Source of the DNA: a bacterium | Lineage (GTDB): Bacteria > Krumholzibacteriota > Krumholzibacteriia > LZORAL124-64-63 | Reading direction: 5' to 3' | Assembly (NCBI GenBank): GCA_020440705.1 | Contig: JAGRNP010000001.1 | Coordinates: 51,787 to 115,786, forward strand | DNA length: 64,000 bases | Part shown: piece after piece, positions 1 through 64,000 of the stretch | Position numbering within the stretch: the stretch's first letter is position 1 | Layout: each line of letters opens with the position of its first letter | Made by a program: the position numbers and the translations under genes | Notes under the pieces: model-generated | What the model was told of the DNA's origin: nothing | The model's database searches: none | The model's input: only the letters and a program-made list of their open reading frames with translations

Positions 1-1310
1 GCGTTGGCCTTGACCAGGTCGTCGCGCATGGCGCTGGTGCGGATGAACCAGCTCGGCGTCGCGAAGTAGATCAGGGCGTTGTCGCAGCGGTCGTGGAACG
101 GGTAGTCGTGGCTGTAGGTCATGGCCTTCAGCAGCTGGCCCGTCTCCTCGAGGTGCCGGATGATGGCCTTGTCGGCCTGCTTGACGTGCACCCCCGCCCA
201 GGGCGTGACCTCGGCCGTGAAGGCGCCGTTGGCGTCGACCGGCCGGAAGAAGCTCAGGTTCTCCCGCTGCCCCACCTGGTAATCGTCCTCGCCGAAGGCC
301 GGCGCCATGTGCACGATGCCGGTACCGGAATCGAGGGTCACGAAATCGGCCTCGACCACGACGAAGGCGCGCTTGCCCTCGTCCGGGCTGACGAAGGGGA
401 GCAGCTGCTCGTAGCGGCGCCCGAGCAGATCGGCGCCCTTGCAGCGGTCGATGATCTCGGGCTGCTCGTCGCCGTGCAGGCCCTCCAGCACGCCCAGCCG
501 GGCCTCGGCCAGGATCAGCACCTCGCCGCCGAACCGCACGCGCACGTAGTCGAAGTCGGCGCCCACGGCCAGCGCCACGTTCGAGGGCAGGGTCCAGGGC
601 GTGGTGGTCCAGGTGACGAAGAACTCGTCCTCGTCGCCGGCCGGATCGACCGCCTTCAGCTTCACGAAGATGCTCGGGTCGTTCACCGTGCGGTAGCTGT
701 TCGCCATCTCGTTGGCACTGAGCGGAGTGGCGCACACCGGGCAGTAGGGCACGACCTTGTGGCCCTTGTAGAGCATGCCTTCGGCGTGGAAGCGGCTGAG
801 GATCCACCACACGGTCTCGATGTAGTCGTTGTCGTAGGTGATGTAGGGATCGTCGAGGTCGACCCAGTAGCCGAGCAGGGTCGTGAACTCGTCCCAGTCG
901 CCCTTGCAGGTCCAGACGCTCTCGCGGCACCTGTCGTTGAAGGGCCCGAGACCGTACTCCTCGATCGCCTGGGCTCCCTGGATGCCCAGCCCCTTCTCCA
1001 CCGCGCGCTCGACCGGCAGACCATGGGTGTCCCAGCCCGCCTTGCGCAGCACGCGGTGGCCGGTCATGGTCTTGTACCGGCACATGATGTCCTTGCAGAG
1101 GCGCGCCATGACGTGGTGCACGCCGGGCATGCCGTTGGCGGTGGGAGGGCCCTCGTAGAAGACCCAGTCCGGCGCCCCTTCCCGCTGCGCGATGGAGCGG
1201 GCGAAGATGTCGTGCTCCCGCCAGAAGGCGCTGACCGCCGCCTCGGACTCGGCGTCGTGGAATTTGCGCGCCAGGGGCGGATACAGGCTGCTCGGTTGAT
1301 CGCTGGACAT
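1..1310 (-). CDS. ileS: Isoleucyl-tRNA synthetase, type 2 (eukaryote-like). N-terminal part only; the 3' end lies beyond the window start.
   Basis: The minus-strand translation from the ATG at 1310 reads MSSDQPSSLYPPLARKFHDAESEAAVSAFWREHDIFARS...FYEGPPTANGMPGVHHV. Further in (near coordinate 1-140) it reads ...YPFHDRCDNALIYFATPSWFIRTS, the class I IleRS motif of the eukaryote-like type. It is not in the ORF track because it runs off the window edge. Confidence 0.88.
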   Translation of the reverse strand, partial: MSSDQPSSLYPPLARKFHDAESEAAVSAFWREHDIFARSIAQREGAPDWVFYEGPPTANGMPGVHHVMARLCKDIMCRYKTMTGHRVLRKAGWDTHGLPVERAVEKGLGIQGAQAIEEYGLGPFNDRCRESVWTCKGDWDEFTTLLGYWVDLDDPYITYDNDYIETVWWILSRFHAEGMLYKGHKVVPYCPVCATPLSANEMANSYRTVNDPSIFVKLKAVDPAGDEDEFFVTWTTTPWTLPSNVALAVGADFDYVRVRFGGEVLILAEARLGVLEGLHGDEQPEIIDRCKGADLLGRRYEQLLPFVSPDEGKRAFVVVEADFVTLDSGTGIVHMAPAFGEDDYQVGQRENLSFFRPVDANGAFTAEVTPWAGVHVKQADKAIIRHLEETGQLLKAMTYSHDYPFHDRCDNALIYFATPSWFIRTSAMRDDLVKAN

Positions 1311-1369
1311 CGTTCCGTCGCTTTCCGTGGGCGCCGCCGCCGTGGGCGGGCGCCGGGTTCTCCTGGTGG

Positions 1370-2197
1370 CTACAGCTCGACCCGGGCCAGGAAGCCCGTC
1401 ACCAGCGCCTCGAGATGGGGCTGGGCGGCGTTGGCCACCTTGATGATCTGCTGCACGTCGGCCGGATGCAGGTTGTCGGGCAGACAGGCGTCGGTGATGA
1501 CCGACATGCCGATGACGCGCATGCCCCCGTGCACCGCCGCGAGGCACTCGGGCACGCTCGACATGCCCACCGTGTCGGCACCGATGGCGCGCAGGAAGCG
1601 GTACTCGGCGCCGGTCTCGAGATTGGGACCGGCCACGGCCACGTAGACCGCCTTCTTCAGGGGGATGCGGGCCGCGAGGGCGACCTCCTCCATGGTGGCG
1701 ACGAAGGCCCGGTCGTAGGGCTCGGACATGTCGGGGAAGCGCGGGCCGAGCCGGTCGTCGTTGGGACCGATGAGAGGGTTGTCGCCCATCAGGTTGATGT
1801 GGTCGGTGATGACCGTGATGTCGCCCGGCCCCATGAGCGGGTTCATGCCGCCGACGGCGTTGCTCATGAACAGGGCCCCGCAGCCCAGGGCCTTCATCAC
1901 CCGCACCGGCAGCGTGATCTGCTGCATGGTGTAGCCCTCGTAGAAGTGGACGCGCCCCTGCATGGCCATGACCCGGCGGCCGCCCAGGGTGCCCAGGACC
2001 AGGTTGCCCTCGTGGCTGGTCGCCGTCGACTCGACGAAGTGCGGCACCTCGCCGTAGGGGATCGTGCAGGCGGTGTCGATCTTCGCCCCCAGTTCGCCCA
2101 GTCCCGTGCCCAGGATGAGGCCGATCTCCGGGGTGAAATCGGTTCGGGCGCGGATGAAGGCGGCGGCTTCCTCGATCTGGGTCCACATGTCGCTCAC
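1370..2197 (-). CDS. Purine nucleoside phosphorylase (trimeric PNP-I/PunA type)
   Basis: 275 aa, MSDMWTQIEEAAAFIRARTDFTPEIGLILGTGLGELG..., with the PNP/MTAP family glycine-rich loop and overall PNP similarity. GTG start with a GGGAGG RBS 6 nt upstream. Confidence 0.88.
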   Translation of the reverse strand: MSDMWTQIEEAAAFIRARTDFTPEIGLILGTGLGELGAKIDTACTIPYGEVPHFVESTATSHEGNLVLGTLGGRRVMAMQGRVHFYEGYTMQQITLPVRVMKALGCGALFMSNAVGGMNPLMGPGDITVITDHINLMGDNPLIGPNDDRLGPRFPDMSEPYDRAFVATMEEVALAARIPLKKAVYVAVAGPNLETGAEYRFLRAIGADTVGMSSVPECLAAVHGGMRVIGMSVITDACLPDNLHPADVQQIIKVANAAQPHLEALVTGFLARVEL

Positions 2198-2332
2198 GGG
2201 GGGCCTCCCGGGGCCTCAGGGTACGGTTTCTGCCGGACGAGACAAACTAACACGGACCCCGCAGGTGACCAAGGAAAAAGCGGGAATCTGCCGATTCCCG
2301 CCCTTCCGTGCGCTCTATTCCCGAAATCCGGC

Positions 2333-3355
2333 TCAGAAACCCGTCGTGATCGTGAAGGTCTCCTCGGCTTCCTCGAACGGATCCGGGCCGGGCCGGTGGG
2401 GGTCGGACACCACGTCGATGTCCAGGGGCTCCACGGGCGGCCGGAAGGCGTCGTCCGGGCCGTCGCCGGTCTCGGCCAGGGATTCGGAAACGATGTCGGC
2501 GATATTGCCGGCCACGTCGTCCTCGGAGGGGTCGTTGGCCAGAGGCGACGCGGGCGCCGGCTCGTAGGTCGGGTTCGCGGCGGACGCGGCCACCGGAGCC
2601 GCCGCCGGCGCGGCGGTCGCAGCGACAGCCGGGACGACCGGGGCGGCGGGGGCGTTCGGAACGGCGTTCGGGACGGCGTTCTCGCCCACCGCCGGGCTGT
2701 AGTCGCGCCAGATGTCCTGCTCGGTGCTGACCGGAGCCGGGATCGGGGTCGGGGCCACGGCGGCCATCGGCGCGGTGGCCGGATTCGCGGCGGGACGGGG
2801 AGCCGGCTGCGGGGCCGTGCGGACGGCCGTCGCCCCGGCGGCGCCGGCGGTGACCCCGGTCACGACCGTATCGACGATGTCGACGAGGCGCCGGTCGAGG
2901 TCCTCGAAGTCGCTCTTGTGGTTGTCCACGAACTGGATCTGGGCCTCGGCCAGGCTGCGGAACCGCGCCAGGTAGGTTTCCTTCTCCTTGCGCAGACCCA
3001 TGATCTCCCGCCGCAGCTCCTCGGTGCGCAGGCGGCACTCCTCCATGATGCCCTTGGCCTTCATCTGGGCTTCCTGGACGATGAGGTCACCCTCGCGATT
3101 GGCGTTGTCCCGGGTCTCCTGCATGACGCGCTCGGCGGTCATCAGGGTGTCCCGCAGGGTGCGCTCCATCTTCTCGTAGTCCGCGATCCGCTCGTCCTGC
3201 TCGAGAACCCGCTCCCGGATCTGCTTGTTGTCGACCAGGACGGTTTCGTATTCGTCGGCCAGGGTGTTCAGGAAGGCGCGAACCTCGTCGCAGTCGAACC
3301 CGCGCATGGACTTGCTGAATTCCTGCTTGCGGGCGTCAAGGGGCGTGATCCTCAT
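2333..3355 (-). CDS. divIVA: DivIVA-domain cell division protein with a long Pro/Ala-rich low-complexity C-terminal tail
   Basis: An internal ATG (residue 24 of the track ORF) gives MRITPLDARKQEFSKSMRGFDCDEVRAFLNTLADEYE, the canonical DivIVA N-terminus, followed by a coiled-coil region and then a PAAPVVPAVAATAAPAAAP-type tail. Confidence 0.82.
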   Translation of the reverse strand: MRITPLDARKQEFSKSMRGFDCDEVRAFLNTLADEYETVLVDNKQIRERVLEQDERIADYEKMERTLRDTLMTAERVMQETRDNANREGDLIVQEAQMKAKGIMEECRLRTEELRREIMGLRKEKETYLARFRSLAEAQIQFVDNHKSDFEDLDRRLVDIVDTVVTGVTAGAAGATAVRTAPQPAPRPAANPATAPMAAVAPTPIPAPVSTEQDIWRDYSPAVGENAVPNAVPNAPAAPVVPAVAATAAPAAAPVAASAANPTYEPAPASPLANDPSEDDVAGNIADIVSESLAETGDGPDDAFRPPVEPLDIDVVSDPHRPGPDPFEEAEETFTITTGF

Positions 3356-3430
3356 CTTGGCAATCCTCCGGATGGCGGAAGCCGGAAGCTTGCGGAGCGG
3401 GCGCGGCGAGTCCCTCCGACTCACCTGAGA

Positions 3431-3691
3431 TCAAAAACCCGTCCCGGCACCGGCCTGGACAATCAACTTCGTGAGCAGCCTTATCAAGAGCCATGCCACG
3501 ATCGGGGACAGGTCCAGGCCCCGCAGGGGGATCAGGGCCCGGATGGGTCCGAGCACCGGTTCGGTCAGCCGGATCACCCACAGGAGGGCTTCGTTGCGGG
3601 GAAAGGGGTTCACCCAGGACAGGATGACCCGCACGAGGATCAGGAACGAATACACGTTCAACAGGGCGAGGGCGAGGCGGATGAGGTCCAT
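3431..3691 (-). CDS. yggT: YggT family membrane protein
   Basis: 86 aa, ...ILSWVNPFPRNEALLWVIRLTEPVLGPIRALIPLRGLDLSPIVAWLL, the YGGT family signature, with two TM segments. Confidence 0.82.
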   Translation of the reverse strand: MDLIRLALALLNVYSFLILVRVILSWVNPFPRNEALLWVIRLTEPVLGPIRALIPLRGLDLSPIVAWLLIRLLTKLIVQAGAGTGF

Positions 3692-3745
3692 TAAAGACTC
3701 CTTTCCGGACCGGATCTGGCCGCCGGCGGCCGGATTGGACAGGTT

Positions 3746-4468
3746 TCAGGCAGGGCGGGGTCCGAAGATGGCGCTTCCCACCCGGACGATGGTCGCCCCT
3801 TCGGCGATGGCGACCTCGTAGTCGTCGCTCATGCCCATGCTCAGTTCGGGCAGCGGCCGGCCGGTCTGGCGGGCCGCGTCGGCGGCGAGGGTCCGCAAGC
3901 GGGCGAAGGTGCGTCCGAGTTCCGCAGTCTCGGCGTCGAAACGGGCCATGCCCATCAGACCCTGCAGGTCCACCCCGGGCAGGCCCGCCACCGCGCCCAC
4001 CGCGTCGACGACCGTCGCCGGATCCAGGCCGTCCTTCTGCGCCTCGCCCGAGATGTTGACCTCGAGCAGCAGCGCCTGCGCCGTCCCGTCGGCCTCGCAG
4101 CGACGGCTGATCCGGGCCGCCGCCTCGACCGAGTCGACGCCGTGGACCAGGGCGAAGCGTCCCGCCACGCGGGCGGCCTTGTTGCGCTGCAGGTGGCCAA
4201 TGAAGTGCCAGGCCAGTTCGGGCGCGCCCGTCTCCGGCCCGCCGACGGCGGTCCGGACTTCGTCCTGTCGTGCCAGGGCGTCCTGGACCCGGTTCTCGCC
4301 GAAGTCGCGCTGACCGGCGCGGGCGGCCTCCAGCACCAGGGGCAGCGGCACCCGCTTGGACACGGCCACGAGCCGCACCCCGGACGCACAACGGCCTGCG
4401 CGGGCGCAGGCCGTTGCGATGCTCTCGCGCACCGCGGCGAGTCTGTCGGTGACCGTGCCGCCGGTCAC
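3746..4468 (-). CDS. yggS: YggS-family PLP-binding protein (PLP homeostasis protein, alanine-racemase-N fold)
   Basis: 240 aa with the VSKRVPLPLVLEAARAGQRDFGENRVQDA hallmark (GENRVQ) and a C-terminal TIVRVGSAIFG. Confidence 0.88.
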   Translation of the reverse strand: MTGGTVTDRLAAVRESIATACARAGRCASGVRLVAVSKRVPLPLVLEAARAGQRDFGENRVQDALARQDEVRTAVGGPETGAPELAWHFIGHLQRNKAARVAGRFALVHGVDSVEAAARISRRCEADGTAQALLLEVNISGEAQKDGLDPATVVDAVGAVAGLPGVDLQGLMGMARFDAETAELGRTFARLRTLAADAARQTGRPLPELSMGMSDDYEVAIAEGATIVRVGSAIFGPRPA

Positions 4469-4472
4469 GGCG

Positions 4473-5180
4473 CTACCGCCAGCGCAGCAGCATGGTCTTC
4501 GGATCGACCTCGAGCTGGACGTTCGCGATGACCGCGTTGTCGTGCTCCTTGATCAGCTTGACCTTGATGTGGTCGGCCTCGGGGACCAGGTTCACGATGA
4601 CGTCCAGGCGCTCGTCGAAGCGGGCGACCTCGGCCGGCACGCCCCGCGCGTCCGTCTCCTGGCCCTCGCGGTGGGTGTTGGCGCTGGTCCAGATCTCGGC
4701 GCCCCACTTGCCGGCCAGGGTGCGCAGGCCGTCCAGCTCCCAGGACTCGGTCTTGGCGTAGCGCGGCGTCCCGTCCATGATGACCATCTCGGGCACGAAG
4801 CCCATGGCCTCGTCCAGGAAGTCCACGGCCTGCTCCAGCTTCTCGAGGCTGAAGGTGTCCGCGTTGTAGACGTGGATGTGCCGGTTGCGCTCCATGCGCA
4901 GCTGGCGGCGGGGCACGTCGTCCATGTCCAGGGCCTCGGCCATGGCGTGGAAGATCTGCTCGAAGAAGTCGCTGATGTGCTCGACCGACTCCTTGGTCGA
5001 GATGTACAGCACCTTCTTGCGCTGCAGGAGGCGATCGACGGCCAGGCCGATCAGGAAGGCGGTCTTGCCCACGCCCGGACGCGAGAGGACCACGCCCAGG
5101 TTGCCGGCGCCCAGGCCGCCGCCCATGGCGCGCTCGAAGATCCGGACGGGGCTGCGGTCGGTCAGGTGTTTTTCCATCAT
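4473..5180 (-). CDS. RecA-superfamily ATPase, KaiC/RadA-like (COG0467-type), single domain
   Basis: This is the real 235-aa part of the chimeric 878-aa track ORF. It reads MMEKHLTDRSPVRIFERAMGGGLGAGNLGVVLSRPGVGKTAFLIGLAVDRLLQRKKVLYISTKES... with a Walker A GVGKT. GAGGAA RBS upstream. It is 4 nt upstream of yggS on the same strand. Confidence 0.6.
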   Translation of the reverse strand: MMEKHLTDRSPVRIFERAMGGGLGAGNLGVVLSRPGVGKTAFLIGLAVDRLLQRKKVLYISTKESVEHISDFFEQIFHAMAEALDMDDVPRRQLRMERNRHIHVYNADTFSLEKLEQAVDFLDEAMGFVPEMVIMDGTPRYAKTESWELDGLRTLAGKWGAEIWTSANTHREGQETDARGVPAEVARFDERLDVIVNLVPEADHIKVKLIKEHDNAVIANVQLEVDPKTMLLRWR

Positions 5181-5236
5181 GGTTTCCTCGTGGTTGCGTC
5201 CCGGGCCCGCGGGCCCGGAACCCCGGTCCTGCGTGC

Positions 5237-7324
<2,088 letters not shown>

Positions 7325-7591
7325 GGTCCTGTTCCCTTTTTCCGATCCCAAGCGGTGACGGGCCCATTCCCGTCGGGGTGTCGCCCCCGGAGTGAAAACG
7401 CGGAATCTCCGGCATCCGGGCGTACAAAAAAGCCCGTCGCCCTGCTCGACAGGGGCAGGTCAGCGACGTGGCGCGGGGAAAATAGACGCCCCCGGCCCAA
7501 AAAGCAAATGCGACGATTCTTCCCGCGTATTTTTCACGCAACCCTCATGGGCGGCCCGCCGGCCCCGTTCCGACGGGGCCCCGCGACGGGA

Positions 7592-8788
7592 TCAGATGGC
7601 GCCGTGCTTCTTCCCCACCTTGGCGAAGGCCTCTAGGCAGCGGGTGACGTGGTCGTCGGTGTGGGCGGCCGAGGCCTGCAGCCGGATCCGGGCCTGGCCC
7701 CGCGGCACCACCGGGAAGCTGAACCCGATGCAGTAGATGCCCTCGCCGAGCAGGTCGGCGGCCATGCCCTGGGCCATGATCGCGTCGTCGTCGTGCCGGC
7801 GGAAGTGCACCGGGATGATGGCGTGGTCGCCTTCGTCGACGTCGAAGCCCAACTCCCGCAATCCGTTGCGCAGACGCTGCTGGTTGTGCGCCAGCGTCCT
7901 GAGGGGCGTCGGATCTTCCCGCAGGATCTTCAGCACCTCCAGCGCCGCCCCGCAGATCATCATGGGCAGGGAGTTGCTGAACAGGTAGGGCCGGCTCTTC
8001 TGGCGCAGCCACTCGACGATCTCGCGCCGGCCGCTCGTGCAGCCGCCGAGGGCCCCGCCGAGGGCCTTGCCGAAGGTGGTCGTGATGACATCGACGCGGT
8101 CCATGACGCCGAACTTCTCGTGGGTCCCCCGGCCGGTCGCGCCGGTGAATCCGGTGGCATGGCTCTCGTCGACCATGACCATGGCCTCGTATTTTTCGGC
8201 CAGATCACAGATCTCCGGCAGCTTGGCCAGGTGGCCGTCCATGGAGAAGACACCGTCGGTGACGATCATGCGGAAGGCCGCGTCGCTGGCCGCCCGGAGC
8301 TGCTCCTCCAGGTGGTCCATGTCGCTGTGGTTGTAGATGTAGCGCTGCGCCTTGGCCAGCCGCACGCCGTCGATGATCGAGGCGTGGTTGAGCTGGTCGG
8401 TGATGATGGCGCTGTCCTTCTCGAGCAGGGGCTCGAACACGCCGCCGTTGGCGTCGAAGCAGGCGGCGTAGAGGATGGTGTCCTCGGTGCCCAGGAAGGC
8501 GCTCATCTCGGCCTCGAGCTGCTTGTGCAGGGTCGTGGTGCCGCAGATGAACCGCACCGAGCTGAGACCGTAGCCCCAGGTGTCGAGGGCGCGCCGGGCG
8601 GCCGCGGTCACGCGGGGATCCGAGGCCAGGCCCAGGTAGTTGTTGGCGCAGAAGTTCAGCACCTTGCGGCCGCCGACCTGGATCTCCGCCCCCTGGGGCC
8701 CCTCGAGCACGCGCTCTTCCTTGTAGAGTCCCTGTTCGCGGATGGCGTCCAGTTCGCCCCGCAGCACCTCGCCGAATCTGCCGTACAT
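7592..8788 (-). CDS. kbl: Glycine C-acetyltransferase / 2-amino-3-ketobutyrate CoA ligase (class II aminotransferase, AONS family)
   Basis: This is the real 398-aa part of the chimeric 783-aa [63 protein letters not shown]...[10 protein letters not shown]...TFGKALGG is co-linear with E. coli Kbl. GGGAGG RBS. Confidence 0.88.
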
Positions 8789-8814
8789 CGTCCGCCTCCC
8801 GGTTGCCGTTCGGT

Positions 8815-9831
8815 CTAGTACTTCTTCGCCATCTCGGCGAGGGTCACGTGGGGCACCTTGTCGGCCCAGCCCGCCTGCCCGAAGGCGATCATGCGCGCCT
8901 TGACGACCTCGGCCATGGCCTCGCGCGCCGGCTTCATGTAGTCCCGCGGATCGAACTTGCCCGGCGACTCGGCGAAGACCTTGCGGATGGCGCCGGTGAT
9001 GGCCAGGCGGTTGTCGGTGTCGACGTTGATCTTGCGCACGCCGTGCTTGATGCCCTTCTGGATGGCCTCGACGGGCACGCCGTAGCTCTCCTTGAGGTCG
9101 CCGCCGTAGTTGTTGATGATCTCGACCAGCTCGCGGGGCACCGAGCTGCTGCCGTGCATGACGAGGTGCGTGTTGGGCAGGCGCCGGTTGATCTCCTCGA
9201 TGACGTCCATCTTCAGCACGTCGCCGGTGGGCTTCTTGGTGAACTTGTAGGCGCCGTGGCTGGTGCCGATGGCCACCGCGAGAGCGTCGCAGCCGGTGTC
9301 GGCCACGAACTGCTCGGCCTCGGCCGGGTCGGTCAGGTGCTCGGCCGCCTCGTCCTCGCTGAGGCCGGCGCCGTGGCCGTCCTCGATGCCGCCGAGGCAG
9401 CCGATCTCGGCCTCGACCGTCACGCCCAGGGCGTGGGCCTTCGCCACCACCTGCTTCGTCACGTCGACGTTGTACTCGTAGGAGGCCGGCGTCTTGCCGT
9501 CCTCCATGAGCGAGCCGTCCATCATGACCGAGGTGAAGCCCTGGTCGATGGCGCTGAAGCAGGTGGCCGGGCTGTTGCCGTGGTCCTGGTGCATGGCGAT
9601 GGGGATGTTCGGGTTCAGCTCGGCGGCGGCGAGCATCAGGTGGCGCAGGTAGTTGTCCTGCGAGTAGGAGCGGGCGCCGCGGCTGGCCTGGACGATGACC
9701 GGGCTGTTGGTCTCGGTGGCCGCCATCATGATGGCCTGGATCTGCTCCATGTTGTTGACGTTGAAGGCGCCGACGCCGTAGTCGTTCTCGGCGGCGTGAT
9801 CGAGCAGGACGCGCATGGGGATCAGCGGCAT
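8815..9831 (-). CDS. fbaA: Fructose-bisphosphate aldolase, class II
   Basis: 338 aa, [50 protein letters not shown]..., a class II FBA with the Zn-ligand histidines conserved. Confidence 0.9.
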
Positions 9832-10035
9832 GGGGATTCCTCCGGTTCCAGGCGAAGACGTGGGGTCGGGCCGCCCCGGCGGGGCGGGCGCCTCCGGTCG
9901 TGAAGTTCCCGTCCAAGCTAAACCAAGCCCGGACCGGAATCAATGGGCGGAGGCGGCATTTATCGGATTATTGCGCCCTCGCCGCCGGACGTTATCATGG
10001 GGGCCGTTCCGCCCCCGGCGAAGGAGACCCGACCG

Positions 10036-10923
10036 ATGACCCTCGGCAACACGACGACCCGCACGGCGGCCCTGACGGGCCTGCTGGCGTTCCTGGCGGC
10101 CGGCGGCGCCGCCGCGGCGCCCCTGCCGGTGGTGGTGAGCATCCTGCCCCAGCAGGAGTTCGTGCGCGCCGTCGGCGGCGACGAGGTCACGGTCGACGTG
10201 CTGGTCGGCCCGGGCCACTCCCCCGCCACCTACGAGCCCACCCCGCGGCAGGTGGCCGGCCTCTCGGCGGCGCGCCTGTTCTTCGCGGCGGGCGTGCCCT
10301 TCGAGCGCGGCATCGTGCCGCGCATCGCCGCCATGCCCGACGGTCCGGTCATCGCCGGCGCCCGCGACTTCGGCCCCGCCGCGGCCCGCGGCCACGACGA
10401 CCACGGGCACGACCACGATCACGGCGACGGCCCCGACCCCCACACCTGGCTCGACCCGGTGCAGGCCATGGCCTTCGCGGACACGGTGTGCGCGCGCCTG
10501 ACCGCCGCCCGCCCCGCCGCGGCCGCGGAATTCGCCGCGCGGCGCGACAGCCTGCGGGCCCGCCTCGCCACCCTCGACCGGGAGATCGCCGCCGAACTGG
10601 CGCCGTGGCGCGGCCGCGCGTTCTTCGTCTTCCACCCCGCCTACGGCCACTTCGCCCGGCGCTACGGCCTCGAGCAGGTGGCCGTCGAGCAGGACGGCCA
10701 CGACCCGGGCGCCAGGCAGGTGGCCGCCGTGGTGGCCCGCGCCCGGGCGGCCGGCGCGACGGTGATCGTGGTGCAGCCCCAGTTCTCGCGCCGCACCGCC
10801 GAGGCGATCGCCCGCGAGGTGGGCGCGGAAATCCTTGTCTTGGATCCCCTCGCGGCGGATTATGAGACGAGCCTGCGGCACATCGCCGCGGCCCTGGCGG
10901 CGTCGTTCGCGTCCGCCCGATGA
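10036..10923 (+). CDS. znuA: Zinc ABC transporter substrate-binding protein (ZnuA/TroA family) with a His/Asp-rich metal-binding loop
   Basis: The internal ATG (residue 32 of the track ORF) is preceded by GAAGGAGA at -8. Signal peptide MTLGNTTTRTAALTGLLAFLAAGGAAAA, then a cluster 9 fold with the flexible loop GHDDHGHDHDHGDGPDPH. Confidence 0.85.
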   Translation: MTLGNTTTRTAALTGLLAFLAAGGAAAAPLPVVVSILPQQEFVRAVGGDEVTVDVLVGPGHSPATYEPTPRQVAGLSAARLFFAAGVPFERGIVPRIAAMPDGPVIAGARDFGPAAARGHDDHGHDHDHGDGPDPHTWLDPVQAMAFADTVCARLTAARPAAAAEFAARRDSLRARLATLDREIAAELAPWRGRAFFVFHPAYGHFARRYGLEQVAVEQDGHDPGARQVAAVVARARAAGATVIVVQPQFSRRTAEAIAREVGAEILVLDPLAADYETSLRHIAAALAASFASAR

Positions 10924-10972
10924 AACGTCCGGCCCGGCCGGACCCAATGCGCGGCCCGACCGCGGAGCCCCC

Positions 10973-11725
10973 GTGTCCGACGTCATCTCCTGCCACGACC
11001 TGAGCTTCGGCTACGACGACCGCGTCGTGCTCGACCACGTGGACATCCGCATCCCCGAGGGCGACTTCGTGTGCGTGGTGGGCGCCAACGGCAGCGGCAA
11101 GACGACCCTGCTCAAGCTCGCCCTCGGCCTGCTCGAGCCGACGCGCGGCCGCATCGAGGTCTACGGGCGGGCGCCGCGGCACACCCGGGGACGCATCGGC
11201 TACGTGCCGCAGCACCCGCGGCTCGACCCCCTGTTCCCCGTCTCGGCCCTGGACGTGGTGCTCATGGGCCGCCTCGGCTGCGGCGCCTCCCTGGGCAACT
11301 GGCGCGGCGCCGACCGCGACCGGGCCCGCGCCGCCCTGGCCGAGGTCGGCCTGAGCGACCGCGCCGGCCACCACTTCGCCGCCCTCAGCGGCGGGCAGAA
11401 GCAGCGCGTGCTCATCGCCCGCGCCCTGGCCGCCGACCCGGACCTGCTGCTCCTGGACGAGCCCACCGCCGGCCTCGACGCCCACGTGGAGGAAGGCTTC
11501 TACCGCCTGCTCGAGGAGCTGAACCGCCGGCTGACCATCGTGCTGGTTTCCCACGACCTGGGCTTCGTCTCGGGCTTCGTCAAGAGCGTGGTGTGCGTCG
11601 GGCGCGAAGTGCTCGTGCACCCGACCACCGAGATCACGGGCGAGATCATCGCCGACCTCTACGGCTCGGACATGCGGCTCGTGCGCCACGACCACCGCTG
11701 CAGCGAGGAAGGGCACCGGCATTGA
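10973..11725 (+). CDS. znuC: Zinc ABC transporter ATP-binding protein
   Basis: GTG start (V47 of the track ORF) with GGAG upstream. VSDVISCHDLSFGYDDRVVLDHVDIRIPEGDFVCVVGANGSGKTT...LSGGQKQRVLIARAL...LLLDEP. Confidence 0.85.
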   Translation: MSDVISCHDLSFGYDDRVVLDHVDIRIPEGDFVCVVGANGSGKTTLLKLALGLLEPTRGRIEVYGRAPRHTRGRIGYVPQHPRLDPLFPVSALDVVLMGRLGCGASLGNWRGADRDRARAALAEVGLSDRAGHHFAALSGGQKQRVLIARALAADPDLLLLDEPTAGLDAHVEEGFYRLLEELNRRLTIVLVSHDLGFVSGFVKSVVCVGREVLVHPTTEITGEIIADLYGSDMRLVRHDHRCSEEGHRH

Positions 11726-12552
11726 GTTTCCTCGACGCCCTCGGCGACCACGCCTTCCTGCGCTACGCCCTGCTCGCGGGCGTGCTGGCCTCGATCCCCT
11801 GCGGGGTCGTGGGCAGCTTCGTGGTGATCCGCCGCATCAGCTACATCGCCGGCGGCATCGCCCACTCGGTGCTCGCGGGCCTGGGCGTGGTCCACTACCT
11901 GCAGGTGGTGCACGGCTTCACGGCGATCAGCCCCATGGGCGGCGCCGTGATCGCGGCGCTGCTGAGCGCGGCGGTGATCGGCGGCGTCAGCCTGCGCCAC
12001 AACCAGCGCGAGGACACGGTCATCGGCGCGGTGTGGGCCATGGGCATGGCCACCGGCATCGTCTTCATCAGCCTGACGCCCGGCTACACCACCGACCTGA
12101 TGAGCTACCTCTTCGGCAACATCCTGCTGGTGTCGGCGGCCGACCTGAAGCTCATCGCCCTGCTCGACGTGGTGGTGCTGGTGACGGTCGGGCTCTTCCA
12201 CCGCCAACTGCTGGCCGTGTGCTTCGACGCGGAGTTCGCCGCCCTGCGCGGCGTGCACGTGCAGCGGTTCACCTTCCTGCTGCTCGGCCTGACCGCCCTG
12301 ACGGTGGTGCTGCTGGTGTCGGTGGTGGGGATCATCCTGGTGATCGCGCTGCTCACCCTGCCCGCCGCCCTGGCCAACCTCTTCGCCCGGCGCCTGTGGC
12401 AGATGATGCTGTTCGCGGCGCTGCTCTGCGTGGGCCTGACGTCGGCGGGCCTGGCCATATCCTACGGGCCCGACCTGCCGGCGGGCGCGGTGACGATCCT
12501 GCTGACGGGCGGGGTGTTCTTCCTGACGTCGGTGCTGCGGAAGCGGGCCTGA
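11722..12552 (+). CDS. znuB: Zinc ABC transporter permease
   Basis: TTG start overlapping the znuC stop (TTGA). LSFLDALGDHAFLRYALLAGVLASIPCGVVGSFVVIRRISYIAGGIAHSVLAGLG..., an 8-TM ABC-3 family permease. Confidence 0.82.
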   Translation: MSFLDALGDHAFLRYALLAGVLASIPCGVVGSFVVIRRISYIAGGIAHSVLAGLGVVHYLQVVHGFTAISPMGGAVIAALLSAAVIGGVSLRHNQREDTVIGAVWAMGMATGIVFISLTPGYTTDLMSYLFGNILLVSAADLKLIALLDVVVLVTVGLFHRQLLAVCFDAEFAALRGVHVQRFTFLLLGLTALTVVLLVSVVGIILVIALLTLPAALANLFARRLWQMMLFAALLCVGLTSAGLAISYGPDLPAGAVTILLTGGVFFLTSVLRKRA

Positions 12553-12609
12553 CGGATCGCGACCACCGCGGAAACAAAAACGCCGCCGGGTGACCGGTGG
12601 CGTCTTGTT

Positions 12610-12963
12610 TGGTGGAGGCGGCGGGAATCGAACCCGCGTCCGTAACCGGTTCCCCGGCGACATCTACATGCTTAGCCGCTTGTTGTTTAACCCGGGAAGA
12701 GGCCCAGCGGCCCGCCGCTTCAGGGGCTAGCCTCACTTTTGTTTCGCCCCGCGACCAGAGGCCTGACGCGGAACTATCCACCGTAAATGGCGCCCCTTGG
12801 CGGCGGTACGGTGGCCCCCCACCGCCGGGACGGGCAGCTTAACTAAGCCGCCAGTGCGAAGTTGTTTTCGTCACTTAATTGGTTTCCACCCGTTTAACGA
12901 GACTGGCGGGATCTCGGCATGCAGTCCCCGGTCCCCCGACCACGTCGAAACCAGGTCGCCCCC
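12610..12963 (-). ncRNA. ssrA: tmRNA (SsrA), one-piece form
   Basis: The minus-strand 5' end is GGGGGCGACCTGGTTTCGACG... and the 3' end is ...GCGGGTTCGATTCCCGCCGCCTCCACCA. The acceptor stem has a G3:U70 pair (tRNA-Ala identity). The internal ORF AGT GAC GAA AAC AAC TTC GCA CTG GCG GCT TAG encodes a tag ending ...DENNFALAA-stop. Confidence 0.85.
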
Positions 12964-13116
12964 CACATTCAGCGGAGAAGTCCGGGACCGGACCGGCCTT
13001 CAATATAGCACACGGCCGGCCGGCCGGCCACGGCGATCGCAGGGGCTTCCGGCCCGCGGCCGCCCGTGGTACGATGCCGCGGTTGTGCCCCGCACCCCCT
13101 CCCCCGAGGTTCCATC

Positions 13117-15168
13117 GTGAAGTCCCGTCTGACCGTCGCGATCTGCCTGCTGCTGGCGCTCGCCGCGCCGGCGTCCGCCGTCGACCTGCCCCCCGGCGAG
13201 CAGCCGCCGCCGACGCCGCTCAGCCGCCTTGCGGCCGCCGGCACCGCCGACGACCACCCCGGCGCCGACCACGTGGTCGTCTTCGAGCACGCCGTCAACC
13301 GGGTCAAGCCCAGCGGCGTGACCGACGTGGACGGCTACCGCCTGGTGAAGGTGCTCACCCCGCACGGGGCGCGCGACCGCTCGGTGCTCGACTGGCACTA
13401 CGATCCCCAGAGCCAGCACCTGGAGATCCGCGAGGTGAACGTCATCCGCGACGGCGAGCGCCTGCCCGTCGACGTGACGGCGGTGCAGGACCTGCCGGCG
13501 CCCCAGTCGATGATCTACTGGCGCGACCGGGTCAAGACCCTGCAGCTGCCCCGCCTGCGGGTGGGCGACGGCATCGAGGTGCGCACCTTCAGCAAGGGCT
13601 TCACCTACGCGCTGCTGGGCGAGGGCGGCGGCGCCGCGGGCGGCGCTTCCGGAGACGCATCCGGCGGATCGGACGCGGCCCCAGACGACAGTCGCTACAT
13701 CCCCCCCATGCCCGGCGAGTACTTCGACATCGTGCTCTTCCGGGGCGACGCGCCCATCGTCGAGAAGCGCTACGAACTGGTGCTGCCCGCCGACAAGCGC
13801 CTGCACGCCGAGGTGTACAACGGCGGCCTCTACTCGAGCGTGACCTACGACGAGGCCACCACCACCTACGCCTGGTGGGGCCTGGACCTGCCCGCGCAGG
13901 TGCACGAGCCGGCCCAGCCGGACGCCTCGGACATCGTGCCCAAGGCCGTCATGGCCACGGCCGCGAGCTGGGAAGCCAAGAGCCGCTGGTTCTTCGACGT
14001 GAACCGCAACCAGTTCGAGGCCACGCCGGCCATCGCCGCGAAGGTGGCCGAGATCCTCGACGACGCCGGCCTGAAGCGCGCCGACGACGAGCGCAAGGCC
14101 AGGAAACTGGTGCACTGGGTGGCCCAGAACATCCGCTACAGCGGCCAGACCATGGGCGAGGGCGAGGGCTTCACCCTGCATCCGGGCGACATGATCTTCG
14201 AACAGCGCAGCGGCGTGTGCAAGGACATCGCCGGCATGCTCATCACCATGATGCGCGCCGCGGGGCTGGACGCCTACGCGGCCATGACCATGGCCGGCAG
14301 CCGCATCGACGCCGTGCCGGCCGACCAGTTCAACCACTGCGTCACGGCCCTGCGCCTGCCCGACGGCTCGTTCCGCATGTACGACCCGACCTGGGTGCCC
14401 TACAACAACGACATCTGGTCCAAGAGCGAGACCGAGCAGCACTACCTGGTGGGTTCGCCCGAGGGCGAGACCCTCAGCCGCATCGCCTACAGTCCGCCGG
14501 CGGAGTCGCCGCTGAAGATCAGGCACGAGGCGCAGCTCGCCCAGGACGGCACCCTCACCGGCACCTTCCGCTTCGACGGCGGCGGGGCGTCGGACAGCCG
14601 CCTGCGGCGCCTGGTGAACGGGTCGCGCATCCGCGAGCTGGACGCCGCCTGCGCCCGCATCCTGGCCGTGGTCAGCCCGCGCGTCCAGGACGTGCGCTGC
14701 ACCCACCGCGCCGCCGACGACTTCGCGGGCGACATGTGGATCGAGATCGCGTACCGCATTCCCGGCTTCGCCGGCGCGGTGGCCGGCGAGTGGACCTTCA
14801 CCAGCCCGATGATGCAGGTGGTGATGAGCAACGGCACCCTCTTCCGCGCGGGCGCCTCGTCCTGGGCGGACGCGCGCGAGACGGACCTCATGCTGTGGTA
14901 CACCCAGCTCGTGGACGGCGAGGAGACGATCCGGCTGCCGGGCGGCTGGCAGCTCGCGGACGCGCCGGCCGTCGACCCGGTGGACGAGACCTACGCCGCC
15001 TTCAGCGGCACGGCCGCCCAGGACGGCCGCCGCCTCCGCGTGACCCAGCGGGCTGAGGTGCGCCGCCGGCAGATCCCGCCCGACGGGTATCCCGGCTTCG
15101 TCGCCGCCATGACCGCGGCGCGCACCTGGGCCGACCAGGAGTTCCGCTTCACGAAGGGAGGCCGCTGA
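13117..15168 (+). CDS. Secreted transglutaminase-like cysteine protease-fold protein (DUF3857 plus transglutaminase core)
   Basis: A GTG start (alternative ATG at 13066) gives the signal peptide VKSRLTVAICLLLALAAPASA. Core motif ...EQRSGVCKDIAGMLITMMRAAGLDAYAA... carries the catalytic Cys, with His and Asp downstream. High GC3 in frame. Confidence 0.78.
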   Translation: MKSRLTVAICLLLALAAPASAVDLPPGEQPPPTPLSRLAAAGTADDHPGADHVVVFEHAVNRVKPSGVTDVDGYRLVKVLTPHGARDRSVLDWHYDPQSQHLEIREVNVIRDGERLPVDVTAVQDLPAPQSMIYWRDRVKTLQLPRLRVGDGIEVRTFSKGFTYALLGEGGGAAGGASGDASGGSDAAPDDSRYIPPMPGEYFDIVLFRGDAPIVEKRYELVLPADKRLHAEVYNGGLYSSVTYDEATTTYAWWGLDLPAQVHEPAQPDASDIVPKAVMATAASWEAKSRWFFDVNRNQFEATPAIAAKVAEILDDAGLKRADDERKARKLVHWVAQNIRYSGQTMGEGEGFTLHPGDMIFEQRSGVCKDIAGMLITMMRAAGLDAYAAMTMAGSRIDAVPADQFNHCVTALRLPDGSFRMYDPTWVPYNNDIWSKSETEQHYLVGSPEGETLSRIAYSPPAESPLKIRHEAQLAQDGTLTGTFRFDGGGASDSRLRRLVNGSRIRELDAACARILAVVSPRVQDVRCTHRAADDFAGDMWIEIAYRIPGFAGAVAGEWTFTSPMMQVVMSNGTLFRAGASSWADARETDLMLWYTQLVDGEETIRLPGGWQLADAPAVDPVDETYAAFSGTAAQDGRRLRVTQRAEVRRRQIPPDGYPGFVAAMTAARTWADQEFRFTKGGR

Positions 15169-17042
15169 TGAAGAGCCTCACGATCCTGCTGCTCGTGGCC
15201 GCCGCCGGGCTGCCTGCATTGGCCGCCGCCGGCCCCGGCGTCTCGAACGGGCACGACCTCGACGCGCTGTGGGCCCGGGCCGAGGCGGGGCACGACCTCG
15301 CGCGCGAGGACGCCGTGGTGCTGCTCGACGACCTGTCCGTCACCGTCGCCGCCGACGGGACCATCGCCACCCGTCTGCACACCGTCGTGTGGATCGGCAC
15401 CGCCCAGGGCATCCGGCACTACGCCGACCTGCGCGTGCCCTGGAACGCGGCGACGTCCACCCTCGACGTGGAACTGCTGCGCACCTGGCGCGACGACCGC
15501 TGGTGGCCCGACGCCGCACGCATCAGCGAGACGGCCGTGGTGCACACCCTGCCCTACGCCGTGCGCGCCGCCCCCGACTACGCCGACCTGCGGGAGACCA
15601 TGCTGCTGCACGACGGCATCGAACTGCCCTGCCTCGTGGAGACGGCCTACACCATCACGGAGCGGGGCCGGCCGGTGGCGGACGGGTCGTTCGGGTTCCG
15701 CGTCGCGGATCCCGCGGTGCGGATCGCGCGGTCGGTGAGCCTGCCGGCGGGCGGCGAACTCGTCGTCGACGGCCGCTTCGGCGCGCCGGCGGCGCAGCGC
15801 GACGGCGCGTCGTGGACCTGGGTCGCCGAGGACGCGCCCCCCCACGCCTGGCCTGTCGCCGGCGACGTGCGGACCTACGAGCCGACGGTCTTCTGGTCCG
15901 CCGGCGCCGACGCGGCCGCCGCCGGCCGCGCCTGGTCCGACGCCTTCGAGGCGGCGGTGGCCGGGTACGACGCCGACGCCCTCGCTCCCGACCTGGGCGC
16001 CGCCGTGGCCGGGGCCGCCGGTGGCGTGGCCGAGGTCCGGGCGGTGCTCGGGTTCCTGCGCGACACGGTCCGGCCGGTCGGCACCGCGCCGGCGCCCTGG
16101 CGTTTCCGGCCCCGCACCGCTGCGCGCACCTGGGACACGGCGTACGGCCATGTCCTGGACCGGGCGGTCCTCGCCACCGCCGTCCTGCGCGGCCTGGGTT
16201 GGCGCGTGGCGCCCCGCTTCGCCGTCGAAGACGCGGCGTCGGTCGACCACGCCCTCGAACTGGGCCGCCTGGTGCTGGTCGTCGATCATGCCGGGGACGC
16301 GTCGGCGCTGATCGTCGACGCCGCGACGGGCGCGCTCGGCGACGGCGCCGACGCGGCGGCCCTGGTCGATCCCGCCGCAGCCACCACGGCGATCTCCGAC
16401 GCGCCCGCGTCCGACTTTGCTCTCGTGATCAGCCTCGCGCCCGGGAAGGAGGGCGCCTGGCAGGGCACGGGCCGGCTCGCGACCCGCGGCCTCTTCGCCA
16501 CCGCGGCGCCGTTCCTCGCCGGCGGCGACGGGGTGCGCGACCACGTCGCGGCGGTGGTGGGCTCGGTGCTCCCGGACGCGACGGTGGACGGCGTGAACGT
16601 CCGGCTCGCCGGGCCGGGAAGGCACGAGGTCGAGTTCGCCGTGACGGTGCCCGCGCCCGAGGGCGACGAGATGCGCTTCGTCGTCGGCTCGCCCGCCGGC
16701 GGCCTGCCCGCGGCCCTGCCCCACGACGTGAACGTGGCCGACGCGGCGCGGCAGTCGCCCATCGCCTGGCGCGGGGCCGCGCGCCAGAGCGTCACCCTGC
16801 GCCTGGATCTCGGCGGGCGCACCGTGGTGCACCGGCCGGCCGATCGCGACCTGAGCGCTGACAGCGGCCTCTTCCAAGCCGTGACGACCGCTGACGACGA
16901 CCGGCTGACCTTCCGGCGCGAGCTCACGCTCGTGGCCGCGCGGGCTCCGGAGCACTGGCCGTCGGTGCGCGGGCTGCTGCTGGCGGAGACCGACGCCGCC
17001 GCGGCGACGATCGTGCTGGGCCCGGCTTCGGCCGCGGACTAG
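15168..17042 (+). CDS. Secreted paralogue of the preceding transglutaminase-like protein (DUF3857/3858-like). It lacks the catalytic Cys, so it is a putative pseudo-enzyme partner.
   Basis: TGATG stop/start overlap with the upstream gene. Signal peptide MKSLTILLLVAAAGLPALAAAGPG. Very high GC3 in frame. The region homologous to the TGase core reads TWDTAYGHVLDRAVLATAVLRGLGW, with no Cys. Confidence 0.62.
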   Translation: MKSLTILLLVAAAGLPALAAAGPGVSNGHDLDALWARAEAGHDLAREDAVVLLDDLSVTVAADGTIATRLHTVVWIGTAQGIRHYADLRVPWNAATSTLDVELLRTWRDDRWWPDAARISETAVVHTLPYAVRAAPDYADLRETMLLHDGIELPCLVETAYTITERGRPVADGSFGFRVADPAVRIARSVSLPAGGELVVDGRFGAPAAQRDGASWTWVAEDAPPHAWPVAGDVRTYEPTVFWSAGADAAAAGRAWSDAFEAAVAGYDADALAPDLGAAVAGAAGGVAEVRAVLGFLRDTVRPVGTAPAPWRFRPRTAARTWDTAYGHVLDRAVLATAVLRGLGWRVAPRFAVEDAASVDHALELGRLVLVVDHAGDASALIVDAATGALGDGADAAALVDPAAATTAISDAPASDFALVISLAPGKEGAWQGTGRLATRGLFATAAPFLAGGDGVRDHVAAVVGSVLPDATVDGVNVRLAGPGRHEVEFAVTVPAPEGDEMRFVVGSPAGGLPAALPHDVNVADAARQSPIAWRGAARQSVTLRLDLGGRTVVHRPADRDLSADSGLFQAVTTADDDRLTFRRELTLVAARAPEHWPSVRGLLLAETDAAAATIVLGPASAAD

Positions 17043-17064
17043 GCACAAGGACGACCGCAACGCC

Positions 17065-17093
17065 GAAGGCGCGCCGGGATCCGGCGCGCCTTC
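17065..17093. terminator. Perfect 13-bp-stem palindrome between convergent genes (DUF3858-like and PrpD)
   Basis: GAAGGCGCGCCGG gat CCGGCGCGCCTTC. Confidence 0.4.
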
Positions 17094-17120
17094 TCGCGTT
17101 CGGCAGCGGTGGGGACGGGT

Positions 17121-18512
17121 CTACTTCTCCGCCACCAGCAGCTTCATGTACGCCTTGATGTCGGTGCACCCGTCGAAGCCCCACGTCGCCTCGATGACGG
17201 CGTCCTGGCGCTCGCGCGAGATCACCGCCTCGCTGTTGGCCCGGAACTTGGCGATCAGTTCGTCGTCGCTGAGCGGGTTCTGCGGGCTGCCCTTGGCGTG
17301 GTCGACGGTCTTCTCGAAGGAGCGCCCGTCGCTGGTCGTGATGGTCGCGATGGCCCGCTTGGTGCCGGGGAACATGGCGTCGATCTCGGCGTTGGCCACG
17401 ACCTTGATCTTGCCGAGCAGCGCCCGGATGCGCGGGTCGAAGAGCTTGTCCTGCTCGAAGCTGTTGGGGTAGACGCCGCCGTCGGCCGCGACGGCCGCCA
17501 GGCAGTAGGGCAGGCTGTGGTCGGCGGTCTCCTTGGTCTGCGGATCGTACTTCGAGGGGTCCGAGAGGATGTCCGCGCCGCGGGCGGTGGTCTGGATGTG
17601 GATCGAGGCCACGTCCTCGGCCACCAGGCCGTTCTCCTTCATGATGCCCTGCACCGCCGACATGGGCTGGTGCGTGAGGGCCTCGGTGGGGAAGGCCTTG
17701 TAGCCGCAGTCGGTGATGAGGAACGTCTCCCCCAGCCCCTCGAGCAGGATCTCCGGCTTCAGCTTCACGGTCGGGATGACGTGTTCGAAGCCCTCCTTGC
17801 CCTCGATGACCTCGACGGGTCCCTCGTAACCCTCGGCGGCCATCTGGGCCGCGAGCACGCCGGCCTGGGTGGCCAGGGGGTCGGCGGTGTTCTTCATGTT
17901 GGTCAGCGCGCCGGCCACGACGCCGCCCTGGGTGTAGTGGCTGCTGCCGCTGATGCCCGCCGCGGCGACCATCTGCGCCCGGTCCAGGCCGTACATGCGA
18001 CCGGCCACGAAGGGGCTCACGAACTGCGTCAGGGTGGCGTGGTGCCAGCCCACCTCGCGCACGCCCGGGAAGCAGGCCAGGCACCAGCGCATCTCCAGCT
18101 CGTACGCGATCATGATGCCGACCAACGCCTCGCGGCCGTCGCGGCCCAGGGCTTCGGCCGGACTGATGGCGCCGAAGATGATGTCCGAGGGATGGCTCGG
18201 GTCCTGCTCCCAGTAGATGTCGTTGTAGTCGAGGGCCCGCACCAGGAGGCTGTTCATCAGGGCCGCGCCGGCGGCGTTGGTCCGGGCGCCGGTGCCGATG
18301 AGCGTGCTCTCGGGCGTGCCGCCCTGGCGGGCGATGAAGCGGTACATGGCGGCCATGTCCCTGTTGTTCACGGCGGCCAGGGCGCAGCCCACGCTGTCCA
18401 GCAGGAAGCGCTTGGCCTCCTTGATGGAGACCGCGGGGATGTCCTCGTATTTCAGGTTGATGGCGAAATCGGCCATCCTGCCGGTCAGGCTGTCTTGGGG
18501 GGCGTGGCTCAT
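17121..18512 (-). CDS. MmgE/PrpD family protein (2-methylcitrate dehydratase / IRG1-like)
   Basis: 463 aa with full-length PrpD-family similarity (...AAGISGSSHYTQGGV...CGYKAFPTE...). GGAGG RBS. Confidence 0.88.
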   Translation of the reverse strand: MSHAPQDSLTGRMADFAINLKYEDIPAVSIKEAKRFLLDSVGCALAAVNNRDMAAMYRFIARQGGTPESTLIGTGARTNAAGAALMNSLLVRALDYNDIYWEQDPSHPSDIIFGAISPAEALGRDGREALVGIMIAYELEMRWCLACFPGVREVGWHHATLTQFVSPFVAGRMYGLDRAQMVAAAGISGSSHYTQGGVVAGALTNMKNTADPLATQAGVLAAQMAAEGYEGPVEVIEGKEGFEHVIPTVKLKPEILLEGLGETFLITDCGYKAFPTEALTHQPMSAVQGIMKENGLVAEDVASIHIQTTARGADILSDPSKYDPQTKETADHSLPYCLAAVAADGGVYPNSFEQDKLFDPRIRALLGKIKVVANAEIDAMFPGTKRAIATITTSDGRSFEKTVDHAKGSPQNPLSDDELIAKFRANSEAVISRERQDAVIEATWGFDGCTDIKAYMKLLVAEK

Positions 18513-18544
18513 CTCGGGTCGCCTCCAGGCGGTCGGGAGTGCGG

Positions 18545-18577
18545 GGATTTCAAACGGGGCGGCCGTAGCCGCCCCGT
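18545..18577 (-). terminator. Terminator-like hairpin downstream of gdhA
   Basis: Stem CGGGGCGGC / GCCGCCCCG with loop cgta, followed on the minus strand by TTTGAAAT. Confidence 0.45.
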
Positions 18578-18618
18578 CGTGCGGGCCGGGCCCGCGTCTG
18601 CATGGGCCCAGTCTAGGT

Positions 18619-19980
18619 CTAGACCACGCCCTGGTCCAGCATCGAGTCGGCGACCTTCAGGAAGCCGGCGATGTTGGCGCCGTTGACGTAGTTGCCCGGC
18701 GTGCCGAACTCGTTGGCGGCCGCCATGCTCGCTGCGTGGATGCTCTTCATGATGCCGTGCAGTTTCTGATCGACCTCTTCGCGGGTCCAGTTGTAGCGCA
18801 TGCTGTTCTGCGACATCTCCAGGCCGGAGACCGCCACGCCGCCGGCGTTGGCGGCCTTGCCCGGACCGTAGAGGATCTTCGCGTCGACGAAGTGGTTCAC
18901 GCCGTCGGGAACCGTCGGCATGTTCGCGCCCTCGCTGACGACGTAGACGCCGTTGCGCAGCAGGTTCTTGGCGTCCTGCTCGTTGATCTCGTTCTGGGTC
19001 GCCGAGGGGAACGCGCAGTCGGCCTTGTGGTCCCACAGGGGATTGTGGTCCATGCCCGGATCGACGGCGGTGTAGACGGCGCCGGGGAACTTGTCGGCGT
19101 ACTCCTTCACGCGGCCGCGCCTGACGTTCTTCAGATCCATCAGGAAGGCCAGCTTCTCGCGCGTGAAGCCCGCCTCGTCCAGGATGTAGCCGCCGCTGTC
19201 CGAGCAGGTGATCGGCTTGGCGCCCAGGTCGAGCAGCTTCTCGATGGTGTACTGGGCCACGTTGCCGGAGCCCGAGACCAGGGCGGTCTTGCCCTCGAGG
19301 GTCTCGTTGCGCGTACCCAGCATCTCGGCCGCGAAGTACACGGCGCCGTAGCCGGTGGCCTCGGGCCGGATGAGGCTGCCGCCCCAGTTCAGGCCCTTGC
19401 CCGTCAGCACGCCCACGAACTCGTTGCGCAGCTTCTTGTACTGGCCGAAGAGGAAGCCGATCTCCCGGCCGCCGACGCCGATGTCGCCCGCCGGGACGTC
19501 GGTGTTGCCGCCGATGTGGCGGAAGAGCTCGCTCATGAAGCTCTGGGTGAAACGCATGACTTCGAGGTCGCTCTTGCCCTTGGGGTCGAAGTCCGAACCG
19601 CCCTTGCCGCCGCCCATGGGCAGCGTCGTCAGGCTGTTCTTGAAGACCTGCTCGAAGGCCAGGAACTTGAGGATGCCCAGGTTCACGCTCGGATGGAAAC
19701 GCAGGCCGCCCTTGTAGGGGCCGATGGCGCTGTTCATCTCGATCCGGAAGCCCTTGTTGACCTGGACCTCGCCCTTGTCGTCCACCCAGGGGACACGGAA
19801 CAGGATGACACGCTCGGGCTCGACGATGCGCTCCAGGATCTTGGCCTTGCGGTACTCCGGACGCTTGTCCAGCACCGGCCAGATGGATTCGACGACCTCT
19901 TCGACCGCCTGGTGGAACTCCACTTCCGCAGGGTTCTTGGCGATGACGTTTTCCATGAAGGCAGCAACGTTCTGGGCCAT
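18619..19980 (-). CDS. gdhA: NADP-specific glutamate dehydrogenase (hexameric 50-kDa class)
   Basis: 453 aa, MAQNVAAFMENVIAKNPAEVEFHQAVEEVVESIWPVLDKRPEYRKAKILERIVEPERVILFRVPWVDDKGEVQVNKGFRIEMNSAIGPYKGGLRFHPSVNLGILKFLAFEQVFKNSLTTLPMGGGKGGSDFDPKGKSDLEVMRF... matches E. coli GdhA along its full length. Confidence 0.92.
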   Translation of the reverse strand: MAQNVAAFMENVIAKNPAEVEFHQAVEEVVESIWPVLDKRPEYRKAKILERIVEPERVILFRVPWVDDKGEVQVNKGFRIEMNSAIGPYKGGLRFHPSVNLGILKFLAFEQVFKNSLTTLPMGGGKGGSDFDPKGKSDLEVMRFTQSFMSELFRHIGGNTDVPAGDIGVGGREIGFLFGQYKKLRNEFVGVLTGKGLNWGGSLIRPEATGYGAVYFAAEMLGTRNETLEGKTALVSGSGNVAQYTIEKLLDLGAKPITCSDSGGYILDEAGFTREKLAFLMDLKNVRRGRVKEYADKFPGAVYTAVDPGMDHNPLWDHKADCAFPSATQNEINEQDAKNLLRNGVYVVSEGANMPTVPDGVNHFVDAKILYGPGKAANAGGVAVSGLEMSQNSMRYNWTREEVDQKLHGIMKSIHAASMAAANEFGTPGNYVNGANIAGFLKVADSMLDQGVV

Positions 19981-20360
19981 TTCGACTCTCCTTTGGTAGT
20001 TGGCATCGTCCGAATCCGAAGCAGCGCCTGGGCGACCCGGGGCGACTCCCGAAACCGTTTGGAAAACATGGAAACCTGTTTATCCGTTGGCAAGGATTTT
20101 CGCCCCCCGGTGTCGGAAATTGTTGCCTCAAAAACGGTTAATCCGGTTCGGTATTTCAAGTACTTGGCGCGCACATTATTGCACAAATGTGTTCAAAACC
20201 GGCGCCGGGCCCTGCCGCAGGGTCGCCAGGCGCCGTGCCGGCGTCCGGCCGCGGGGCGGGCGATCGGGTCGGCGACGGGCTTGCCATGGGCCGGCGGAAT
20301 GGGCAGTATGGCGGTGGGAATCGTCCCACCGCACCCGAAGAGACGGGAAGGAGAAAGACG

Positions 20361-20681
20361 ATGGACTTTCACGAACTGCAGAAGACCCGCGTGGGCGACC
20401 TGCGCGAGATGATGAAGGAGCACTGCCCGGAGACGACGGGAGTCGTCGGCATGAAGAAGGACGAGCTGGTGGCCGCCCTGGCCGAGAAGCTCGGCATCGA
20501 GGCCCCCCACAAGCACGTGGCGGCGGGCCTGGGCAAGCGCGCCATCAAGGCCGAGATCCGCGACATGAAGGTCAAACGCCAGGCCGCCCTCGCGGCCGGC
20601 GACGGCGCCGAGCTGAAGAAGTTCCGGCGCCTGATCCATCGCCGCAAGCGCCGGCTGCGCCGGATGATGTCCCTCGACTAG
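20361..20681 (+). CDS. Small Rho_N/SAP-like domain protein (Rho termination factor N-terminal domain-containing)
   Basis: Strong RBS GGAAGGAGAAAG 5 nt before the ATG. MDFHELQKTRVGDLREMMKEHCPETTGVVGMKKDELVAALAEKLGIEAPHKH... followed by a basic tail KFRRLIHRRKRRLRRMMSLD. Confidence 0.6.
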   Translation: MDFHELQKTRVGDLREMMKEHCPETTGVVGMKKDELVAALAEKLGIEAPHKHVAAGLGKRAIKAEIRDMKVKRQAALAAGDGAELKKFRRLIHRRKRRLRRMMSLD

Positions 20682-20759
20682 CCCCGGCGGGCACCGGACG
20701 CACCAGGGGCGGCCCCGCGGCCGCCCCTGTCCGTATCCGGCCGCTCCCGCGCCGCCCCG

Positions 20760-23501
20760 CTAGTCGGGATCGTCGAGCCGCCGCGCGGCGTTGGTCACCG
20801 CGCCGATCATCGCCGCCAGGCCGCTGCCCGCCTCGACCTCCAGGTCGCTGACGAAGGTCACGTCGAGCATGCCCGGCATGCGCACGCCGGTGCGCGAGTA
20901 GTTCATCTCGGCCAGGGCCAGACTCCAGCCCTGGAACCAGCACTCGAGCTGGTAGAGCCGGGTCTGGTCGCCCGCGAAGTGGACCAGCAGGTCGATGTCG
21001 CTGTCGGGCCGGGCGGTGCCGTTCTTCACCGAACCGTAGAGGTACACGCCCTTGACCTGGAACCGCTCGCGGTCGAGGGCCCGCACCATGCGCTCGGCCA
21101 TGCGGAACCGCCAGCGCCAGAACTGCCGGGGCTCGTGCAGCGGCTGCGGTGCGCTGGCGGTGCCGCCGACGCTGCGGGCCGCCTCCTCCGGGCCGAGCGC
21201 CGCGAGGGCGCGGTCCTGGTCGCCGTTCAGGTACACGTGCAGCACGTCGCCCCCCGTGACCGCCGGCACGTCGATGACGCGCACGCATGCGGCGAGATGG
21301 GCGTGGTCGGGCAGCAGTTCGGGCAGCAGGTTGGCGCTGCCGGTCAGGAATTCGGCACTGAAGACCACGTCGGCGTCGTCCGGGTACAAAGGCAGGTAGC
21401 GGATCTGCGCCTCGACCAGATCCTGGAAGAAGTGGGTGCCGAAGCTGAGGTCCGGCAGGTAGTTGCCCACCTTGCGGGCCACCTCGATCAGCATCGCCGT
21501 GTTGTTGATGTCGGCGTAGGTCACGCGCACGCCCAGCTTGATGTCGCCCCGGCTGCCCCAGCGCCCCGGCCCGATCAGGATGAAGCGGCGCTTGGGGAGC
21601 AGGCCGTTCAGCAGGCCCACGGCCCGGCCCACCTCGGCCATGGCCTCGGCCGAGGGCAGCTTGCCGTACACGGCCGGATCCACGTACACGATGTGGGAGA
21701 TCGGCGGCACGTAGCCGTTGGAGATGTGGCGGTGCGCCGTGAAGATGACGCGGTCGGCCGGGATGTCGGTGGGGATCGGGGCCGGCGCCGCGTCGCCCGT
21801 CATGGCCTGCGGGCGGCACTGCAGCAGGTAGAACTCCTTGCCGTCGTGGGCGAATTCCAGGTCGACCGGCGTGTTCATGTACTGGGACAGGGTGCTCAGC
21901 AGGGCGTTCATCTTGTCGATGAAGTCGGTGCCGCCGAGCAGCCCCTCCATGTCCGGCACGAGGTCGTCGTTCTGCGGATCGATCATCAGGCGCGAGACCT
22001 GCTCGAGCCGCCCGTTGCGCAACACGGAGAAGACCTTGTCGATGAGCGGGTACTGGCCGTCCGCCTCCTTCAACAGGGCCTCCAGCGGCACGGTCTCGAA
22101 CGAGTTCGTCTCGAGGTTGATGACGTCGGCGTAGCGCGGGCAGTAGCGCAGGATCTCGTCGAGGGACTGGTTGGCGCGCAGACCCGGCTGCGACGGCACC
22201 GCCAGCACGGGGAAGTCGTCGGCGGTGCGATCGACCGCGCGGGTGCCCAGGCCCGGCACCAGGCGGATCAGGCCGTCGTCGCGCTGGATGCGCGGCGACC
22301 AGCGGAACTCGTTCAGGCTGAAGGCCACCCCCGCGAAGGCCGGCAGCCAGTAGCGCCCGACGCGCGTGCCGACGACCTCCTGGATGAGAATGCCCATCTC
22401 CTCCACGAACTCCTGCAGGCCCCGCTCGCGGCGGTACTCGATGGGGTCGGGCCCGAGCACCGACGCCCACACCTCGGCCACGGCCTCGAGCAGGGCGTCC
22501 ATGCGCTCGGTCTTGTTGCCCTGGTTCGCCAGGAAGAGGCTCTTGTACTTGCCGGAGAAGGCGGTGCCGAAGCGGTCCTCGAGCAGGCTCGAGCTGCGGA
22601 TGATCAGCGGCACCTCGCCGAAGTAGTCCAGCGCGCGCGAGAGGCCGGTGAGCACCTCGGGCGGGAACGAGCTGTTCTTGAACAGCTGGATCATGTTGGG
22701 GTACTCGCGGCGGACCTGCGTGATGTCCTTGAACTTCTGGTCCATCACGTCTTCGAGGTCGTTCAGCTTGATGAAGTCCATGATCGCGTCGGAGATGATC
22801 GACCACGTGCGCGGGAACTTCACCTCGCCGAGGCCGAGCTGGGCGATCTCGGGCTGCTCGAGGATCCAGCGGGCGAGCAGCAGGCCCGACGCCTTGCCCC
22901 CCAGCTTGCCGTAGCTGCCCTGGGGCATGATCACGTGGTCGAGGATGTTGTGGAAGTCGGTGATGCGCACCACTTCCTTGGCCACGTTGATGAAGTCGAG
23001 CTGCTCGGTGAGGAAGCGCTGGATCAGCGAGACGCGCAGGCTCTTCAGGGTGCTGTGGTTCAGGCCGCTGCGCCCGAGCAGGAGCTCGTGGTACTTGCGG
23101 ATGGCCTGGGCGATCTCGGGCATGGTGCTGCGGGGGTCGCCCACCACCGTGCTGAAGAAGCCGGCCTCCTCCTCCTTGACCCACTTCTCGAGCCGCTGCT
23201 CGATCTCCTCGTCGCCGAGGAATTCGGCCGCCAGTTCGAAGGGCGCGCCGCTGAACAGCGGCGAGCCCTCGAGGTCGAGCCGGAAGCCGGGCGCGTTGCC
23301 GTCACGCACCGAGACGCCCGACTGGGCGTCGTCGAACTCGGCCAGCATCTGCTGGGCGCCCGACAGGCCGATGGAGCAGAGATGGTTCAGCATCTTGCGC
23401 GAGACCCGCAGGAACTGTTTCCTGCGGGTCCGGCGCATCTCGTCGATCCGGTCGCGCCAGTTGCCGACCGGAAGATCGGGGCTGTCGGGGCGGTCGGTCA
23501 C
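20760..23501 (-). CDS. PPDK_N (PEP synthase/pyruvate phosphate dikinase nucleotide-binding ATP-grasp) domain protein with a C-terminal Pol-beta-type nucleotidyltransferase domain
   Basis: 913 aa. Central part ...PQGSYGKLGGKASGLLLA...LIIRSSSLLEDRFGTAFSGKYKSLFLANQG...LIGPGRWGSRGD...GTHFFQDL... is PEP-utilising N-domain-like. C-terminus ...GVYLYGSVKNGTARPDSDIDLLVHF... carries the minimal NTase motif GS-x9-D-x-D. GTG start 4 nt after the gdh2 stop. Confidence 0.82.
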   Translation of the reverse strand: MTDRPDSPDLPVGNWRDRIDEMRRTRRKQFLRVSRKMLNHLCSIGLSGAQQMLAEFDDAQSGVSVRDGNAPGFRLDLEGSPLFSGAPFELAAEFLGDEEIEQRLEKWVKEEEAGFFSTVVGDPRSTMPEIAQAIRKYHELLLGRSGLNHSTLKSLRVSLIQRFLTEQLDFINVAKEVVRITDFHNILDHVIMPQGSYGKLGGKASGLLLARWILEQPEIAQLGLGEVKFPRTWSIISDAIMDFIKLNDLEDVMDQKFKDITQVRREYPNMIQLFKNSSFPPEVLTGLSRALDYFGEVPLIIRSSSLLEDRFGTAFSGKYKSLFLANQGNKTERMDALLEAVAEVWASVLGPDPIEYRRERGLQEFVEEMGILIQEVVGTRVGRYWLPAFAGVAFSLNEFRWSPRIQRDDGLIRLVPGLGTRAVDRTADDFPVLAVPSQPGLRANQSLDEILRYCPRYADVINLETNSFETVPLEALLKEADGQYPLIDKVFSVLRNGRLEQVSRLMIDPQNDDLVPDMEGLLGGTDFIDKMNALLSTLSQYMNTPVDLEFAHDGKEFYLLQCRPQAMTGDAAPAPIPTDIPADRVIFTAHRHISNGYVPPISHIVYVDPAVYGKLPSAEAMAEVGRAVGLLNGLLPKRRFILIGPGRWGSRGDIKLGVRVTYADINNTAMLIEVARKVGNYLPDLSFGTHFFQDLVEAQIRYLPLYPDDADVVFSAEFLTGSANLLPELLPDHAHLAACVRVIDVPAVTGGDVLHVYLNGDQDRALAALGPEEAARSVGGTASAPQPLHEPRQFWRWRFRMAERMVRALDRERFQVKGVYLYGSVKNGTARPDSDIDLLVHFAGDQTRLYQLECWFQGWSLALAEMNYSRTGVRMPGMLDVTFVSDLEVEAGSGLAAMIGAVTNAARRLDDPD

Positions 23502-23505
23502 GCCA

Positions 23506-24795
<1,290 letters not shown>

Positions 24796-24923
24796 GGCCG
24801 GTCTTCCTCTGCTGGGGTGTGCGGACGGGCGTCGCGTCCCGTCACCTCACGCGCGGCCGGCCCCGGGGCCGGCGGGATTTTCCGGAAATCTCACCACGCC
24901 ATCTCCGGCAGGCAAGAAGATTC

Positions 24924-27905
24924 TCACTCGCCGGCGGCCGCGGCGGCTCCGTCCGGGCGCCGCACCACGCCCCGGCCGCTGCGGCCGTCGATGAGCACCT
25001 CGAGGGGGGCGTCGAGGCGGATCCGGCGCAGGAACCGGCCCACCTCCTCCCCGGGCTGGGCGTCGAACCAGTCCCAGTCGAGGCGGCCGTTGCCGCGGGT
25101 CGAGTTCACCGTCAGGTAGCCCACCTGGAAGCTGGTCAGGTTCTGGAAGAAGTGGGTGCCCTGGCTCGGCGTGACCTTGAAGTCGTCGAGGTCGGTCTCG
25201 ACGATGACGCGGGCCCCCGAGATCTGCTCCCAGCGCACGGGGATGCCGAGCCAGCGGTCGGACGAGCCCCAGCGACCCGGCCCGATCAGCAGGTAGGGCC
25301 GTGCGTCCTGGACCATGGCGCGGTTGGCCTTGCCGATCTCGTCGGCGATGGCCTGGGTCTCGGCCCGGTCGAAGCGGTCGCGGGGCACGTAGAGGATGTC
25401 CCGGATCTGGTCGCGCCGACCGTTGCCCAGGGCGACGTCGGTGGCGACGAGGGCATCGTCGTCCGCGAGGGCTTCCGGCGGGACCTCGGGCGCGTCGTAG
25501 CCGGCGGCCAGGGGACGGATCTGCAGGAAGCCGAACTGGTGCGGCCGCAGCTCGCCGTCGCCCAGCACGACGGCGAACTCGATCTCCACCTCGGCGCTCA
25601 TGGTGCGGCGGCCGAGTTCGAGCAGCAGGCGCAGGATCTCCGCGAGGGGGAACAGGTCCGCCTTCAGCACGTGGGCGAAGGTCACCAGCCGCGAGCCCGG
25701 CCGGTGGATCCCGTCGTAGATCATGTTGTTCTCGGGCGAGAAGACCGACCCGATGGGCTCGAGGGTGCCGTGCCGCTCGGCGTCCGCCAGTTCGAGGTGG
25801 GCCAGGTTGAAATCGTCCCGGTCGCCCGGATACGCCTCGGGGTGGCTGATGTCGACCGCCCAGAACCGCCGCTGGGAGAGTTTCAGCCAGTCGTTGATGG
25901 TGCCGAACTGGGGCAGCGAGGTCGGGTTCGCCGGGCTGAAGCGCAGGGCCCGGCCCCCCTCCACCACGGTGCGCCCGAGGCCCAGGGCCACGGTGGCCAC
26001 CCCGTCCCTGGGATCCATGCCGTCGGCCGGATAGAAGTTCGACGAGTTGGCCACGCCCGAGAAGTGCGGGTAGTCGAAGTTCTCGTACCGCTGCCCCACC
26101 ATCTGCTGGATGATGACGGCCATCTTCTCTTCCTCGATGCGGTTGCTCGTGGCCTCGATGTAGCTCTTGGCCGCCCGCGAGTAGGCCGAGGCGAAGACGA
26201 GCTTGATGGCGTCGCAGAGCTGGTCGAGGCGCACCTTCAGGTCGTCGTGGCTGTTGGCCAGCATGTAGGTCGAGTAGACCCCGGCGAAGGGCTGGAACTG
26301 GCTGTCCTCGAGCAGGCTGCTCGAGCGCACGGCCAGGGGGTAGCGCACCTGCTCGAGGAAGGCCTCGAGGTCGCCGTAGATCTCCGACGGCAGCTTGGCC
26401 GCGAGGAAGGCCGCGTTGATCTCCTCGTCCGGCATCTCGCCGGTGACCCGTGCCCGCAGGTCGTCCTGCTTCATGAACGAGTCGAAGACGTCTGTGCCCA
26501 CCACCGCCGTGGACGGCACCTGGATCAGGGTGCCGGGGTAGCGGTTGGTGACGCCGTAGCGGAACAGGATCGAGTTCATGAAGGCGAGACCGCGCCCCTT
26601 GCCGCCGAGCGAGCCGCCCCCGATGCGCACGAAGGCGCTGCTGGTGTCGAAGTGCCGGCGCGAGAAGTCGGCCACGACGCCACGCTGGCTCTCGGTGCGG
26701 AAGCGGGCGATGATCCGGATCAGGTACTCGCGCAGGTCCTCCACCTCGGCGAACTCCGTCACCTTCACCGGGCGCAGGTCGGCGGCCAGCTCGAACTCCG
26801 TGCGGGCGCGCAGCCAGTTGCTGAAGTGGTCGTGGCTCGCGTGATGCCGGATCGATTCGCCCGGCACGGTCCGCAGCAGCTGCAGCAGCGTCTTGAGGTC
26901 GGGCGCGCGCCCCACCTCGGTGCCGTCCGGCAGGCGGAAGACGAAGTCGCCGAAGCCGAAGTTCTCGAGCATGAAGTTGCGCAGCTCCTGCAGCAGGTGC
27001 CGGCTCTTCTTGCGGATGAAGCCGGCGCCGATCTCGTCGGCCACCTCGCTGAGGTCCTCGTCCGTCGACTGCAGCACGGCCGGCGTGTGGGGGTCGACGA
27101 ACTTCACGCGGCGGATGAACTCCACCCCCGCATCCGGGTTCTCGACGCCCTGCCAGGGGAAGCGCCCGTCCGAGATCACGCCCAGCAGCGAGTCCTTGTA
27201 CTCCTGGTAGTACTCCCAGGCCTCCTCGAAGGTGTTGGCCAGGAGGATCTTGGGCCGCGCGCGCAGGCGCAGCAGGCGGTGGCTGATGTTGATGCCCTCG
27301 ACCATCAGGCTCTGGGTCTGGTTCAGCACCTCGGTGTAGATCAACGGCAGGTAGGACGAGTAGAAGCGCACCGAATCCTCGATGAGCAGGATGCAGCGCA
27401 CGTCGCCGTAGCGCGTGTCGTGGGCGACGTTCTTGCGGTCCTCGCAGTACTTGATGATCCCGAGCAGCAGGCGGACGTCGCCGTTCCACAGGAAGTAGCG
27501 GTCGATGCAGCGGACCGTGTCGCGCTCCTGCAGGTGCTGCAGCTCGCGGGGGTTGAAGGCGAGGTTGTAGATGTCGAGTTCGGGGTGCCGTCGCTTGACC
27601 CGACGGGCCAGCTGGGTGGCGTCCATGTCGCCGAGCCGGCTCATGGTGATGACCATGTCGTAGCGACGGGTCTCCATGAGGCGCAGGGCCTCCTCGCCCG
27701 TCGAGGCCCGCGTCACGTGGGGCGGGAAACTCAGGTTGAGCTCGCGGTACTCGTTCAGGAGCACCTCGGTCAGCCGGCCCCCCTCCTCCAGGGTGAAGGC
27801 GTCGTACATGCTCGCCACCAGCAGGATCTCCTGCACCCGGAACGGCATGAGGTGGCCGAAACCGGTGAACGAACGGGTGTTGCGCGTGTCCGAGAGTCGG
27901 GGCAT
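24924..27905 (-). CDS. Tandem receiver (REC, first one degenerate) domains fused to a PPDK_N ATP-grasp domain. Paralogue of the 20760-23501 protein.
   Basis: 993 aa with an AAGGAAG RBS. The N-terminus MPRLSDTRNTRSFTGFGHLMPFRVQEILLVASMYDAF... is pseudo-receiver-like (no DD pair). The second REC is VRCILLIEDSVRFYS.... It then reads GGGSLGGKGRGLAFM...LAVRSSSLLEDSQFQPFAGVYSTYMLANSH...LLIGPGRWGSSDR...GTHFFQNL..., homologous block by block to the other PPDK_N protein. Confidence 0.82.
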   Translation of the reverse strand: MPRLSDTRNTRSFTGFGHLMPFRVQEILLVASMYDAFTLEEGGRLTEVLLNEYRELNLSFPPHVTRASTGEEALRLMETRRYDMVITMSRLGDMDATQLARRVKRRHPELDIYNLAFNPRELQHLQERDTVRCIDRYFLWNGDVRLLLGIIKYCEDRKNVAHDTRYGDVRCILLIEDSVRFYSSYLPLIYTEVLNQTQSLMVEGINISHRLLRLRARPKILLANTFEEAWEYYQEYKDSLLGVISDGRFPWQGVENPDAGVEFIRRVKFVDPHTPAVLQSTDEDLSEVADEIGAGFIRKKSRHLLQELRNFMLENFGFGDFVFRLPDGTEVGRAPDLKTLLQLLRTVPGESIRHHASHDHFSNWLRARTEFELAADLRPVKVTEFAEVEDLREYLIRIIARFRTESQRGVVADFSRRHFDTSSAFVRIGGGSLGGKGRGLAFMNSILFRYGVTNRYPGTLIQVPSTAVVGTDVFDSFMKQDDLRARVTGEMPDEEINAAFLAAKLPSEIYGDLEAFLEQVRYPLAVRSSSLLEDSQFQPFAGVYSTYMLANSHDDLKVRLDQLCDAIKLVFASAYSRAAKSYIEATSNRIEEEKMAVIIQQMVGQRYENFDYPHFSGVANSSNFYPADGMDPRDGVATVALGLGRTVVEGGRALRFSPANPTSLPQFGTINDWLKLSQRRFWAVDISHPEAYPGDRDDFNLAHLELADAERHGTLEPIGSVFSPENNMIYDGIHRPGSRLVTFAHVLKADLFPLAEILRLLLELGRRTMSAEVEIEFAVVLGDGELRPHQFGFLQIRPLAAGYDAPEVPPEALADDDALVATDVALGNGRRDQIRDILYVPRDRFDRAETQAIADEIGKANRAMVQDARPYLLIGPGRWGSSDRWLGIPVRWEQISGARVIVETDLDDFKVTPSQGTHFFQNLTSFQVGYLTVNSTRGNGRLDWDWFDAQPGEEVGRFLRRIRLDAPLEVLIDGRSGRGVVRRPDGAAAAAGE

Positions 27906-28007
27906 GGGACGGCTTCCTTGCGGCTGGTGGCACGGTCGGTCGCTGGGGGCAACTTACCACAGGCCCGCACGACGGGCCAGTGCGGCCTCCCCCCGCCTCG
28001 CCGTCGC

Positions 28008-28862
28008 TCAGAACCCGAAGCCGAAAGCCAGCCGGACCTCGCCGCCCCGGGCCCCGGCCGGCTCGGCGAACACGGTCTCGTGGGCACGGGGCACGGCCCA
28101 GCCGACGAGGGCGCCCACCGACGCGCCGGCGAGGATGTCGGTGGGGAAATGCCGTCCCGCCCGGTAGCGCAGGTAGCCCGTCGTCGAGGCCGCCGCGAGG
28201 CATCCGCCCCACACCCACGCCTCGGCGTCGGCGTCGGGGTGCAGCCGGGTGTAGACGGTGGCGAAGAAGACCATGGCGGCGAAGGCGTTGGCGGTGTGGC
28301 CGGACGGGAACGACCGCGTCGTGGTGCGGGCGCCGCGCAGGGCCGCCGGAATCGCCGGATCGTCGCTGTAGGCGTAGGGGCGCGGCCGGCCGACGAGGTT
28401 CTTCAGGAGATAGGTGATGCCCGTGGTCACGAGAGCCGTCTCGAGATACATGACGGCGATGTCGTCGCGCTGCCCACCGTGGCCCGCGTCGAGCGCGAGG
28501 CCGAGGGGCGCCGCGGCGCAGGCCGCCACGAGCCAGTCGCTGGCCCGGGCCGCGGCCGGCGACCAGTTGTCGACCGCGGAGCGGTCCAGGGCGTTCAGCG
28601 CCGCCGGGTCCAGGGGCTCTCCGGCCGCCGGTCCCGGTTCGTCTCCCCGGTCGAGCCACCAGCCCAGACCGTAGGCCAGCACGCCGCCGACGACGAGCGG
28701 CGCGTCGACCCCGTCACCCGTCCGGTAGCCTGCCTGGGCGGCGGCCTCCCTCGGGGCCGTGACGCCGGCCAGGGCCAGGACCACCAACGTCGCCGCGGCC
28801 CGGCGACCGGAACGGGACCGGCCGGCCGTCGGCGGTGTCGAGTGGCGATGCGGTCCGCTCAT
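28008..28862 (-). CDS. PAP2-family phosphatase (acid phosphatase/phosphatidic acid phosphatase-like), secreted or membrane
   Basis: 284 aa with an Ala-rich signal region and the three PAP2 motifs KNLVGRPRP, SFPSGHT and RAGRHFPTDILAG. Confidence 0.85.
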   Translation of the reverse strand: MSGPHRHSTPPTAGRSRSGRRAAATLVVLALAGVTAPREAAAQAGYRTGDGVDAPLVVGGVLAYGLGWWLDRGDEPGPAAGEPLDPAALNALDRSAVDNWSPAAARASDWLVAACAAAPLGLALDAGHGGQRDDIAVMYLETALVTTGITYLLKNLVGRPRPYAYSDDPAIPAALRGARTTTRSFPSGHTANAFAAMVFFATVYTRLHPDADAEAWVWGGCLAAASTTGYLRYRAGRHFPTDILAGASVGALVGWAVPRAHETVFAEPAGARGGEVRLAFGFGF

Positions 28863-29025
28863 GGTTGCTCCCGGAGTCGCGGGGAAATCACGGTGGCGGC
28901 GGGCGGGACGATATCAGGGCCCGCCCACCCCGTCCAGCCCGTCGGCCGCGACCGGGAGGGCCGCAGACGCGACGACCCCGGGCAGCGGGCCCGGGGTCGT
29001 CGGTCGCCGGGACGGGGCGGCCGGG

Positions 29026-30588
29026 TCAGGCCTTGAACTCCACGCCCTGGGCCAGGTGGATCTCGCCGCCCCAGTTGATGGTATTTGTCTGCCGACGCAT
29101 GTACATCTTCCAGGAGTCGGAACCGGACTCGCGCCCGCCGCCGGTCTCCTTCTCGCCCCCGAAGGCGCCGCCGATCTCGGCGCCCGAGGTGCCGATGTTG
29201 ATGTTGGCGATGCCGCAATCGGAACCGAGGAAGCTGAGGAAGGCCTCGCCCTCGTTCACGCTGTCGGTGTAGATGGCGCTGCTCAGACCCTGCGGCACGT
29301 CGTTGTGCATCCGGAAGGCCTGGTCGATCTTCCTGTACTTCATCACGTACAGGATCGGCGCGAAGGTCTCGCTCTGCACGATCGGCTTGCGGTTGTCGAT
29401 CTCGATGATCGTCGGCTGCACGAAGGTGGCCGCCCCGAAGGGCTTGAGCACCTTGCCGCCGTACAGCACCTTGCCGCCCTGCTCCCTGGCCGCCTTGATG
29501 GCGTCCTCGTAGTCCTTCACGGCGCCCTCGTCGATCAGGGGACCCATCAGCGTCGCCGGATCCAGCGGATCGCCGATGTTCACGCGCTTGTAGTTGGCGA
29601 TGAGCTTCTTCACGAAGGTGTCGTAGACCTTCTCCTGGATGATCAGGCGGCGCGTGCTGGTGCAGCGCTGGCCCGCGGTGCCGACGGCGCCGAAGAAGGC
29701 GCTGGCCAGGGCGCCCGTCAGGTCGGCCTTCTCGCTGATGATGATGGCGTTGTTGCCGCCGAGCTCGAGGATCGCCCGGCCGAGGCGCGCGCCCACGACG
29801 CCGCCGATGCGCTGGCCCATGCGGGTCGAGCCGGTGGCGCTGATCAGGGGCACGTCGTGGTCGTTGACCAGCTTCTCGCCGATGGTCGAGCCGCGGCCGA
29901 TGGTCACGCAGCTGATGCCGGGCGTGATGCCGTTCCGCGCGAAGACCTCGTTGACGATGTTCTGGCAGGCGATGGCGCAGAGCGGCGTCTTGCTCGAGGG
30001 CTTCCAGATGCAGCTGTCCCCGCACACCCAGGCCAGGGCGGTGTTCCAGGCCCACACGGCCACCGGGAAGTTGAAGGCGCTGATGACGCCGACGACACCC
30101 AGGGGGTGCCACTGCTCCATCATGCGGTGCTTGGGCCGCTCGCTCTGCAGCGTCGGGCCGCTCAGGTTGCGGCTTAGCCCCACGGCGAAGTCGCAGATGT
30201 CGATCATCTCCTGCACCTCGCCCAGACCCTCGGTGTGGATCTTGCCCATCTCCAGGCTCACCAGGGCGCCGAGCATCTCCTTCTTCTCGCGCAGGGCCTC
30301 GCCGATCTGGCGCACGACCTCGCCGCGCTTCGGCGCGGGCAACGCCCGCCAGTCGAGGAAGGCCTGCTTGGCGTACTTCATCACCACGTCGTAGTCCTTC
30401 GTGCTGGCCTGCTCGATCTTCGCCAGCACCTCGCCCGTGGTCGGGTTCCTGGTGACGAGCATGTCCTTGCTGTTCGCGAACCACTCGCCGCCGCAGTTGG
30501 CGCCCTTCATGGTGGGCTTCAGGCCCAACGTCCGGAAGATCTGGGCCTTGGTCACCTTCCTGGTCGCCTGCGTGGTCTTCTTGGCCAT
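29026..30588 (-). CDS. Alpha-aminoadipic semialdehyde / piperideine-6-carboxylate dehydrogenase (ALDH7 'antiquitin' family)
   Basis: This is the real 520-aa part of the chimeric 808-aa ORF. MAKKTTQATRKVTKAQIFRTLGL...IPAPKRGEVVRQIGEALREKKEMLGALVSLEMGKI...ELGGNNAIII...GTAGQRCT...ETFAPILYV...SGAEIGGAFGGEKETGGGRESGSD is co-linear with human ALDH7A1. Confidence 0.9.
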   Translation of the reverse strand: MAKKTTQATRKVTKAQIFRTLGLKPTMKGANCGGEWFANSKDMLVTRNPTTGEVLAKIEQASTKDYDVVMKYAKQAFLDWRALPAPKRGEVVRQIGEALREKKEMLGALVSLEMGKIHTEGLGEVQEMIDICDFAVGLSRNLSGPTLQSERPKHRMMEQWHPLGVVGVISAFNFPVAVWAWNTALAWVCGDSCIWKPSSKTPLCAIACQNIVNEVFARNGITPGISCVTIGRGSTIGEKLVNDHDVPLISATGSTRMGQRIGGVVGARLGRAILELGGNNAIIISEKADLTGALASAFFGAVGTAGQRCTSTRRLIIQEKVYDTFVKKLIANYKRVNIGDPLDPATLMGPLIDEGAVKDYEDAIKAAREQGGKVLYGGKVLKPFGAATFVQPTIIEIDNRKPIVQSETFAPILYVMKYRKIDQAFRMHNDVPQGLSSAIYTDSVNEGEAFLSFLGSDCGIANINIGTSGAEIGGAFGGEKETGGGRESGSDSWKMYMRRQTNTINWGGEIHLAQGVEFKA

Positions 30589-30638
30589 GGCTATCGTTCC
30601 TTTACCTGGTTGTCGCCGTCTCCGGCGGGGTGGTCCGG

Positions 30639-31964
30639 TCAGTAGACCGTCAGTTCTTCCTTGCATGTGATCTCGAGGGTCGCCAGCTCGTCGAGCACCG
30701 GATTGTAGATCTCCGGCGTGACGGGCCGCAGGACCCCGCGGGCGGAAATGCCGCCCTCCAGGATGAGCCGGGCCGCGATGGCCGCGGGCAGGGACACCGT
30801 GCGCGACATGGAGGTGTCGCCGTAGCGGATCCCGAAGTCGACGAGGCTGCTGGTCAGGCGTTCGTAGTGGTTGTCCTCCGGGAACCACGCCTTGAACTCG
30901 TGGAACAGGACGACCATGTCGCGTTCGCCCGGGTTGTAGGTGAGCTTGTCGAGCATGATGTCGCCGAGGGCGTCGAGCGGCGACACCGCGGCGCGGCCGA
31001 TGGGCCGGCGCGAGAAGAGGCCGAGCCAGTGCATGTTCCACGGCGGCAGCGTGTCCGCCGGCAGGCCCATGCGGTGGGCGGCCACGACGCGCAGGTCGTC
31101 CTCCGGGCCGGCGCCGAGCAGACCCCGCATGTAGTCGGCGTAGGTGAGGTCGGCCGCCGGCCTTTCGGCCATGTCGAGCATGCCCACCTTGACGAGGTTG
31201 TGCATGGTGTCGCACCAGCCGATGTAGCGCAGCGTGCCCCGGAACAGCGACCGCACTTCGGCGCCGAGACCGTAGATCTCCCGGTACTCGAGGCTGTCGC
31301 GGTTCGGGTAGGCCTCGAACACGCCCGCCCCCGGCACGGTCAGCAGGTGCATGTCGCGGAAGAGACGCTCCGGCTCCACGATCACCTCGTGGTTGTCGCG
31401 CCAGTAGCGCGCCCCGTTGCGGCTGGCCAGCAGCACGCCCCGCGGCGCCCACGAGAACTTGTAGCCGAAGGGGTTGTCGTTGGCCTCGGGCGCCGGCAGA
31501 CCGCCGCAGTACGAACGGAAATGCCGGATCTTGCCGCCGCGCGCGTGCACGTCGTCGATGATGCGCATGGCCGACATGTGGTCGATGCCCGGATCGAGGC
31601 CGATCTCGTTGAGGAAGATCAGGTCCTTGTCGCGGGCGTCGGCATCGAAGGCCTGCATCTCCGGCGACACGTACGAGGCCGTGACCAGGTTGCGCCGGTG
31701 CTGGAGGCAGTGGTTGGCCACCAGCGGGTGGTAGCTGTACGGCACGAGGCTGATCACCAGGTCGTGGGCCGCCACCAGCTCCGACAGGGCGCGGTCGTCG
31801 TCGAGCACCAGGCGCAGGGCCGTGCCGTTGGGCTCGTCGCCGATCAGCTTCTGGGCGTCCTCGACGGCGAGGCTGGTCACCGTCAGGGCGTAGTCGCGCC
31901 GCAGCAGGTACCGGATCAGGGGACCCGCCACCATGCCCGCGCCGAGCACCAGGATCTTCTTCAC
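30639..31964 (-). CDS. Saccharopine dehydrogenase (NADP+, L-glutamate-forming; LYS9 / AASS-SDH-domain type)
   Basis: GTG start preceded by GGGGAGGGG. VKKILVLGAGMVAGPLIRYLLRR...VTASYVSPEMQAFDADARDKDLIFLNEIGLDPGIDHMSAMRIID...; 441 aa. Confidence 0.85.
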   Translation of the reverse strand: MKKILVLGAGMVAGPLIRYLLRRDYALTVTSLAVEDAQKLIGDEPNGTALRLVLDDDRALSELVAAHDLVISLVPYSYHPLVANHCLQHRRNLVTASYVSPEMQAFDADARDKDLIFLNEIGLDPGIDHMSAMRIIDDVHARGGKIRHFRSYCGGLPAPEANDNPFGYKFSWAPRGVLLASRNGARYWRDNHEVIVEPERLFRDMHLLTVPGAGVFEAYPNRDSLEYREIYGLGAEVRSLFRGTLRYIGWCDTMHNLVKVGMLDMAERPAADLTYADYMRGLLGAGPEDDLRVVAAHRMGLPADTLPPWNMHWLGLFSRRPIGRAAVSPLDALGDIMLDKLTYNPGERDMVVLFHEFKAWFPEDNHYERLTSSLVDFGIRYGDTSMSRTVSLPAAIAARLILEGGISARGVLRPVTPEIYNPVLDELATLEITCKEELTVY

Positions 31965-31993
31965 GCTCGTCCCCTCCCCGGCCGGCGACCCCG

Positions 31994-33319
31994 TCACCGG
32001 CCCGCCTTGTCCAGGTGTTCCTGCAGATACCGGTAGCCCGGGGCGAGCTCGCCCCGGTGACAGATGACGGCCTTCTTCAGGTGCGGCGGCAGATGCAGCG
32101 CCTCGAACCCGACGGCGTAGTCGGCCTGGGCCAGGGCCGGCACCATCGCGCCCAGCACCGAGCTGAAATGCAGCGAACTCTCCCGCGGCAGCTCGCACGG
32201 CAGGTTGTCCACCGACATGACCACGGGCCCCGGACCGACCACGCCGTCGGCGACGGTGTCGGTCTCGGGATCGTACACGTAGCAGGGCGCATCGGGCATG
32301 GGCGCCTTCAGCGTCACCTCGATGCTGCCCCCGATGTCGCAGCTGATGTCGCCGATGACGCGCAGGCGCGGCGATCGATCGGGCCCGAAGTTGGCCCGGA
32401 CCCACTTCTTCGTGACCAGGCGCGGGTAGGCGTCGGTCCAGTAGATGGTGTTCAGCAGCGCGTCGAGGTGGGGCAGGTGCCGCTCGAAGACGCCGCGGTA
32501 GTTCTCCGGGCGCTGGTAGTAGTCCTGCAGCACGAACTGGGCCTCGTCGGACCGCGGCCGCACCATGTCCTCCTCGCGGAAGGTCACCTTGAGCAGGGGC
32601 CCGCGTCCGGCCACGTCGCCCTCGGCGGCGGCGGCCAGTTCGGCCGGCGTCACCTCGGTGACGGGCAGGCAGTCGAGGATCGCCGCGCAACCCCGGGCCA
32701 CGTTCCCGTACCCGGCCACGCCGATGACGAGGGGACGTTCCAGGGCCCACAGCCCTTCGCTGCGGATGCGGGCGCCGATCCGGCGCAGGTGCTCCTGCAC
32801 CTCGCCCAGGCTGCCGTACTCGTAGGCGTGCCGCAGCTCGCCGAGAGGCGTGGCGATGCCCTCGTTCTCGAGGCGCGCCGCCAGGGCGACCAGGGTCTCG
32901 ACCGCGCCCGCGTAGCCCGCGTGCAGGCTGAAGAAGATCAGGCGCCGGTTCTGCTCGTCGGCGATCCGCTCGTAGTCGATGAGGGTGGCCCCCACATCCA
33001 GCAGATGCCGCAGCATGGGCATGTTGTAGGCCTGGCCCTTGATGGTGTGCGAGAAGTAGAGGTAGGTCTTGCCCGGTTCGAGTTCGGCGACCGGGATCTC
33101 CTTCACCGCCAGGATCACGTCGGCGGTGCGCAGGTCCGGGACGATGCGCGCACCGACCGCCTCGTATTCCACGTCGCCAAAGACCCGGATCGGCGAGGTC
33201 TGGACCACGACATCGAGATCGTGGCGGTCCCGGAGGGTCGCCACGTCATCCGGAACGAGGGGCACGCGACGTTCCCACTGGTTCTTGTCCTCGCGCCGGA
33301 TGCCGATCGTCACGCCCAT
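31994..33319 (-). CDS. Lysine-ketoglutarate reductase / saccharopine dehydrogenase (L-lysine-forming; AlaDH/PNT-fold, LYS1 / AASS-LKR-domain type)
   Basis: 441 aa, MGVTIGIRREDKNQWERRVPLVPDDVATLRDRHDLDVVVQTSPIRVFGD...VIGVAGYGNVARG... Confidence 0.83.
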   Translation of the reverse strand: MGVTIGIRREDKNQWERRVPLVPDDVATLRDRHDLDVVVQTSPIRVFGDVEYEAVGARIVPDLRTADVILAVKEIPVAELEPGKTYLYFSHTIKGQAYNMPMLRHLLDVGATLIDYERIADEQNRRLIFFSLHAGYAGAVETLVALAARLENEGIATPLGELRHAYEYGSLGEVQEHLRRIGARIRSEGLWALERPLVIGVAGYGNVARGCAAILDCLPVTEVTPAELAAAAEGDVAGRGPLLKVTFREEDMVRPRSDEAQFVLQDYYQRPENYRGVFERHLPHLDALLNTIYWTDAYPRLVTKKWVRANFGPDRSPRLRVIGDISCDIGGSIEVTLKAPMPDAPCYVYDPETDTVADGVVGPGPVVMSVDNLPCELPRESSLHFSSVLGAMVPALAQADYAVGFEALHLPPHLKKAVICHRGELAPGYRYLQEHLDKAGR

Positions 33320-33598
33320 GGGTCACCTGCCGGGATGGTCGCAATCCGGGAGGCCGGGATTGCCGCAGAGGGTTGTGGGACATCGCGAAGGAAACGCCGA
33401 CGGACGGCCCGTCGCCGCCCCAAAGCTAGGAGGCCCGCTGGGCCCCGTCAAGTGCCCCTCCACGGCGCCCTGCCACCCCACCGGGCGCCAAGTTCGACCG
33501 TGACAACGGCCCGCCCGGCCCGCTAGACTGGGCGGGTCCACCGCCGGTCGCCGGACCGGTCGGCACCCCGCCCGCGAGGCCAGCCAAGGAGCCGTGCC

Positions 33599-34072
33599 AT
33601 GAGCCCCAACGCGTACGCCGTCCCGGTCAAGCAAGCCCTCCAGTTCTTCAGCCGGACCTGCAGCGTGTTCAACGAGGACGACTCGGCCTATGCCCCCACG
33701 CCGGGCCAGTTCACGGTGGCCCAGCATGTGGCCCACGTGGCCCAGACCATCGACTGGTTCCTCGCCGGCGGCTTCTCTCCCGAAGGCTTCGACCTCGACT
33801 TCGCCAGCCACCAGGCCCAGGTCCGCGCCGTCGACTCCCTCGCCGAAGCCATGACCTGGCTGGCGCGCAGCGTCGACGCCGCCTCGGCGACCCTCTCCGC
33901 CCAGTCGGCCCAGGACATGATGGCTCCCATCGCCGAGGGCCCCATCATGGCCGGCGAGCCCCGCGCGGCCATCGTCGCCGCCATCGCCGAACACACGGCC
34001 CACCACCGCGGCTCGCTCGCCGTCTACGCCAGGCTCCTCGGCTACGCGCCGCCGATGCCGTATTCCGCCTGA
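33599..34072 (+). CDS. DinB-family (DinB_2/DUF664) metal-dependent protein
   Basis: AAGGAG RBS. 157 aa with HVAHVAQTIDW...EHTAHHRGSLAVY, the His-triad pattern of the DinB/YfiT fold. Confidence 0.78.
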   Translation: MSPNAYAVPVKQALQFFSRTCSVFNEDDSAYAPTPGQFTVAQHVAHVAQTIDWFLAGGFSPEGFDLDFASHQAQVRAVDSLAEAMTWLARSVDAASATLSAQSAQDMMAPIAEGPIMAGEPRAAIVAAIAEHTAHHRGSLAVYARLLGYAPPMPYSA

Positions 34073-34212
34073 GCCGGGCGGGCATCCCCTTGCGGTCACC
34101 ACGACCGGGCCGGGACCGGAAGGCAGGAACGGTCCCGGCCCGGTCGTGATGGCCGCAGGGTGACGACGGCGTGGCATGCAGGCGGGATGCGGGATCGCCC
34201 GTGCGGCGGGGA

Positions 34213-34641
34213 TCAGGCGAAGCCGGCCAGGGCCCAGGCGACCAGGATGAGGGCGACGACGGCCGCGGAGCCGGTGACCAGGCCGGTGCGGCGGGAACGG
34301 AGCCAACCGCTGAGGCCGACGGCGGCCAGCAGGGCGAAGACGCCGAGGCCGAAACTCAGGGAGTTGACGACGCGACCGGTGCCGACGGAAGCGTGGGCCC
34401 GCACGTTGGCCGGGACGTCCGCATGGAGCACGGTCGTCAACATGACCGAGGCCACCACCGACACGACGAAGGCGCACGCGGCCACCGCGGCCGCCCCCAC
34501 GACCCAGCCGGCGACCCGCCGGGGCGCATGCGACACCAGCACGGTCACCAGGAACGTCGCCGCAAATCCCCCCAGGAAAGCTCCCAGGAACGCCAACTGC
34601 CGCGACAGCTCCAACAGGTAGGCATCCGTCAACGCCTGCAT
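34213..34641 (-). CDS. Hypothetical membrane protein (4 predicted TM helices)
   Basis: An internal ATG (M45 of the track ORF) with a GGGGAG RBS gives MQALTDAYLLELSRQLAFLGAFLGGFAATFLVTVLVSH... It lies downstream of PepSY_TM on the same strand. Confidence 0.5.
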   Translation of the reverse strand: MQALTDAYLLELSRQLAFLGAFLGGFAATFLVTVLVSHAPRRVAGWVVGAAAVAACAFVVSVVASVMLTTVLHADVPANVRAHASVGTGRVVNSLSFGLGVFALLAAVGLSGWLRSRRTGLVTGSAAVVALILVAWALAGFA

Positions 34642-34772
34642 CCGATACTCCCCATGGTCGCCGTTGGCGTTTCGCCGGTCGCCCGCACGTGGGGTTCCCG
34701 CCGGGTGTTCGCGCCCGCGGGAGACGTTCCTGCCTTCCGGCTCCCGCGGGCGCGAACACCCGGCTGGAGGCA

Positions 34773-35327
34773 CTACGCCCGGACGACCAGCGTGTACACC
34801 AACGGCAGGACGATGCCCAGCGCCATGAGGAGGCCGCCCCGGCCCTTGAGGCCCTTGCGCCCCCGCACGAGCCAGGGTCCGGTCAATGCCAGGATGATCA
34901 GGATGCCGGCGTAGACGTCGGCGATCCCGGTCCAGGGCGCCTTGCCGAGATTGAGGTGCATGAAGTTGAGGTCGAAGAGCAACGGCCGCTTGCGGAACCC
35001 GTGCTGGGTGATCTCCCCCGAGGCCAGATCGACGTCGTAGCCGCCGCCCTCGACGAAGACCTGCAGGGTGGTCGAGTCGGCGCGCCAGGTGTTCTTGACC
35101 TCGTCGCCGAGGCCCAGGCGCTCGATCACGAGCGCCCGGATCTCGTCGGTCGGGTGCACGCCCACCGGCTCCATGCGCTCCACCGTGAGGGTGCGCTGGT
35201 AGTTGGCGTCCCAGTGGTGGGCATGGTTGACGGCGATGCCGCTGACGGCGTAGACGAGGGTCAGGCCCACGGCAAGGAAACCCAGCTCCCGGTGCAGGGT
35301 GCGGCAGATCTTCCGGAATCGCTGCAT
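34773..35327 (-). CDS. PepSY-associated TM helix domain protein
   Basis: MQRFRKICRTLHRELGFLAVGLTLVYAVSGIAVNH..., the PepSY_TM N-terminal signature, with a second TM near the C-terminus. Confidence 0.7.
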   Translation of the reverse strand: MQRFRKICRTLHRELGFLAVGLTLVYAVSGIAVNHAHHWDANYQRTLTVERMEPVGVHPTDEIRALVIERLGLGDEVKNTWRADSTTLQVFVEGGGYDVDLASGEITQHGFRKRPLLFDLNFMHLNLGKAPWTGIADVYAGILIILALTGPWLVRGRKGLKGRGGLLMALGIVLPLVYTLVVRA

Positions 35328-35331
35328 GCGG

Positions 35332-35808
35332 CTACTTCTTGGCGACGACGGCGCCGGTGCCGCTCAGCTGGTACAGCGTCATGCAGGTGGTGACCGACGC
35401 GGCGTCGAAGTCCTTGCCGTCCTTCTTGGCCTCCATCTCGCAGACCTTCTTCGTGGTCTCGAGGTCGAGCTCGTTGGCGGTCCAGACGCCCTCGGCCAGC
35501 ACGGTGTCGCCCAGCATCTCGGGCGGGAAGACGATGACGCCGTCCTTCACCTTCACGCGCACGGTCTCGCCCTCGACGTCCGAAGCCAGGTTCACCCAGC
35601 AGCCGCGGTGCTCGCACACGCCGACGGCAGTGCCCTTGACGCGGATCGTCTTGCCCACGTAGGCGTCGGGGTTGGCCAGCAGCGTGCTCACCAGCACAGT
35701 GTCGGACCCGCTGACGCCCTGGCCGTAGACGGTCTCGGCCTTGTCGGCCTGGGCGGCGACGGCGAGCAGCGAGCACAGGGCCATGGAAACGAGGATGATC
35801 TTGCGCAT
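35332..35808 (-). CDS. DUF4920 domain protein (secreted)
   Basis: An internal ATG with a GGGGGAGAA RBS gives MRKIILVSMALCSLLAVAAQA (signal peptide)...VKGTAVGVCEHRGCWVNLASD.... Confidence 0.68.
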   Translation of the reverse strand: MRKIILVSMALCSLLAVAAQADKAETVYGQGVSGSDTVLVSTLLANPDAYVGKTIRVKGTAVGVCEHRGCWVNLASDVEGETVRVKVKDGVIVFPPEMLGDTVLAEGVWTANELDLETTKKVCEMEAKKDGKDFDAASVTTCMTLYQLSGTGAVVAKK

Positions 35809-36021
35809 GTGGTTCTCCCCCACGGTGATGGTGCGAGCGGGGCCGCCCGGTCGCGTCCGGGGGCCTGTTTATCTTCTGGCAAAAGGATGGGCATTCGAAC
35901 GGGTCTTTTCAAGAGGATTCGGTCGTGTCTCGGGAAATGTGTCTCGACGCAGCCGCACCGATCGCTTCCCCGGATCCGTTCCGGACGCGCATCTCAGCTC
36001 GCGCCTCCGCCCCCGGCCGGA

Positions 36022-36993
36022 TCAGGCCCCGGCGCCGAGGGCGAAGCGCAGCCCCCGGGCCAGACCGTTGCGCCAGTTCACCCAGTTGTGTCCGGCAGCG
36101 CGCAGTTCCAGGCGGGCCGACATCCCCGCGGCCGCGAGGGCCGCCACGAGCCGCTCGTTGCTGCCGGTCAGCCATTCGAGGGTGCCGCAGTCCAGGTGCC
36201 AGGCGATGTCCCGCGGGGCCTCGACCTCGACCCGCTGCCGGAAGGCCTCCCGGCCCTCGAAGGGCCACGACAGGTCCATGTCCGGCGAAAAGAGGAACGC
36301 CCCGGACTGGGCCACCACCCGCTGGAAGAGCTCCGGGTGGTCCCAGGCCAGGTAGGCGCTGCACAGTCCGCCCAGGCTCGCGCCCCACGCCGTGCGCCGG
36401 CCGTCGCCGGCGATGCGGGCCTCGACCGCGGGCAGCACCTCGGCGACCAGGTGCGCGAGGTAGTCCGGATTGAAGGCGTACTCCCGGGTGCGGTCGTTGG
36501 GGGTGACGAAGACGAGGTGGGCCGGCGCGACCTCGCCCGCGGCGAGGAGGCGATCGAGCACCTGCGCCACGCGGCCCCAGCCGAAGTAGGCCTTGCCGTC
36601 CTGGAACCACACCGCCGGCAGCTCGGCGTCGGCGTGCCCCGCCGGCGTGTACACCAGCACCTGGCGCGCCGCGGGGAAGCGGGCCGTCTCCACCCGCAGG
36701 CGCAGCACGCGTCCAGCGGGCTTGACGCCTTCCTCGACGACCCACCGGTCGGGGGCGTAGGCGGGCCCCATCAGGTTCGAGGCGAAGGTCCACCAGGGAT
36801 TCAGGCGCGGATTGGGGTTGTCCGGATCGGGCCGCTTCTCGCCGTCGGCGTCCTGCCAGGCGTACTCGAAGTAGGCGTCGTCGGGGATCTCGAAGGGCGC
36901 CAGGCGCTCGACCGGGACCGGCGCCTTGCGCCAGTCGGTGTGGTCGCTCCACAGGTGCGTGGCCCAGGCGGGCGGCTGCAGGTCGACGCGCAC
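36022..36993 (-). CDS. Esterase family protein (enterochelin-esterase-like alpha/beta hydrolase, PF00756)
   Basis: 323 aa with a GTG start. ...VLVYTPAGH...GASLGGLCSAYLAWDHPELFQRVVAQSGAF...GHNW.... Confidence 0.78.
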   Translation of the reverse strand: MRVDLQPPAWATHLWSDHTDWRKAPVPVERLAPFEIPDDAYFEYAWQDADGEKRPDPDNPNPRLNPWWTFASNLMGPAYAPDRWVVEEGVKPAGRVLRLRVETARFPAARQVLVYTPAGHADAELPAVWFQDGKAYFGWGRVAQVLDRLLAAGEVAPAHLVFVTPNDRTREYAFNPDYLAHLVAEVLPAVEARIAGDGRRTAWGASLGGLCSAYLAWDHPELFQRVVAQSGAFLFSPDMDLSWPFEGREAFRQRVEVEAPRDIAWHLDCGTLEWLTGSNERLVAALAAAGMSARLELRAAGHNWVNWRNGLARGLRFALGAGA

Positions 36994-37000
36994 GGCCGGA

Positions 37001-37327
37001 TCAGGTCCGCAGGTCGCGGCCGGTCTTGGCCTTCAGGGTGGCCACCTTGCCGTCGAGGCGGCCGCCCGGTCCGGGGCGCCAGTCGAACTTCAGGTTGCAG
37101 GCGATGCGCCCGCAATCGGCGCTCATGCGTTCGTAGCACTTCTTCACCACGGCCATCACCTCGTCGTACTCGCCCTCGAGGCAGGTGCCCATGGGGCCGA
37201 GGCGGTAGGGCAGGCCGCTGTCGTCGATGATCTCGAGGTTGCGCTTCACGTACTCGCTCACGCTCGCCCCCTTGTCGGTGGGGAACATGGCGAACTCCAG
37301 CAGCACCATCGCGAACTCCTTCCGCAT
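37001..37327 (-). CDS. MTH1187/YkoF family protein (DUF77, thiamine/ligand-binding ACT-like)
   Basis: 108 aa, MRKEFAMVLLEFAMFPTDKGASVSEYVKRNLEIIDDSGLPYRLGPMGTCLEGEYDEVMAVVKKCYE. The real start may be the Met at residue 7. Confidence 0.75.
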   Translation of the reverse strand: MRKEFAMVLLEFAMFPTDKGASVSEYVKRNLEIIDDSGLPYRLGPMGTCLEGEYDEVMAVVKKCYERMSADCGRIACNLKFDWRPGPGGRLDGKVATLKAKTGRDLRT

Positions 37328-37346
37328 CCGGCCCGATCGGGCCGGA

Positions 37347-39161
37347 CTACTCCTCGCCCGTCGAGAGCTTGGCCCGCTTGGCCGCGCGCTTGCGGTCGTT
37401 CTCGTCGAGCAGGGCCTTGCGCAGCCGGATCGACTTGGGCGTCACCTCGACATACTCGTCGTGGTTCAGGTACTCGAGAGCCTCCTCGAGACTCATCTTC
37501 AGGGGCGGGGCGATGCGCATCTTCCGGTCCGAGCCCGAGGCCCGCATGTTCGTCAGCTGCTTCGCCTTCTGGGCGTTCACGACCAGATCGTCGTCGCGCG
37601 TGTTCTCGCCGATGATCTGCCCCGTGTAGAGATTGTCGCCCGCTTCGACGAAGAAGATGCCGCGGTCCTGCAGGGCGTCCAGCGCGAAGGCCACGGCCTT
37701 GCCGGGCCCCATCGAGATCAGCGAGCCGTTGGTGCGCTCGGGGATCGAGCCCTTGAAGTACTGGTAGTCGTGGAAGCGGTGGTGCATGACGATCTCGCCG
37801 GCCGTCGCCCGCAGCATCCGGCTGCGGAAACCGATCAGGCCACGGCTCGGGATGTGGAACGTGATCAGGGTGCGGCCCCCGCGCTGCTCCATGTTGACCA
37901 TGTCGCCCTTGCGCGTGGCGGCGTACTCGATGACGGTGCCGGCGAGGTCCGACGGCACGTCCACGTTGAGGGTCTCGATGGGCTCGGCCTTCTTGCCCCC
38001 GATCTCCTTGTAGATCACCTGGGGCTGGCCCACCATGAACTCGTAGCCTTCGCGCCGCATGTTCTCCATGAGGATCGACAGGTGCAGGATGCCGCGCCCC
38101 GAGACCTTGAAGCCGTCGCCCAGGTCCTGCACGCGCAGGGCCACGTCGCGCTCGGTCTCGCGCAGCAGGCGCTCGAGCACCTGGCGGCTGGTGACGTACT
38201 TGCCCTCCTGGCCGTAGCCCGGGCTGTCGTTGGGCCGGAAGGTCATGCTCAGGGTCGGATCGTCGACGGCGATCAGGGGCAACGGCTCCGGCATCTCGAC
38301 GTCGGCGATGGTGTCGCCGATGTCGACGCCCTCGAGGCCGACGACCGCGCAGATGTCGCCGCAGCCGACGTGCTCCACCTCGGCCTTGCCCAGGTTGTCG
38401 AACACGTAGAGCCGGCGCACCTGGGCCTTCACCTGCGAGCCGTCCCGCTTGCACAGCATGACCTGCTGCTTCGCCTTGAGCGAGCCGCGCACGATGCGGC
38501 CCACGCCGATGCGGCCCACGTAGCCGCTGTGGTCCATGGCCGCCACGAGCATCTGCAACGGCCCCTCCTGGATCTTCGGCGCCGGCACGTGGTCGACGAT
38601 GAGGTCGAGCAGCGGGCTGAGGTCCCTGCGCTCGTCCTCCAGTTCGCCCACCGCCCAGCCGTCGCGGCCCGCGGCGTACACGCCGCGGAAGTCGAGTTGC
38701 TCGTCCGTCGCGTTCAGTTCGAGGAAGAGATTGAAGATCTCGTCGAGCACCTCGTCCGGCCGGGCGCTCGGCCGGTCGACCTTGTTGATCACGACCACGG
38801 GTTTCAGGTCGAGCTGCATGGCCTTCTGCAGCACGAACCGCGTCTGGGGCATGGGCCCTTCGAAGGCGTCGACGAGCAGCAGCACGCCATCGGCCATCTT
38901 GAGCACCCGTTCCACCTCGCCGCCGAAGTCGGCGTGGCCCGGGGTGTCGATCAGGTTGATGCGCGTGTCCCGGTAGGTGATCGAGAAGTTCTTCGACGTG
39001 ATGGTGATGCCCCGCTCGCGCTCGAGGTCGTTGGAGTCCATCACGCGCTCCTGCACTTCCTGGCCGGCGCGGAACACGTGGCACTGGCGCAGGATCTGGT
39101 CGACGAGCGTGGTCTTGCCGTGATCGACGTGGGCGATGATGGCGACGTTGCGGATCTGCAT
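37347..39161 (-). CDS. typA: Translational GTPase TypA/BipA
   Basis: This is the real 604-aa part of the chimeric 699-aa [29 protein letters not shown]...[43 protein letters not shown]...[10 protein letters not shown]... Confidence 0.9.
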
Positions 39162-39378
39162 GCGGATCGACCTCGAAACGGGAACGGGTCCGGTTGGGGC
39201 GGCGGCATTTCCGGCGCCCGGGCGGGCCAAAGAATAGTCTGCCGCGTCTTCGCGCGCCAATCCGACCGCCGGGGCGCGCCCAAATCCGTCTTGACCGCCG
39301 GACCCCGCCGCGGCGAGAATGATTGTGGTCCGATGACAACAAGGACCGGATCGAGCTTCTCGCCACAAGGAGCCCGCC

Positions 39379-40374
39379 ATGACCGCCGGAACCCCCGCCA
39401 CCGACGAGGCCGTGCGCCTGCTGCGTGAACTGGGCCTGACCGCCACCGAGGCCGAGGTCTACTGCGCCGCCCTGCAGGCCGCCGTCAGCGAACCCGTCAG
39501 CAGCTACAAGCTGGCCCAGGCCATGGGCCGCGACCCGGCCAACGTGGGCAAGATCCTCGCCGCGCTCGTGCACCGCGACGCCATGGCCGTGGTCCAGGAC
39601 AAGCCCCGCCTCTACCTCCCCACCGCCCCGGACGTCTTCACGGCCCGGATCCGCGCCCGGCTCGTGCGCCACGCCCGCGACGCCGCCGCGGCCCTCGAGG
39701 ACCTGCGCGACGCCCCGGAGCGCCCCGAAGCCGTGGGCCTGGCCCTGGCCGACCCGGAAGCCGTCTTCGCCCGGGCCCGGACGCTGCTGGCCGGCTGCGG
39801 GCGGCGCGCCGTGGTCTTCGGGGCCAAGGAATGCCTGCGCGAGATCGGCGCCGAACTGGAGGCCGCCGCCGAGCCGGACGACCGCGAGGTGCTCGTCCTG
39901 AGCCCCGCGGCCATGCAGGCCGAGCACGCCATGATCGCGGTCTTCAGCCCCCTGAGCGGCCTGGGCGACCTGCCGGGGCGCGACTTCCTGCAGCTGGTGG
40001 TCGACGATCGCGCCTGGCTGGCGGCCGACCTCGGTCCGGACGCCCCGGTCCCCTGCGGCTGGTGGAGCGACCACAGTCCCGCCGCCCGGGTCCTGGCCGG
40101 CTCGCTCACCCTGGCCTGGCACGCCGGCCACGCCGCCGGTCCCCGCCACGAGGTCGCACCCTGCGCTCCCGCACCGGAGCCTGAACCGGGGGCGGAGTCC
40201 GCAGCCGAGTCGGCGCCGATCGCCGCGTCGGAACCGGCGCCCACGCCCGAACCCGCACCCGCGGCGCCGGTCGCGCCCCAGCCCCCGGCCCCTGTGGAGA
40301 CGCCGTCCGCGGCCTCCGACGAAGGCGACGACGGCCTGACGTTCCTCGTCCGCCACGACCGCCGCCCCGGCTGA
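39379..40374 (+). CDS. TrmB-like HTH transcriptional regulator with a Pro/Ala/Glu-rich low-complexity C-terminal tail
   Basis: AAGGAG RBS. The N-terminus LRELGLTATEAEVYCAALQAAVSEPVSSYKLAQAMGRDPANVGKILAALVHRD is a TrmB-type wHTH. It is divergent from typA. Confidence 0.62.
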   Translation: MTAGTPATDEAVRLLRELGLTATEAEVYCAALQAAVSEPVSSYKLAQAMGRDPANVGKILAALVHRDAMAVVQDKPRLYLPTAPDVFTARIRARLVRHARDAAAALEDLRDAPERPEAVGLALADPEAVFARARTLLAGCGRRAVVFGAKECLREIGAELEAAAEPDDREVLVLSPAAMQAEHAMIAVFSPLSGLGDLPGRDFLQLVVDDRAWLAADLGPDAPVPCGWWSDHSPAARVLAGSLTLAWHAGHAAGPRHEVAPCAPAPEPEPGAESAAESAPIAASEPAPTPEPAPAAPVAPQPPAPVETPSAASDEGDDGLTFLVRHDRRPG

Positions 40375-40381
40375 CGGGCAC

Positions 40382-40408
40382 AAAAAAAGGGAGAGCCGGA
40401 GCCCTCCC
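40382..40408 (-). terminator. Rho-independent terminator downstream of the DAG kinase gene
   Basis: The minus strand reads GGGAGGGCTCCGGCTCTCCC followed by TTTTTTTGTG. Confidence 0.6.
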
Positions 40409-40538
40409 GATGCATGGGTCGGTTCTTCTGCATGGTGCGTTTCGGAAACGGGACTGCGTCGTGTGTTGCACCCAGCGGGAACCGATCAGCTGCAGGAAAG
40501 ATACGGAATCCCCATGCGGGCGGCAAATCGCGCCAGTG

Positions 40539-41528
40539 CTACTTCCGGCTGCGCTGCCACAGGTTCTTCCAGTTCAGGTCGTCCAGGAAGCCCCGCTGCT
40601 CCGGGTTCTCCCGGTACCGCTTGCCCACGATCAGCTTGACGCCGCCCGCGATGATCTCCGCCCGCAACGGCGTCTGCCCCATCTCCTCCCCGTCGATCTG
40701 CACGGCCACCGGCGGCTGGGTCGCGATGGTCACCTCCCGGGCCTGGAAATGGTGCAGGCGCGGCGTGGGCCTGTAGCGCCAGGTGAGCATGCGGAACAGG
40801 ACGGCGACGAGGTCCCACAGGGAGCGGCTCGAGATCACCGTCAGGTCGAAACGCTCGTCGTGGGCGCTCGTGTCGGGCGTCACCTTCAGGTTGATGTCGC
40901 CGATCTTGCCGATGTTCGACAGCAGGATGGTGTTGCCCTCGAACTCGTGCACCTCCCCCCGGTCGGCCTCGATGACGATCTTCACCTCGTCCATGTTCAG
41001 GGCGTTGCGGACCCCGGCCCAGAGGTAGGTGAAGACACCGAAGAGGTTCTTCAGGCGACGCGGCGAATCCTGGATCACCTTGGCCGGATAGCCCATGGCC
41101 GCCATGAGGAAGAAGTGCCGGTCGTGCTCGGGCAGGAAGCCCACGTCGAAGGCCAGCACGCGGCTCTCCAGGATGTTGGTGATGGCCATGCCCGGGAACC
41201 ACGGCAGGGCCAGTGCCAGCGAGACGACGTTGGCCGTCCCCACCGGCACCACGGCGATGGGCACCTTGCGCTCGGTGCGCGCCTGCCCGGAAACCACCTC
41301 GCCCACCGTCCCGTCGCCTCCGATGGCCACGATGAGATCGAAGCCGTCGTCGGCCGCTCCCCGCGACCAGCGCATGGCGTCGCCCTGGCCGCTGGTGACC
41401 CGCACCGAACAGGTGACCCCCTTCGCTTCGAACGATCCCCGCAGTTGCTGGCCCAGGCGCAGACCCCGGGCCTGCCCGGCCACGGGGTTGACGATCAGCA
41501 CGGCGCGGCTGTAGGGGGATGCGCTCAA
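40539..41528 (-). CDS. Diacylglycerol kinase catalytic-domain lipid kinase (YegS/DagK family)
   Basis: 329 aa, ...AVLIVNPVAGQARG...DLIVAIGGDGTVGEVV...VPIAVVPVGTANV... Confidence 0.85.
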   Translation of the reverse strand: MSASPYSRAVLIVNPVAGQARGLRLGQQLRGSFEAKGVTCSVRVTSGQGDAMRWSRGAADDGFDLIVAIGGDGTVGEVVSGQARTERKVPIAVVPVGTANVVSLALALPWFPGMAITNILESRVLAFDVGFLPEHDRHFFLMAAMGYPAKVIQDSPRRLKNLFGVFTYLWAGVRNALNMDEVKIVIEADRGEVHEFEGNTILLSNIGKIGDINLKVTPDTSAHDERFDLTVISSRSLWDLVAVLFRMLTWRYRPTPRLHHFQAREVTIATQPPVAVQIDGEEMGQTPLRAEIIAGGVKLIVGKRYRENPEQRGFLDDLNWKNLWQRSRK

Positions 41529-41623
41529 ATGGTGGCTGCCCGGTTCGGGATACGGAAAAAGGCGGCGACGCCCGGAACCGCAACAGGATAGGGCGCTTGG
41601 GCGGGGGATTCAAGAACTGACGG

Positions 41624-42091
41624 TCAGCCCGTGAGGTCGCGGTCCCAGGTGCCCAGCCACGAGCGGACGCGCACCGTCTCGCCCGGCGCCGGCTGCACGT
41701 CGTCGAGGGACTCCTGCGCCAGGTCGATCCGCCAGCTGCCCAGCCACTCGCCGTCCTCGAAGGCCACGGCGACGACGATGCGCTCCGCCACGAAGCCTTC
41801 CAGGAAGGCCATGGCCTCGTCGTAGAAGCTGCCGGGATCGTCCGACCCGTCCGACCCGAAGCGGGTGTGGAAACTCTCGCCGAACCCGATCGAGATCTCC
41901 CACTCGCTGGTGGTGATGAACAGGCCGTGGCTCGAGCCGTCCCTGGGGCGCGGCACCTCGACGAGCAGGGCCTCCTTCTCGAATTCCTCGTACGGATCGA
42001 AGCGGGACAGGCGGTGCCACTCGGGCCAGCGCCGGAACAGGCGCATGGCGAACTGGCGGGAATGGTCGTTCAGGTTCTGCAGGTCGAGCAT
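41624..42091 (-). CDS. Hypothetical protein with no recognisable domain
   Basis: Starting at the internal Met (M28, GGAG upstream) gives 155 aa, MLDLQNLNDHSRQFAMRLFRRWPEWHRLSRFDPYEEFEKEALLVEV... The composition is normal (W/F/E/D), unlike the surrounding spurious ORFs. It sits between the PilZ-like gene and the DAG kinase on the same strand. Confidence 0.45.
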   Translation of the reverse strand: MLDLQNLNDHSRQFAMRLFRRWPEWHRLSRFDPYEEFEKEALLVEVPRPRDGSSHGLFITTSEWEISIGFGESFHTRFGSDGSDDPGSFYDEAMAFLEGFVAERIVVAVAFEDGEWLGSWRIDLAQESLDDVQPAPGETVRVRSWLGTWDRDLTG

Positions 42092-42247
42092 CAGCGCACT
42101 CCGGGAGCGGTGCCAGGGAAGCGGGAGCCGGGGGGGTGCCATCACGGTAAGCCCGGCCGGGGATCCGGTCAACCCGGCGAACGCCTGCCGGTGCCCGAAA
42201 AAAAGCGACCGCCGGGCGGTCGCGTCCGATGGCGGTCCGGGGCCGGA

Positions 42248-43546
42248 TCAGACGCCGGCCACGTGGATGCGTTTGGCCAGGCGGGCCCTCTGCTCGGCGA
42301 GGACGTACTCCCGGATCGCGTCCAGGGCCCCGCGGTCGGCGTCCTGGGAGATCAGGAACTCGAGCCCGACCTCGAACCGCCGCGTGTTGCGGTCGACGAG
42401 GCGGGCCGTCGAGCGCCGCACCGCCGACAGAAGCACCAGGGGCGCATCGCGGTCGGGGAAGTGGATGTGGCAGCTCACGCAGCTGTTCAGCTCGACGGCC
42501 TCGAGCCCGGGTTGCTCGTCGGCGACCAGGCGGGCGCCGCTGAAACTGAGGTCGGCCATCTCGCCGACGAAGAGGGGCGGCGCGGCGTGATCGACATCGT
42601 TCCAGGGCGACGCCATCTCGTCGTTGCGACGCAGTTCGACCCGGATCGCATTCTCCAGCGGAATCCGGAAGGCGAGCCGCTGCTGCGAGATGAGCGCGTG
42701 CTGCGGCGCCTGGAAATACGCCACCGGAATGTCGGCGCCGGACTCCAGGGTGTGGTATCCGCGCCCGAGCAGCACCAGGGGGAAGCGCAACGAGCGGTCG
42801 CGGATGCCCACCGAAGCCCACAGCTCCTGGCCCACTTCGGGAGTCGGCGGCTGGGACGTGCCCAGTTCGACCACGAAGGTCAGGCACGGTTCGCCATCGA
42901 GGGTTCCCGGCCCGAGGAGCAGGCCGTGCCAGGGCGTGTCCCGGTCCCCGCCCGTCTCCAGCGCCACGTCGACTTCGACCTTGCGCACGAAGAGGAGGAA
43001 GTTCTCCATGGCCAGATGGGAATCGATGCGGTCGCGCGACTCCCACCCTGCGGGCAGGTAGCTCGACTCCATGGCCGTCAGGTAGTCGCCGCCCCGCGCA
43101 AGCTCGAGCTCCAGGCGCGACGGCGCCTCCGTGAGCAGGAACAACTGCCCGACCTCGGTCTCCAGCCGGAGCCCGAAGCTGCGGCGGCCGCGGGAGATCA
43201 GCGTCGTGGGGCCGCCATCCAGGCCGGTCACCTCGCCGCGGGGATTGCGGGCATCGAGCTTGCCGAGCAGCAACCGCAGATAGGTCGCGGCGAAACTCTC
43301 GTCGGTGCCGCCATCCGCGCCCGCCCCCACGGCCATCACGTGGTCCCGCAGGGCCGCGTCCATGCCCATGTGCACCCGCTGCAACGGCCCGTTGCGGATC
43401 TGCAGTTCCGCGTGGGACGGGAAGGTGAGGCTGCCCTGCTGGAGCAGGGACACGCCGTAGCCCAGCACCGACAGCCCGCAGCTCTCGTGCAGGGCTTCCT
43501 CGCCCGCCTGGATCATCGCGTTGAGGGACTCGAAGAGCATGGACAT
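42248..43546 (-). CDS. Hypothetical protein with a C-terminal PilZ-like (c-di-GMP-binding) domain
   Basis: Start taken at MSMLFESLNAMIQAGEEALHE (GAGG upstream). The C-terminal ...VELRRNDEMASPW...GEMADLSFSGARLVADEQ... resembles the PilZ RxxxR ... D-x-S-x-x-G motifs. Confidence 0.5.
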   Translation of the reverse strand: MSMLFESLNAMIQAGEEALHESCGLSVLGYGVSLLQQGSLTFPSHAELQIRNGPLQRVHMGMDAALRDHVMAVGAGADGGTDESFAATYLRLLLGKLDARNPRGEVTGLDGGPTTLISRGRRSFGLRLETEVGQLFLLTEAPSRLELELARGGDYLTAMESSYLPAGWESRDRIDSHLAMENFLLFVRKVEVDVALETGGDRDTPWHGLLLGPGTLDGEPCLTFVVELGTSQPPTPEVGQELWASVGIRDRSLRFPLVLLGRGYHTLESGADIPVAYFQAPQHALISQQRLAFRIPLENAIRVELRRNDEMASPWNDVDHAAPPLFVGEMADLSFSGARLVADEQPGLEAVELNSCVSCHIHFPDRDAPLVLLSAVRRSTARLVDRNTRRFEVGLEFLISQDADRGALDAIREYVLAEQRARLAKRIHVAGV

Positions 43547-43757
43547 CCCCGCCTCGCACGGGTCGGAAATCGGTTCCGGAGCGCCCCCGGCGCCCGCCTG
43601 CACACGTTCTCCCCGTTACCATCGGCAGCAAACCGGCCGGGTTTACCCCCGGATCGCCGAACCGGGCCCTTTGCCCGCATTCCCCGTGACCGGGCGGCCG
43701 ATCGGGCCTATCATGGGCCCGTTTCCCGACCCGGACCCCGCCCCGAAGGAGCGCCCC

Positions 43758-45791
43758 TTGTCCCCCAGCCCCCATTTCGACGGCCGACTCGGCGCGCGGC
43801 CCGTACCCGGCGGCGTCCGCTTCGCCCTCGACGCGGCCCCCGGGGGCGGCGCCCGCCTGCTCCTGTTTCCCGACGCCGACGCCGCGCTCCCCGACCGGGT
43901 GATCGAGCTCGATCCGCAGCGCGACCGCCACGGCCGCGTCTGGAGCGTCGTGGTGCCCGACGCCGGCCCGGGTCAGTGCTACAACTGGGTGCTGACCCCG
44001 CCCGGTGCCGTCGCGCGGCCCGTGCAGGCTCTCCTGGACCCCCGCGGACTGGGTGTCGCCGGCTGGAACCGCTACGACCGGCAGGCCCTGCGCAAGCTGC
44101 CGGACAACACCCCGGTCGCCCTGCGCAGCGTGGTCCTCGATCCCGACGCCTACGACTGGGGCGACGACGCCCCCCCGCGGACCGTCGGCCGTGAGTTCAT
44201 CTACGAGGTGCACGCCGCGGCCTTCACCGCCGATCCCTCGAGCGGGCTGGCGCCCGACCTGCGCGGCACCTACGCCGGCCTGGCCGCGCGGGCCGACCAC
44301 CTGGTCGAGTTGGGCGTCACGGCCGTCGAGCTGCTGCCGGTCGCCGCCTACGACCCGCTCGACGCCCCCGCGGGCCGCCGCAACTACTGGGGCTACAGCC
44401 CGCTGTCGTGGTTCGCGCCGCATCCCCTCTACGCCCGCGATCCGGACCCCGCCCGCGTGCTCGACGAGTTCCGCGACATGGTGCGCGCCCTGCACGCCGC
44501 GGGCCTGAAGGTCTACGTCGACGTCGTCTACAACCACACCGCCGAGGCGGGCGCCGACGGCCCCGAACTCAGTTGGCGGGGCTGCGACGAGGACGGCTAC
44601 TACCTGCGCGACGCCGCGACCGGCCGCTACCGCGACTACACCGGCTGCGGCAACACGATCAGCGCGAACCACCCGGTCGGACGGCGGCTCATCCTCGACT
44701 CGCTGCGTTGGTGGGTGCGCCACCTGCACGTCGACGGTTTCCGCTTCGACCTCGGCGCGACCCACGTGCGCGACGTGGACGGCGCGCCGCTCGCCCGGCC
44801 GCCCCTCATCGGAGCCATGGAGGCCGATCCCGTCCTCGCCGACACGCGCCTGATCGCCGAGCCCTGGGACACCGGCGGCCTGCACCTGGTGGGCGACTTC
44901 CCCGGCGACCGCTTCGCCGTGTGGAACGGCCCGTTCCGCGACGCGGCGCGGCGCTTCCTGAAGGGCGACGCCGGCGTCATCGAGGAACTCATGGCCCGCA
45001 TCGTCGGCAGCCCCGACCTGCTCGGCCGCCCCGGCGCCACCGCCGCGGACACCATCAACTTCGTGACCTGCCACGACGGCTTCACCCTGCACGACCTCGT
45101 GTCCTACGAGCGGAAGCACAACGAGGCCAACGGCGAAGCCAACCGCGACGGCTCCGACGCCAACCTCAGCTGGAACGGCGGCGTCGAGGGCCCGAGCGAC
45201 GATCCGGAACTGATGGCCCTGCGCGAGCGTCGGGTGCGCAACTTCCTCGTGCTGCTCTTCCTTTCCCACGGCGTGCCCATGCTCTGCGGCGGCGACGAGT
45301 GGGGGCAGACCAGACGGGGCAACAACAACCCCTGGTGCCAGGACAACGACCTCAACTGGCACGACTGGAGCCTCGCCCGCACCAACGCCGGACTCGTCGC
45401 CTTCACCCGCCGCCTCGCCCGGCTCGCCAACCACCATCCGGTCCTGGCGCGCCGCCGGTTCTGGTCCGCCACCGGTCCCGGCCACACCGGCGACATCGCC
45501 TGGCACGGCCGCGAGCCGGGCCGGCCCGACTGGTCGCCCACCTCGCGTCATCTGGCCTGGGAGATCGTCGAGCCCACCGGTGGCGCCCACCTGCTGGTGG
45601 CCATGAACTCCGAGCCCGGACCCACGACCTTCCACCTGCCCGCGCCTCCGGCCGGGAAGCGCTGGCTGCGGCTGGTCGACACGGCCGACGCGGCGGCCGG
45701 CGGCTGGTGCGAACCGGCCTGCCCCGAACCGGCCGCGGCCGCGGTGGCGGTCGCCACGCACGGGGTCATGGTCTGGCTTGCGCAGAGCTAA
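43758..45791 (+). CDS. glgX: Glycogen debranching enzyme GlgX (isoamylase, GH13)
   Basis: A TTG start preceded by GAAGGAG (7-nt spacer) gives LSPSPHFDGRLGARPVPGGVRFAL... The alternative is the ATG at 43713 (M65 of the track ORF). ...YWGYSP...VYVDVVYNHTAE...GFRFDLG...EPWD...FVTCHDGFTLHDLVSY.... Confidence 0.85.
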   Translation: MSPSPHFDGRLGARPVPGGVRFALDAAPGGGARLLLFPDADAALPDRVIELDPQRDRHGRVWSVVVPDAGPGQCYNWVLTPPGAVARPVQALLDPRGLGVAGWNRYDRQALRKLPDNTPVALRSVVLDPDAYDWGDDAPPRTVGREFIYEVHAAAFTADPSSGLAPDLRGTYAGLAARADHLVELGVTAVELLPVAAYDPLDAPAGRRNYWGYSPLSWFAPHPLYARDPDPARVLDEFRDMVRALHAAGLKVYVDVVYNHTAEAGADGPELSWRGCDEDGYYLRDAATGRYRDYTGCGNTISANHPVGRRLILDSLRWWVRHLHVDGFRFDLGATHVRDVDGAPLARPPLIGAMEADPVLADTRLIAEPWDTGGLHLVGDFPGDRFAVWNGPFRDAARRFLKGDAGVIEELMARIVGSPDLLGRPGATAADTINFVTCHDGFTLHDLVSYERKHNEANGEANRDGSDANLSWNGGVEGPSDDPELMALRERRVRNFLVLLFLSHGVPMLCGGDEWGQTRRGNNNPWCQDNDLNWHDWSLARTNAGLVAFTRRLARLANHHPVLARRRFWSATGPGHTGDIAWHGREPGRPDWSPTSRHLAWEIVEPTGGAHLLVAMNSEPGPTTFHLPAPPAGKRWLRLVDTADAAAGGWCEPACPEPAAAAVAVATHGVMVWLAQS

Positions 45792-46062
45792 ATGGTTGGA
45801 AAATTGCGGTATTGATGGCACCAGGGCGCCAAAATTTGCAGCACCTGGATCATTTTTCCTGCAACTTGGCTAATATTTCTTTCCAAACGTCAGAGATTCT
45901 GATACTGTCTCCCGCGTTGCAGTTCCGGGGAGGCTAATCCCGAATCCTGCGTCAGAATCGACATCCGTGACCGACAACTCGCTGCCTCATCTCGCCGATT
46001 CGCCCAGCCTCCCCCACTGCACACCCGGCCCGGTGCCCGCATCGGACGGAGACTGCAACGAG

Positions 46063-46097
46063 AAAAGCCGCCCCCTTCGCCCGGGGCGGCTTTTTTT
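46063..46097. terminator. Bidirectional intrinsic terminator (A-run, GC stem, T-run)
   Basis: AGAAAA GCCGCCCC cttcgccc GGGGCGGC TTTTTTT. It lies 45 nt after the tamB stop on the minus strand, and at the right end of a low-GC intergenic island on the plus strand. Confidence 0.65.
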
Positions 46098-46141
46098 GGC
46101 GACTCGACTATTTGCGACTCGCTTTTTTGCGTCTCGGCCTT

Positions 46142-49100
46142 CTAGTAGCGCTTGCTCCAGCGCAGTTCCAGTCCCGAGTCCTCCTCACCCTGCCCGTAGG
46201 TCGAGACCAGCTTGAAGATCCGCGTCAGGGCGTACTCCATGGTCAGGAAGTAGGTGCCGCTCTTCTCGAGACTGTGGTTGTACTTGAGGATCAGGTTCGG
46301 CGCGATGAACTTGCCGACCATGAGGGTGCTGTCGCCCTCGGATCCCGAACCGACCTCGACCATGTCCACGCCGAAGGTCTCCGAGACCGAGTTCTGCAGT
46401 CCCGCGGTGCCGAAGACCATGGCCAGGGCCGCCATGTTCTGTCGCAGCTGCTGGCCGGCGTCGCCCTCCTGGCGCACGCCGCCGCGCTGGTCGGTGTCGA
46501 GCTCGTTCATGGGCCGACCGAAGAGCAGCACCGCCACGATGTCCTGCTCCTCGTACTCGGGCTCGGAGCTCAGCGTCACCTGGGGATCCGCCGCCGTCCC
46601 GGTCACCGCGATCCGCACGAGGGTGCCCGAGACGTCGGCCTCGAGCAACATGTCGAGCACCGGATCGGCGGGCACCGCGCCGTGGAAACCGATGTCCCCC
46701 CGCTCGACGCGGAAGACCCGGTTCATGAACTGCAGGGTGCCTTCGACGGCCCGCACGTCGCCGACGATCCGGGGCTGGGGACGGCCGTCCTCGTCGTGAC
46801 CGCGGTCGACCTGCAGGTCACCCGCGAGCTCGACGTCCAGCCCGTAGCCGTGGACGCGGAAGTTGCCCGGAATGGTCACCTTCAGGTCGAGGTCAGGCAG
46901 CACGGCCGGTCCCTTGGCTTCCAGCACGGGTCCCTTCGCCTCGGGCCGCACGAAGACCGCGACCGTGTCCGCCGCCGCCGCTCCCGAGTCGGCCGCCGCC
47001 AGCGCCCACAGCGCCGGCTGCCCCTCGGTCGGATGCAGCGCCTTCGGGAGCTCCGGAATGCGGAAGAACGCCGACGGCACTTCGATCGTCCCGCTCACGC
47101 GCGGGTCGGCCAGCGGCCCCGCAAGCGCGATGTCCGTGCGGAGCTCCAGCCGCGATCGGTACGGCAGCCGGATCTCGAGCTTCGGCGTGGCGAGGCGACC
47201 GTCCACGGTCCCCGTCAACCGGGGGGCCTGTTCCGTCGCCAGCGAGTCCGCCCCGGCCCCATCGCCGCCGTTCGCGACGCCGACCACGGCCGTGGCGGCC
47301 ACCGTGAACAGGCCGGACAGGGACACATCGTCGGGCAGCAGCCGGTTCAACCGGGACAGGCCGAGCTGCTGCTCGGGCACGTCGAGCCGGGTGGGGCGAT
47401 CGGGGTCCATGAGCCAGCGCCCGGTCTGCGGGTCGAGCCGCCCGGGCACGACCAGCCGCGCCGCCAGTCCGGCGGTGTCGGCCGAGACGATCGCCATGTC
47501 GGCCACGACGCCGGCCGAGTCGCCCGCAGCCAGGGAGAACGTCAGGTCGGCCCCCAGGTTGGGCTCGTCCCGGTGGGGCACCAGGCGCACCTGGGCGTCG
47601 CCCGCGAGTTCGGGCGACCGGCGCGTTCCCGACACGGCGAGCGACGCGTCCACGGTCACGTCGCGGCCGCCGTCCGCCGACCAGAACTCCGCCGGGGCCA
47701 GGCGCTGCAGGAGCGCCTCGGGCAGATCCAGATCGACCAGGGCGGTCAGGGCCAGGGTGTCGCTCCGGGCGCGCGCCGTCAGTTCCACCAGACCCGGTTC
47801 GCCCGTGAGCGCCAGGGTGGACACGTCCAGGTCGCCCGGCTGCGGTCCGTGCACGACGCGCACGGGCTCCCGCAGCCGGATGCGGTGGTCGCCGTCGGCC
47901 ACGACGAGGCTGTCCAGGCTGAGGGTCCGCACCGGCGCGAGACCCAGCGAATCGACATGGGCCGAGCCGGCGGTCTGGGCGCGCAGGGCCCCCGACCAGA
48001 CGCCGACGGCGAAGTCGGCCCGCAGGGAATCGCCGGCGCTGCGGGCCACGTCCAGGCCGACGTCCAGGCTGTCGAGGCGGGTCTCGCCCCAGGCCAGCCC
48101 TTCGGGCAGATGCAGTTCGAGCCGGCCGCCATCCCGCGTGCCCCGGGCCGCCAGCCGCAGGGCGGGCAGACTCGCCTCGTCAGTGCGGAACCGCCCTTCG
48201 CCCTGCAACGACACCGTCGGATCGAACAGCGTGCCGGCGGCCGCGAGCCCCACCCGCAGGGAGACGGTCCCGGAATCGACCCGGGCCGCCGCGCGGGGCG
48301 CCAGGATCTCCGCCAGGCGGGTCCCCTCGAGACCGGCCACGAGATCGAAGTCCAGGGTGTCGGCGACGAAGCGGCCCGCCGCCGCGATGCTGGCCCCCTG
48401 CCAGGCCAGGGCGAGGGTGTCCAGCTGCACGACCGCCGAACGGCGGTCGCCGGCCATGACCTGCTCCACGTCGGCCCGGCTGGATGCCACGAGCCGACCC
48501 GCCTCGAGCCAATCGGTCGCCCCGAGATCGAGATCGACATCCACGGCGATCAGGGGTCGGGCCACGTCGGCATCGACGCGCAGCCGCCCGTGCAGGCGGC
48601 CGAACTCCTCGGCGGGGAACCCGGCGGGCAGGAGCACGGCCACGTCGGCCGGCCCGGGCAGCACGAAGTCGCTGACCAGGTGCCCGGCCAGTCCGGCCGC
48701 GGTCCGCTCGAGGCGGCCGGTGTTGTGCAGCTGCAGCGGGCGCCGGGTCCGCAAGCCTCCCGCACCGCTCTCCGGCGACGGCGCGCCCACCGCGCCGACG
48801 TGGTCGAATTGCACGTTCAGGCTGTCGAGCCGCGCGGCAACGAGGCCCTCGTCGCCACCCGCGTCCGACAGCGAGAGCCCCACGCCCAGGTGGCCGAGCA
48901 CGATCTCCCAGGCTTCCCCGGTGACGCTGTCGAGCAGGGCGCTGCGGAAGGTGCCGCCCAGGTGCCGCACGCGGAGGCGCCCCTCGTGTCCCGCGCCCGC
49001 CTCGACCTCGGTCCGCAGCACGACGTTCCGCACCTGCTCGGTGGGCGTGAGCCGCGCCCGGCCGAGGGCGAATCGCCCGTCGCCGAGGGCCAGCGAGGGC

Positions 49101-49624
49101 ACGCCCGGGATGGCCCCCGGCCGCGGGAAGGTGGGCGTCGCCGCGGCCGTATCGGGGGCCGCGCTCGCGCTCGTGTCGGCGAGCGATCCGAGGAGCTCCA
49201 CCGAGGCCGGTGCATCGAGCCACCGGACGTCCACCCGCAGCGAATCGATCCGCACGTCCTCCTGTCTGAGGGCCTGCAGGTCGCACCAGAGCTCGAGCCG
49301 GGCGAGGTCGAGCAGGGTGTCGGCGGCCGCGCCCCCCGTCCAGACGACGTCCGTCAGGCGCAGATGCCCCAGCTCGGGCCAGGCGATCTCCCCCACCGCG
49401 ACCTCGCCGGGCAGTCGGGGCGCCGCCATCTGCAGCGCCGCGCCGGCCAGTCGCGAGCGCACCCCGCCGCTCTGCAGGACGGCCCCGACGAGCACCGCCA
49501 CGGCCACGATCGTCCACATGATCGCGACCAGGCCGTAATGCCCCGCCCGCCGGGCGATCCGCACCGGCCGCGAGCCCAGCACGCGCCCCGCGGCGCCGCC
49601 CCACTGCCGCATCCGGCTCACCAT
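46142..49624 (-). CDS. tamB: Translocation and assembly module subunit TamB (AsmA-like/DUF490)
   Basis: Start at MVSRMRQWGG...YGLVAIMWTIVAVAVLVGAVL (N-terminal TM anchor). It is a long beta-rich protein ending ...LILKYNHSLEKSGTYFLTMEYALTRIFKLVSTYGQGEEDSGLELRWSKRY, typical of the TamB C-terminal domain. It overlaps the upstream tamA stop. Confidence 0.8.
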   Translation of the reverse strand: MVSRMRQWGGAAGRVLGSRPVRIARRAGHYGLVAIMWTIVAVAVLVGAVLQSGGVRSRLAGAALQMAAPRLPGEVAVGEIAWPELGHLRLTDVVWTGGAAADTLLDLARLELWCDLQALRQEDVRIDSLRVDVRWLDAPASVELLGSLADTSASAAPDTAAATPTFPRPGAIPGVPSLALGDGRFALGRARLTPTEQVRNVVLRTEVEAGAGHEGRLRVRHLGGTFRSALLDSVTGEAWEIVLGHLGVGLSLSDAGGDEGLVAARLDSLNVQFDHVGAVGAPSPESGAGGLRTRRPLQLHNTGRLERTAAGLAGHLVSDFVLPGPADVAVLLPAGFPAEEFGRLHGRLRVDADVARPLIAVDVDLDLGATDWLEAGRLVASSRADVEQVMAGDRRSAVVQLDTLALAWQGASIAAAGRFVADTLDFDLVAGLEGTRLAEILAPRAAARVDSGTVSLRVGLAAAGTLFDPTVSLQGEGRFRTDEASLPALRLAARGTRDGGRLELHLPEGLAWGETRLDSLDVGLDVARSAGDSLRADFAVGVWSGALRAQTAGSAHVDSLGLAPVRTLSLDSLVVADGDHRIRLREPVRVVHGPQPGDLDVSTLALTGEPGLVELTARARSDTLALTALVDLDLPEALLQRLAPAEFWSADGGRDVTVDASLAVSGTRRSPELAGDAQVRLVPHRDEPNLGADLTFSLAAGDSAGVVADMAIVSADTAGLAARLVVPGRLDPQTGRWLMDPDRPTRLDVPEQQLGLSRLNRLLPDDVSLSGLFTVAATAVVGVANGGDGAGADSLATEQAPRLTGTVDGRLATPKLEIRLPYRSRLELRTDIALAGPLADPRVSGTIEVPSAFFRIPELPKALHPTEGQPALWALAAADSGAAAADTVAVFVRPEAKGPVLEAKGPAVLPDLDLKVTIPGNFRVHGYGLDVELAGDLQVDRGHDEDGRPQPRIVGDVRAVEGTLQFMNRVFRVERGDIGFHGAVPADPVLDMLLEADVSGTLVRIAVTGTAADPQVTLSSEPEYEEQDIVAVLLFGRPMNELDTDQRGGVRQEGDAGQQLRQNMAALAMVFGTAGLQNSVSETFGVDMVEVGSGSEGDSTLMVGKFIAPNLILKYNHSLEKSGTYFLTMEYALTRIFKLVSTYGQGEEDSGLELRWSKRY

Positions 49625-51471
49625 GGATACCCGATCCCGAAGTGCCACAGTTCGCGCGGTTCTCCGGCGACCTGGTCGGCGATGTTGCGGGCGAACCCGA
49701 CGCGGAGCGGCCCGATGGGGCTGCGCAGCGACAGGGCGACCCCCGCCGCCACCGGGAACGTGCCGAGATCCACGTCGCCCACCTCGGCCCAGACGTTGCC
49801 CCCGTCGACGTAGACCGCCCCCTCGAAGAGCCAGGGCAGCGGGAAGCGCAGTTCGCCGCTCAGCAGGAGCACGACTTCGCCGCCGCGCGGGTTGCCCGCA
49901 TCGTCGCGCGGCCCGAGGGCCCGGCGCCGGTAGCCCCGATGGGAGTTGTAGCCGCCGGCGTGGTAGCGGCGGTTGGCGATGACATCGCGGTCCGACTTCA
50001 TCGAACGCGCGATGCCGGCCCGCACCCGCGGGGAGAAGACCAGTCCGCGTCCGACACCGAGATAGCGGGCGGCGTCGACCTGCGCCGCCGAGTAGGGCAC
50101 CTCGGACACGAGCCACGGCTCCGACGTGGTGAGCGAGACCTTGAGCCAGCCGCCGCGCGACGGGGCGATGGGATCGTCGGTGCGGTCCCACTTGCGGTCG
50201 ATCCAGAATTCCCACAGGCGGCCCTGGGCCTCGGGGGTGTCGGTGCTGTCGGCGACCTTCTCCTTGATCCGGTTCTCCGAAACGGCCGTGCCGAGGTTGA
50301 GAATGTCGCGCCCCCGCGGGCGGAAGCTCTGCACCAGGGCGAGCCGGTACTCGAACGACTCGTAGGCGTCCTCGTCCTCCACGATGCGGTCGAGGGAAAG
50401 CTGCGTGCGGGCGCGGGGCGAGAGCCAGCCGAGCCAGAACAGGCCGGCGCCGAAACGGCTTTCATGGGTGGCGAGCTCGCCTCGCAGCAGGTAGCCGACG
50501 CCGCCGCCGAAGCGGTTGCGGTCGACCCAGTCCGACTTGATCATCCAGGGGTTGTCCGACCACGTGCCGATCGCCGCGTCCCAGCTGCGCATGCGGCCGT
50601 TCTCCAGGTGGGCCGTCAGCAGCAGCTCGCCGGGCGCCGTCTCGGTCGTCTCCAGTTCCACCCGCCGGAAGAGCTGGGTCAGGCGCAGATCCATGGCCGC
50701 GTCGGCCAGCCGCCGCTCGGCGTACTCCGTGCCCGGCGCGATGTCGATCACGCGGTGGGCCAGGCCGACCAGATCGTCGCTGCACCCCTCCACCGCGACC
50801 CGCGCGATGCGGTAGCGATCACCCGCCGCGATGGTGTAGTCGACGCCCGCGCGCCCGCGGCCGAGCGGCCGCAGATCGTGCCGCACCGCCACCTTGGCGA
50901 AGCCCCGGTTGCGCAGGTAGGTGCGCAGGCCGAGCTGACCGGTGGCCAGGTCCTCGTCGGTGACGATGTCCCCCACGGCCAGGATCGCGGCACCAGTGGT
51001 GTCGGGCACGGCGACGCCGTCCGGCCAGCCCGCGTAGGTCAGGGCCCCGACGCGCACCGGGTCGCCCGGGTTGACGTGGATCACGAGCCCCAGCTGCCGC
51101 TTCTCGCGCGAAACGGCGACCGCCTCCGGCACCGGTCCCGCCGCGGGGTAGCCCCGGGCGGCCAGGAAGAGCCGGATGCGGGCCAGATCCTCGGCCAGGG
51201 TGCGGGCGGCGAACGGAGGGCGTTTGCGGCCCTGCAGCAGTTTCCACTGGCCGCTGAGGGCGAGGCCGCGTTCGAGATCGCCGCTCAGGGCCGGCGGCGC
51301 CCCCTCGAGGCGGAACGTCGTCAGTTCCCAGCCCCGGAACCCGCCCCAGTCGGTGGTGTCGGCCGCATGCGCGCCGGCGTCCCGCCCGATGGCGGGCAGG
51401 ACGCAGCAGCAGCACAGGACCAGCAGTCGGATCCGCGCCGCGCGGAAGCGGGGAAAGCGAAGGTGCGGCAT
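49618..51471 (-). CDS. tamA: TamA/BamA-family outer membrane protein (POTRA domains plus an Omp85 16-strand barrel)
   Basis: This is the real 617-aa part of the chimeric 1106-aa ORF. MPHLRFPRFRAARIRLLVLCCCCVLPAIG (signal peptide) ... and the C-terminus ...GPLRVGFARNIADQVAGEPRELWHFGIGYPW has an Omp85-type ending. Confidence 0.8.
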   Translation of the reverse strand: MPHLRFPRFRAARIRLLVLCCCCVLPAIGRDAGAHAADTTDWGGFRGWELTTFRLEGAPPALSGDLERGLALSGQWKLLQGRKRPPFAARTLAEDLARIRLFLAARGYPAAGPVPEAVAVSREKRQLGLVIHVNPGDPVRVGALTYAGWPDGVAVPDTTGAAILAVGDIVTDEDLATGQLGLRTYLRNRGFAKVAVRHDLRPLGRGRAGVDYTIAAGDRYRIARVAVEGCSDDLVGLAHRVIDIAPGTEYAERRLADAAMDLRLTQLFRRVELETTETAPGELLLTAHLENGRMRSWDAAIGTWSDNPWMIKSDWVDRNRFGGGVGYLLRGELATHESRFGAGLFWLGWLSPRARTQLSLDRIVEDEDAYESFEYRLALVQSFRPRGRDILNLGTAVSENRIKEKVADSTDTPEAQGRLWEFWIDRKWDRTDDPIAPSRGGWLKVSLTTSEPWLVSEVPYSAAQVDAARYLGVGRGLVFSPRVRAGIARSMKSDRDVIANRRYHAGGYNSHRGYRRRALGPRDDAGNPRGGEVVLLLSGELRFPLPWLFEGAVYVDGGNVWAEVGDVDLGTFPVAAGVALSLRSPIGPLRVGFARNIADQVAGEPRELWHFGIGYPW

Positions 51472-51591
51472 GGGAGGCAGGATAGTCAGACCGGGTGCCG
51501 AAGTCACGCGGGAACGCGGCCCGGGGTGGTGGCCGACCGCCGGCGGCGGTACGATGGGCCCCAGCCCCGGTCGCCCGCGAAAGGAAGAGCC

Positions 51592-52752
51592 ATGAGCGAC
51601 TCGCCGATCTATCTCGACTACAACGCCACCACGCCGCCGGATCCCCGCGTGGCCGACGCCATGGCGCCCTTCCTCAGGGAGCCCTTCGGCAACCCCAGCA
51701 GCGGTCACGCCTGGGGCCGGCGCGCCCGCGCGGCCGTCGAAGGCGCGCGCGCCAGGGTCGCGGCCCTGCTGCAGGCCGACCCGGCGGGAGTCGTCTTCAC
51801 CGGTGGCGGCACCGAAGCGGACAACCACGCGCTGATCGGCGCGGCCCGGTTGCGCGCACCCCGGGGCGGCCACCTGGTCACCACGGCCGTCGAGCATCCC
51901 GCCATCACGGCCGCCTGCCGCCACCTGGCCGACTTCGGCGTCGAGACGACATACGTCGGCGTGGACGACCAGGGTCGCGTCGACCCGGCCGCGGTCGCCG
52001 CCGCATGCCGCCCCGACACCTTCCTGGTGTCGGTGATGCTGGCCAACAACGAGGTGGGCACCCTGCAGCCCGTGGCCGAGATCGCGGCCCTCGCCCGCGC
52101 CCGCGGGATCCTCTCCCACACCGACTGCGCCCAGGCCGTCGGCAAGGTCCCCGTCGGGCTCGACGATCTCGGCGTCGACATGATCTCTCTCGCGGGCCAC
52201 AAGCTGTACGGGCCGAAAGGGGTCGGGGCGCTCGTGCTGCGTTCCGGGGTCGCGGTGGCGAACCTCATGTTCGGCGCCGGCCACGAGCAGGGCCGTCGCC
52301 CCGGCACCGAGAACGTGCTGGCGATCGTGGGGCTGGGGGTCGCCTGCGAGCTCGCCGCCGACGACGTGGCATCGGAAGGACACCGCCTGGCCAACCTGCG
52401 CGATCGCCTGGCGACCATCATCACCGCGGGGCAGCCCGACGCCGTGGTCCATGCCGCCCGCGCGCCCCGTCTGCCGAACACGCTCAGCGTCGGCTTTCCC
52501 GCCCGCATCGCCGGCGAGATCATGGCGCGGCTGCCCGACGTGGCGGTGTCGGCCGGGGCGGCGTGCCACGGGGACGCGATCCATGTCTCCCACGTGCTCC
52601 AGGCCATGGGCGTGCCGCGCGACGTGGCGGTGGGGACGCTGCGCCTCTCCCTCGGCCGCATGACGACGGCCGCGGAAATCGAGGCCGCCGGGGCGCGGAT
52701 CGTCGCCGCCGCGGCGGCCACTCCCCGGGTCGGGACGGGGGATTCCGTCTAG
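51592..52752 (+). CDS. Cysteine desulfurase (IscS/NifS class V aminotransferase)
   Basis: AAGGAAG RBS. MSDSPIYLDYNATTPPDPRVADAMAPFLREPFGNPSSGHAWGRRA...SLAGHKLYGPKGVGAL...AGAACH... (PLP Lys in SLAGHK, catalytic Cys in AGAACH). Confidence 0.9.
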   Translation: MSDSPIYLDYNATTPPDPRVADAMAPFLREPFGNPSSGHAWGRRARAAVEGARARVAALLQADPAGVVFTGGGTEADNHALIGAARLRAPRGGHLVTTAVEHPAITAACRHLADFGVETTYVGVDDQGRVDPAAVAAACRPDTFLVSVMLANNEVGTLQPVAEIAALARARGILSHTDCAQAVGKVPVGLDDLGVDMISLAGHKLYGPKGVGALVLRSGVAVANLMFGAGHEQGRRPGTENVLAIVGLGVACELAADDVASEGHRLANLRDRLATIITAGQPDAVVHAARAPRLPNTLSVGFPARIAGEIMARLPDVAVSAGAACHGDAIHVSHVLQAMGVPRDVAVGTLRLSLGRMTTAAEIEAAGARIVAAAAATPRVGTGDSV

Positions 52753-53204
52753 GAGAGATCCTCGAGCGGAGCCAGCACCTGCAGCTGCTTCTGCATGGTC
52801 GGGCAGGGGTTCTCTTCGGAGAGCAGCTCGGCGAGCGTGGTCCCGGCGAACGCCTCCTGCACATGGGCCATGGCCTGATCGAGGCGGCGGTGCAGCGGAC
52901 ACAGGGCCGAGCTGTGGGCTTCGAGATCGAGGGGACACGATTCGATGCGCTGGATGGGGCTGACCGCGTTCATGATGTCGAGCATGCAGATCTCGGCCGG
53001 ATCCCGGGCCAGCACGAAGCCGCCGTTCAGGCCGCGGGTCGAGTAGACGAGCCGGCCCCGCACCAGCGACTGCAGCACCTTCGAGAGGTAGCTCTGCGGC
53101 ACCTTCATCATCGCGGCGATGGACTTGGTGGTCATCGGCGAGCCGTCGCCGGCGGCCAGGGCGAGGACCGCGCGCATGGCGTATTCGATGGTCAGAGAGA
53201 ACAC
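52749..53204 (-). CDS. Rrf2-family transcriptional regulator (IscR-like, with a Cys cluster)
   Basis: 151 aa, MFSLTIEYAMRAVLALAAGDGSPMTTKSIAAMMKVPQSYLSKVLQSLVRGRLVYSTRGLNGGFVLARDPAEI... with C-x-C-x-C/H residues further on. Confidence 0.8.
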   Translation of the reverse strand: MFSLTIEYAMRAVLALAAGDGSPMTTKSIAAMMKVPQSYLSKVLQSLVRGRLVYSTRGLNGGFVLARDPAEICMLDIMNAVSPIQRIESCPLDLEAHSSALCPLHRRLDQAMAHVQEAFAGTTLAELLSEENPCPTMQKQLQVLAPLEDLS

Positions 53205-53279
53205 GTCCTCATCCTCGGCTGGAGGGGCGAAGCCGGAATTAGATATACGTATCCAAATTAGCGGGGTTTCCGGCGGCTG

Positions 53280-53951
53280 TCAACGGCCGAAACTGATGCC
53301 GGCGCGGACGATCAGGTAGTCCCAGTTGTAGCTGCGCTGGATGCCGTCGGGATCGAATTTGGACGTGTCGAAGCGGTTGTAGGTGTACTCCCCCACCAGT
53401 TCGACGTTGCGCATCTTGAGGCCGATGCCGGCGCTGTAGGCGGGCGCATTCACCGACGACTGGAAATACGAGATGTCGTCCTCGTCCCGCAGCCGGTTGT
53501 TGGCCAGGGCGACGCCGCCGGTCAGGAAGAGCCGCATGGGCGAGCCGCCGCCGCCGGCAAAGGCGTGGAAGTCGACGCCGTAGCGGTACATCGAGGTGCG
53601 CCGGTAGTAGGGGATACCACCGTTGACCCCGGTGTCGGTGCCGAACCGCGTGTACTGGAAAACGGGTGAGACGGCGAAGAATTCGCCCAGGTACTGGCGC
53701 CAGCGGGCCCCGAGCTGGTAGCCGGTGCCGGACCCGAACCCGACCAGGGAGTCGAAGTAGGGTTCGTCCTGGTCACCCATGGGTTCCGCCAGGCCCCCTT
53801 CCAGAACGATCTCATGAGTCGACGGCGCCGCGTGGTAGCTCGGACCCCGGGTCGCCAGAACGACGCGGGCGTCGGCCTCGACGGCCAGGAGGGTGCTCGC
53901 GAGCAGGGCCAGCGCGACTGCGGTTGCGGTTCCGTTCGTCAGGTATCTCAT
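53280..53951 (-). CDS. Outer-membrane beta-barrel protein (OmpA-like TM barrel / PF13505-like)
   Basis: An internal ATG with an AAGGAG RBS gives the signal peptide MRYLTNGTATAVALALLASTLLAVEA, then alternating-hydrophobic beta-strand patterning rich in Tyr/Gly/Phe. Confidence 0.55.
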   Translation of the reverse strand: MRYLTNGTATAVALALLASTLLAVEADARVVLATRGPSYHAAPSTHEIVLEGGLAEPMGDQDEPYFDSLVGFGSGTGYQLGARWRQYLGEFFAVSPVFQYTRFGTDTGVNGGIPYYRRTSMYRYGVDFHAFAGGGGSPMRLFLTGGVALANNRLRDEDDISYFQSSVNAPAYSAGIGLKMRNVELVGEYTYNRFDTSKFDPDGIQRSYNWDYLIVRAGISFGR

Positions 53952-54192
53952 GATCTCGCTCCTTCGGGCGTCCGGGTCCGGTGCGAAGGGGACATGGCGG
54001 GGACCCTGGGTTGCCCGAGCGATAAGCAGGTTCGGTGCCGACCGCGCACGGTCGGGCCCCGACAGAAGCAAATCATTTCCGGAAAGCGACTTGCGGAGTG
54101 CCAGGCGCCCCGGATCCCCCACCCGTGGGCGCGTGCGGTCGCTGCCGTGTGCACCAGCGAGGACAGTCCATCCCGCGAGGGGACAGTCGGCC

Positions 54193-54579
54193 TCAGACGT
54201 ACTCGGCCACGCGTTCGAGCTGGTTCTCCACCGCCGCGAGCAGCACCTCGGCGTCGAAAGGCTTCGTGATGTACTTCATCACGCCCCCCTCGCGCGCCTT
54301 GTGGTAGTCGTCCTCGGCCGTGCGCGCCGTCAGGTAGATCACCGGAATGTCGCTGGTCTCGGTGATGTTCCGCAGGCGTTCGACCACCACGTGGCCGTTG
54401 CCCGCCGGCATGCCGATGTCGAGGATGATGAGGTCCGGGTGCTCCTCGATGGCCTTCTTGGTGGCCCCCAGGCCATCCATGGCCGTCGACACCTTGTAGC
54501 CCTCGGCCCGCAGCCGCAGACTCAGGCTGTGCACGATATCGGGTTCGTCGTCCACGACGAGAATGTGTCCCTTAGACAT
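54193..54579 (-). CDS. Single-domain response regulator (CheY-like receiver)
   Basis: AAAGGAG RBS. MSKGHILVVDDEPDIVHSLSLRLRAEGYKVSTAMDG...LIILDIGMPAGNG...KPF.... Confidence 0.85.
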   Translation of the reverse strand: MSKGHILVVDDEPDIVHSLSLRLRAEGYKVSTAMDGLGATKKAIEEHPDLIILDIGMPAGNGHVVVERLRNITETSDIPVIYLTARTAEDDYHKAREGGVMKYITKPFDAEVLLAAVENQLERVAEYV

Positions 54580-56128
54580 GGACGGCTCCTTTCCATTCGA
54601 CGGGTTGCAACTCGATCAGTTCGGGATGGTCCAGGACGCTGCGGTCGCCCGGCCGCGTCACATCGATGATGGCCAGGCGGGGCGTGGCCTCGGGATAGGA
54701 CTTGCCCAGGGCGGCCTCGAGTCGGGCGGCCAGGGACGCGGCGCCGGCGGCGTCGGTCTTCAGGACGAACGCGTTCACCGGTCGTTCGCCCAGATGCACG
54801 ACCCCCACGCGGTCGTCGCTGCTGCGCACGAGCGCGACCAGGTCGGATTCGAGGGCGGCCGGGTCCCAGGGCGCCCGAGGGTCCGGTTCCAGCAGCACCA
54901 GGGTCCACGGCACGATCATGCCGGTCGGGCTGTGGGTCGCGTCGCCCACGAAGGCCGCCAGGTGGGCCGGATGGGAGTAGACGGGCAGGGAGAAGCGGAA
55001 CCGGCAGCCCGGCGCGTCGTCCTCGAGCAGTTCGAGGCTCCCCCCGTGCAGTTCGACGATCTTGCGGGAGATGGGCAGGCCGAGCCCTGTCCCCTTGGCG
55101 CCCGGACCATCGCGACGGTTGAGCTGCGCGAACTTCTCGAACGCCCGGGCCCGGTCCTCGGGCGCGATGCCCGGACCGTCATCCGCCACCGTGACCTCGA
55201 CCATGTCCACGGCAGCGCGGGCGCTGACGGCGATCTTCCCCCCTTCGGGGGTGAACTTGTGCGCGTTGCCCACCAGGTTCACGAGCACCTGGGTGACCAT
55301 GTCGGGCGCCGCGAGCACCGGCGGCACCGGCGCGCCGTCACCCGTCGCGACCGCGATCTCCTGCCCGGCGCCGCGGCAGCGGCCGCTGAAGTCCTCCACG
55401 CACGAACGGATCAGCGCCGCGATGTCGACCCGCTCCCGGGACAGGCGCATGGCGCCCGACTCGATGCTGTCCAGGTCGAGCAGGTCGTTGACGAGTCCGG
55501 CCAGGCGGTCGCAGTTCCGCAGGGCCGACGCCAGGCACTTGCGCTGCTCGTCGCTCACCTCGCCCACGACACCGTCGTGCACCAGCGAGCAGAACTCGCG
55601 GATCACCGTCAGCGGGGTGCGGAATTCGTGGGAGGCGGCCGAGAGGTAGTCCGACTTGAGGTCGCTGATCTCCTGCAGCCGCGCGTTGGCCGCGTTCAGT
55701 TCGGCGACGAGCTCCGCCTGGGCGAGCTGGGCGCGCTTCAGGTTGAGGAAGGCCGCCACCTTGGCCCGGATCACGTGCGGATCGACGGGCTTGAAGAGAT
55801 AGTCGATGGCCCCCACGTCGTAGCCCGACGAGATGTGCCGCCGCTCCTTGTTGATCGCCGTCACGAAGATCACCGGCAGGTCCCGGGTCCGCGGATGCCG
55901 GCGCATCAGCTCGGCCACCTCGAAGCCGTCCATGCCCGGCATCTGCACGTCGAGCAGCACGAGGGCGAAGTCGTGGTCGAGCATCAGCGCGAGGGCCTCC
56001 TCGCCCGAGCCGGCCGCGAGGATGCTCATGTCGTCCCGCTCGAGGACCTGGCGCAGCGAGGCGATGTTGCTCGGCCGGTCGTCGACGATGAGGATCTTCA
56101 GGCTGGCGGCGTCCGGCATCGGATTCAC
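54572..56128 (-). CDS. Hybrid receiver-histidine kinase (REC, HisKA, HATPase_c, and a C-terminal domain of unknown function)
   Basis: GTG start after GAGGAGG. ...LKILIVDDRPSNIASL...LVLLDVQMPGMDGFEV...SAASHEFRTPL...GNAHKFTPEGG...DDGPGI...GTGLGL.... Its stop overlaps the downstream REC start, and its start overlaps the upstream HK stop. Confidence 0.85.
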   Translation of the reverse strand: MNPMPDAASLKILIVDDRPSNIASLRQVLERDDMSILAAGSGEEALALMLDHDFALVLLDVQMPGMDGFEVAELMRRHPRTRDLPVIFVTAINKERRHISSGYDVGAIDYLFKPVDPHVIRAKVAAFLNLKRAQLAQAELVAELNAANARLQEISDLKSDYLSAASHEFRTPLTVIREFCSLVHDGVVGEVSDEQRKCLASALRNCDRLAGLVNDLLDLDSIESGAMRLSRERVDIAALIRSCVEDFSGRCRGAGQEIAVATGDGAPVPPVLAAPDMVTQVLVNLVGNAHKFTPEGGKIAVSARAAVDMVEVTVADDGPGIAPEDRARAFEKFAQLNRRDGPGAKGTGLGLPISRKIVELHGGSLELLEDDAPGCRFRFSLPVYSHPAHLAAFVGDATHSPTGMIVPWTLVLLEPDPRAPWDPAALESDLVALVRSSDDRVGVVHLGERPVNAFVLKTDAAGAASLAARLEAALGKSYPEATPRLAIIDVTRPGDRSVLDHPELIELQPVEWKGAVHV

Positions 56129-59100
56129 GTCGTCACCTCCTCGGCTGCGGCCAGGCCGCGGCAGGCGGCGAGCACCTTGCCGATCGTGGCCGGCTTCTCG
56201 ACGAGGGCGTCGGCCGAGGCGATCTCGCCCGCCCGCTCGGACGGCACCATCGCGACCAGGCGCAGCAGGGGCGCGCCGCTGCAGGCACGCAGCTTCTGCA
56301 GCAGGTTCTCGCCGCGCGGCGAATCCGGCGCCCCGCCGGAGCACCAGGGATTGACCAGCACCACGGTGGGCGCCCGCAGGCTCGCGACGATGCCGAGCAG
56401 GTCCGACACCCGGCGCACGACTTCGGGACCGTGCCCCACCGAGACCAGTTCATCGCCCAGCCGGTAGATGGTCCGCATCTCGTCGTCGGCCAGGATGAGG
56501 TTCCAGCCGGCCAGGACGGACGGGTCCTGCACCGGCGACGCCGCCTGCACCTCGGGCTCCGGGGTGACCCAGTCGGCCACGTCGGTGCGGGCCGGCGGCG
56601 ACGACGCGACCTCCTCGCCCCCGACGCGCATGCGCAAAGGCAGATAGAGCGTGAACTTGCTGCCCTTGCCCTCGACGCTCGTCAGCTCGAGGCGCCCCTG
56701 CAGCAGCTCGGTCAGGCGGCGCGAGATCGACAGGCCGAGGCCCGACCCCCCGTAGCGTCGCCCGATCGTTCCGTCGCCCTGGTTGAAGGCCTCGAACACG
56801 CGGCGGCAGACCTCCTCGTTCATGCCGATGCCGGTGTCGGCCACCGAGAACGCGACGCACGGGTTCTGCATGCCGCCGCCCAGGCTGGCCACTTCGTCCT
56901 GGGAGGGCGTGCGCACGCGCAGGGCCACCGAGCCCTTGTCCGTGAACTTGCAGGCGTTGCTCAGCAGGTTCTTCAGGATCTGCTTGACCCGCAGCCCGTC
57001 GGTGAAGATCGCGTCGGGCACACCCGGCCCCCGGTAGGAACGGTATTCGATGCCCTTGCGGTCGGTGACCGGGTGGAAGAGCTGGTTGAGGTCGGACAGC
57101 AGGCTGTCGACCGCCACCTCGGTGGGCGAGAGTTCGAGTTTGCCGGCCTCGACCTTCGACAGGTCGAGGATGTCGTCGATGATGGTCATCAGTTCCTCGC
57201 CCGCCTGGTGGATCGTGCCGGCGGCCTCGACCTCGGAGCGGTCGAGCCGACCGGCCTTGTTCTCCCCCAGCACCTGCGCCATGAGCAGCATGCTGTTCAG
57301 CGGCGTCCGCAGTTCGTGGGACATGTTGGCCAGGAACTCGCTCTTGTAGCGGTCGGAGCGGGCCAGACGCTCGTTCTTGTCCTGCAGCTCCTTCTGCTGC
57401 CGCGAGAGCGTGCCCGCCTGCCGACGCGTCTCCTCGAGCAGCCGGTGCACCCGCTCGCGCGACCGCGACGAATCCAACGCGACGGCGACCGACTCGGCCG
57501 AAAGGCGCAGGAACTCGAGATCGTCGTCGCTCACCGCATCGAAGGTCGCCAGTTCGAGGATGCCCTTGATCTGGCCCGCGAGGTGGAACGGCGCCACGAT
57601 GAGGTGACGGGGCGCCGATTCGCCCATGGCGCTGCGGATCAGGATGTGCTCCGACGGCACGTCGCTCAGCACCTGGATGCGCCGCCGCATGGCCGCGCGC
57701 CCCACCACGCCCTGGCCCTCGCGCAGGCGCCGCACCGGCCAGTGGTCGTCCGATTCGCCGTAGTGGGCCACGAGCACCAGGCTCTGGCCCGGACGCGCCA
57801 GGTAGAAGGCGCCGGCCTGGGCGTTGTAGTAGTCGCCGATGTGTTCGAGGATCGCCGCGGCGAGGGTCTCGGTGTCCGGTTCGCCCCGCATGCGTTCGTT
57901 CAGTTCGGCCTGCTGTTCCTGGAGGCGGAACTGCCGGTCGCGGGTGCGCTTGGCCTCGTCGAGATGGTCGATCATCTTGGCGAAACTCGCAGCCAGACCG
58001 GCCACCTCGTCATCGCCGACGACGTCCAGGTCCGGAACCTCGTGACCGTCCGCCACGCGGTTCATCATGTGCCCCAGGGCCGTGATGGGCTGCAGCATGC
58101 GCTGGGCGATGATCTGGCCCACGATGGCGGCGGCGGCACCGGTCGCGATGATGATCAGCAGCATCGCGAGCTTGATGCGGGCCAGTCCGGCAAGGGCCTC
58201 GGACGCCGGCAGTTCGGTGATGAGGCCGAAGCGGCGGCCCAGGGCCTCGACGGTGACGCCGTAGCCGAAGACCTGGCGGTCGGTCGCGCCGAGATAGCTC
58301 GTCAGGTCGCCCGCCTTGCGGGGCGGATCGGTGGCGGCCCCCATGCGGCCTTCGAAAGCGGCCTTCTGGCTGTCCAGCCAGGCCGTGGTGACGTCGTTCA
58401 GCAGCCGGTCACGCAGGGGTTCGAGGTCGCTGTCATCGTGGCTGCTCAGCAGGAGGCGCAGGTTGTCGTCGACCAGGTAGATCCGCACCGTCGCCCCTTC
58501 GGGCAGGGCGCGGGCCATCTGGGTGCCGAGCTCGCGCCCGTCGATCTGGAAGGCGAGGAAGCCCTCCGGGTCCGGCTCGGGCCCGTACACGGGCACGACG
58601 AGGAAGGCCGATTCGAGGCCCGCGCTCGGCTCGTAGGGGCCGAAGTCGGACAACACGATGCCGCCGGTGACGGCCGCCTCGCGCACCGCCGACGCGAGGA
58701 TCGAGCGCGTGTACGTGCCGGTCAGGACGTTGCTGCCGAGATCGTCCTCGCGGGCGCAGCTGAAGAGCACGAGCCCCTCGGCGTCGAGCAGCAGGATGTC
58801 GTACCACGGCGAGGAATTGCGGAAGCGGACGAGTTCGTGACCCTCCTGCTGGGCGAGCGCCTCCCACGAGGCCCCGCCGATCCAGCTGCGGGCGTTCTGG
58901 CCGCTGGCCTGCAGATCGGCTTCCAGAAGTTCCAGGAAGGCGAGGTTCGAGCGCAAACGGCTCTGGTGGTCGAGCTCGCGGCGCGCCCGGTCGAAGAAGG
59001 CGTGCACGGTCTCCTTGCCGGCCGTGGCCGATCCCATCAGGGCGTCGCGGATGGCCTTGTGCTGGGATCGGCGCGCGCTCGTGTAGCCGATGGATCCGGC

Positions 59101-59217
59101 GACCACGAGGGGGATCACCGCCACGCCCATCAGCCACACCAGCAGGGTGTGGCGCAGGCTGCGCCGCGAGGGTCGGCCCACCTGGATCGGAGACGGGTTC
59201 TTGGGCAGCACGGACAT
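56125..59217 (-). CDS. Sensor histidine kinase with a periplasmic sensor region, a TM helix, HAMP, GAF, HisKA and HATPase_c, and a degenerate C-terminal receiver-like domain
   Basis: Start at MSVLPKNPSPIQVGRPSRRSLRHTLLVWLMGVAVIPLVVAGSIG. ...FLANMSHELRTPLNSM...NACKFTDKGSV...ADTGIGM...GGSGLGLSI... Confidence 0.85.
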   Translation of the reverse strand: MSVLPKNPSPIQVGRPSRRSLRHTLLVWLMGVAVIPLVVAGSIGYTSARRSQHKAIRDALMGSATAGKETVHAFFDRARRELDHQSRLRSNLAFLELLEADLQASGQNARSWIGGASWEALAQQEGHELVRFRNSSPWYDILLLDAEGLVLFSCAREDDLGSNVLTGTYTRSILASAVREAAVTGGIVLSDFGPYEPSAGLESAFLVVPVYGPEPDPEGFLAFQIDGRELGTQMARALPEGATVRIYLVDDNLRLLLSSHDDSDLEPLRDRLLNDVTTAWLDSQKAAFEGRMGAATDPPRKAGDLTSYLGATDRQVFGYGVTVEALGRRFGLITELPASEALAGLARIKLAMLLIIIATGAAAAIVGQIIAQRMLQPITALGHMMNRVADGHEVPDLDVVGDDEVAGLAASFAKMIDHLDEAKRTRDRQFRLQEQQAELNERMRGEPDTETLAAAILEHIGDYYNAQAGAFYLARPGQSLVLVAHYGESDDHWPVRRLREGQGVVGRAAMRRRIQVLSDVPSEHILIRSAMGESAPRHLIVAPFHLAGQIKGILELATFDAVSDDDLEFLRLSAESVAVALDSSRSRERVHRLLEETRRQAGTLSRQQKELQDKNERLARSDRYKSEFLANMSHELRTPLNSMLLMAQVLGENKAGRLDRSEVEAAGTIHQAGEELMTIIDDILDLSKVEAGKLELSPTEVAVDSLLSDLNQLFHPVTDRKGIEYRSYRGPGVPDAIFTDGLRVKQILKNLLSNACKFTDKGSVALRVRTPSQDEVASLGGGMQNPCVAFSVADTGIGMNEEVCRRVFEAFNQGDGTIGRRYGGSGLGLSISRRLTELLQGRLELTSVEGKGSKFTLYLPLRMRVGGEEVASSPPARTDVADWVTPEPEVQAASPVQDPSVLAGWNLILADDEMRTIYRLGDELVSVGHGPEVVRRVSDLLGIVASLRAPTVVLVNPWCSGGAPDSPRGENLLQKLRACSGAPLLRLVAMVPSERAGEIASADALVEKPATIGKVLAACRGLAAAEEVTT

Positions 59218-59340
59218 GATCCCTCGTCGGTCGGTAGCCCCGCACGACCCGGACCGCCCGGCCCGGGTTTCTTTCCTGTCCAGATTCGGCCGAACTGAGG
59301 GAAACTTTACGCAGGAACGCCACCGCGGGGCAGCGGGGGG

Positions 59341-59381
59341 AATCATGGGAAACGCCCGGCCCCTTCCTGCGGGGCCGGGCG
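59341..59381 (-). terminator. Terminator-like hairpin downstream of the sigma-54 activator gene
   Basis: Stem CGCCCGGCCCC / GGGGCCGGGCG with loop ttcctgc, followed on the minus strand by TTTCCCATGATT. Confidence 0.45.
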
Positions 59382-59409
59382 TCTGCACCTGTCGGCGGGC
59401 GTCGGCCCG

Positions 59410-61944
59410 CTAGTCTTGCCGCACCTTGGCGGCGATGCCCAGCCTTTCCATCTGGCGGTACAGGGTGCTGCGGCTGACACCCAGGGCACGCGCCGCCCGG
59501 GCGCGGTTGCCGTCGGCTTCGGCCAGGGCCAGCAGGATCCGCGAACGCCCGGTCTCCCGGCCGCCGAGCCGCCGCGGCGCGTCGGCCGGCCTGAAGGCGC
59601 CCGCGCCGTCGCGCCCCACGAGGTGCACGGGGAAGCCGTCGGCATCGCCCAGTTCGACGTCCACCGCGCCGCACGCCGCATGCTGGACGTGCGCCTGGCG
59701 GGCCGCCATGGCGATCTCCCGCACGTTGCCCGGCCAGGCATAGGACTGGGCCCGCTCGAGGCTGGCGGCGCTGAAGTAGCGCGACAGCTCGACCGGAACG
59801 CCGGCCGCCTCGGCCAGGAAGTGCTTCAGGAGCGGCAGGATGTCCTCGCGCCGCTCCGTGATGGGAGGCAGCCTCAGCTCGAGGATCTTCAATCGGTAGT
59901 AGAGATCGGCCCGGAACCGGCCCTCGGCCACCCGCTGCTTCAGATCGGCGTTGGTCGCGGCCACGAGCCGGATGTCGGCGTGGCGTTCGGCCGGGTCGCC
60001 GATGGCCTGGTACGAGCCGTCCTGCAGCAGGCGCAGCAGCCGCGGCTGCAGTTCCAGGGGCAGGTCGCCGATCTCGTCCAGGAAGAGGGTGCCGCCGTGG
60101 GCGCGGGCCGCCAGGCCGATGCCGTCGCTCTCGGCCCCGCTGAACGAGCCCTTCGTGTGGCCGAAGAACTCCCGTTCGAAGATCGACTCGGGAATGGCCG
60201 TCACGTTGACGCACACCAGCTCGCCGTGGCGCCGGGTGCTCTTCTCGTGCAGGCGCCGCGCGAAGAGCTCCTTGCCGGTCCCGGTCTCGCCCGTCACCAG
60301 CACCGGTTCGCCGCTGTCGGCGAAGGCGTCGGTCAGCTGGATCAGGTCGCGCATGCGCGACGAGACGTGGACGATGCGCACCGGCGCGCGCCGCAGCCCG
60401 GTCGGGCGCGGTCCCGCCGCGGCGCCGGCCGCGAGACGTCCGGAGAGCTCGACGTCCTGGCGCACGCCCGAAATCCGGTTCAGCAGCTGGCGGGCCGCCA
60501 GGATCCAGTGGTCGACCTCCATCTTCAGGAAGAGGTCGAGGGCCGACATGGCATCCTGCCAGGCCTCGTCGAGGATCAGGCCGCGCTCGTCGTCGAGACC
60601 GCCCTCGACCCGGGCCACGGCGGTCTCGGCCGCCTGCAGGTGCGCGATCGCCAGCTCGTGCCGGCCGTTGACCTCGGCCAGCAGCCCCACGGCGTCGCGC
60701 GCGTAGTGCTGGGCCGAGCCCAGGTCGGCCAGACCGAGCAGGGTCTCGGACATGACCCGCTTGATCACGCCTTCCTCGAAGCGATCGCCCTGGCGCCGGG
60801 CCAGGCCGAGGGCGCGCGTCAGCACGGGCACGGCTTCGGACTGCCGGCCGAGCCGCGTCAGGCACTCGCCCTGCCGGCGCAGCACCTCCATGACGATGTC
60901 GCCGTCGGGCGCGATGCTGTTGCCCACGGCCAGGGCGCGGCTGTAGTAGCGCCGGGCCGCTTCGATCTGGCCCTGGTCGCGATGCACGTCGCCGAGGAAT
61001 TCGAGGGCCAGCGCCTCTTCGCGCGAGAGCAGCAGGCCGTTGGCCCGCTCGTAGGCCTGCATCAGTTCGGCGCGGGCGCCTTCGAAGTCGCGCCGCAGGC
61101 GCAGGGTGTTGCCCAGGGCGATGCCCGCCCGGCACAGGCTGGTGCGCGCGTCGACCTGCTCGAGCAGCCGGATGGCGGCTTGCAGCTCGGACTGCGAGCG
61201 GCCGAAATCGCCCTGCTTGTAGTGGGCGATTCCGACATTCAACCTGTTGCCGCCCATATTCTTGAGCATTCCGAGTTGAGAATGCAGTTGATGGGCCCGC
61301 TCGAACCAGCGCACGGCTTCCTGATACTCGGCGCCGCGGAAGGCGATCACGCCCATGAGATTGGCGGTGCGCGCCCCGTCGAGGCGGTTGTCCAGCACGC
61401 GGTACACCGAATAGGCGGCCTCGACGTCCTCGCGCGCCGCGTCCGGATCTCCAAGGGCCGACCAGGCCTGGCCCCGCAGGTACAGGAAGTCGGCGATGAC
61501 CGGCGGCAGGTGCTGCCGGTGGGCGTCGATGAACGCGGTCGCCACGTCGATGACGGGCATGTAGTCGCCCCGCTTGCAGGCGAAGGCCAGCCGGACCACT
61601 TCCAGATCGGGCAGGCCGGCGGGCACCATGTCCCAGCGACCGGCCGAAGCGTGCAGGACCTCGAAGTCCTGGAAGCGCTCGAGCTGGAAGAGATTGCGGG
61701 CGCAAAGGACGACACCGTCCTTCACGGTGGGGGAACCGGGTGCGGGCACGAGGGCGATCGGGCCGGGTTCCCGGGTCTCGATGGCGTCGAGGCAGGCTCG
61801 GGCCAGCTTGAGCGAGTTCTCGTAGTCCTCGTCCAGAAAGGCCTTCCAGGCTTGCTCCCAGGCCTTCGGATCGAGGGGAATCTCGCCCAAGGAGCCGCCG
61901 GTGGCGTGGCCGGCGACCCGCGTGTCCTGGGCGCTATTTCTCAT
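59410..61944 (-). CDS. Sigma-54-dependent transcriptional activator (bEBP) with an N-terminal TPR-repeat sensory region and a C-terminal Fis-type HTH
   Basis: Start at MRNSAQDT with a GGAGGAG RBS. TPR-like repeats occupy the first ~500 aa. The AAA+ core reads ...VLVTGETGTGKELFARRLH...REFFGHTKGSFSGA..., and the HTH reads ...ALGVSRSTLYRQMERLGI. Confidence 0.85.
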   Translation of the reverse strand: MRNSAQDTRVAGHATGGSLGEIPLDPKAWEQAWKAFLDEDYENSLKLARACLDAIETREPGPIALVPAPGSPTVKDGVVLCARNLFQLERFQDFEVLHASAGRWDMVPAGLPDLEVVRLAFACKRGDYMPVIDVATAFIDAHRQHLPPVIADFLYLRGQAWSALGDPDAAREDVEAAYSVYRVLDNRLDGARTANLMGVIAFRGAEYQEAVRWFERAHQLHSQLGMLKNMGGNRLNVGIAHYKQGDFGRSQSELQAAIRLLEQVDARTSLCRAGIALGNTLRLRRDFEGARAELMQAYERANGLLLSREEALALEFLGDVHRDQGQIEAARRYYSRALAVGNSIAPDGDIVMEVLRRQGECLTRLGRQSEAVPVLTRALGLARRQGDRFEEGVIKRVMSETLLGLADLGSAQHYARDAVGLLAEVNGRHELAIAHLQAAETAVARVEGGLDDERGLILDEAWQDAMSALDLFLKMEVDHWILAARQLLNRISGVRQDVELSGRLAAGAAAGPRPTGLRRAPVRIVHVSSRMRDLIQLTDAFADSGEPVLVTGETGTGKELFARRLHEKSTRRHGELVCVNVTAIPESIFEREFFGHTKGSFSGAESDGIGLAARAHGGTLFLDEIGDLPLELQPRLLRLLQDGSYQAIGDPAERHADIRLVAATNADLKQRVAEGRFRADLYYRLKILELRLPPITERREDILPLLKHFLAEAAGVPVELSRYFSAASLERAQSYAWPGNVREIAMAARQAHVQHAACGAVDVELGDADGFPVHLVGRDGAGAFRPADAPRRLGGRETGRSRILLALAEADGNRARAARALGVSRSTLYRQMERLGIAAKVRQD

Positions 61945-62302
61945 ACCACTCCTCCAGACGATGCGAGGCGTCGGACATGATGTAGAACCTGAAGGTGATG
62001 CTGCTTCCGTCCTGGACCGGCACGATGAGCACGGGCCCCGCATGGAGGAGCTTGTCGAGGAACGAGGGGGCGAGCCAGGATCCGCCCGCGGCGTTCTCGT
62101 GGATGTCGTCGTCGGAATCGCCACCACCGGCGTCGTTGGTGTCGAGGGGATCGCCGGTCCGGCGCTCGCCCCGGTGGCTCGTGTCGAGCCCCCGTTCGTC
62201 GTCGGCCCGCGCGGTCGAGAACCCGCCCAGTCCCAGCAGGATCAGGACGGACATCAGCGCCAGGGCCGCCTTGGCGCTCAGGTGATCGAGCAACTTCTCC
62301 AT
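61934..62302 (-). CDS. Small secreted Asp/Gly-rich hypothetical protein, co-transcribed with the sigma-54 activator
   Basis: GGGAGGG RBS. MEKLLDHLSAKAALALMSVLILLGLGGFSTARA (signal peptide), then an acidic DDERGLDTSHRGERRTGDPLDTNDAGGGDSDDDIHENAAGGS... Its 3' end overlaps the activator start by 11 nt. Confidence 0.5.
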   Translation of the reverse strand: MEKLLDHLSAKAALALMSVLILLGLGGFSTARADDERGLDTSHRGERRTGDPLDTNDAGGGDSDDDIHENAAGGSWLAPSFLDKLLHAGPVLIVPVQDGSSITFRFYIMSDASHRLEEWYEK

Positions 62303-62420
62303 TGGTTCCCTCCCGGGAATTGCGGCTGCGAGGTGCCTCGAATGGTGCGGGGTTCGCATGAACCTACGGAATCGGGCGCCGGGAGGAAAGAGGGGCCGGC
62401 AGATGCGGGCGGGGACCGGG

Positions 62421-63683
62421 TCAGGCCGGTTGCCCCGCCCACTTCTCGATCAGGGGCCGCACCTTGTCCACGCGGAACGGCTTGGCCAGGAAGTCGTTGA
62501 TGCCGGCGTCGATGCAGTCGGCGAGCTGGGTCTCGTCCGGGGAGGACGTGAGCGCGATGATCGTCAGGGGCGCACCCCAATCCGGATCCGCGGTGATGCG
62601 GTCGACCTCGAGGCGCCGGATCTCGCGGGTGGCCGCGACGCCGTCGAGATTGGGCATGGCCAGGTCCATCAGCACGAGGTCCCACGGACGGCTCCGCGCC
62701 CGGGCGAAGGTGTCGACGACCTGGCGCCCGCAGGTGGCCGTCGCCACGTCGCAGCCCAGGCGGCCGAGCAGCTGCCGCCCCACGGCCAGGTTCACCTCCG
62801 CGTCGTCGACCAGCAGCACCCGGCAGGCCTCGCCGCCCGTTCCCGGCCCGACGACCGGTTCGATGTCCGGGTCGGCCTCGATGCCCGACACCTCGCGCAG
62901 GGTCCGCACGAGCAGCTCCCGCTCCAGGTGCACCCGCAGGCGGGCCATCAGCTCCTCCTGGATGCAGGGCTTGGTCAGGTAGTCGGTCGCGCCAATCTTG
63001 AACAGGGCCAGGGTCCGGGCGTCGTCGGCGTTGGACGACAGGAAGATGACCGGCAGTTCGGACAGGCGCTTGTTGCCCCGGATCTTCAGACAGAGCTCGT
63101 CGCCGCCCATGCGCGCCATGTGCAGATCGGTCAGCACCAGGTCGACGTCGTGGTTCTGCAGGTACTGCCAGGCCGTGTCCCCGTCGTCCGCTTCCTGCAC
63201 CTGGGCGCCCAGCCGCGACACGCCGGAGCGCACGAAGCGCCGGATCGTGCGGCTGTCGTCCACCACGAGCACGTTCAGGTCCTGCATCTCGGTGCGGCAG
63301 CCGAGCAGCGAGTTGACGTGGGCGAGCAGGTCGCCCCGCTGCCAGGGCTTCTGGATGAAGTCGGCCGCGCCGATGTAGTAGCCGCGGAGGCGGTCCTCGT
63401 CGTTGTCGTTGGAGGTGACGAAGACGGCGTGGAGGTTGTCGTTGCCCAGCGGGGCCACCTGGGCCAGGAATTCGCGCGACATGATCTCGGCGAGGAAGTC
63501 GAAGGCCTCCATGCCCTCGAGCACCATGCTGAGGGTGAGCAGCGAGATGCCCGGCTCGGTGAGCAGCACCTCGCGGGCCTCCTCCGGGTTCGCGGCCTCG
63601 AGCACCTCGTAGTCGCCCCATTCGAGCTCTTCCCGGATGAAACGCCGCACCATCGAACTGCCGTCGAGCACCAGAACGCGCAT
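62421..63683 (-). CDS. Protein of three tandem receiver (REC) domains, no output domain
   Basis: 420 aa. MRVLVLDGSSMVRRFI..., ...LNVLVVDDSRTIRRFV...LVLTDLHMARMGG... and ...RVLLVDDAEVNLAVGRQLL...LVLMDLAMPNLDG.... Confidence 0.8.
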   Translation of the reverse strand: MRVLVLDGSSMVRRFIREELEWGDYEVLEAANPEEAREVLLTEPGISLLTLSMVLEGMEAFDFLAEIMSREFLAQVAPLGNDNLHAVFVTSNDNDEDRLRGYYIGAADFIQKPWQRGDLLAHVNSLLGCRTEMQDLNVLVVDDSRTIRRFVRSGVSRLGAQVQEADDGDTAWQYLQNHDVDLVLTDLHMARMGGDELCLKIRGNKRLSELPVIFLSSNADDARTLALFKIGATDYLTKPCIQEELMARLRVHLERELLVRTLREVSGIEADPDIEPVVGPGTGGEACRVLLVDDAEVNLAVGRQLLGRLGCDVATATCGRQVVDTFARARSRPWDLVLMDLAMPNLDGVAATREIRRLEVDRITADPDWGAPLTIIALTSSPDETQLADCIDAGINDFLAKPFRVDKVRPLIEKWAGQPA

Positions 63684-63891
63684 CGGTTCCTCCCCCGCTC
63701 TGCGGGCCTCGGGTCCCCGTCATGACTAAGTATTTCCTTTATCGGCAAAAGCGGCGCCGACGTGAGCGAAAATGCGTCGCGCGCTGTCGCCGTCGGGCCA
63801 GTTGGCTTAATATGTGCGCCGAGCCCCGTCCGGCCTCACGGCGGGGCCTTGAACTTGTACCGACCGGACACGCGGCGACGGGAGTGGTGAG

Positions 63892-64000
63892 ATGGAGTAT
63901 CGGTTTCTGGGCAAGTCGGGCCTGAAGGTCAGCGCCCTCAGCTTCGGCGCCTGGGTCACGTTCCAGGACCAGCTGGACGTGGACAAGGCGCACGCCTGCA
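63892..64000 (+). CDS. Aldo/keto reductase (AKR), N-terminal fragment; continues beyond the window
   Basis: GGAG upstream. [36 protein letters not shown], a typical AKR / Kv-beta-like N-terminus. Confidence 0.7.

Follow-up and report, generated by a model that had tools for sequence, protein, structure and literature searches.

On balance, we consider the signalling block analysed here to be one regulatory cassette with add-ons rather than three independent signalling groups. Its sigma-54 activator, an enhancer-binding protein (EBP) with a TPR sensory half, most likely switches on a barrel gene just outside the region flagged by an earlier note on this DNA. Judged by the gene order of related loci, the cassette appears to be conserved in Krumholzibacteria-like bacteria, with the barrel gene downstream of the EBP gene as its third core part in Krumholzibacteria. 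The interpretation given in the earlier note is partly supported: the signalling block is real, since its gene calls, Pfam domains, overlaps and TPR region all hold, but instead of three groups the comparative loci show one cassette of small protein, TPR-EBP and sigma-54-driven barrel gene. Here, the window is the whole stretch of DNA that was analysed (64 kb). It was compared with about 25 related metagenomic loci, all of them uncultured MAGs or metagenome contigs.

Gene content of the block

GC3 frame analysis supported all six minus-strand genes (Table 1) as real (GC3 0.84–0.95, GC2 0.38–0.51). The overlaps of 4, 8 and 11 nt were found again by direct reading of the sequence, and the domain architecture claimed before was recovered with Pfam, the corrections being two receivers without a phospho-acceptor Asp. 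Pfam detected no HPt domain in any of the six proteins.

Table 1 Genes and sequence elements of the locus (positions in the window)
Feature	Position	Strand	Details
Barrel gene	53280-53951	minus	223-aa secreted protein; outside the flagged region
Sigma-54 -24/-12 promoter	54024-54040	minus	cGGCACcgaacCTGCTt; GG at 54039-38, GC at 54027-26
Candidate enhancer (UAS)	54148-54185	minus	TGTCC-N15-TGTCC-N7-TGCACA
Stand-alone REC gene	54193-54579	minus	128 aa
REC-HK gene	54572-56128	minus	518 aa; GTG start
HK gene	56125-59217	minus	1030 aa
GC-rich hairpin	59354-59380	minus	GCCCGGCCCC-GCAGGAA-GGGGCCGGGC, then GTTTCCC; just past the EBP stop codon
TPR-EBP gene	59410-61944	minus	844 aa
Small-protein gene	61934-62302	minus	122 aa
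Candidate sigma-70-like promoter	62361-62390	minus	CTTTCC-N18-TAGGTT; 5' of the small-protein/EBP operon
Triple-REC gene	62421-63683	minus	420 aa

In the EBP, which is predicted to be cytoplasmic, an N-terminal TPR superhelix of ~500 aa precedes an AAA+ domain for interaction with sigma-54 and an HTH of Fis type. Pfam assigned TPR_12/TPR_2/TPR_1, Sigma54_activat (residues 525–690, E 2.9e-60), AAA_lid_14 and HTH_8, and neither a REC nor a GAF domain. That its sensory half is an unusual TPR region was borne out both by Pfam and by phmmer searches against PDB sequences, in which residues ~120–430 matched consensus TPR, OGT, Pins/LGN and kinesin light chain (best E 3.4e-15); these matches rule out a spurious low-complexity call. 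The protein carries the L1 loop GSFSGA, Walker A GETGTGK and Walker B LFLDEI. Its family comprises 116 clusters, mostly of 800–860 aa (a few are truncated) and mostly labelled Krumholzibacteriota. The EBP retains the sigma-54 activation motifs (G[AS][FY][ST]GA, kept family-wide, and Walker B LFLDEI). No NCBIfam equivalog reached its cut-off for the EBP, and the window encodes neither another EBP nor rpoN.

Directly upstream lies the gene of a small protein that had no match in Pfam or NCBIfam. Besides a signal peptide it has the invariant motif EGDP(L)D(T)ND, a disordered linker rich in Gly and Asp, and a beta-hairpin at its C-terminus. In the AF2 model, residues 2–28 form a helix, 29–80 are disordered and 91–108 form the hairpin. 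Conservation of this ORF, named as a check in the earlier note, was confirmed by a family of 48 representative clusters (50% identity; 69–130 aa, only one below 104 aa). Among the 47 clusters that were aligned, all 47 have the signal-peptide features (N-terminal K/R, hydrophobic stretch, small-x-small site) as well as a GDPx[DG] motif; residues G50, D51, P52 and D54 are invariant. The small-protein and EBP genes overlap by 11 nt (ATGAGAAATAG), and GGAGGAG stands 4 nt 5' of the EBP ATG, an arrangement that points to translational coupling with an internal Shine-Dalgarno sequence. The description of a small secreted Asp/Gly-rich protein coupled to the EBP is upheld.

The operon of these two genes is preceded by a candidate sigma-70-like promoter, which two relatives keep at identical spacing (CTTTCG-N18-TAGGTT in L011, CTTTAC-N18-TAGCTT in L012); its TCCGTAGCTTCAG core also occurs in L013, L016 and L017. 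A -24/-12 element at conserved spacing was found 5' of this operon neither in the window nor in the relatives compared. Downstream, a candidate terminator-like or attenuating hairpin follows the EBP gene, and relatives without kinase genes have a hairpin and T-run at the same spot. Given this hairpin and a gap of 192 nt, the EBP and HK genes are not tightly coupled, and the kinase genes may form an operon independent of the EBP.

Core and accessories among related loci

The small-protein gene stands directly 5' of the TPR-EBP gene in every locus examined. The pair recurs in about 20 loci, even where all other neighbours differ: in four loci with unrelated neighbourhoods (L032, L033, L034 and L035) it is kept while small-protein identity falls to ~20%, and the junctions there are one gap of 25 nt and overlaps of 4, 11 and 11 nt. 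As far as gene order tells, the invariant unit is therefore the 122-aa exported protein with the TPR-AAA+-HTH activator.

In five loci (L018, L020, L025, L028 and L030), no other gene separates the EBP gene from the barrel gene downstream of it; among these, L028 is a minimal cassette without any receiver or kinase gene. REC-HK and REC genes stand between the two in L026/27, and HK, REC-HK and REC genes in the window, L011 and L012. Downstream of the pair in the distant L032–L034, the barrel gene is absent. We accordingly regard the HK, REC-HK and REC genes and the upstream REC gene as probable variable accessories of the cassette. All loci with the barrel gene share a wider synteny (AKR ... 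Rrf2, NifS, TamA/TamB), so part of the EBP–barrel adjacency may be inherited gene order.

The barrel gene and its upstream region

The barrel protein of the window had no Pfam match, and a few of the 74 clusters of its family carry PF13505. Its AF2 model is an all-beta barrel (pLDDT 87.5), for which Foldseek against the PDB returned OmpA, OmpX, Ail, OmpW and NspA (probability 1.0, E 7e-8 to 1e-4). We are confident in predicting a small outer-membrane beta-barrel of the OmpA-TM/OmpX/Ail/OmpW-like kind.

Immediately downstream of the REC gene, facing the barrel gene and 73 nt 5' of its ATG, lies the -24/-12 promoter. The pattern GGCAY-N6-TGCW has two matches in the window, the second inside the REC-HK gene (55534-55548, plus strand). 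Upstream of the barrel gene the element is present in 9/9 related loci, and its distance to the ATG is kept (-67 to -92) whatever genes are inserted; by chance, a match is expected in 0.7–2% of 320-nt regions. Sigma-54 targets had been called not obvious in the window, but this conserved promoter marks one that was overlooked, 150 nt beyond the flagged region. Relatives do not conserve the weak -24/-12-like element noted upstream of the AKR gene, which falls on a conserved extended -10 block of sigma-70-like type (in relatives GTGGTACATTG / TAGATT, in the window TTAATAT).

A candidate enhancer of the form TGT-N10-12-ACA is located ~110–145 nt 5' of the -24 element. Its strict TGTCC pattern occurs in 7/9 loci at -229 to -241 from the barrel ATG (chance at most 0.0006 per region), that is, ~140 nt further 5' than the promoter, again whatever genes are inserted. 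In L012 it is a perfect palindrome (TGTCC-N6-GGACA), and TGTCC repeats with a palindrome also adjoin the distant EBP of L033.

Kinases and receivers

In the HK, Pfam located HAMP (370–420), GAF (448–582), HisKA (625–692) and HATPase_c (740–862), and matched neither the N-terminal 370 aa nor the C-terminal 161 aa. The N-terminal part contains two TM segments flanking a presumably periplasmic domain of ~300 aa. At the C-terminus, alignment to CheY revealed a receiver-like domain that Pfam had missed; it has Asn in place of D57 and Val in place of T87 and is a pseudo-receiver without the phospho-acceptor Asp. The start at 59217 is backed by the L011 homologue, and among the loci compared the gene occurs only in the window, L011 and, shorter, L012. 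It overlaps the REC-HK gene by 4 nt (GTGA), with the Shine-Dalgarno sequence GAGGAGG 7 nt 5' of the GTG. The REC-HK has REC (12–124), HisKA and HATPase_c domains, followed by a ~130-aa extension without Pfam assignment, and orthologues in L011, L012 and L026/L027. Its best NCBIfam match was EpsF, and orthology was rejected (250 bits, cut-off 900). An overlap of 8 nt leads to the stand-alone REC gene, whose product is a single receiver domain (Pfam). This is the best-conserved protein of the block, 80–82% identical to its L011/L012 orthologues versus 37–77% for the others, and likely the end point of the kinase cascade. In the CheY alignment both the REC-HK receiver and the stand-alone REC are canonical, with Asp present.

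The layout had been taken for a multi-step phosphorelay, which was not borne out: the HK's own receiver is without Asp, and since none of the six proteins has an HPt, the genes encode a cascade of kinases instead of a relay of the His-Asp-His-Asp type. By domain content, a two-tier cascade from the HK to the receiver of REC-HK and on to REC probably fits better.

The 420-aa protein was correctly described as multi-REC without output domain (three Response_reg stretches, Pfam, E 3.8e-63). REC2 and REC3 are canonical; REC1 is a pseudo-receiver, as the CheY alignment places Ser at D57 and Gly at D13. The gene has its own intergenic region. In most relatives, the upstream REC gene encodes a single REC or is absent (as in L011, L012, L017 and L028), and the homologues found 5' of the small-protein gene in L018 and L021–L025 match REC3 only (40–44% identity). 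This pattern suggests a lineage-specific expansion of the single-REC gene of many relatives. A role of the triple-REC protein as phosphate sink or relay hub, suggested earlier, is not supported: REC1 cannot be phosphorylated, and most relatives encode one REC or none. The protein may buffer phosphoryl groups or compete for them.

Proposed mechanism and alternatives

We propose that a sigma-70-like promoter of its own drives transcription of the small-protein/EBP operon and that the EBP would bind the TGTCC-repeat enhancer. Release of the AAA+ ring by the TPR domain would then let the EBP remodel the sigma-54 holoenzyme at the -24/-12 promoter and so turn on the barrel gene. Conserved cis-elements and adjacency make enhancer binding and sigma-54 activation of this promoter by the EBP highly probable. 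For the switch itself, we tentatively prefer a protein or peptide partner bound in the TPR groove, with the coupled small protein as primary candidate: its predicted disordered chain, linear motif and hairpin make it the kind of partner that TPR grooves bind. With an exported small protein and a cytoplasmic TPR domain, direct contact needs capture before export or re-import, and the bound form could be the unexported precursor or a processed, re-imported fragment with the invariant EGDPxD motif. Neither an importer nor a processing protease is encoded near the small-protein gene. In the accessory branch, phosphoryl groups would pass from the GAF/HAMP kinase to the REC-HK receiver, and the REC-HK would in turn phosphorylate the stand-alone receiver. 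It is possible, if rather doubtful, that phosphorylated single-domain receivers act as secondary inputs by docking on the TPR or AAA+ module.

Were the block three juxtaposed independent groups, it would hold a multi-step phosphorelay, a TPR-EBP operon with sigma-54 targets elsewhere in the genome and a triple-REC phosphate sink. The domain calls behind this picture are right, the EBP and HK genes are parted by the hairpin and the 192-nt gap, the intergenic region of the triple-REC gene fits, and accessory genes that come and go among relatives could mean functional independence. But there is no HPt, the receiver of the HK has no Asp, a conserved -24/-12 promoter and enhancer adjoin the block, and kinase/receiver genes sit between EBP and target promoter, at the same place, in at least three diverged lineages; we consider independence improbable. 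Inherited gene order in a narrow lineage might also have left the barrel gene beside the EBP gene, with a different activator serving the promoter and the TGTCC repeats being terminator remnants or unrelated sites. We regard this as very improbable, because promoter and TGTCC keep fixed distances to the barrel gene while other intergenic sequence diverges, and stay in place whether the number of genes inserted upstream is zero, two or three. Moreover, the EBP of L033 is flanked by TGTCC repeats and a palindrome that adjoin a sigma-54-like element facing a divergent operon of secreted proteins, and no second EBP is available in the window. The neighbourhood of AKR ... Rrf2/NifS/TamAB common to all barrel-containing loci would nonetheless agree with such an artefact, as would the first TGTCC abutting a terminator hairpin and T-run in L018, L020, L025 and L030.

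It is unlikely, in our view, that the link from EBP through sigma-54 to the barrel is real while the small protein, a co-expressed envelope protein, has no regulatory role and pairs in the periplasm with, for instance, the barrel or the periplasmic domain of the kinase. The TPR input would then be an unrelated cytoplasmic ligand, or receiver proteins only. In favour, the EBP's TPR region weakly matches MalT-like TPR families of Pfam, and MalT-type sensors bind small molecules. With a canonical signal peptide in 47/47 members the small protein should leave the cytoplasm, and its hairpin could extend a barrel or POTRA-like partner by one strand. However, its gene stays with the EBP gene, not the barrel gene, in distant loci that lack the latter; the sigma-54 promoter of the barrel gene does not serve the small-protein gene; and overlap and internal Shine-Dalgarno coupling are conserved down to ~20% protein identity.

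Comparison with known systems

For bEBPs that lack a receiver domain, control by a partner protein is common (NifL-NifA, PspA-PspF, HrpV-HrpS), and NifA-type enhancers have the form TGT-N10-ACA. Like NifL-NifA, and more loosely the other two, the cassette has an activator without a phosphorylatable receiver domain; as with NifL-NifA, a partner gene lies directly upstream and is translationally coupled, the enhancer is of the TGT-N10-12-ACA form and a sigma-54 target gene is adjacent. In contrast to NifL-NifA, the sensory module is a TPR superhelix of ~500 aa instead of GAF, and the partner is a disordered 122-aa protein with a signal peptide instead of a cytoplasmic PAS/kinase-like protein. 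The EBP itself was rejected as NifA or PspF by NCBIfam (nifA 231 bits, cut-off 529; pspF 205, cut-off 444).

A cytoplasmic TPR receptor gene beside the gene of a small Sec-exported protein recalls the RRNPP systems (Rap-Phr, NprR-NprX, PlcR-PapR), as do the regulation of adjacent genes and the nearby single-domain receivers (compare Rap proteins binding the receiver Spo0F). Yet RRNPP criteria ask for a receptor of 250–500 aa and a small protein of at most 100 aa (PMC10075063), whereas here the receptor has 844 aa and is fused to a sigma-54 AAA+ module, and the small protein has 122 aa. The host, too, is an FCB-group diderm, not one of the Firmicutes; the EGDPxD motif sits close to the mature N-terminus and shows no diversification, being invariant throughout the family; no importer is encoded near the cassette; and phmmer against PDB sequences found no similarity of the EBP to Rap, NprR or PlcR.

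In the PEP-CTERM system PrsK/PrsR/PrsT, a histidine kinase and a sigma-54 activator act together with a TPR protein on operons of one gene each that encode exported or envelope proteins; these operons have -24/-12 promoters ~70 nt 5' of the start codon and an upstream activator site (Haft et al. 2006, PMC1569441). Kinase, sigma-54 activator and TPR recur here, with a -24/-12 element ~70 nt 5' of an envelope-protein gene and an upstream site. In the Prs system, however, a lipoprotein distinct from the activator supplies the TPR, and PrsR has a receiver, while here the activator itself carries the TPR region and no receiver, and the barrel protein ends in ...SFGR without a PEP-CTERM tail; the EBP was rejected as PrsR (TIGR02915, 245 bits, cut-off 503). 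Apart from the extra pseudo-receiver of its HK, the accessory branch resembles the REC-HK cascades of Myxococcus RedCDEF and EpsF type, in which a sensor HK is followed by an N-terminal-receiver kinase and a single-domain receiver, without HPt and with overlapping genes.

Results

The signalling block and its activator

The GC content of the window is ~70%, and long spurious open reading frames are plentiful. Codon-position GC analysis singled out six genes on the minus strand (GC3 0.84–0.95, GC2 0.38–0.51), which are listed with the neighbouring features in the table. Their domains agree with Pfam as the earlier note had drawn them from the sequence alone, and the junctions it described match the sequence. 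The genes of the sensor kinase (HK) and the hybrid kinase (REC-HK) overlap by GTGA, with GAGGAGG 7 nt 5' of the GTG, and the REC-HK and stand-alone receiver (REC) genes overlap by 8 nt. The gene of the small protein and the one encoding a sigma-54 enhancer-binding protein (EBP) share ATGAGAAATAG, and GGAGGAG is located 4 nt 5' of the EBP ATG. The EBP stop codon is followed by a 10-bp GC hairpin and a 192-nt gap. The HK start at 59217 is backed by the orthologue in L011, one of the related loci from MAGs or metagenome contigs that were compared with the window. No protein of the block reached the cut-off of any NCBIfam equivalog, and Rfam gave zero matches between 52700 and 64000 at E ≤ 1.

Features of the block and its surroundings (window positions)
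Feature	Position	Strand	Content or context
AKR gene	starts at 63892	+	beyond the triple-REC gene
Sigma-54-like string TGGCTTAATATGTGCG	63803-63818	+	upstream of the AKR gene
Triple-REC, 420 aa	62421-63683	-	three receiver stretches (Pfam)
CTTTxC-N18-TAG(G/C)TT block	62361-62390		5' of the small gene
Small protein, 122 aa		-	putative signal peptide
TPR-EBP, 844 aa	59410-61944	-	TPR_12/TPR_2/TPR_1, Sigma54_activat, AAA_lid_14, HTH_8 (Pfam)
GC hairpin	59354-59380		after the EBP stop codon
HK, 1030 aa	56125-59217	-	HAMP, GAF, HisKA, HATPase_c (Pfam)
HK N-terminal ~370 aa	58108-59217	-	no significant Pfam match
REC-HK, 518 aa	54572-56128	-	REC, HisKA, HATPase_c (Pfam)
REC-HK C-terminal ~134 aa	54572-54976	-	weak sub-threshold SIP match alone
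Stand-alone REC, 128 aa	54193-54579	-	one receiver (Pfam)
Candidate enhancer	54148-54185		TGTCC-repeat pattern
-24/-12 element cGGCACcgaacCTGCTt	54024-54040		faces the barrel gene
Barrel gene, 223 aa	53280-53951	-	signal peptide; 3' of the REC gene, just outside the region flagged earlier
Rrf2-family regulator	52749-53204	-	3' of the barrel gene
Class-V aminotransferase/NifS-like gene	about 51607-52752	+	3' of the barrel gene
Omp85/TamA-like gene	ends 49618	-	3' of the barrel gene
TamB-like gene	46142 to about 49620	-	3' of the barrel gene

The TPR half of the EBP, suspected from its sequence, proved genuine: phmmer searches against PDB sequences matched residues ~120–430 to consensus TPRs, OGT, Pins/LGN and kinesin light chain. 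Its N-terminal 160 aa had no match in Pfam or NCBIfam. The sigma-54 interaction AAA+ domain (PF00158) spans residues 525–690 (E 2.9e-60) with the Walker A sequence GETGTGK, and a Fis-type HTH (HTH_8) lies at 801–834. Walker B is LFLDEI in 105 of the 116 family members. The sigma-54-contact loop reads GSFSGA, and the family pattern G[AS][FY][ST]GA keeps the aromatic residue. Judged by sequence, GSFSGA is a conservative variant of the GAFTGA loop, and the motifs for sigma-54 activation are retained in the EBP. None of the curated NCBIfam equivalogs of bacterial EBPs (bEBPs; NorR, NtrC, NifA, PspF, PrsR, LuxO and others) scored above its cut-off; the best match was NorR (274 bits, cut-off 476), and all matches cover the AAA+/HTH half only. 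The TPR-EBP family comprises 116 clusters, with relatives labelled Krumholzibacteriota/-ia. Neither the window nor any fetched locus contained a second EBP or an ORF with an RpoN box.

One core in different neighbourhoods

Scans with an alignment of the small protein yielded three genomic loci, one of them from a Candidatus Krumholzibacteriota MAG, and twelve metagenomic loci. Further loci came from look-ups of barrel and EBP homologues, and the window proteins were mapped onto them. Three layouts were distinguished. In L018, L020, L025, L028 and L030, a single REC gene or nothing precedes small gene, TPR-EBP and barrel gene, L028 being a bare cassette without receiver or kinase genes. In L026/27, the EBP is followed by REC-HK, REC and barrel, and in the window, L011 and L012 the order is small gene, EBP, GAF-HK, REC-HK, REC and barrel. 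Across these layouts, the number of two-component modules attached to one regulatory core varies from none through one to several, which shows modular evolution of inputs.

Most telling are four distant loci (L032–L035). They encode TPR-EBPs 30–51% identical to that of the window, and in L032–L034, whose contigs extend far enough, the neighbourhoods are entirely different. Directly 5' of each of these TPR-EBPs we found a 121–130-aa ORF with putative signal peptide and an (E/A)GDPxD(G/A) motif, joined to the EBP gene across a 25-nt gap or by overlaps of 4, 11 and 11 nt. In every locus examined the two genes adjoin each other or overlap, and since the small gene is kept beside the TPR-EBP even in the distant loci, the pair is the conserved functional unit. 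The barrel-containing loci have a wider synteny in common, with AKR upstream and Rrf2, NifS and TamA/TamB downstream. Adjacency by itself is therefore weak evidence, and the case for a link to the barrel gene rests on conserved cis-elements and the distant loci. The order Rrf2, NifS-like, TamA-like and TamB-like (window 46142–53204) recurs in L026, L028 and L030.

A candidate sigma-54 target

The barrel protein of the window has no Pfam match at E ≤ 0.01 and none in NCBIfam; a precomputed PF13505 match exists for 4 of its 74 homologues. The family consists of 74 clusters, full-length members are 44–67% identical, and names, where given, are Krumholzibacteria/-ia. The AF2 model (pLDDT 87.5) is a confident barrel with 10 predicted strands, for which Foldseek returned the OmpA TM domain, OmpX, Ail, OmpW and NspA with probability 1.0. 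As modelled, the protein combines a signal peptide with a closed antiparallel beta-barrel (OmpA-TM/OmpX/OmpW-like). It ends in ISFGR, with the aromatic residue non-terminal.

Sigma-54 target promoters had seemed not obvious in the window. This view has to be revised: the element cGGCACcgaacCTGCTt faces the barrel gene at -88 from its ATG, and an equivalent was present in all nine loci with a readable region, between -67 and -92 relative to the ATG (tGGCCCcaaatCTGCAt, gGGCACtgtccGTGCAa, aGGCATatcccCTGCAa, cGGCATcctccCTGCAa and similar). A chance match is expected in 0.7–2% of shuffled 320-nt regions. Across the 64 kb, the pattern GGCAY-N6-TGCW occurred twice, once as cGGCACcgaacCTGCTt and once, in opposite orientation, within the REC-HK gene, a count by itself not above chance expectation; significance comes from conservation across loci. 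A loose sigma-54 scan of the whole window returned about 290 matches in this 70%-GC DNA and was useless.

About 140 nt 5' of the promoter, TGTCC-N12-20-TGTCC-N5-9-xSMACA was found in 7 of the 9 loci (chance frequency ≤ 0.0006). L012 carries a perfect palindrome, TGTCC-N6-GGACA, and L026 a degenerate version. A stricter pattern for this upstream site, TGTCC-N5-9-GSCACA, had 0 matches in the window, where the copy reads TGCACA, and was then relaxed. In several loci an AT-rich stretch separates enhancer and promoter and may serve as a bending site. Promoter and enhancer keep their place beside the barrel gene irrespective of the number of genes (zero, two or three) between EBP and barrel.

Between this promoter and the ATG, L011 (9265–9325), L018, L020, L025 and L028 share a leader block, GGATTGAGAGTCC ... 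GGCCCC(T)TTC ... ATTCAACCGGAGG. It is much weaker in the window, where the region has no match to an Rfam family. The block may be a structured leader.

The small, putatively exported protein

A word-indexed search with the small protein found the window sequence and only three homologues. The full HMMER profile search gave 48 representative clusters of 69–130 aa, all but one at least 104 aa long, and the conservation that the earlier note had made a test of the ORF is thus borne out. In the 47-sequence alignment G50, D51, P52 and D54 are invariant, with the consensus EGDP[LIV]D[TGS]N[DE], and every one of the 47 members has an N-terminal K/R, a hydrophobic stretch and a small-x-small site, followed 15–33 residues on by the motif. 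No match was obtained in Pfam or NCBIfam. AlphaFold, run on the family alignment, predicted a confident N-terminal helix (the putative signal peptide), disorder across residues 29–80, which contain the motif, and a confident C-terminal beta-hairpin at 91–108; compared with PDB folds, the model had no match (best E 1.9). A second TM helix was considered, as a C-terminal hydrophobic stretch exceeds the Kyte-Doolittle threshold in 19 of the 47 members. Within this stretch a Pro/Gly/polar turn is conserved, and the model folds it as the beta-hairpin; the helix was judged unlikely.

The conserved C-terminal E-x-x-x-A-[KRP] of the family, in the last ~10 alignment columns, falls where the EBP gene has its Shine-Dalgarno sequence and start codon. 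Part of the C-terminal conservation probably reflects a translational coupling signal rather than protein function.

Kinases and receivers

HK, REC-HK and REC had been read as a multi-step phosphorelay. Kinase cores and Asp-bearing receivers bear this out in part: both kinases have HisKA and HATPase_c, and the phospho-acceptor Asp is present in REC-HK and the stand-alone REC. The multi-step part is not supported by the six proteins of the block. An HPt domain was absent from all six proteins, unassigned segments included (scan at E ≤ 5), and alignment of every receiver-like segment to CheY revealed at the HK C-terminus a receiver-like domain, overlooked by Pfam, with Asn at D57 and Val at T87, hence a pseudo-receiver. 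Without HPt in any of the six, we infer a two-tier kinase cascade (HK to the receiver of REC-HK to the stand-alone REC) instead of a His-Asp-His-Asp relay. REC1 of the triple-REC protein, with Ser at D57 and Gly at D13, is likewise a pseudo-receiver; its REC2 and REC3 are canonical, with Asp present. Counterparts in upstream single-REC genes correspond to REC3 only (40–44% identity).

The HK sensor domain, between two TM segments, is presumably periplasmic. Across the HK N-terminus and the REC-HK C-terminus, a Pfam scan at E ≤ 5 gave only sub-threshold matches to DUF3782 (E 0.18) and SIP (E 0.048), and the C-terminal 161 aa of HK gave nothing in Pfam or NCBIfam. The C-terminal extension of REC-HK is 37% identical to that in L011. 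Most conserved in the block is the stand-alone REC, with 80–82% identity to L011 (8709–9086) and L012 (7085–7453), against 37–77% for the other proteins in matching comparisons. Such strong constraint on a 128-aa single-domain receiver suggests several interaction partners.

Other promoters

No -24/-12 element with conserved spacing preceded the small gene. GG/GC-like strings in the window and L011 were rejected, their anchor spacing being 17 versus 20 nt. The window shares with L011 and L012 the conserved CTTTxC-N18-TAG(G/C)TT block, whose core recurs in L013, L016 and L017; the block looks sigma-70-like. The string TGGCTTAATATGTGCG before the AKR gene, formerly taken for a weak -24/-12-like element, does not recur in 12 related regions 5' of AKR genes. 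Many of these carry GTGGTACATTG / TAGATT (GTGGTACATTG / GTAGATTGG) about 45–55 nt before the ATG; the GTGGTACATTG block looks like the extended -10 of a sigma-70-type promoter, and TTAATAT of the window aligns with it.

In L033 (GC 53%), the stretch 5' of the small/EBP operon (5329–5457) contains TGTCC three times and also a GTGTCCCG...CGGGACAC palindrome. On the opposite strand, the sigma-54-like TGGACCAGGATATGCT faces a divergent operon for three signal-peptide proteins (69 aa; 395 aa with a weak DUF5128 match; a 224-aa lipoprotein). These elements suggest equal DNA specificity and an envelope-directed output. L032 has a near-consensus sigma-54 promoter, TGGCATCGCGCTTGCA (about 5221–5236, minus strand), 5' of the small gene and pointing away from it, facing the 3' end of a lipoprotein gene on the plus strand; no gene was called in that direction.

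Discussion

All conclusions drawn here come from comparative sequence analysis of uncultured organisms. On this basis, it is quite likely that the TPR-EBP binds at the TGTCC enhancer and switches on the adjacent outer-membrane barrel gene by way of sigma-54. The TPR domain would hold back the AAA+ module as long as no partner is bound, and the kinase cascade and upstream receivers would act as variable inputs. Because of the strict coupled pairing, the disordered motif-bearing chain and the L028 cassette without two-component genes, the small protein is the prime candidate for the partner, an assignment we make tentatively. Somewhat less probable still, and rather doubtful, is that a single-domain receiver docks on the TPR scaffold. 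Rap-Spo0F provides a precedent for such docking.

An exported partner set against a cytoplasmic TPR domain leaves capture before export, a re-imported fragment, or no regulatory role for the small protein. Under the first, the TPR domain would capture unexported precursor made alongside by coupled translation and act as a secretion monitor, the output reporting Sec/envelope status. Under the second, RRNPP-style, the chain would be processed to an EGDPxD peptide, possibly at the Asp-Pro bond, and return to the cytoplasm and into the TPR groove. In both, a sigma-54 AAA+ activator in control of an outer-membrane barrel would form the output, and receivers would dock on the TPR scaffold as Spo0F does on Rap proteins. 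That the 122-aa protein, exported as it would be, forms with the TPR domain a signal-receptor pair of either kind in a diderm bacterium we regard as improbable. To our knowledge, a peptide- or secretion-sensing regulator with such an output is undescribed.

With activator, enhancer, promoter and target gene, the proposed circuit would be complete and define a regulon that can be tested in an uncultured phylum. The TPR-sensing sigma-54 activators form a conserved family of 116 clusters, and with them goes a family of small, disordered and putatively exported proteins (48 clusters). If the small protein were a TPR ligand or anti-activator, TPR-based peptide or secretion sensing would extend beyond Firmicutes, into diderms and a sigma-54 system. 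If true, this reading would agree with a proposal in which the exterior of the cell is under sigma-54 control (PMC3162934). The same large comparative survey makes no mention of TPR or of outer-membrane-protein targets, and no study of TPR-type bEBPs was found in the literature searched.

The closest known systems are partner-controlled bEBPs (NifL-NifA, PspA-PspF), RRNPP systems and PrsK/PrsR/PrsT, and defining features set the cassette apart from each. RRNPP systems are defined by a TPR receptor of 250–500 aa and a Sec-exported propeptide of 10–100 aa, encoded by neighbouring genes in Firmicutes or their mobile elements (PMC10075063). The likeness lies in the confirmed TPRs and in receptor and small-protein genes that are direct neighbours in every locus examined. 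Sequence features of a signal peptide occur in 47 of 47 small proteins, and bar one the family members are 104–130 aa long, above the 100-aa limit. However, the receptor has 844 aa with an AAA+ sigma-54 output, and the relatives are labelled Krumholzibacteriota/-ia. An Opp-like importer was absent from the locus. PrsK/PrsR/PrsT is a sigma-54 system for exported PEP-CTERM proteins (PMC1569441), but the EBP scored 245 bits against TIGR02915 (PrsR; cut-off 503), and the barrel protein has no PEP-CTERM tail. Moreover, Prs employs a receiver-bearing PrsR and a separate TPR lipoprotein, whereas the EBP here lacks a REC domain and has its TPRs fused. We regard the cassette as that of a bEBP whose sensor and coupled partner are both unusual, and it is confined to uncultured bacteria of the FCB group.
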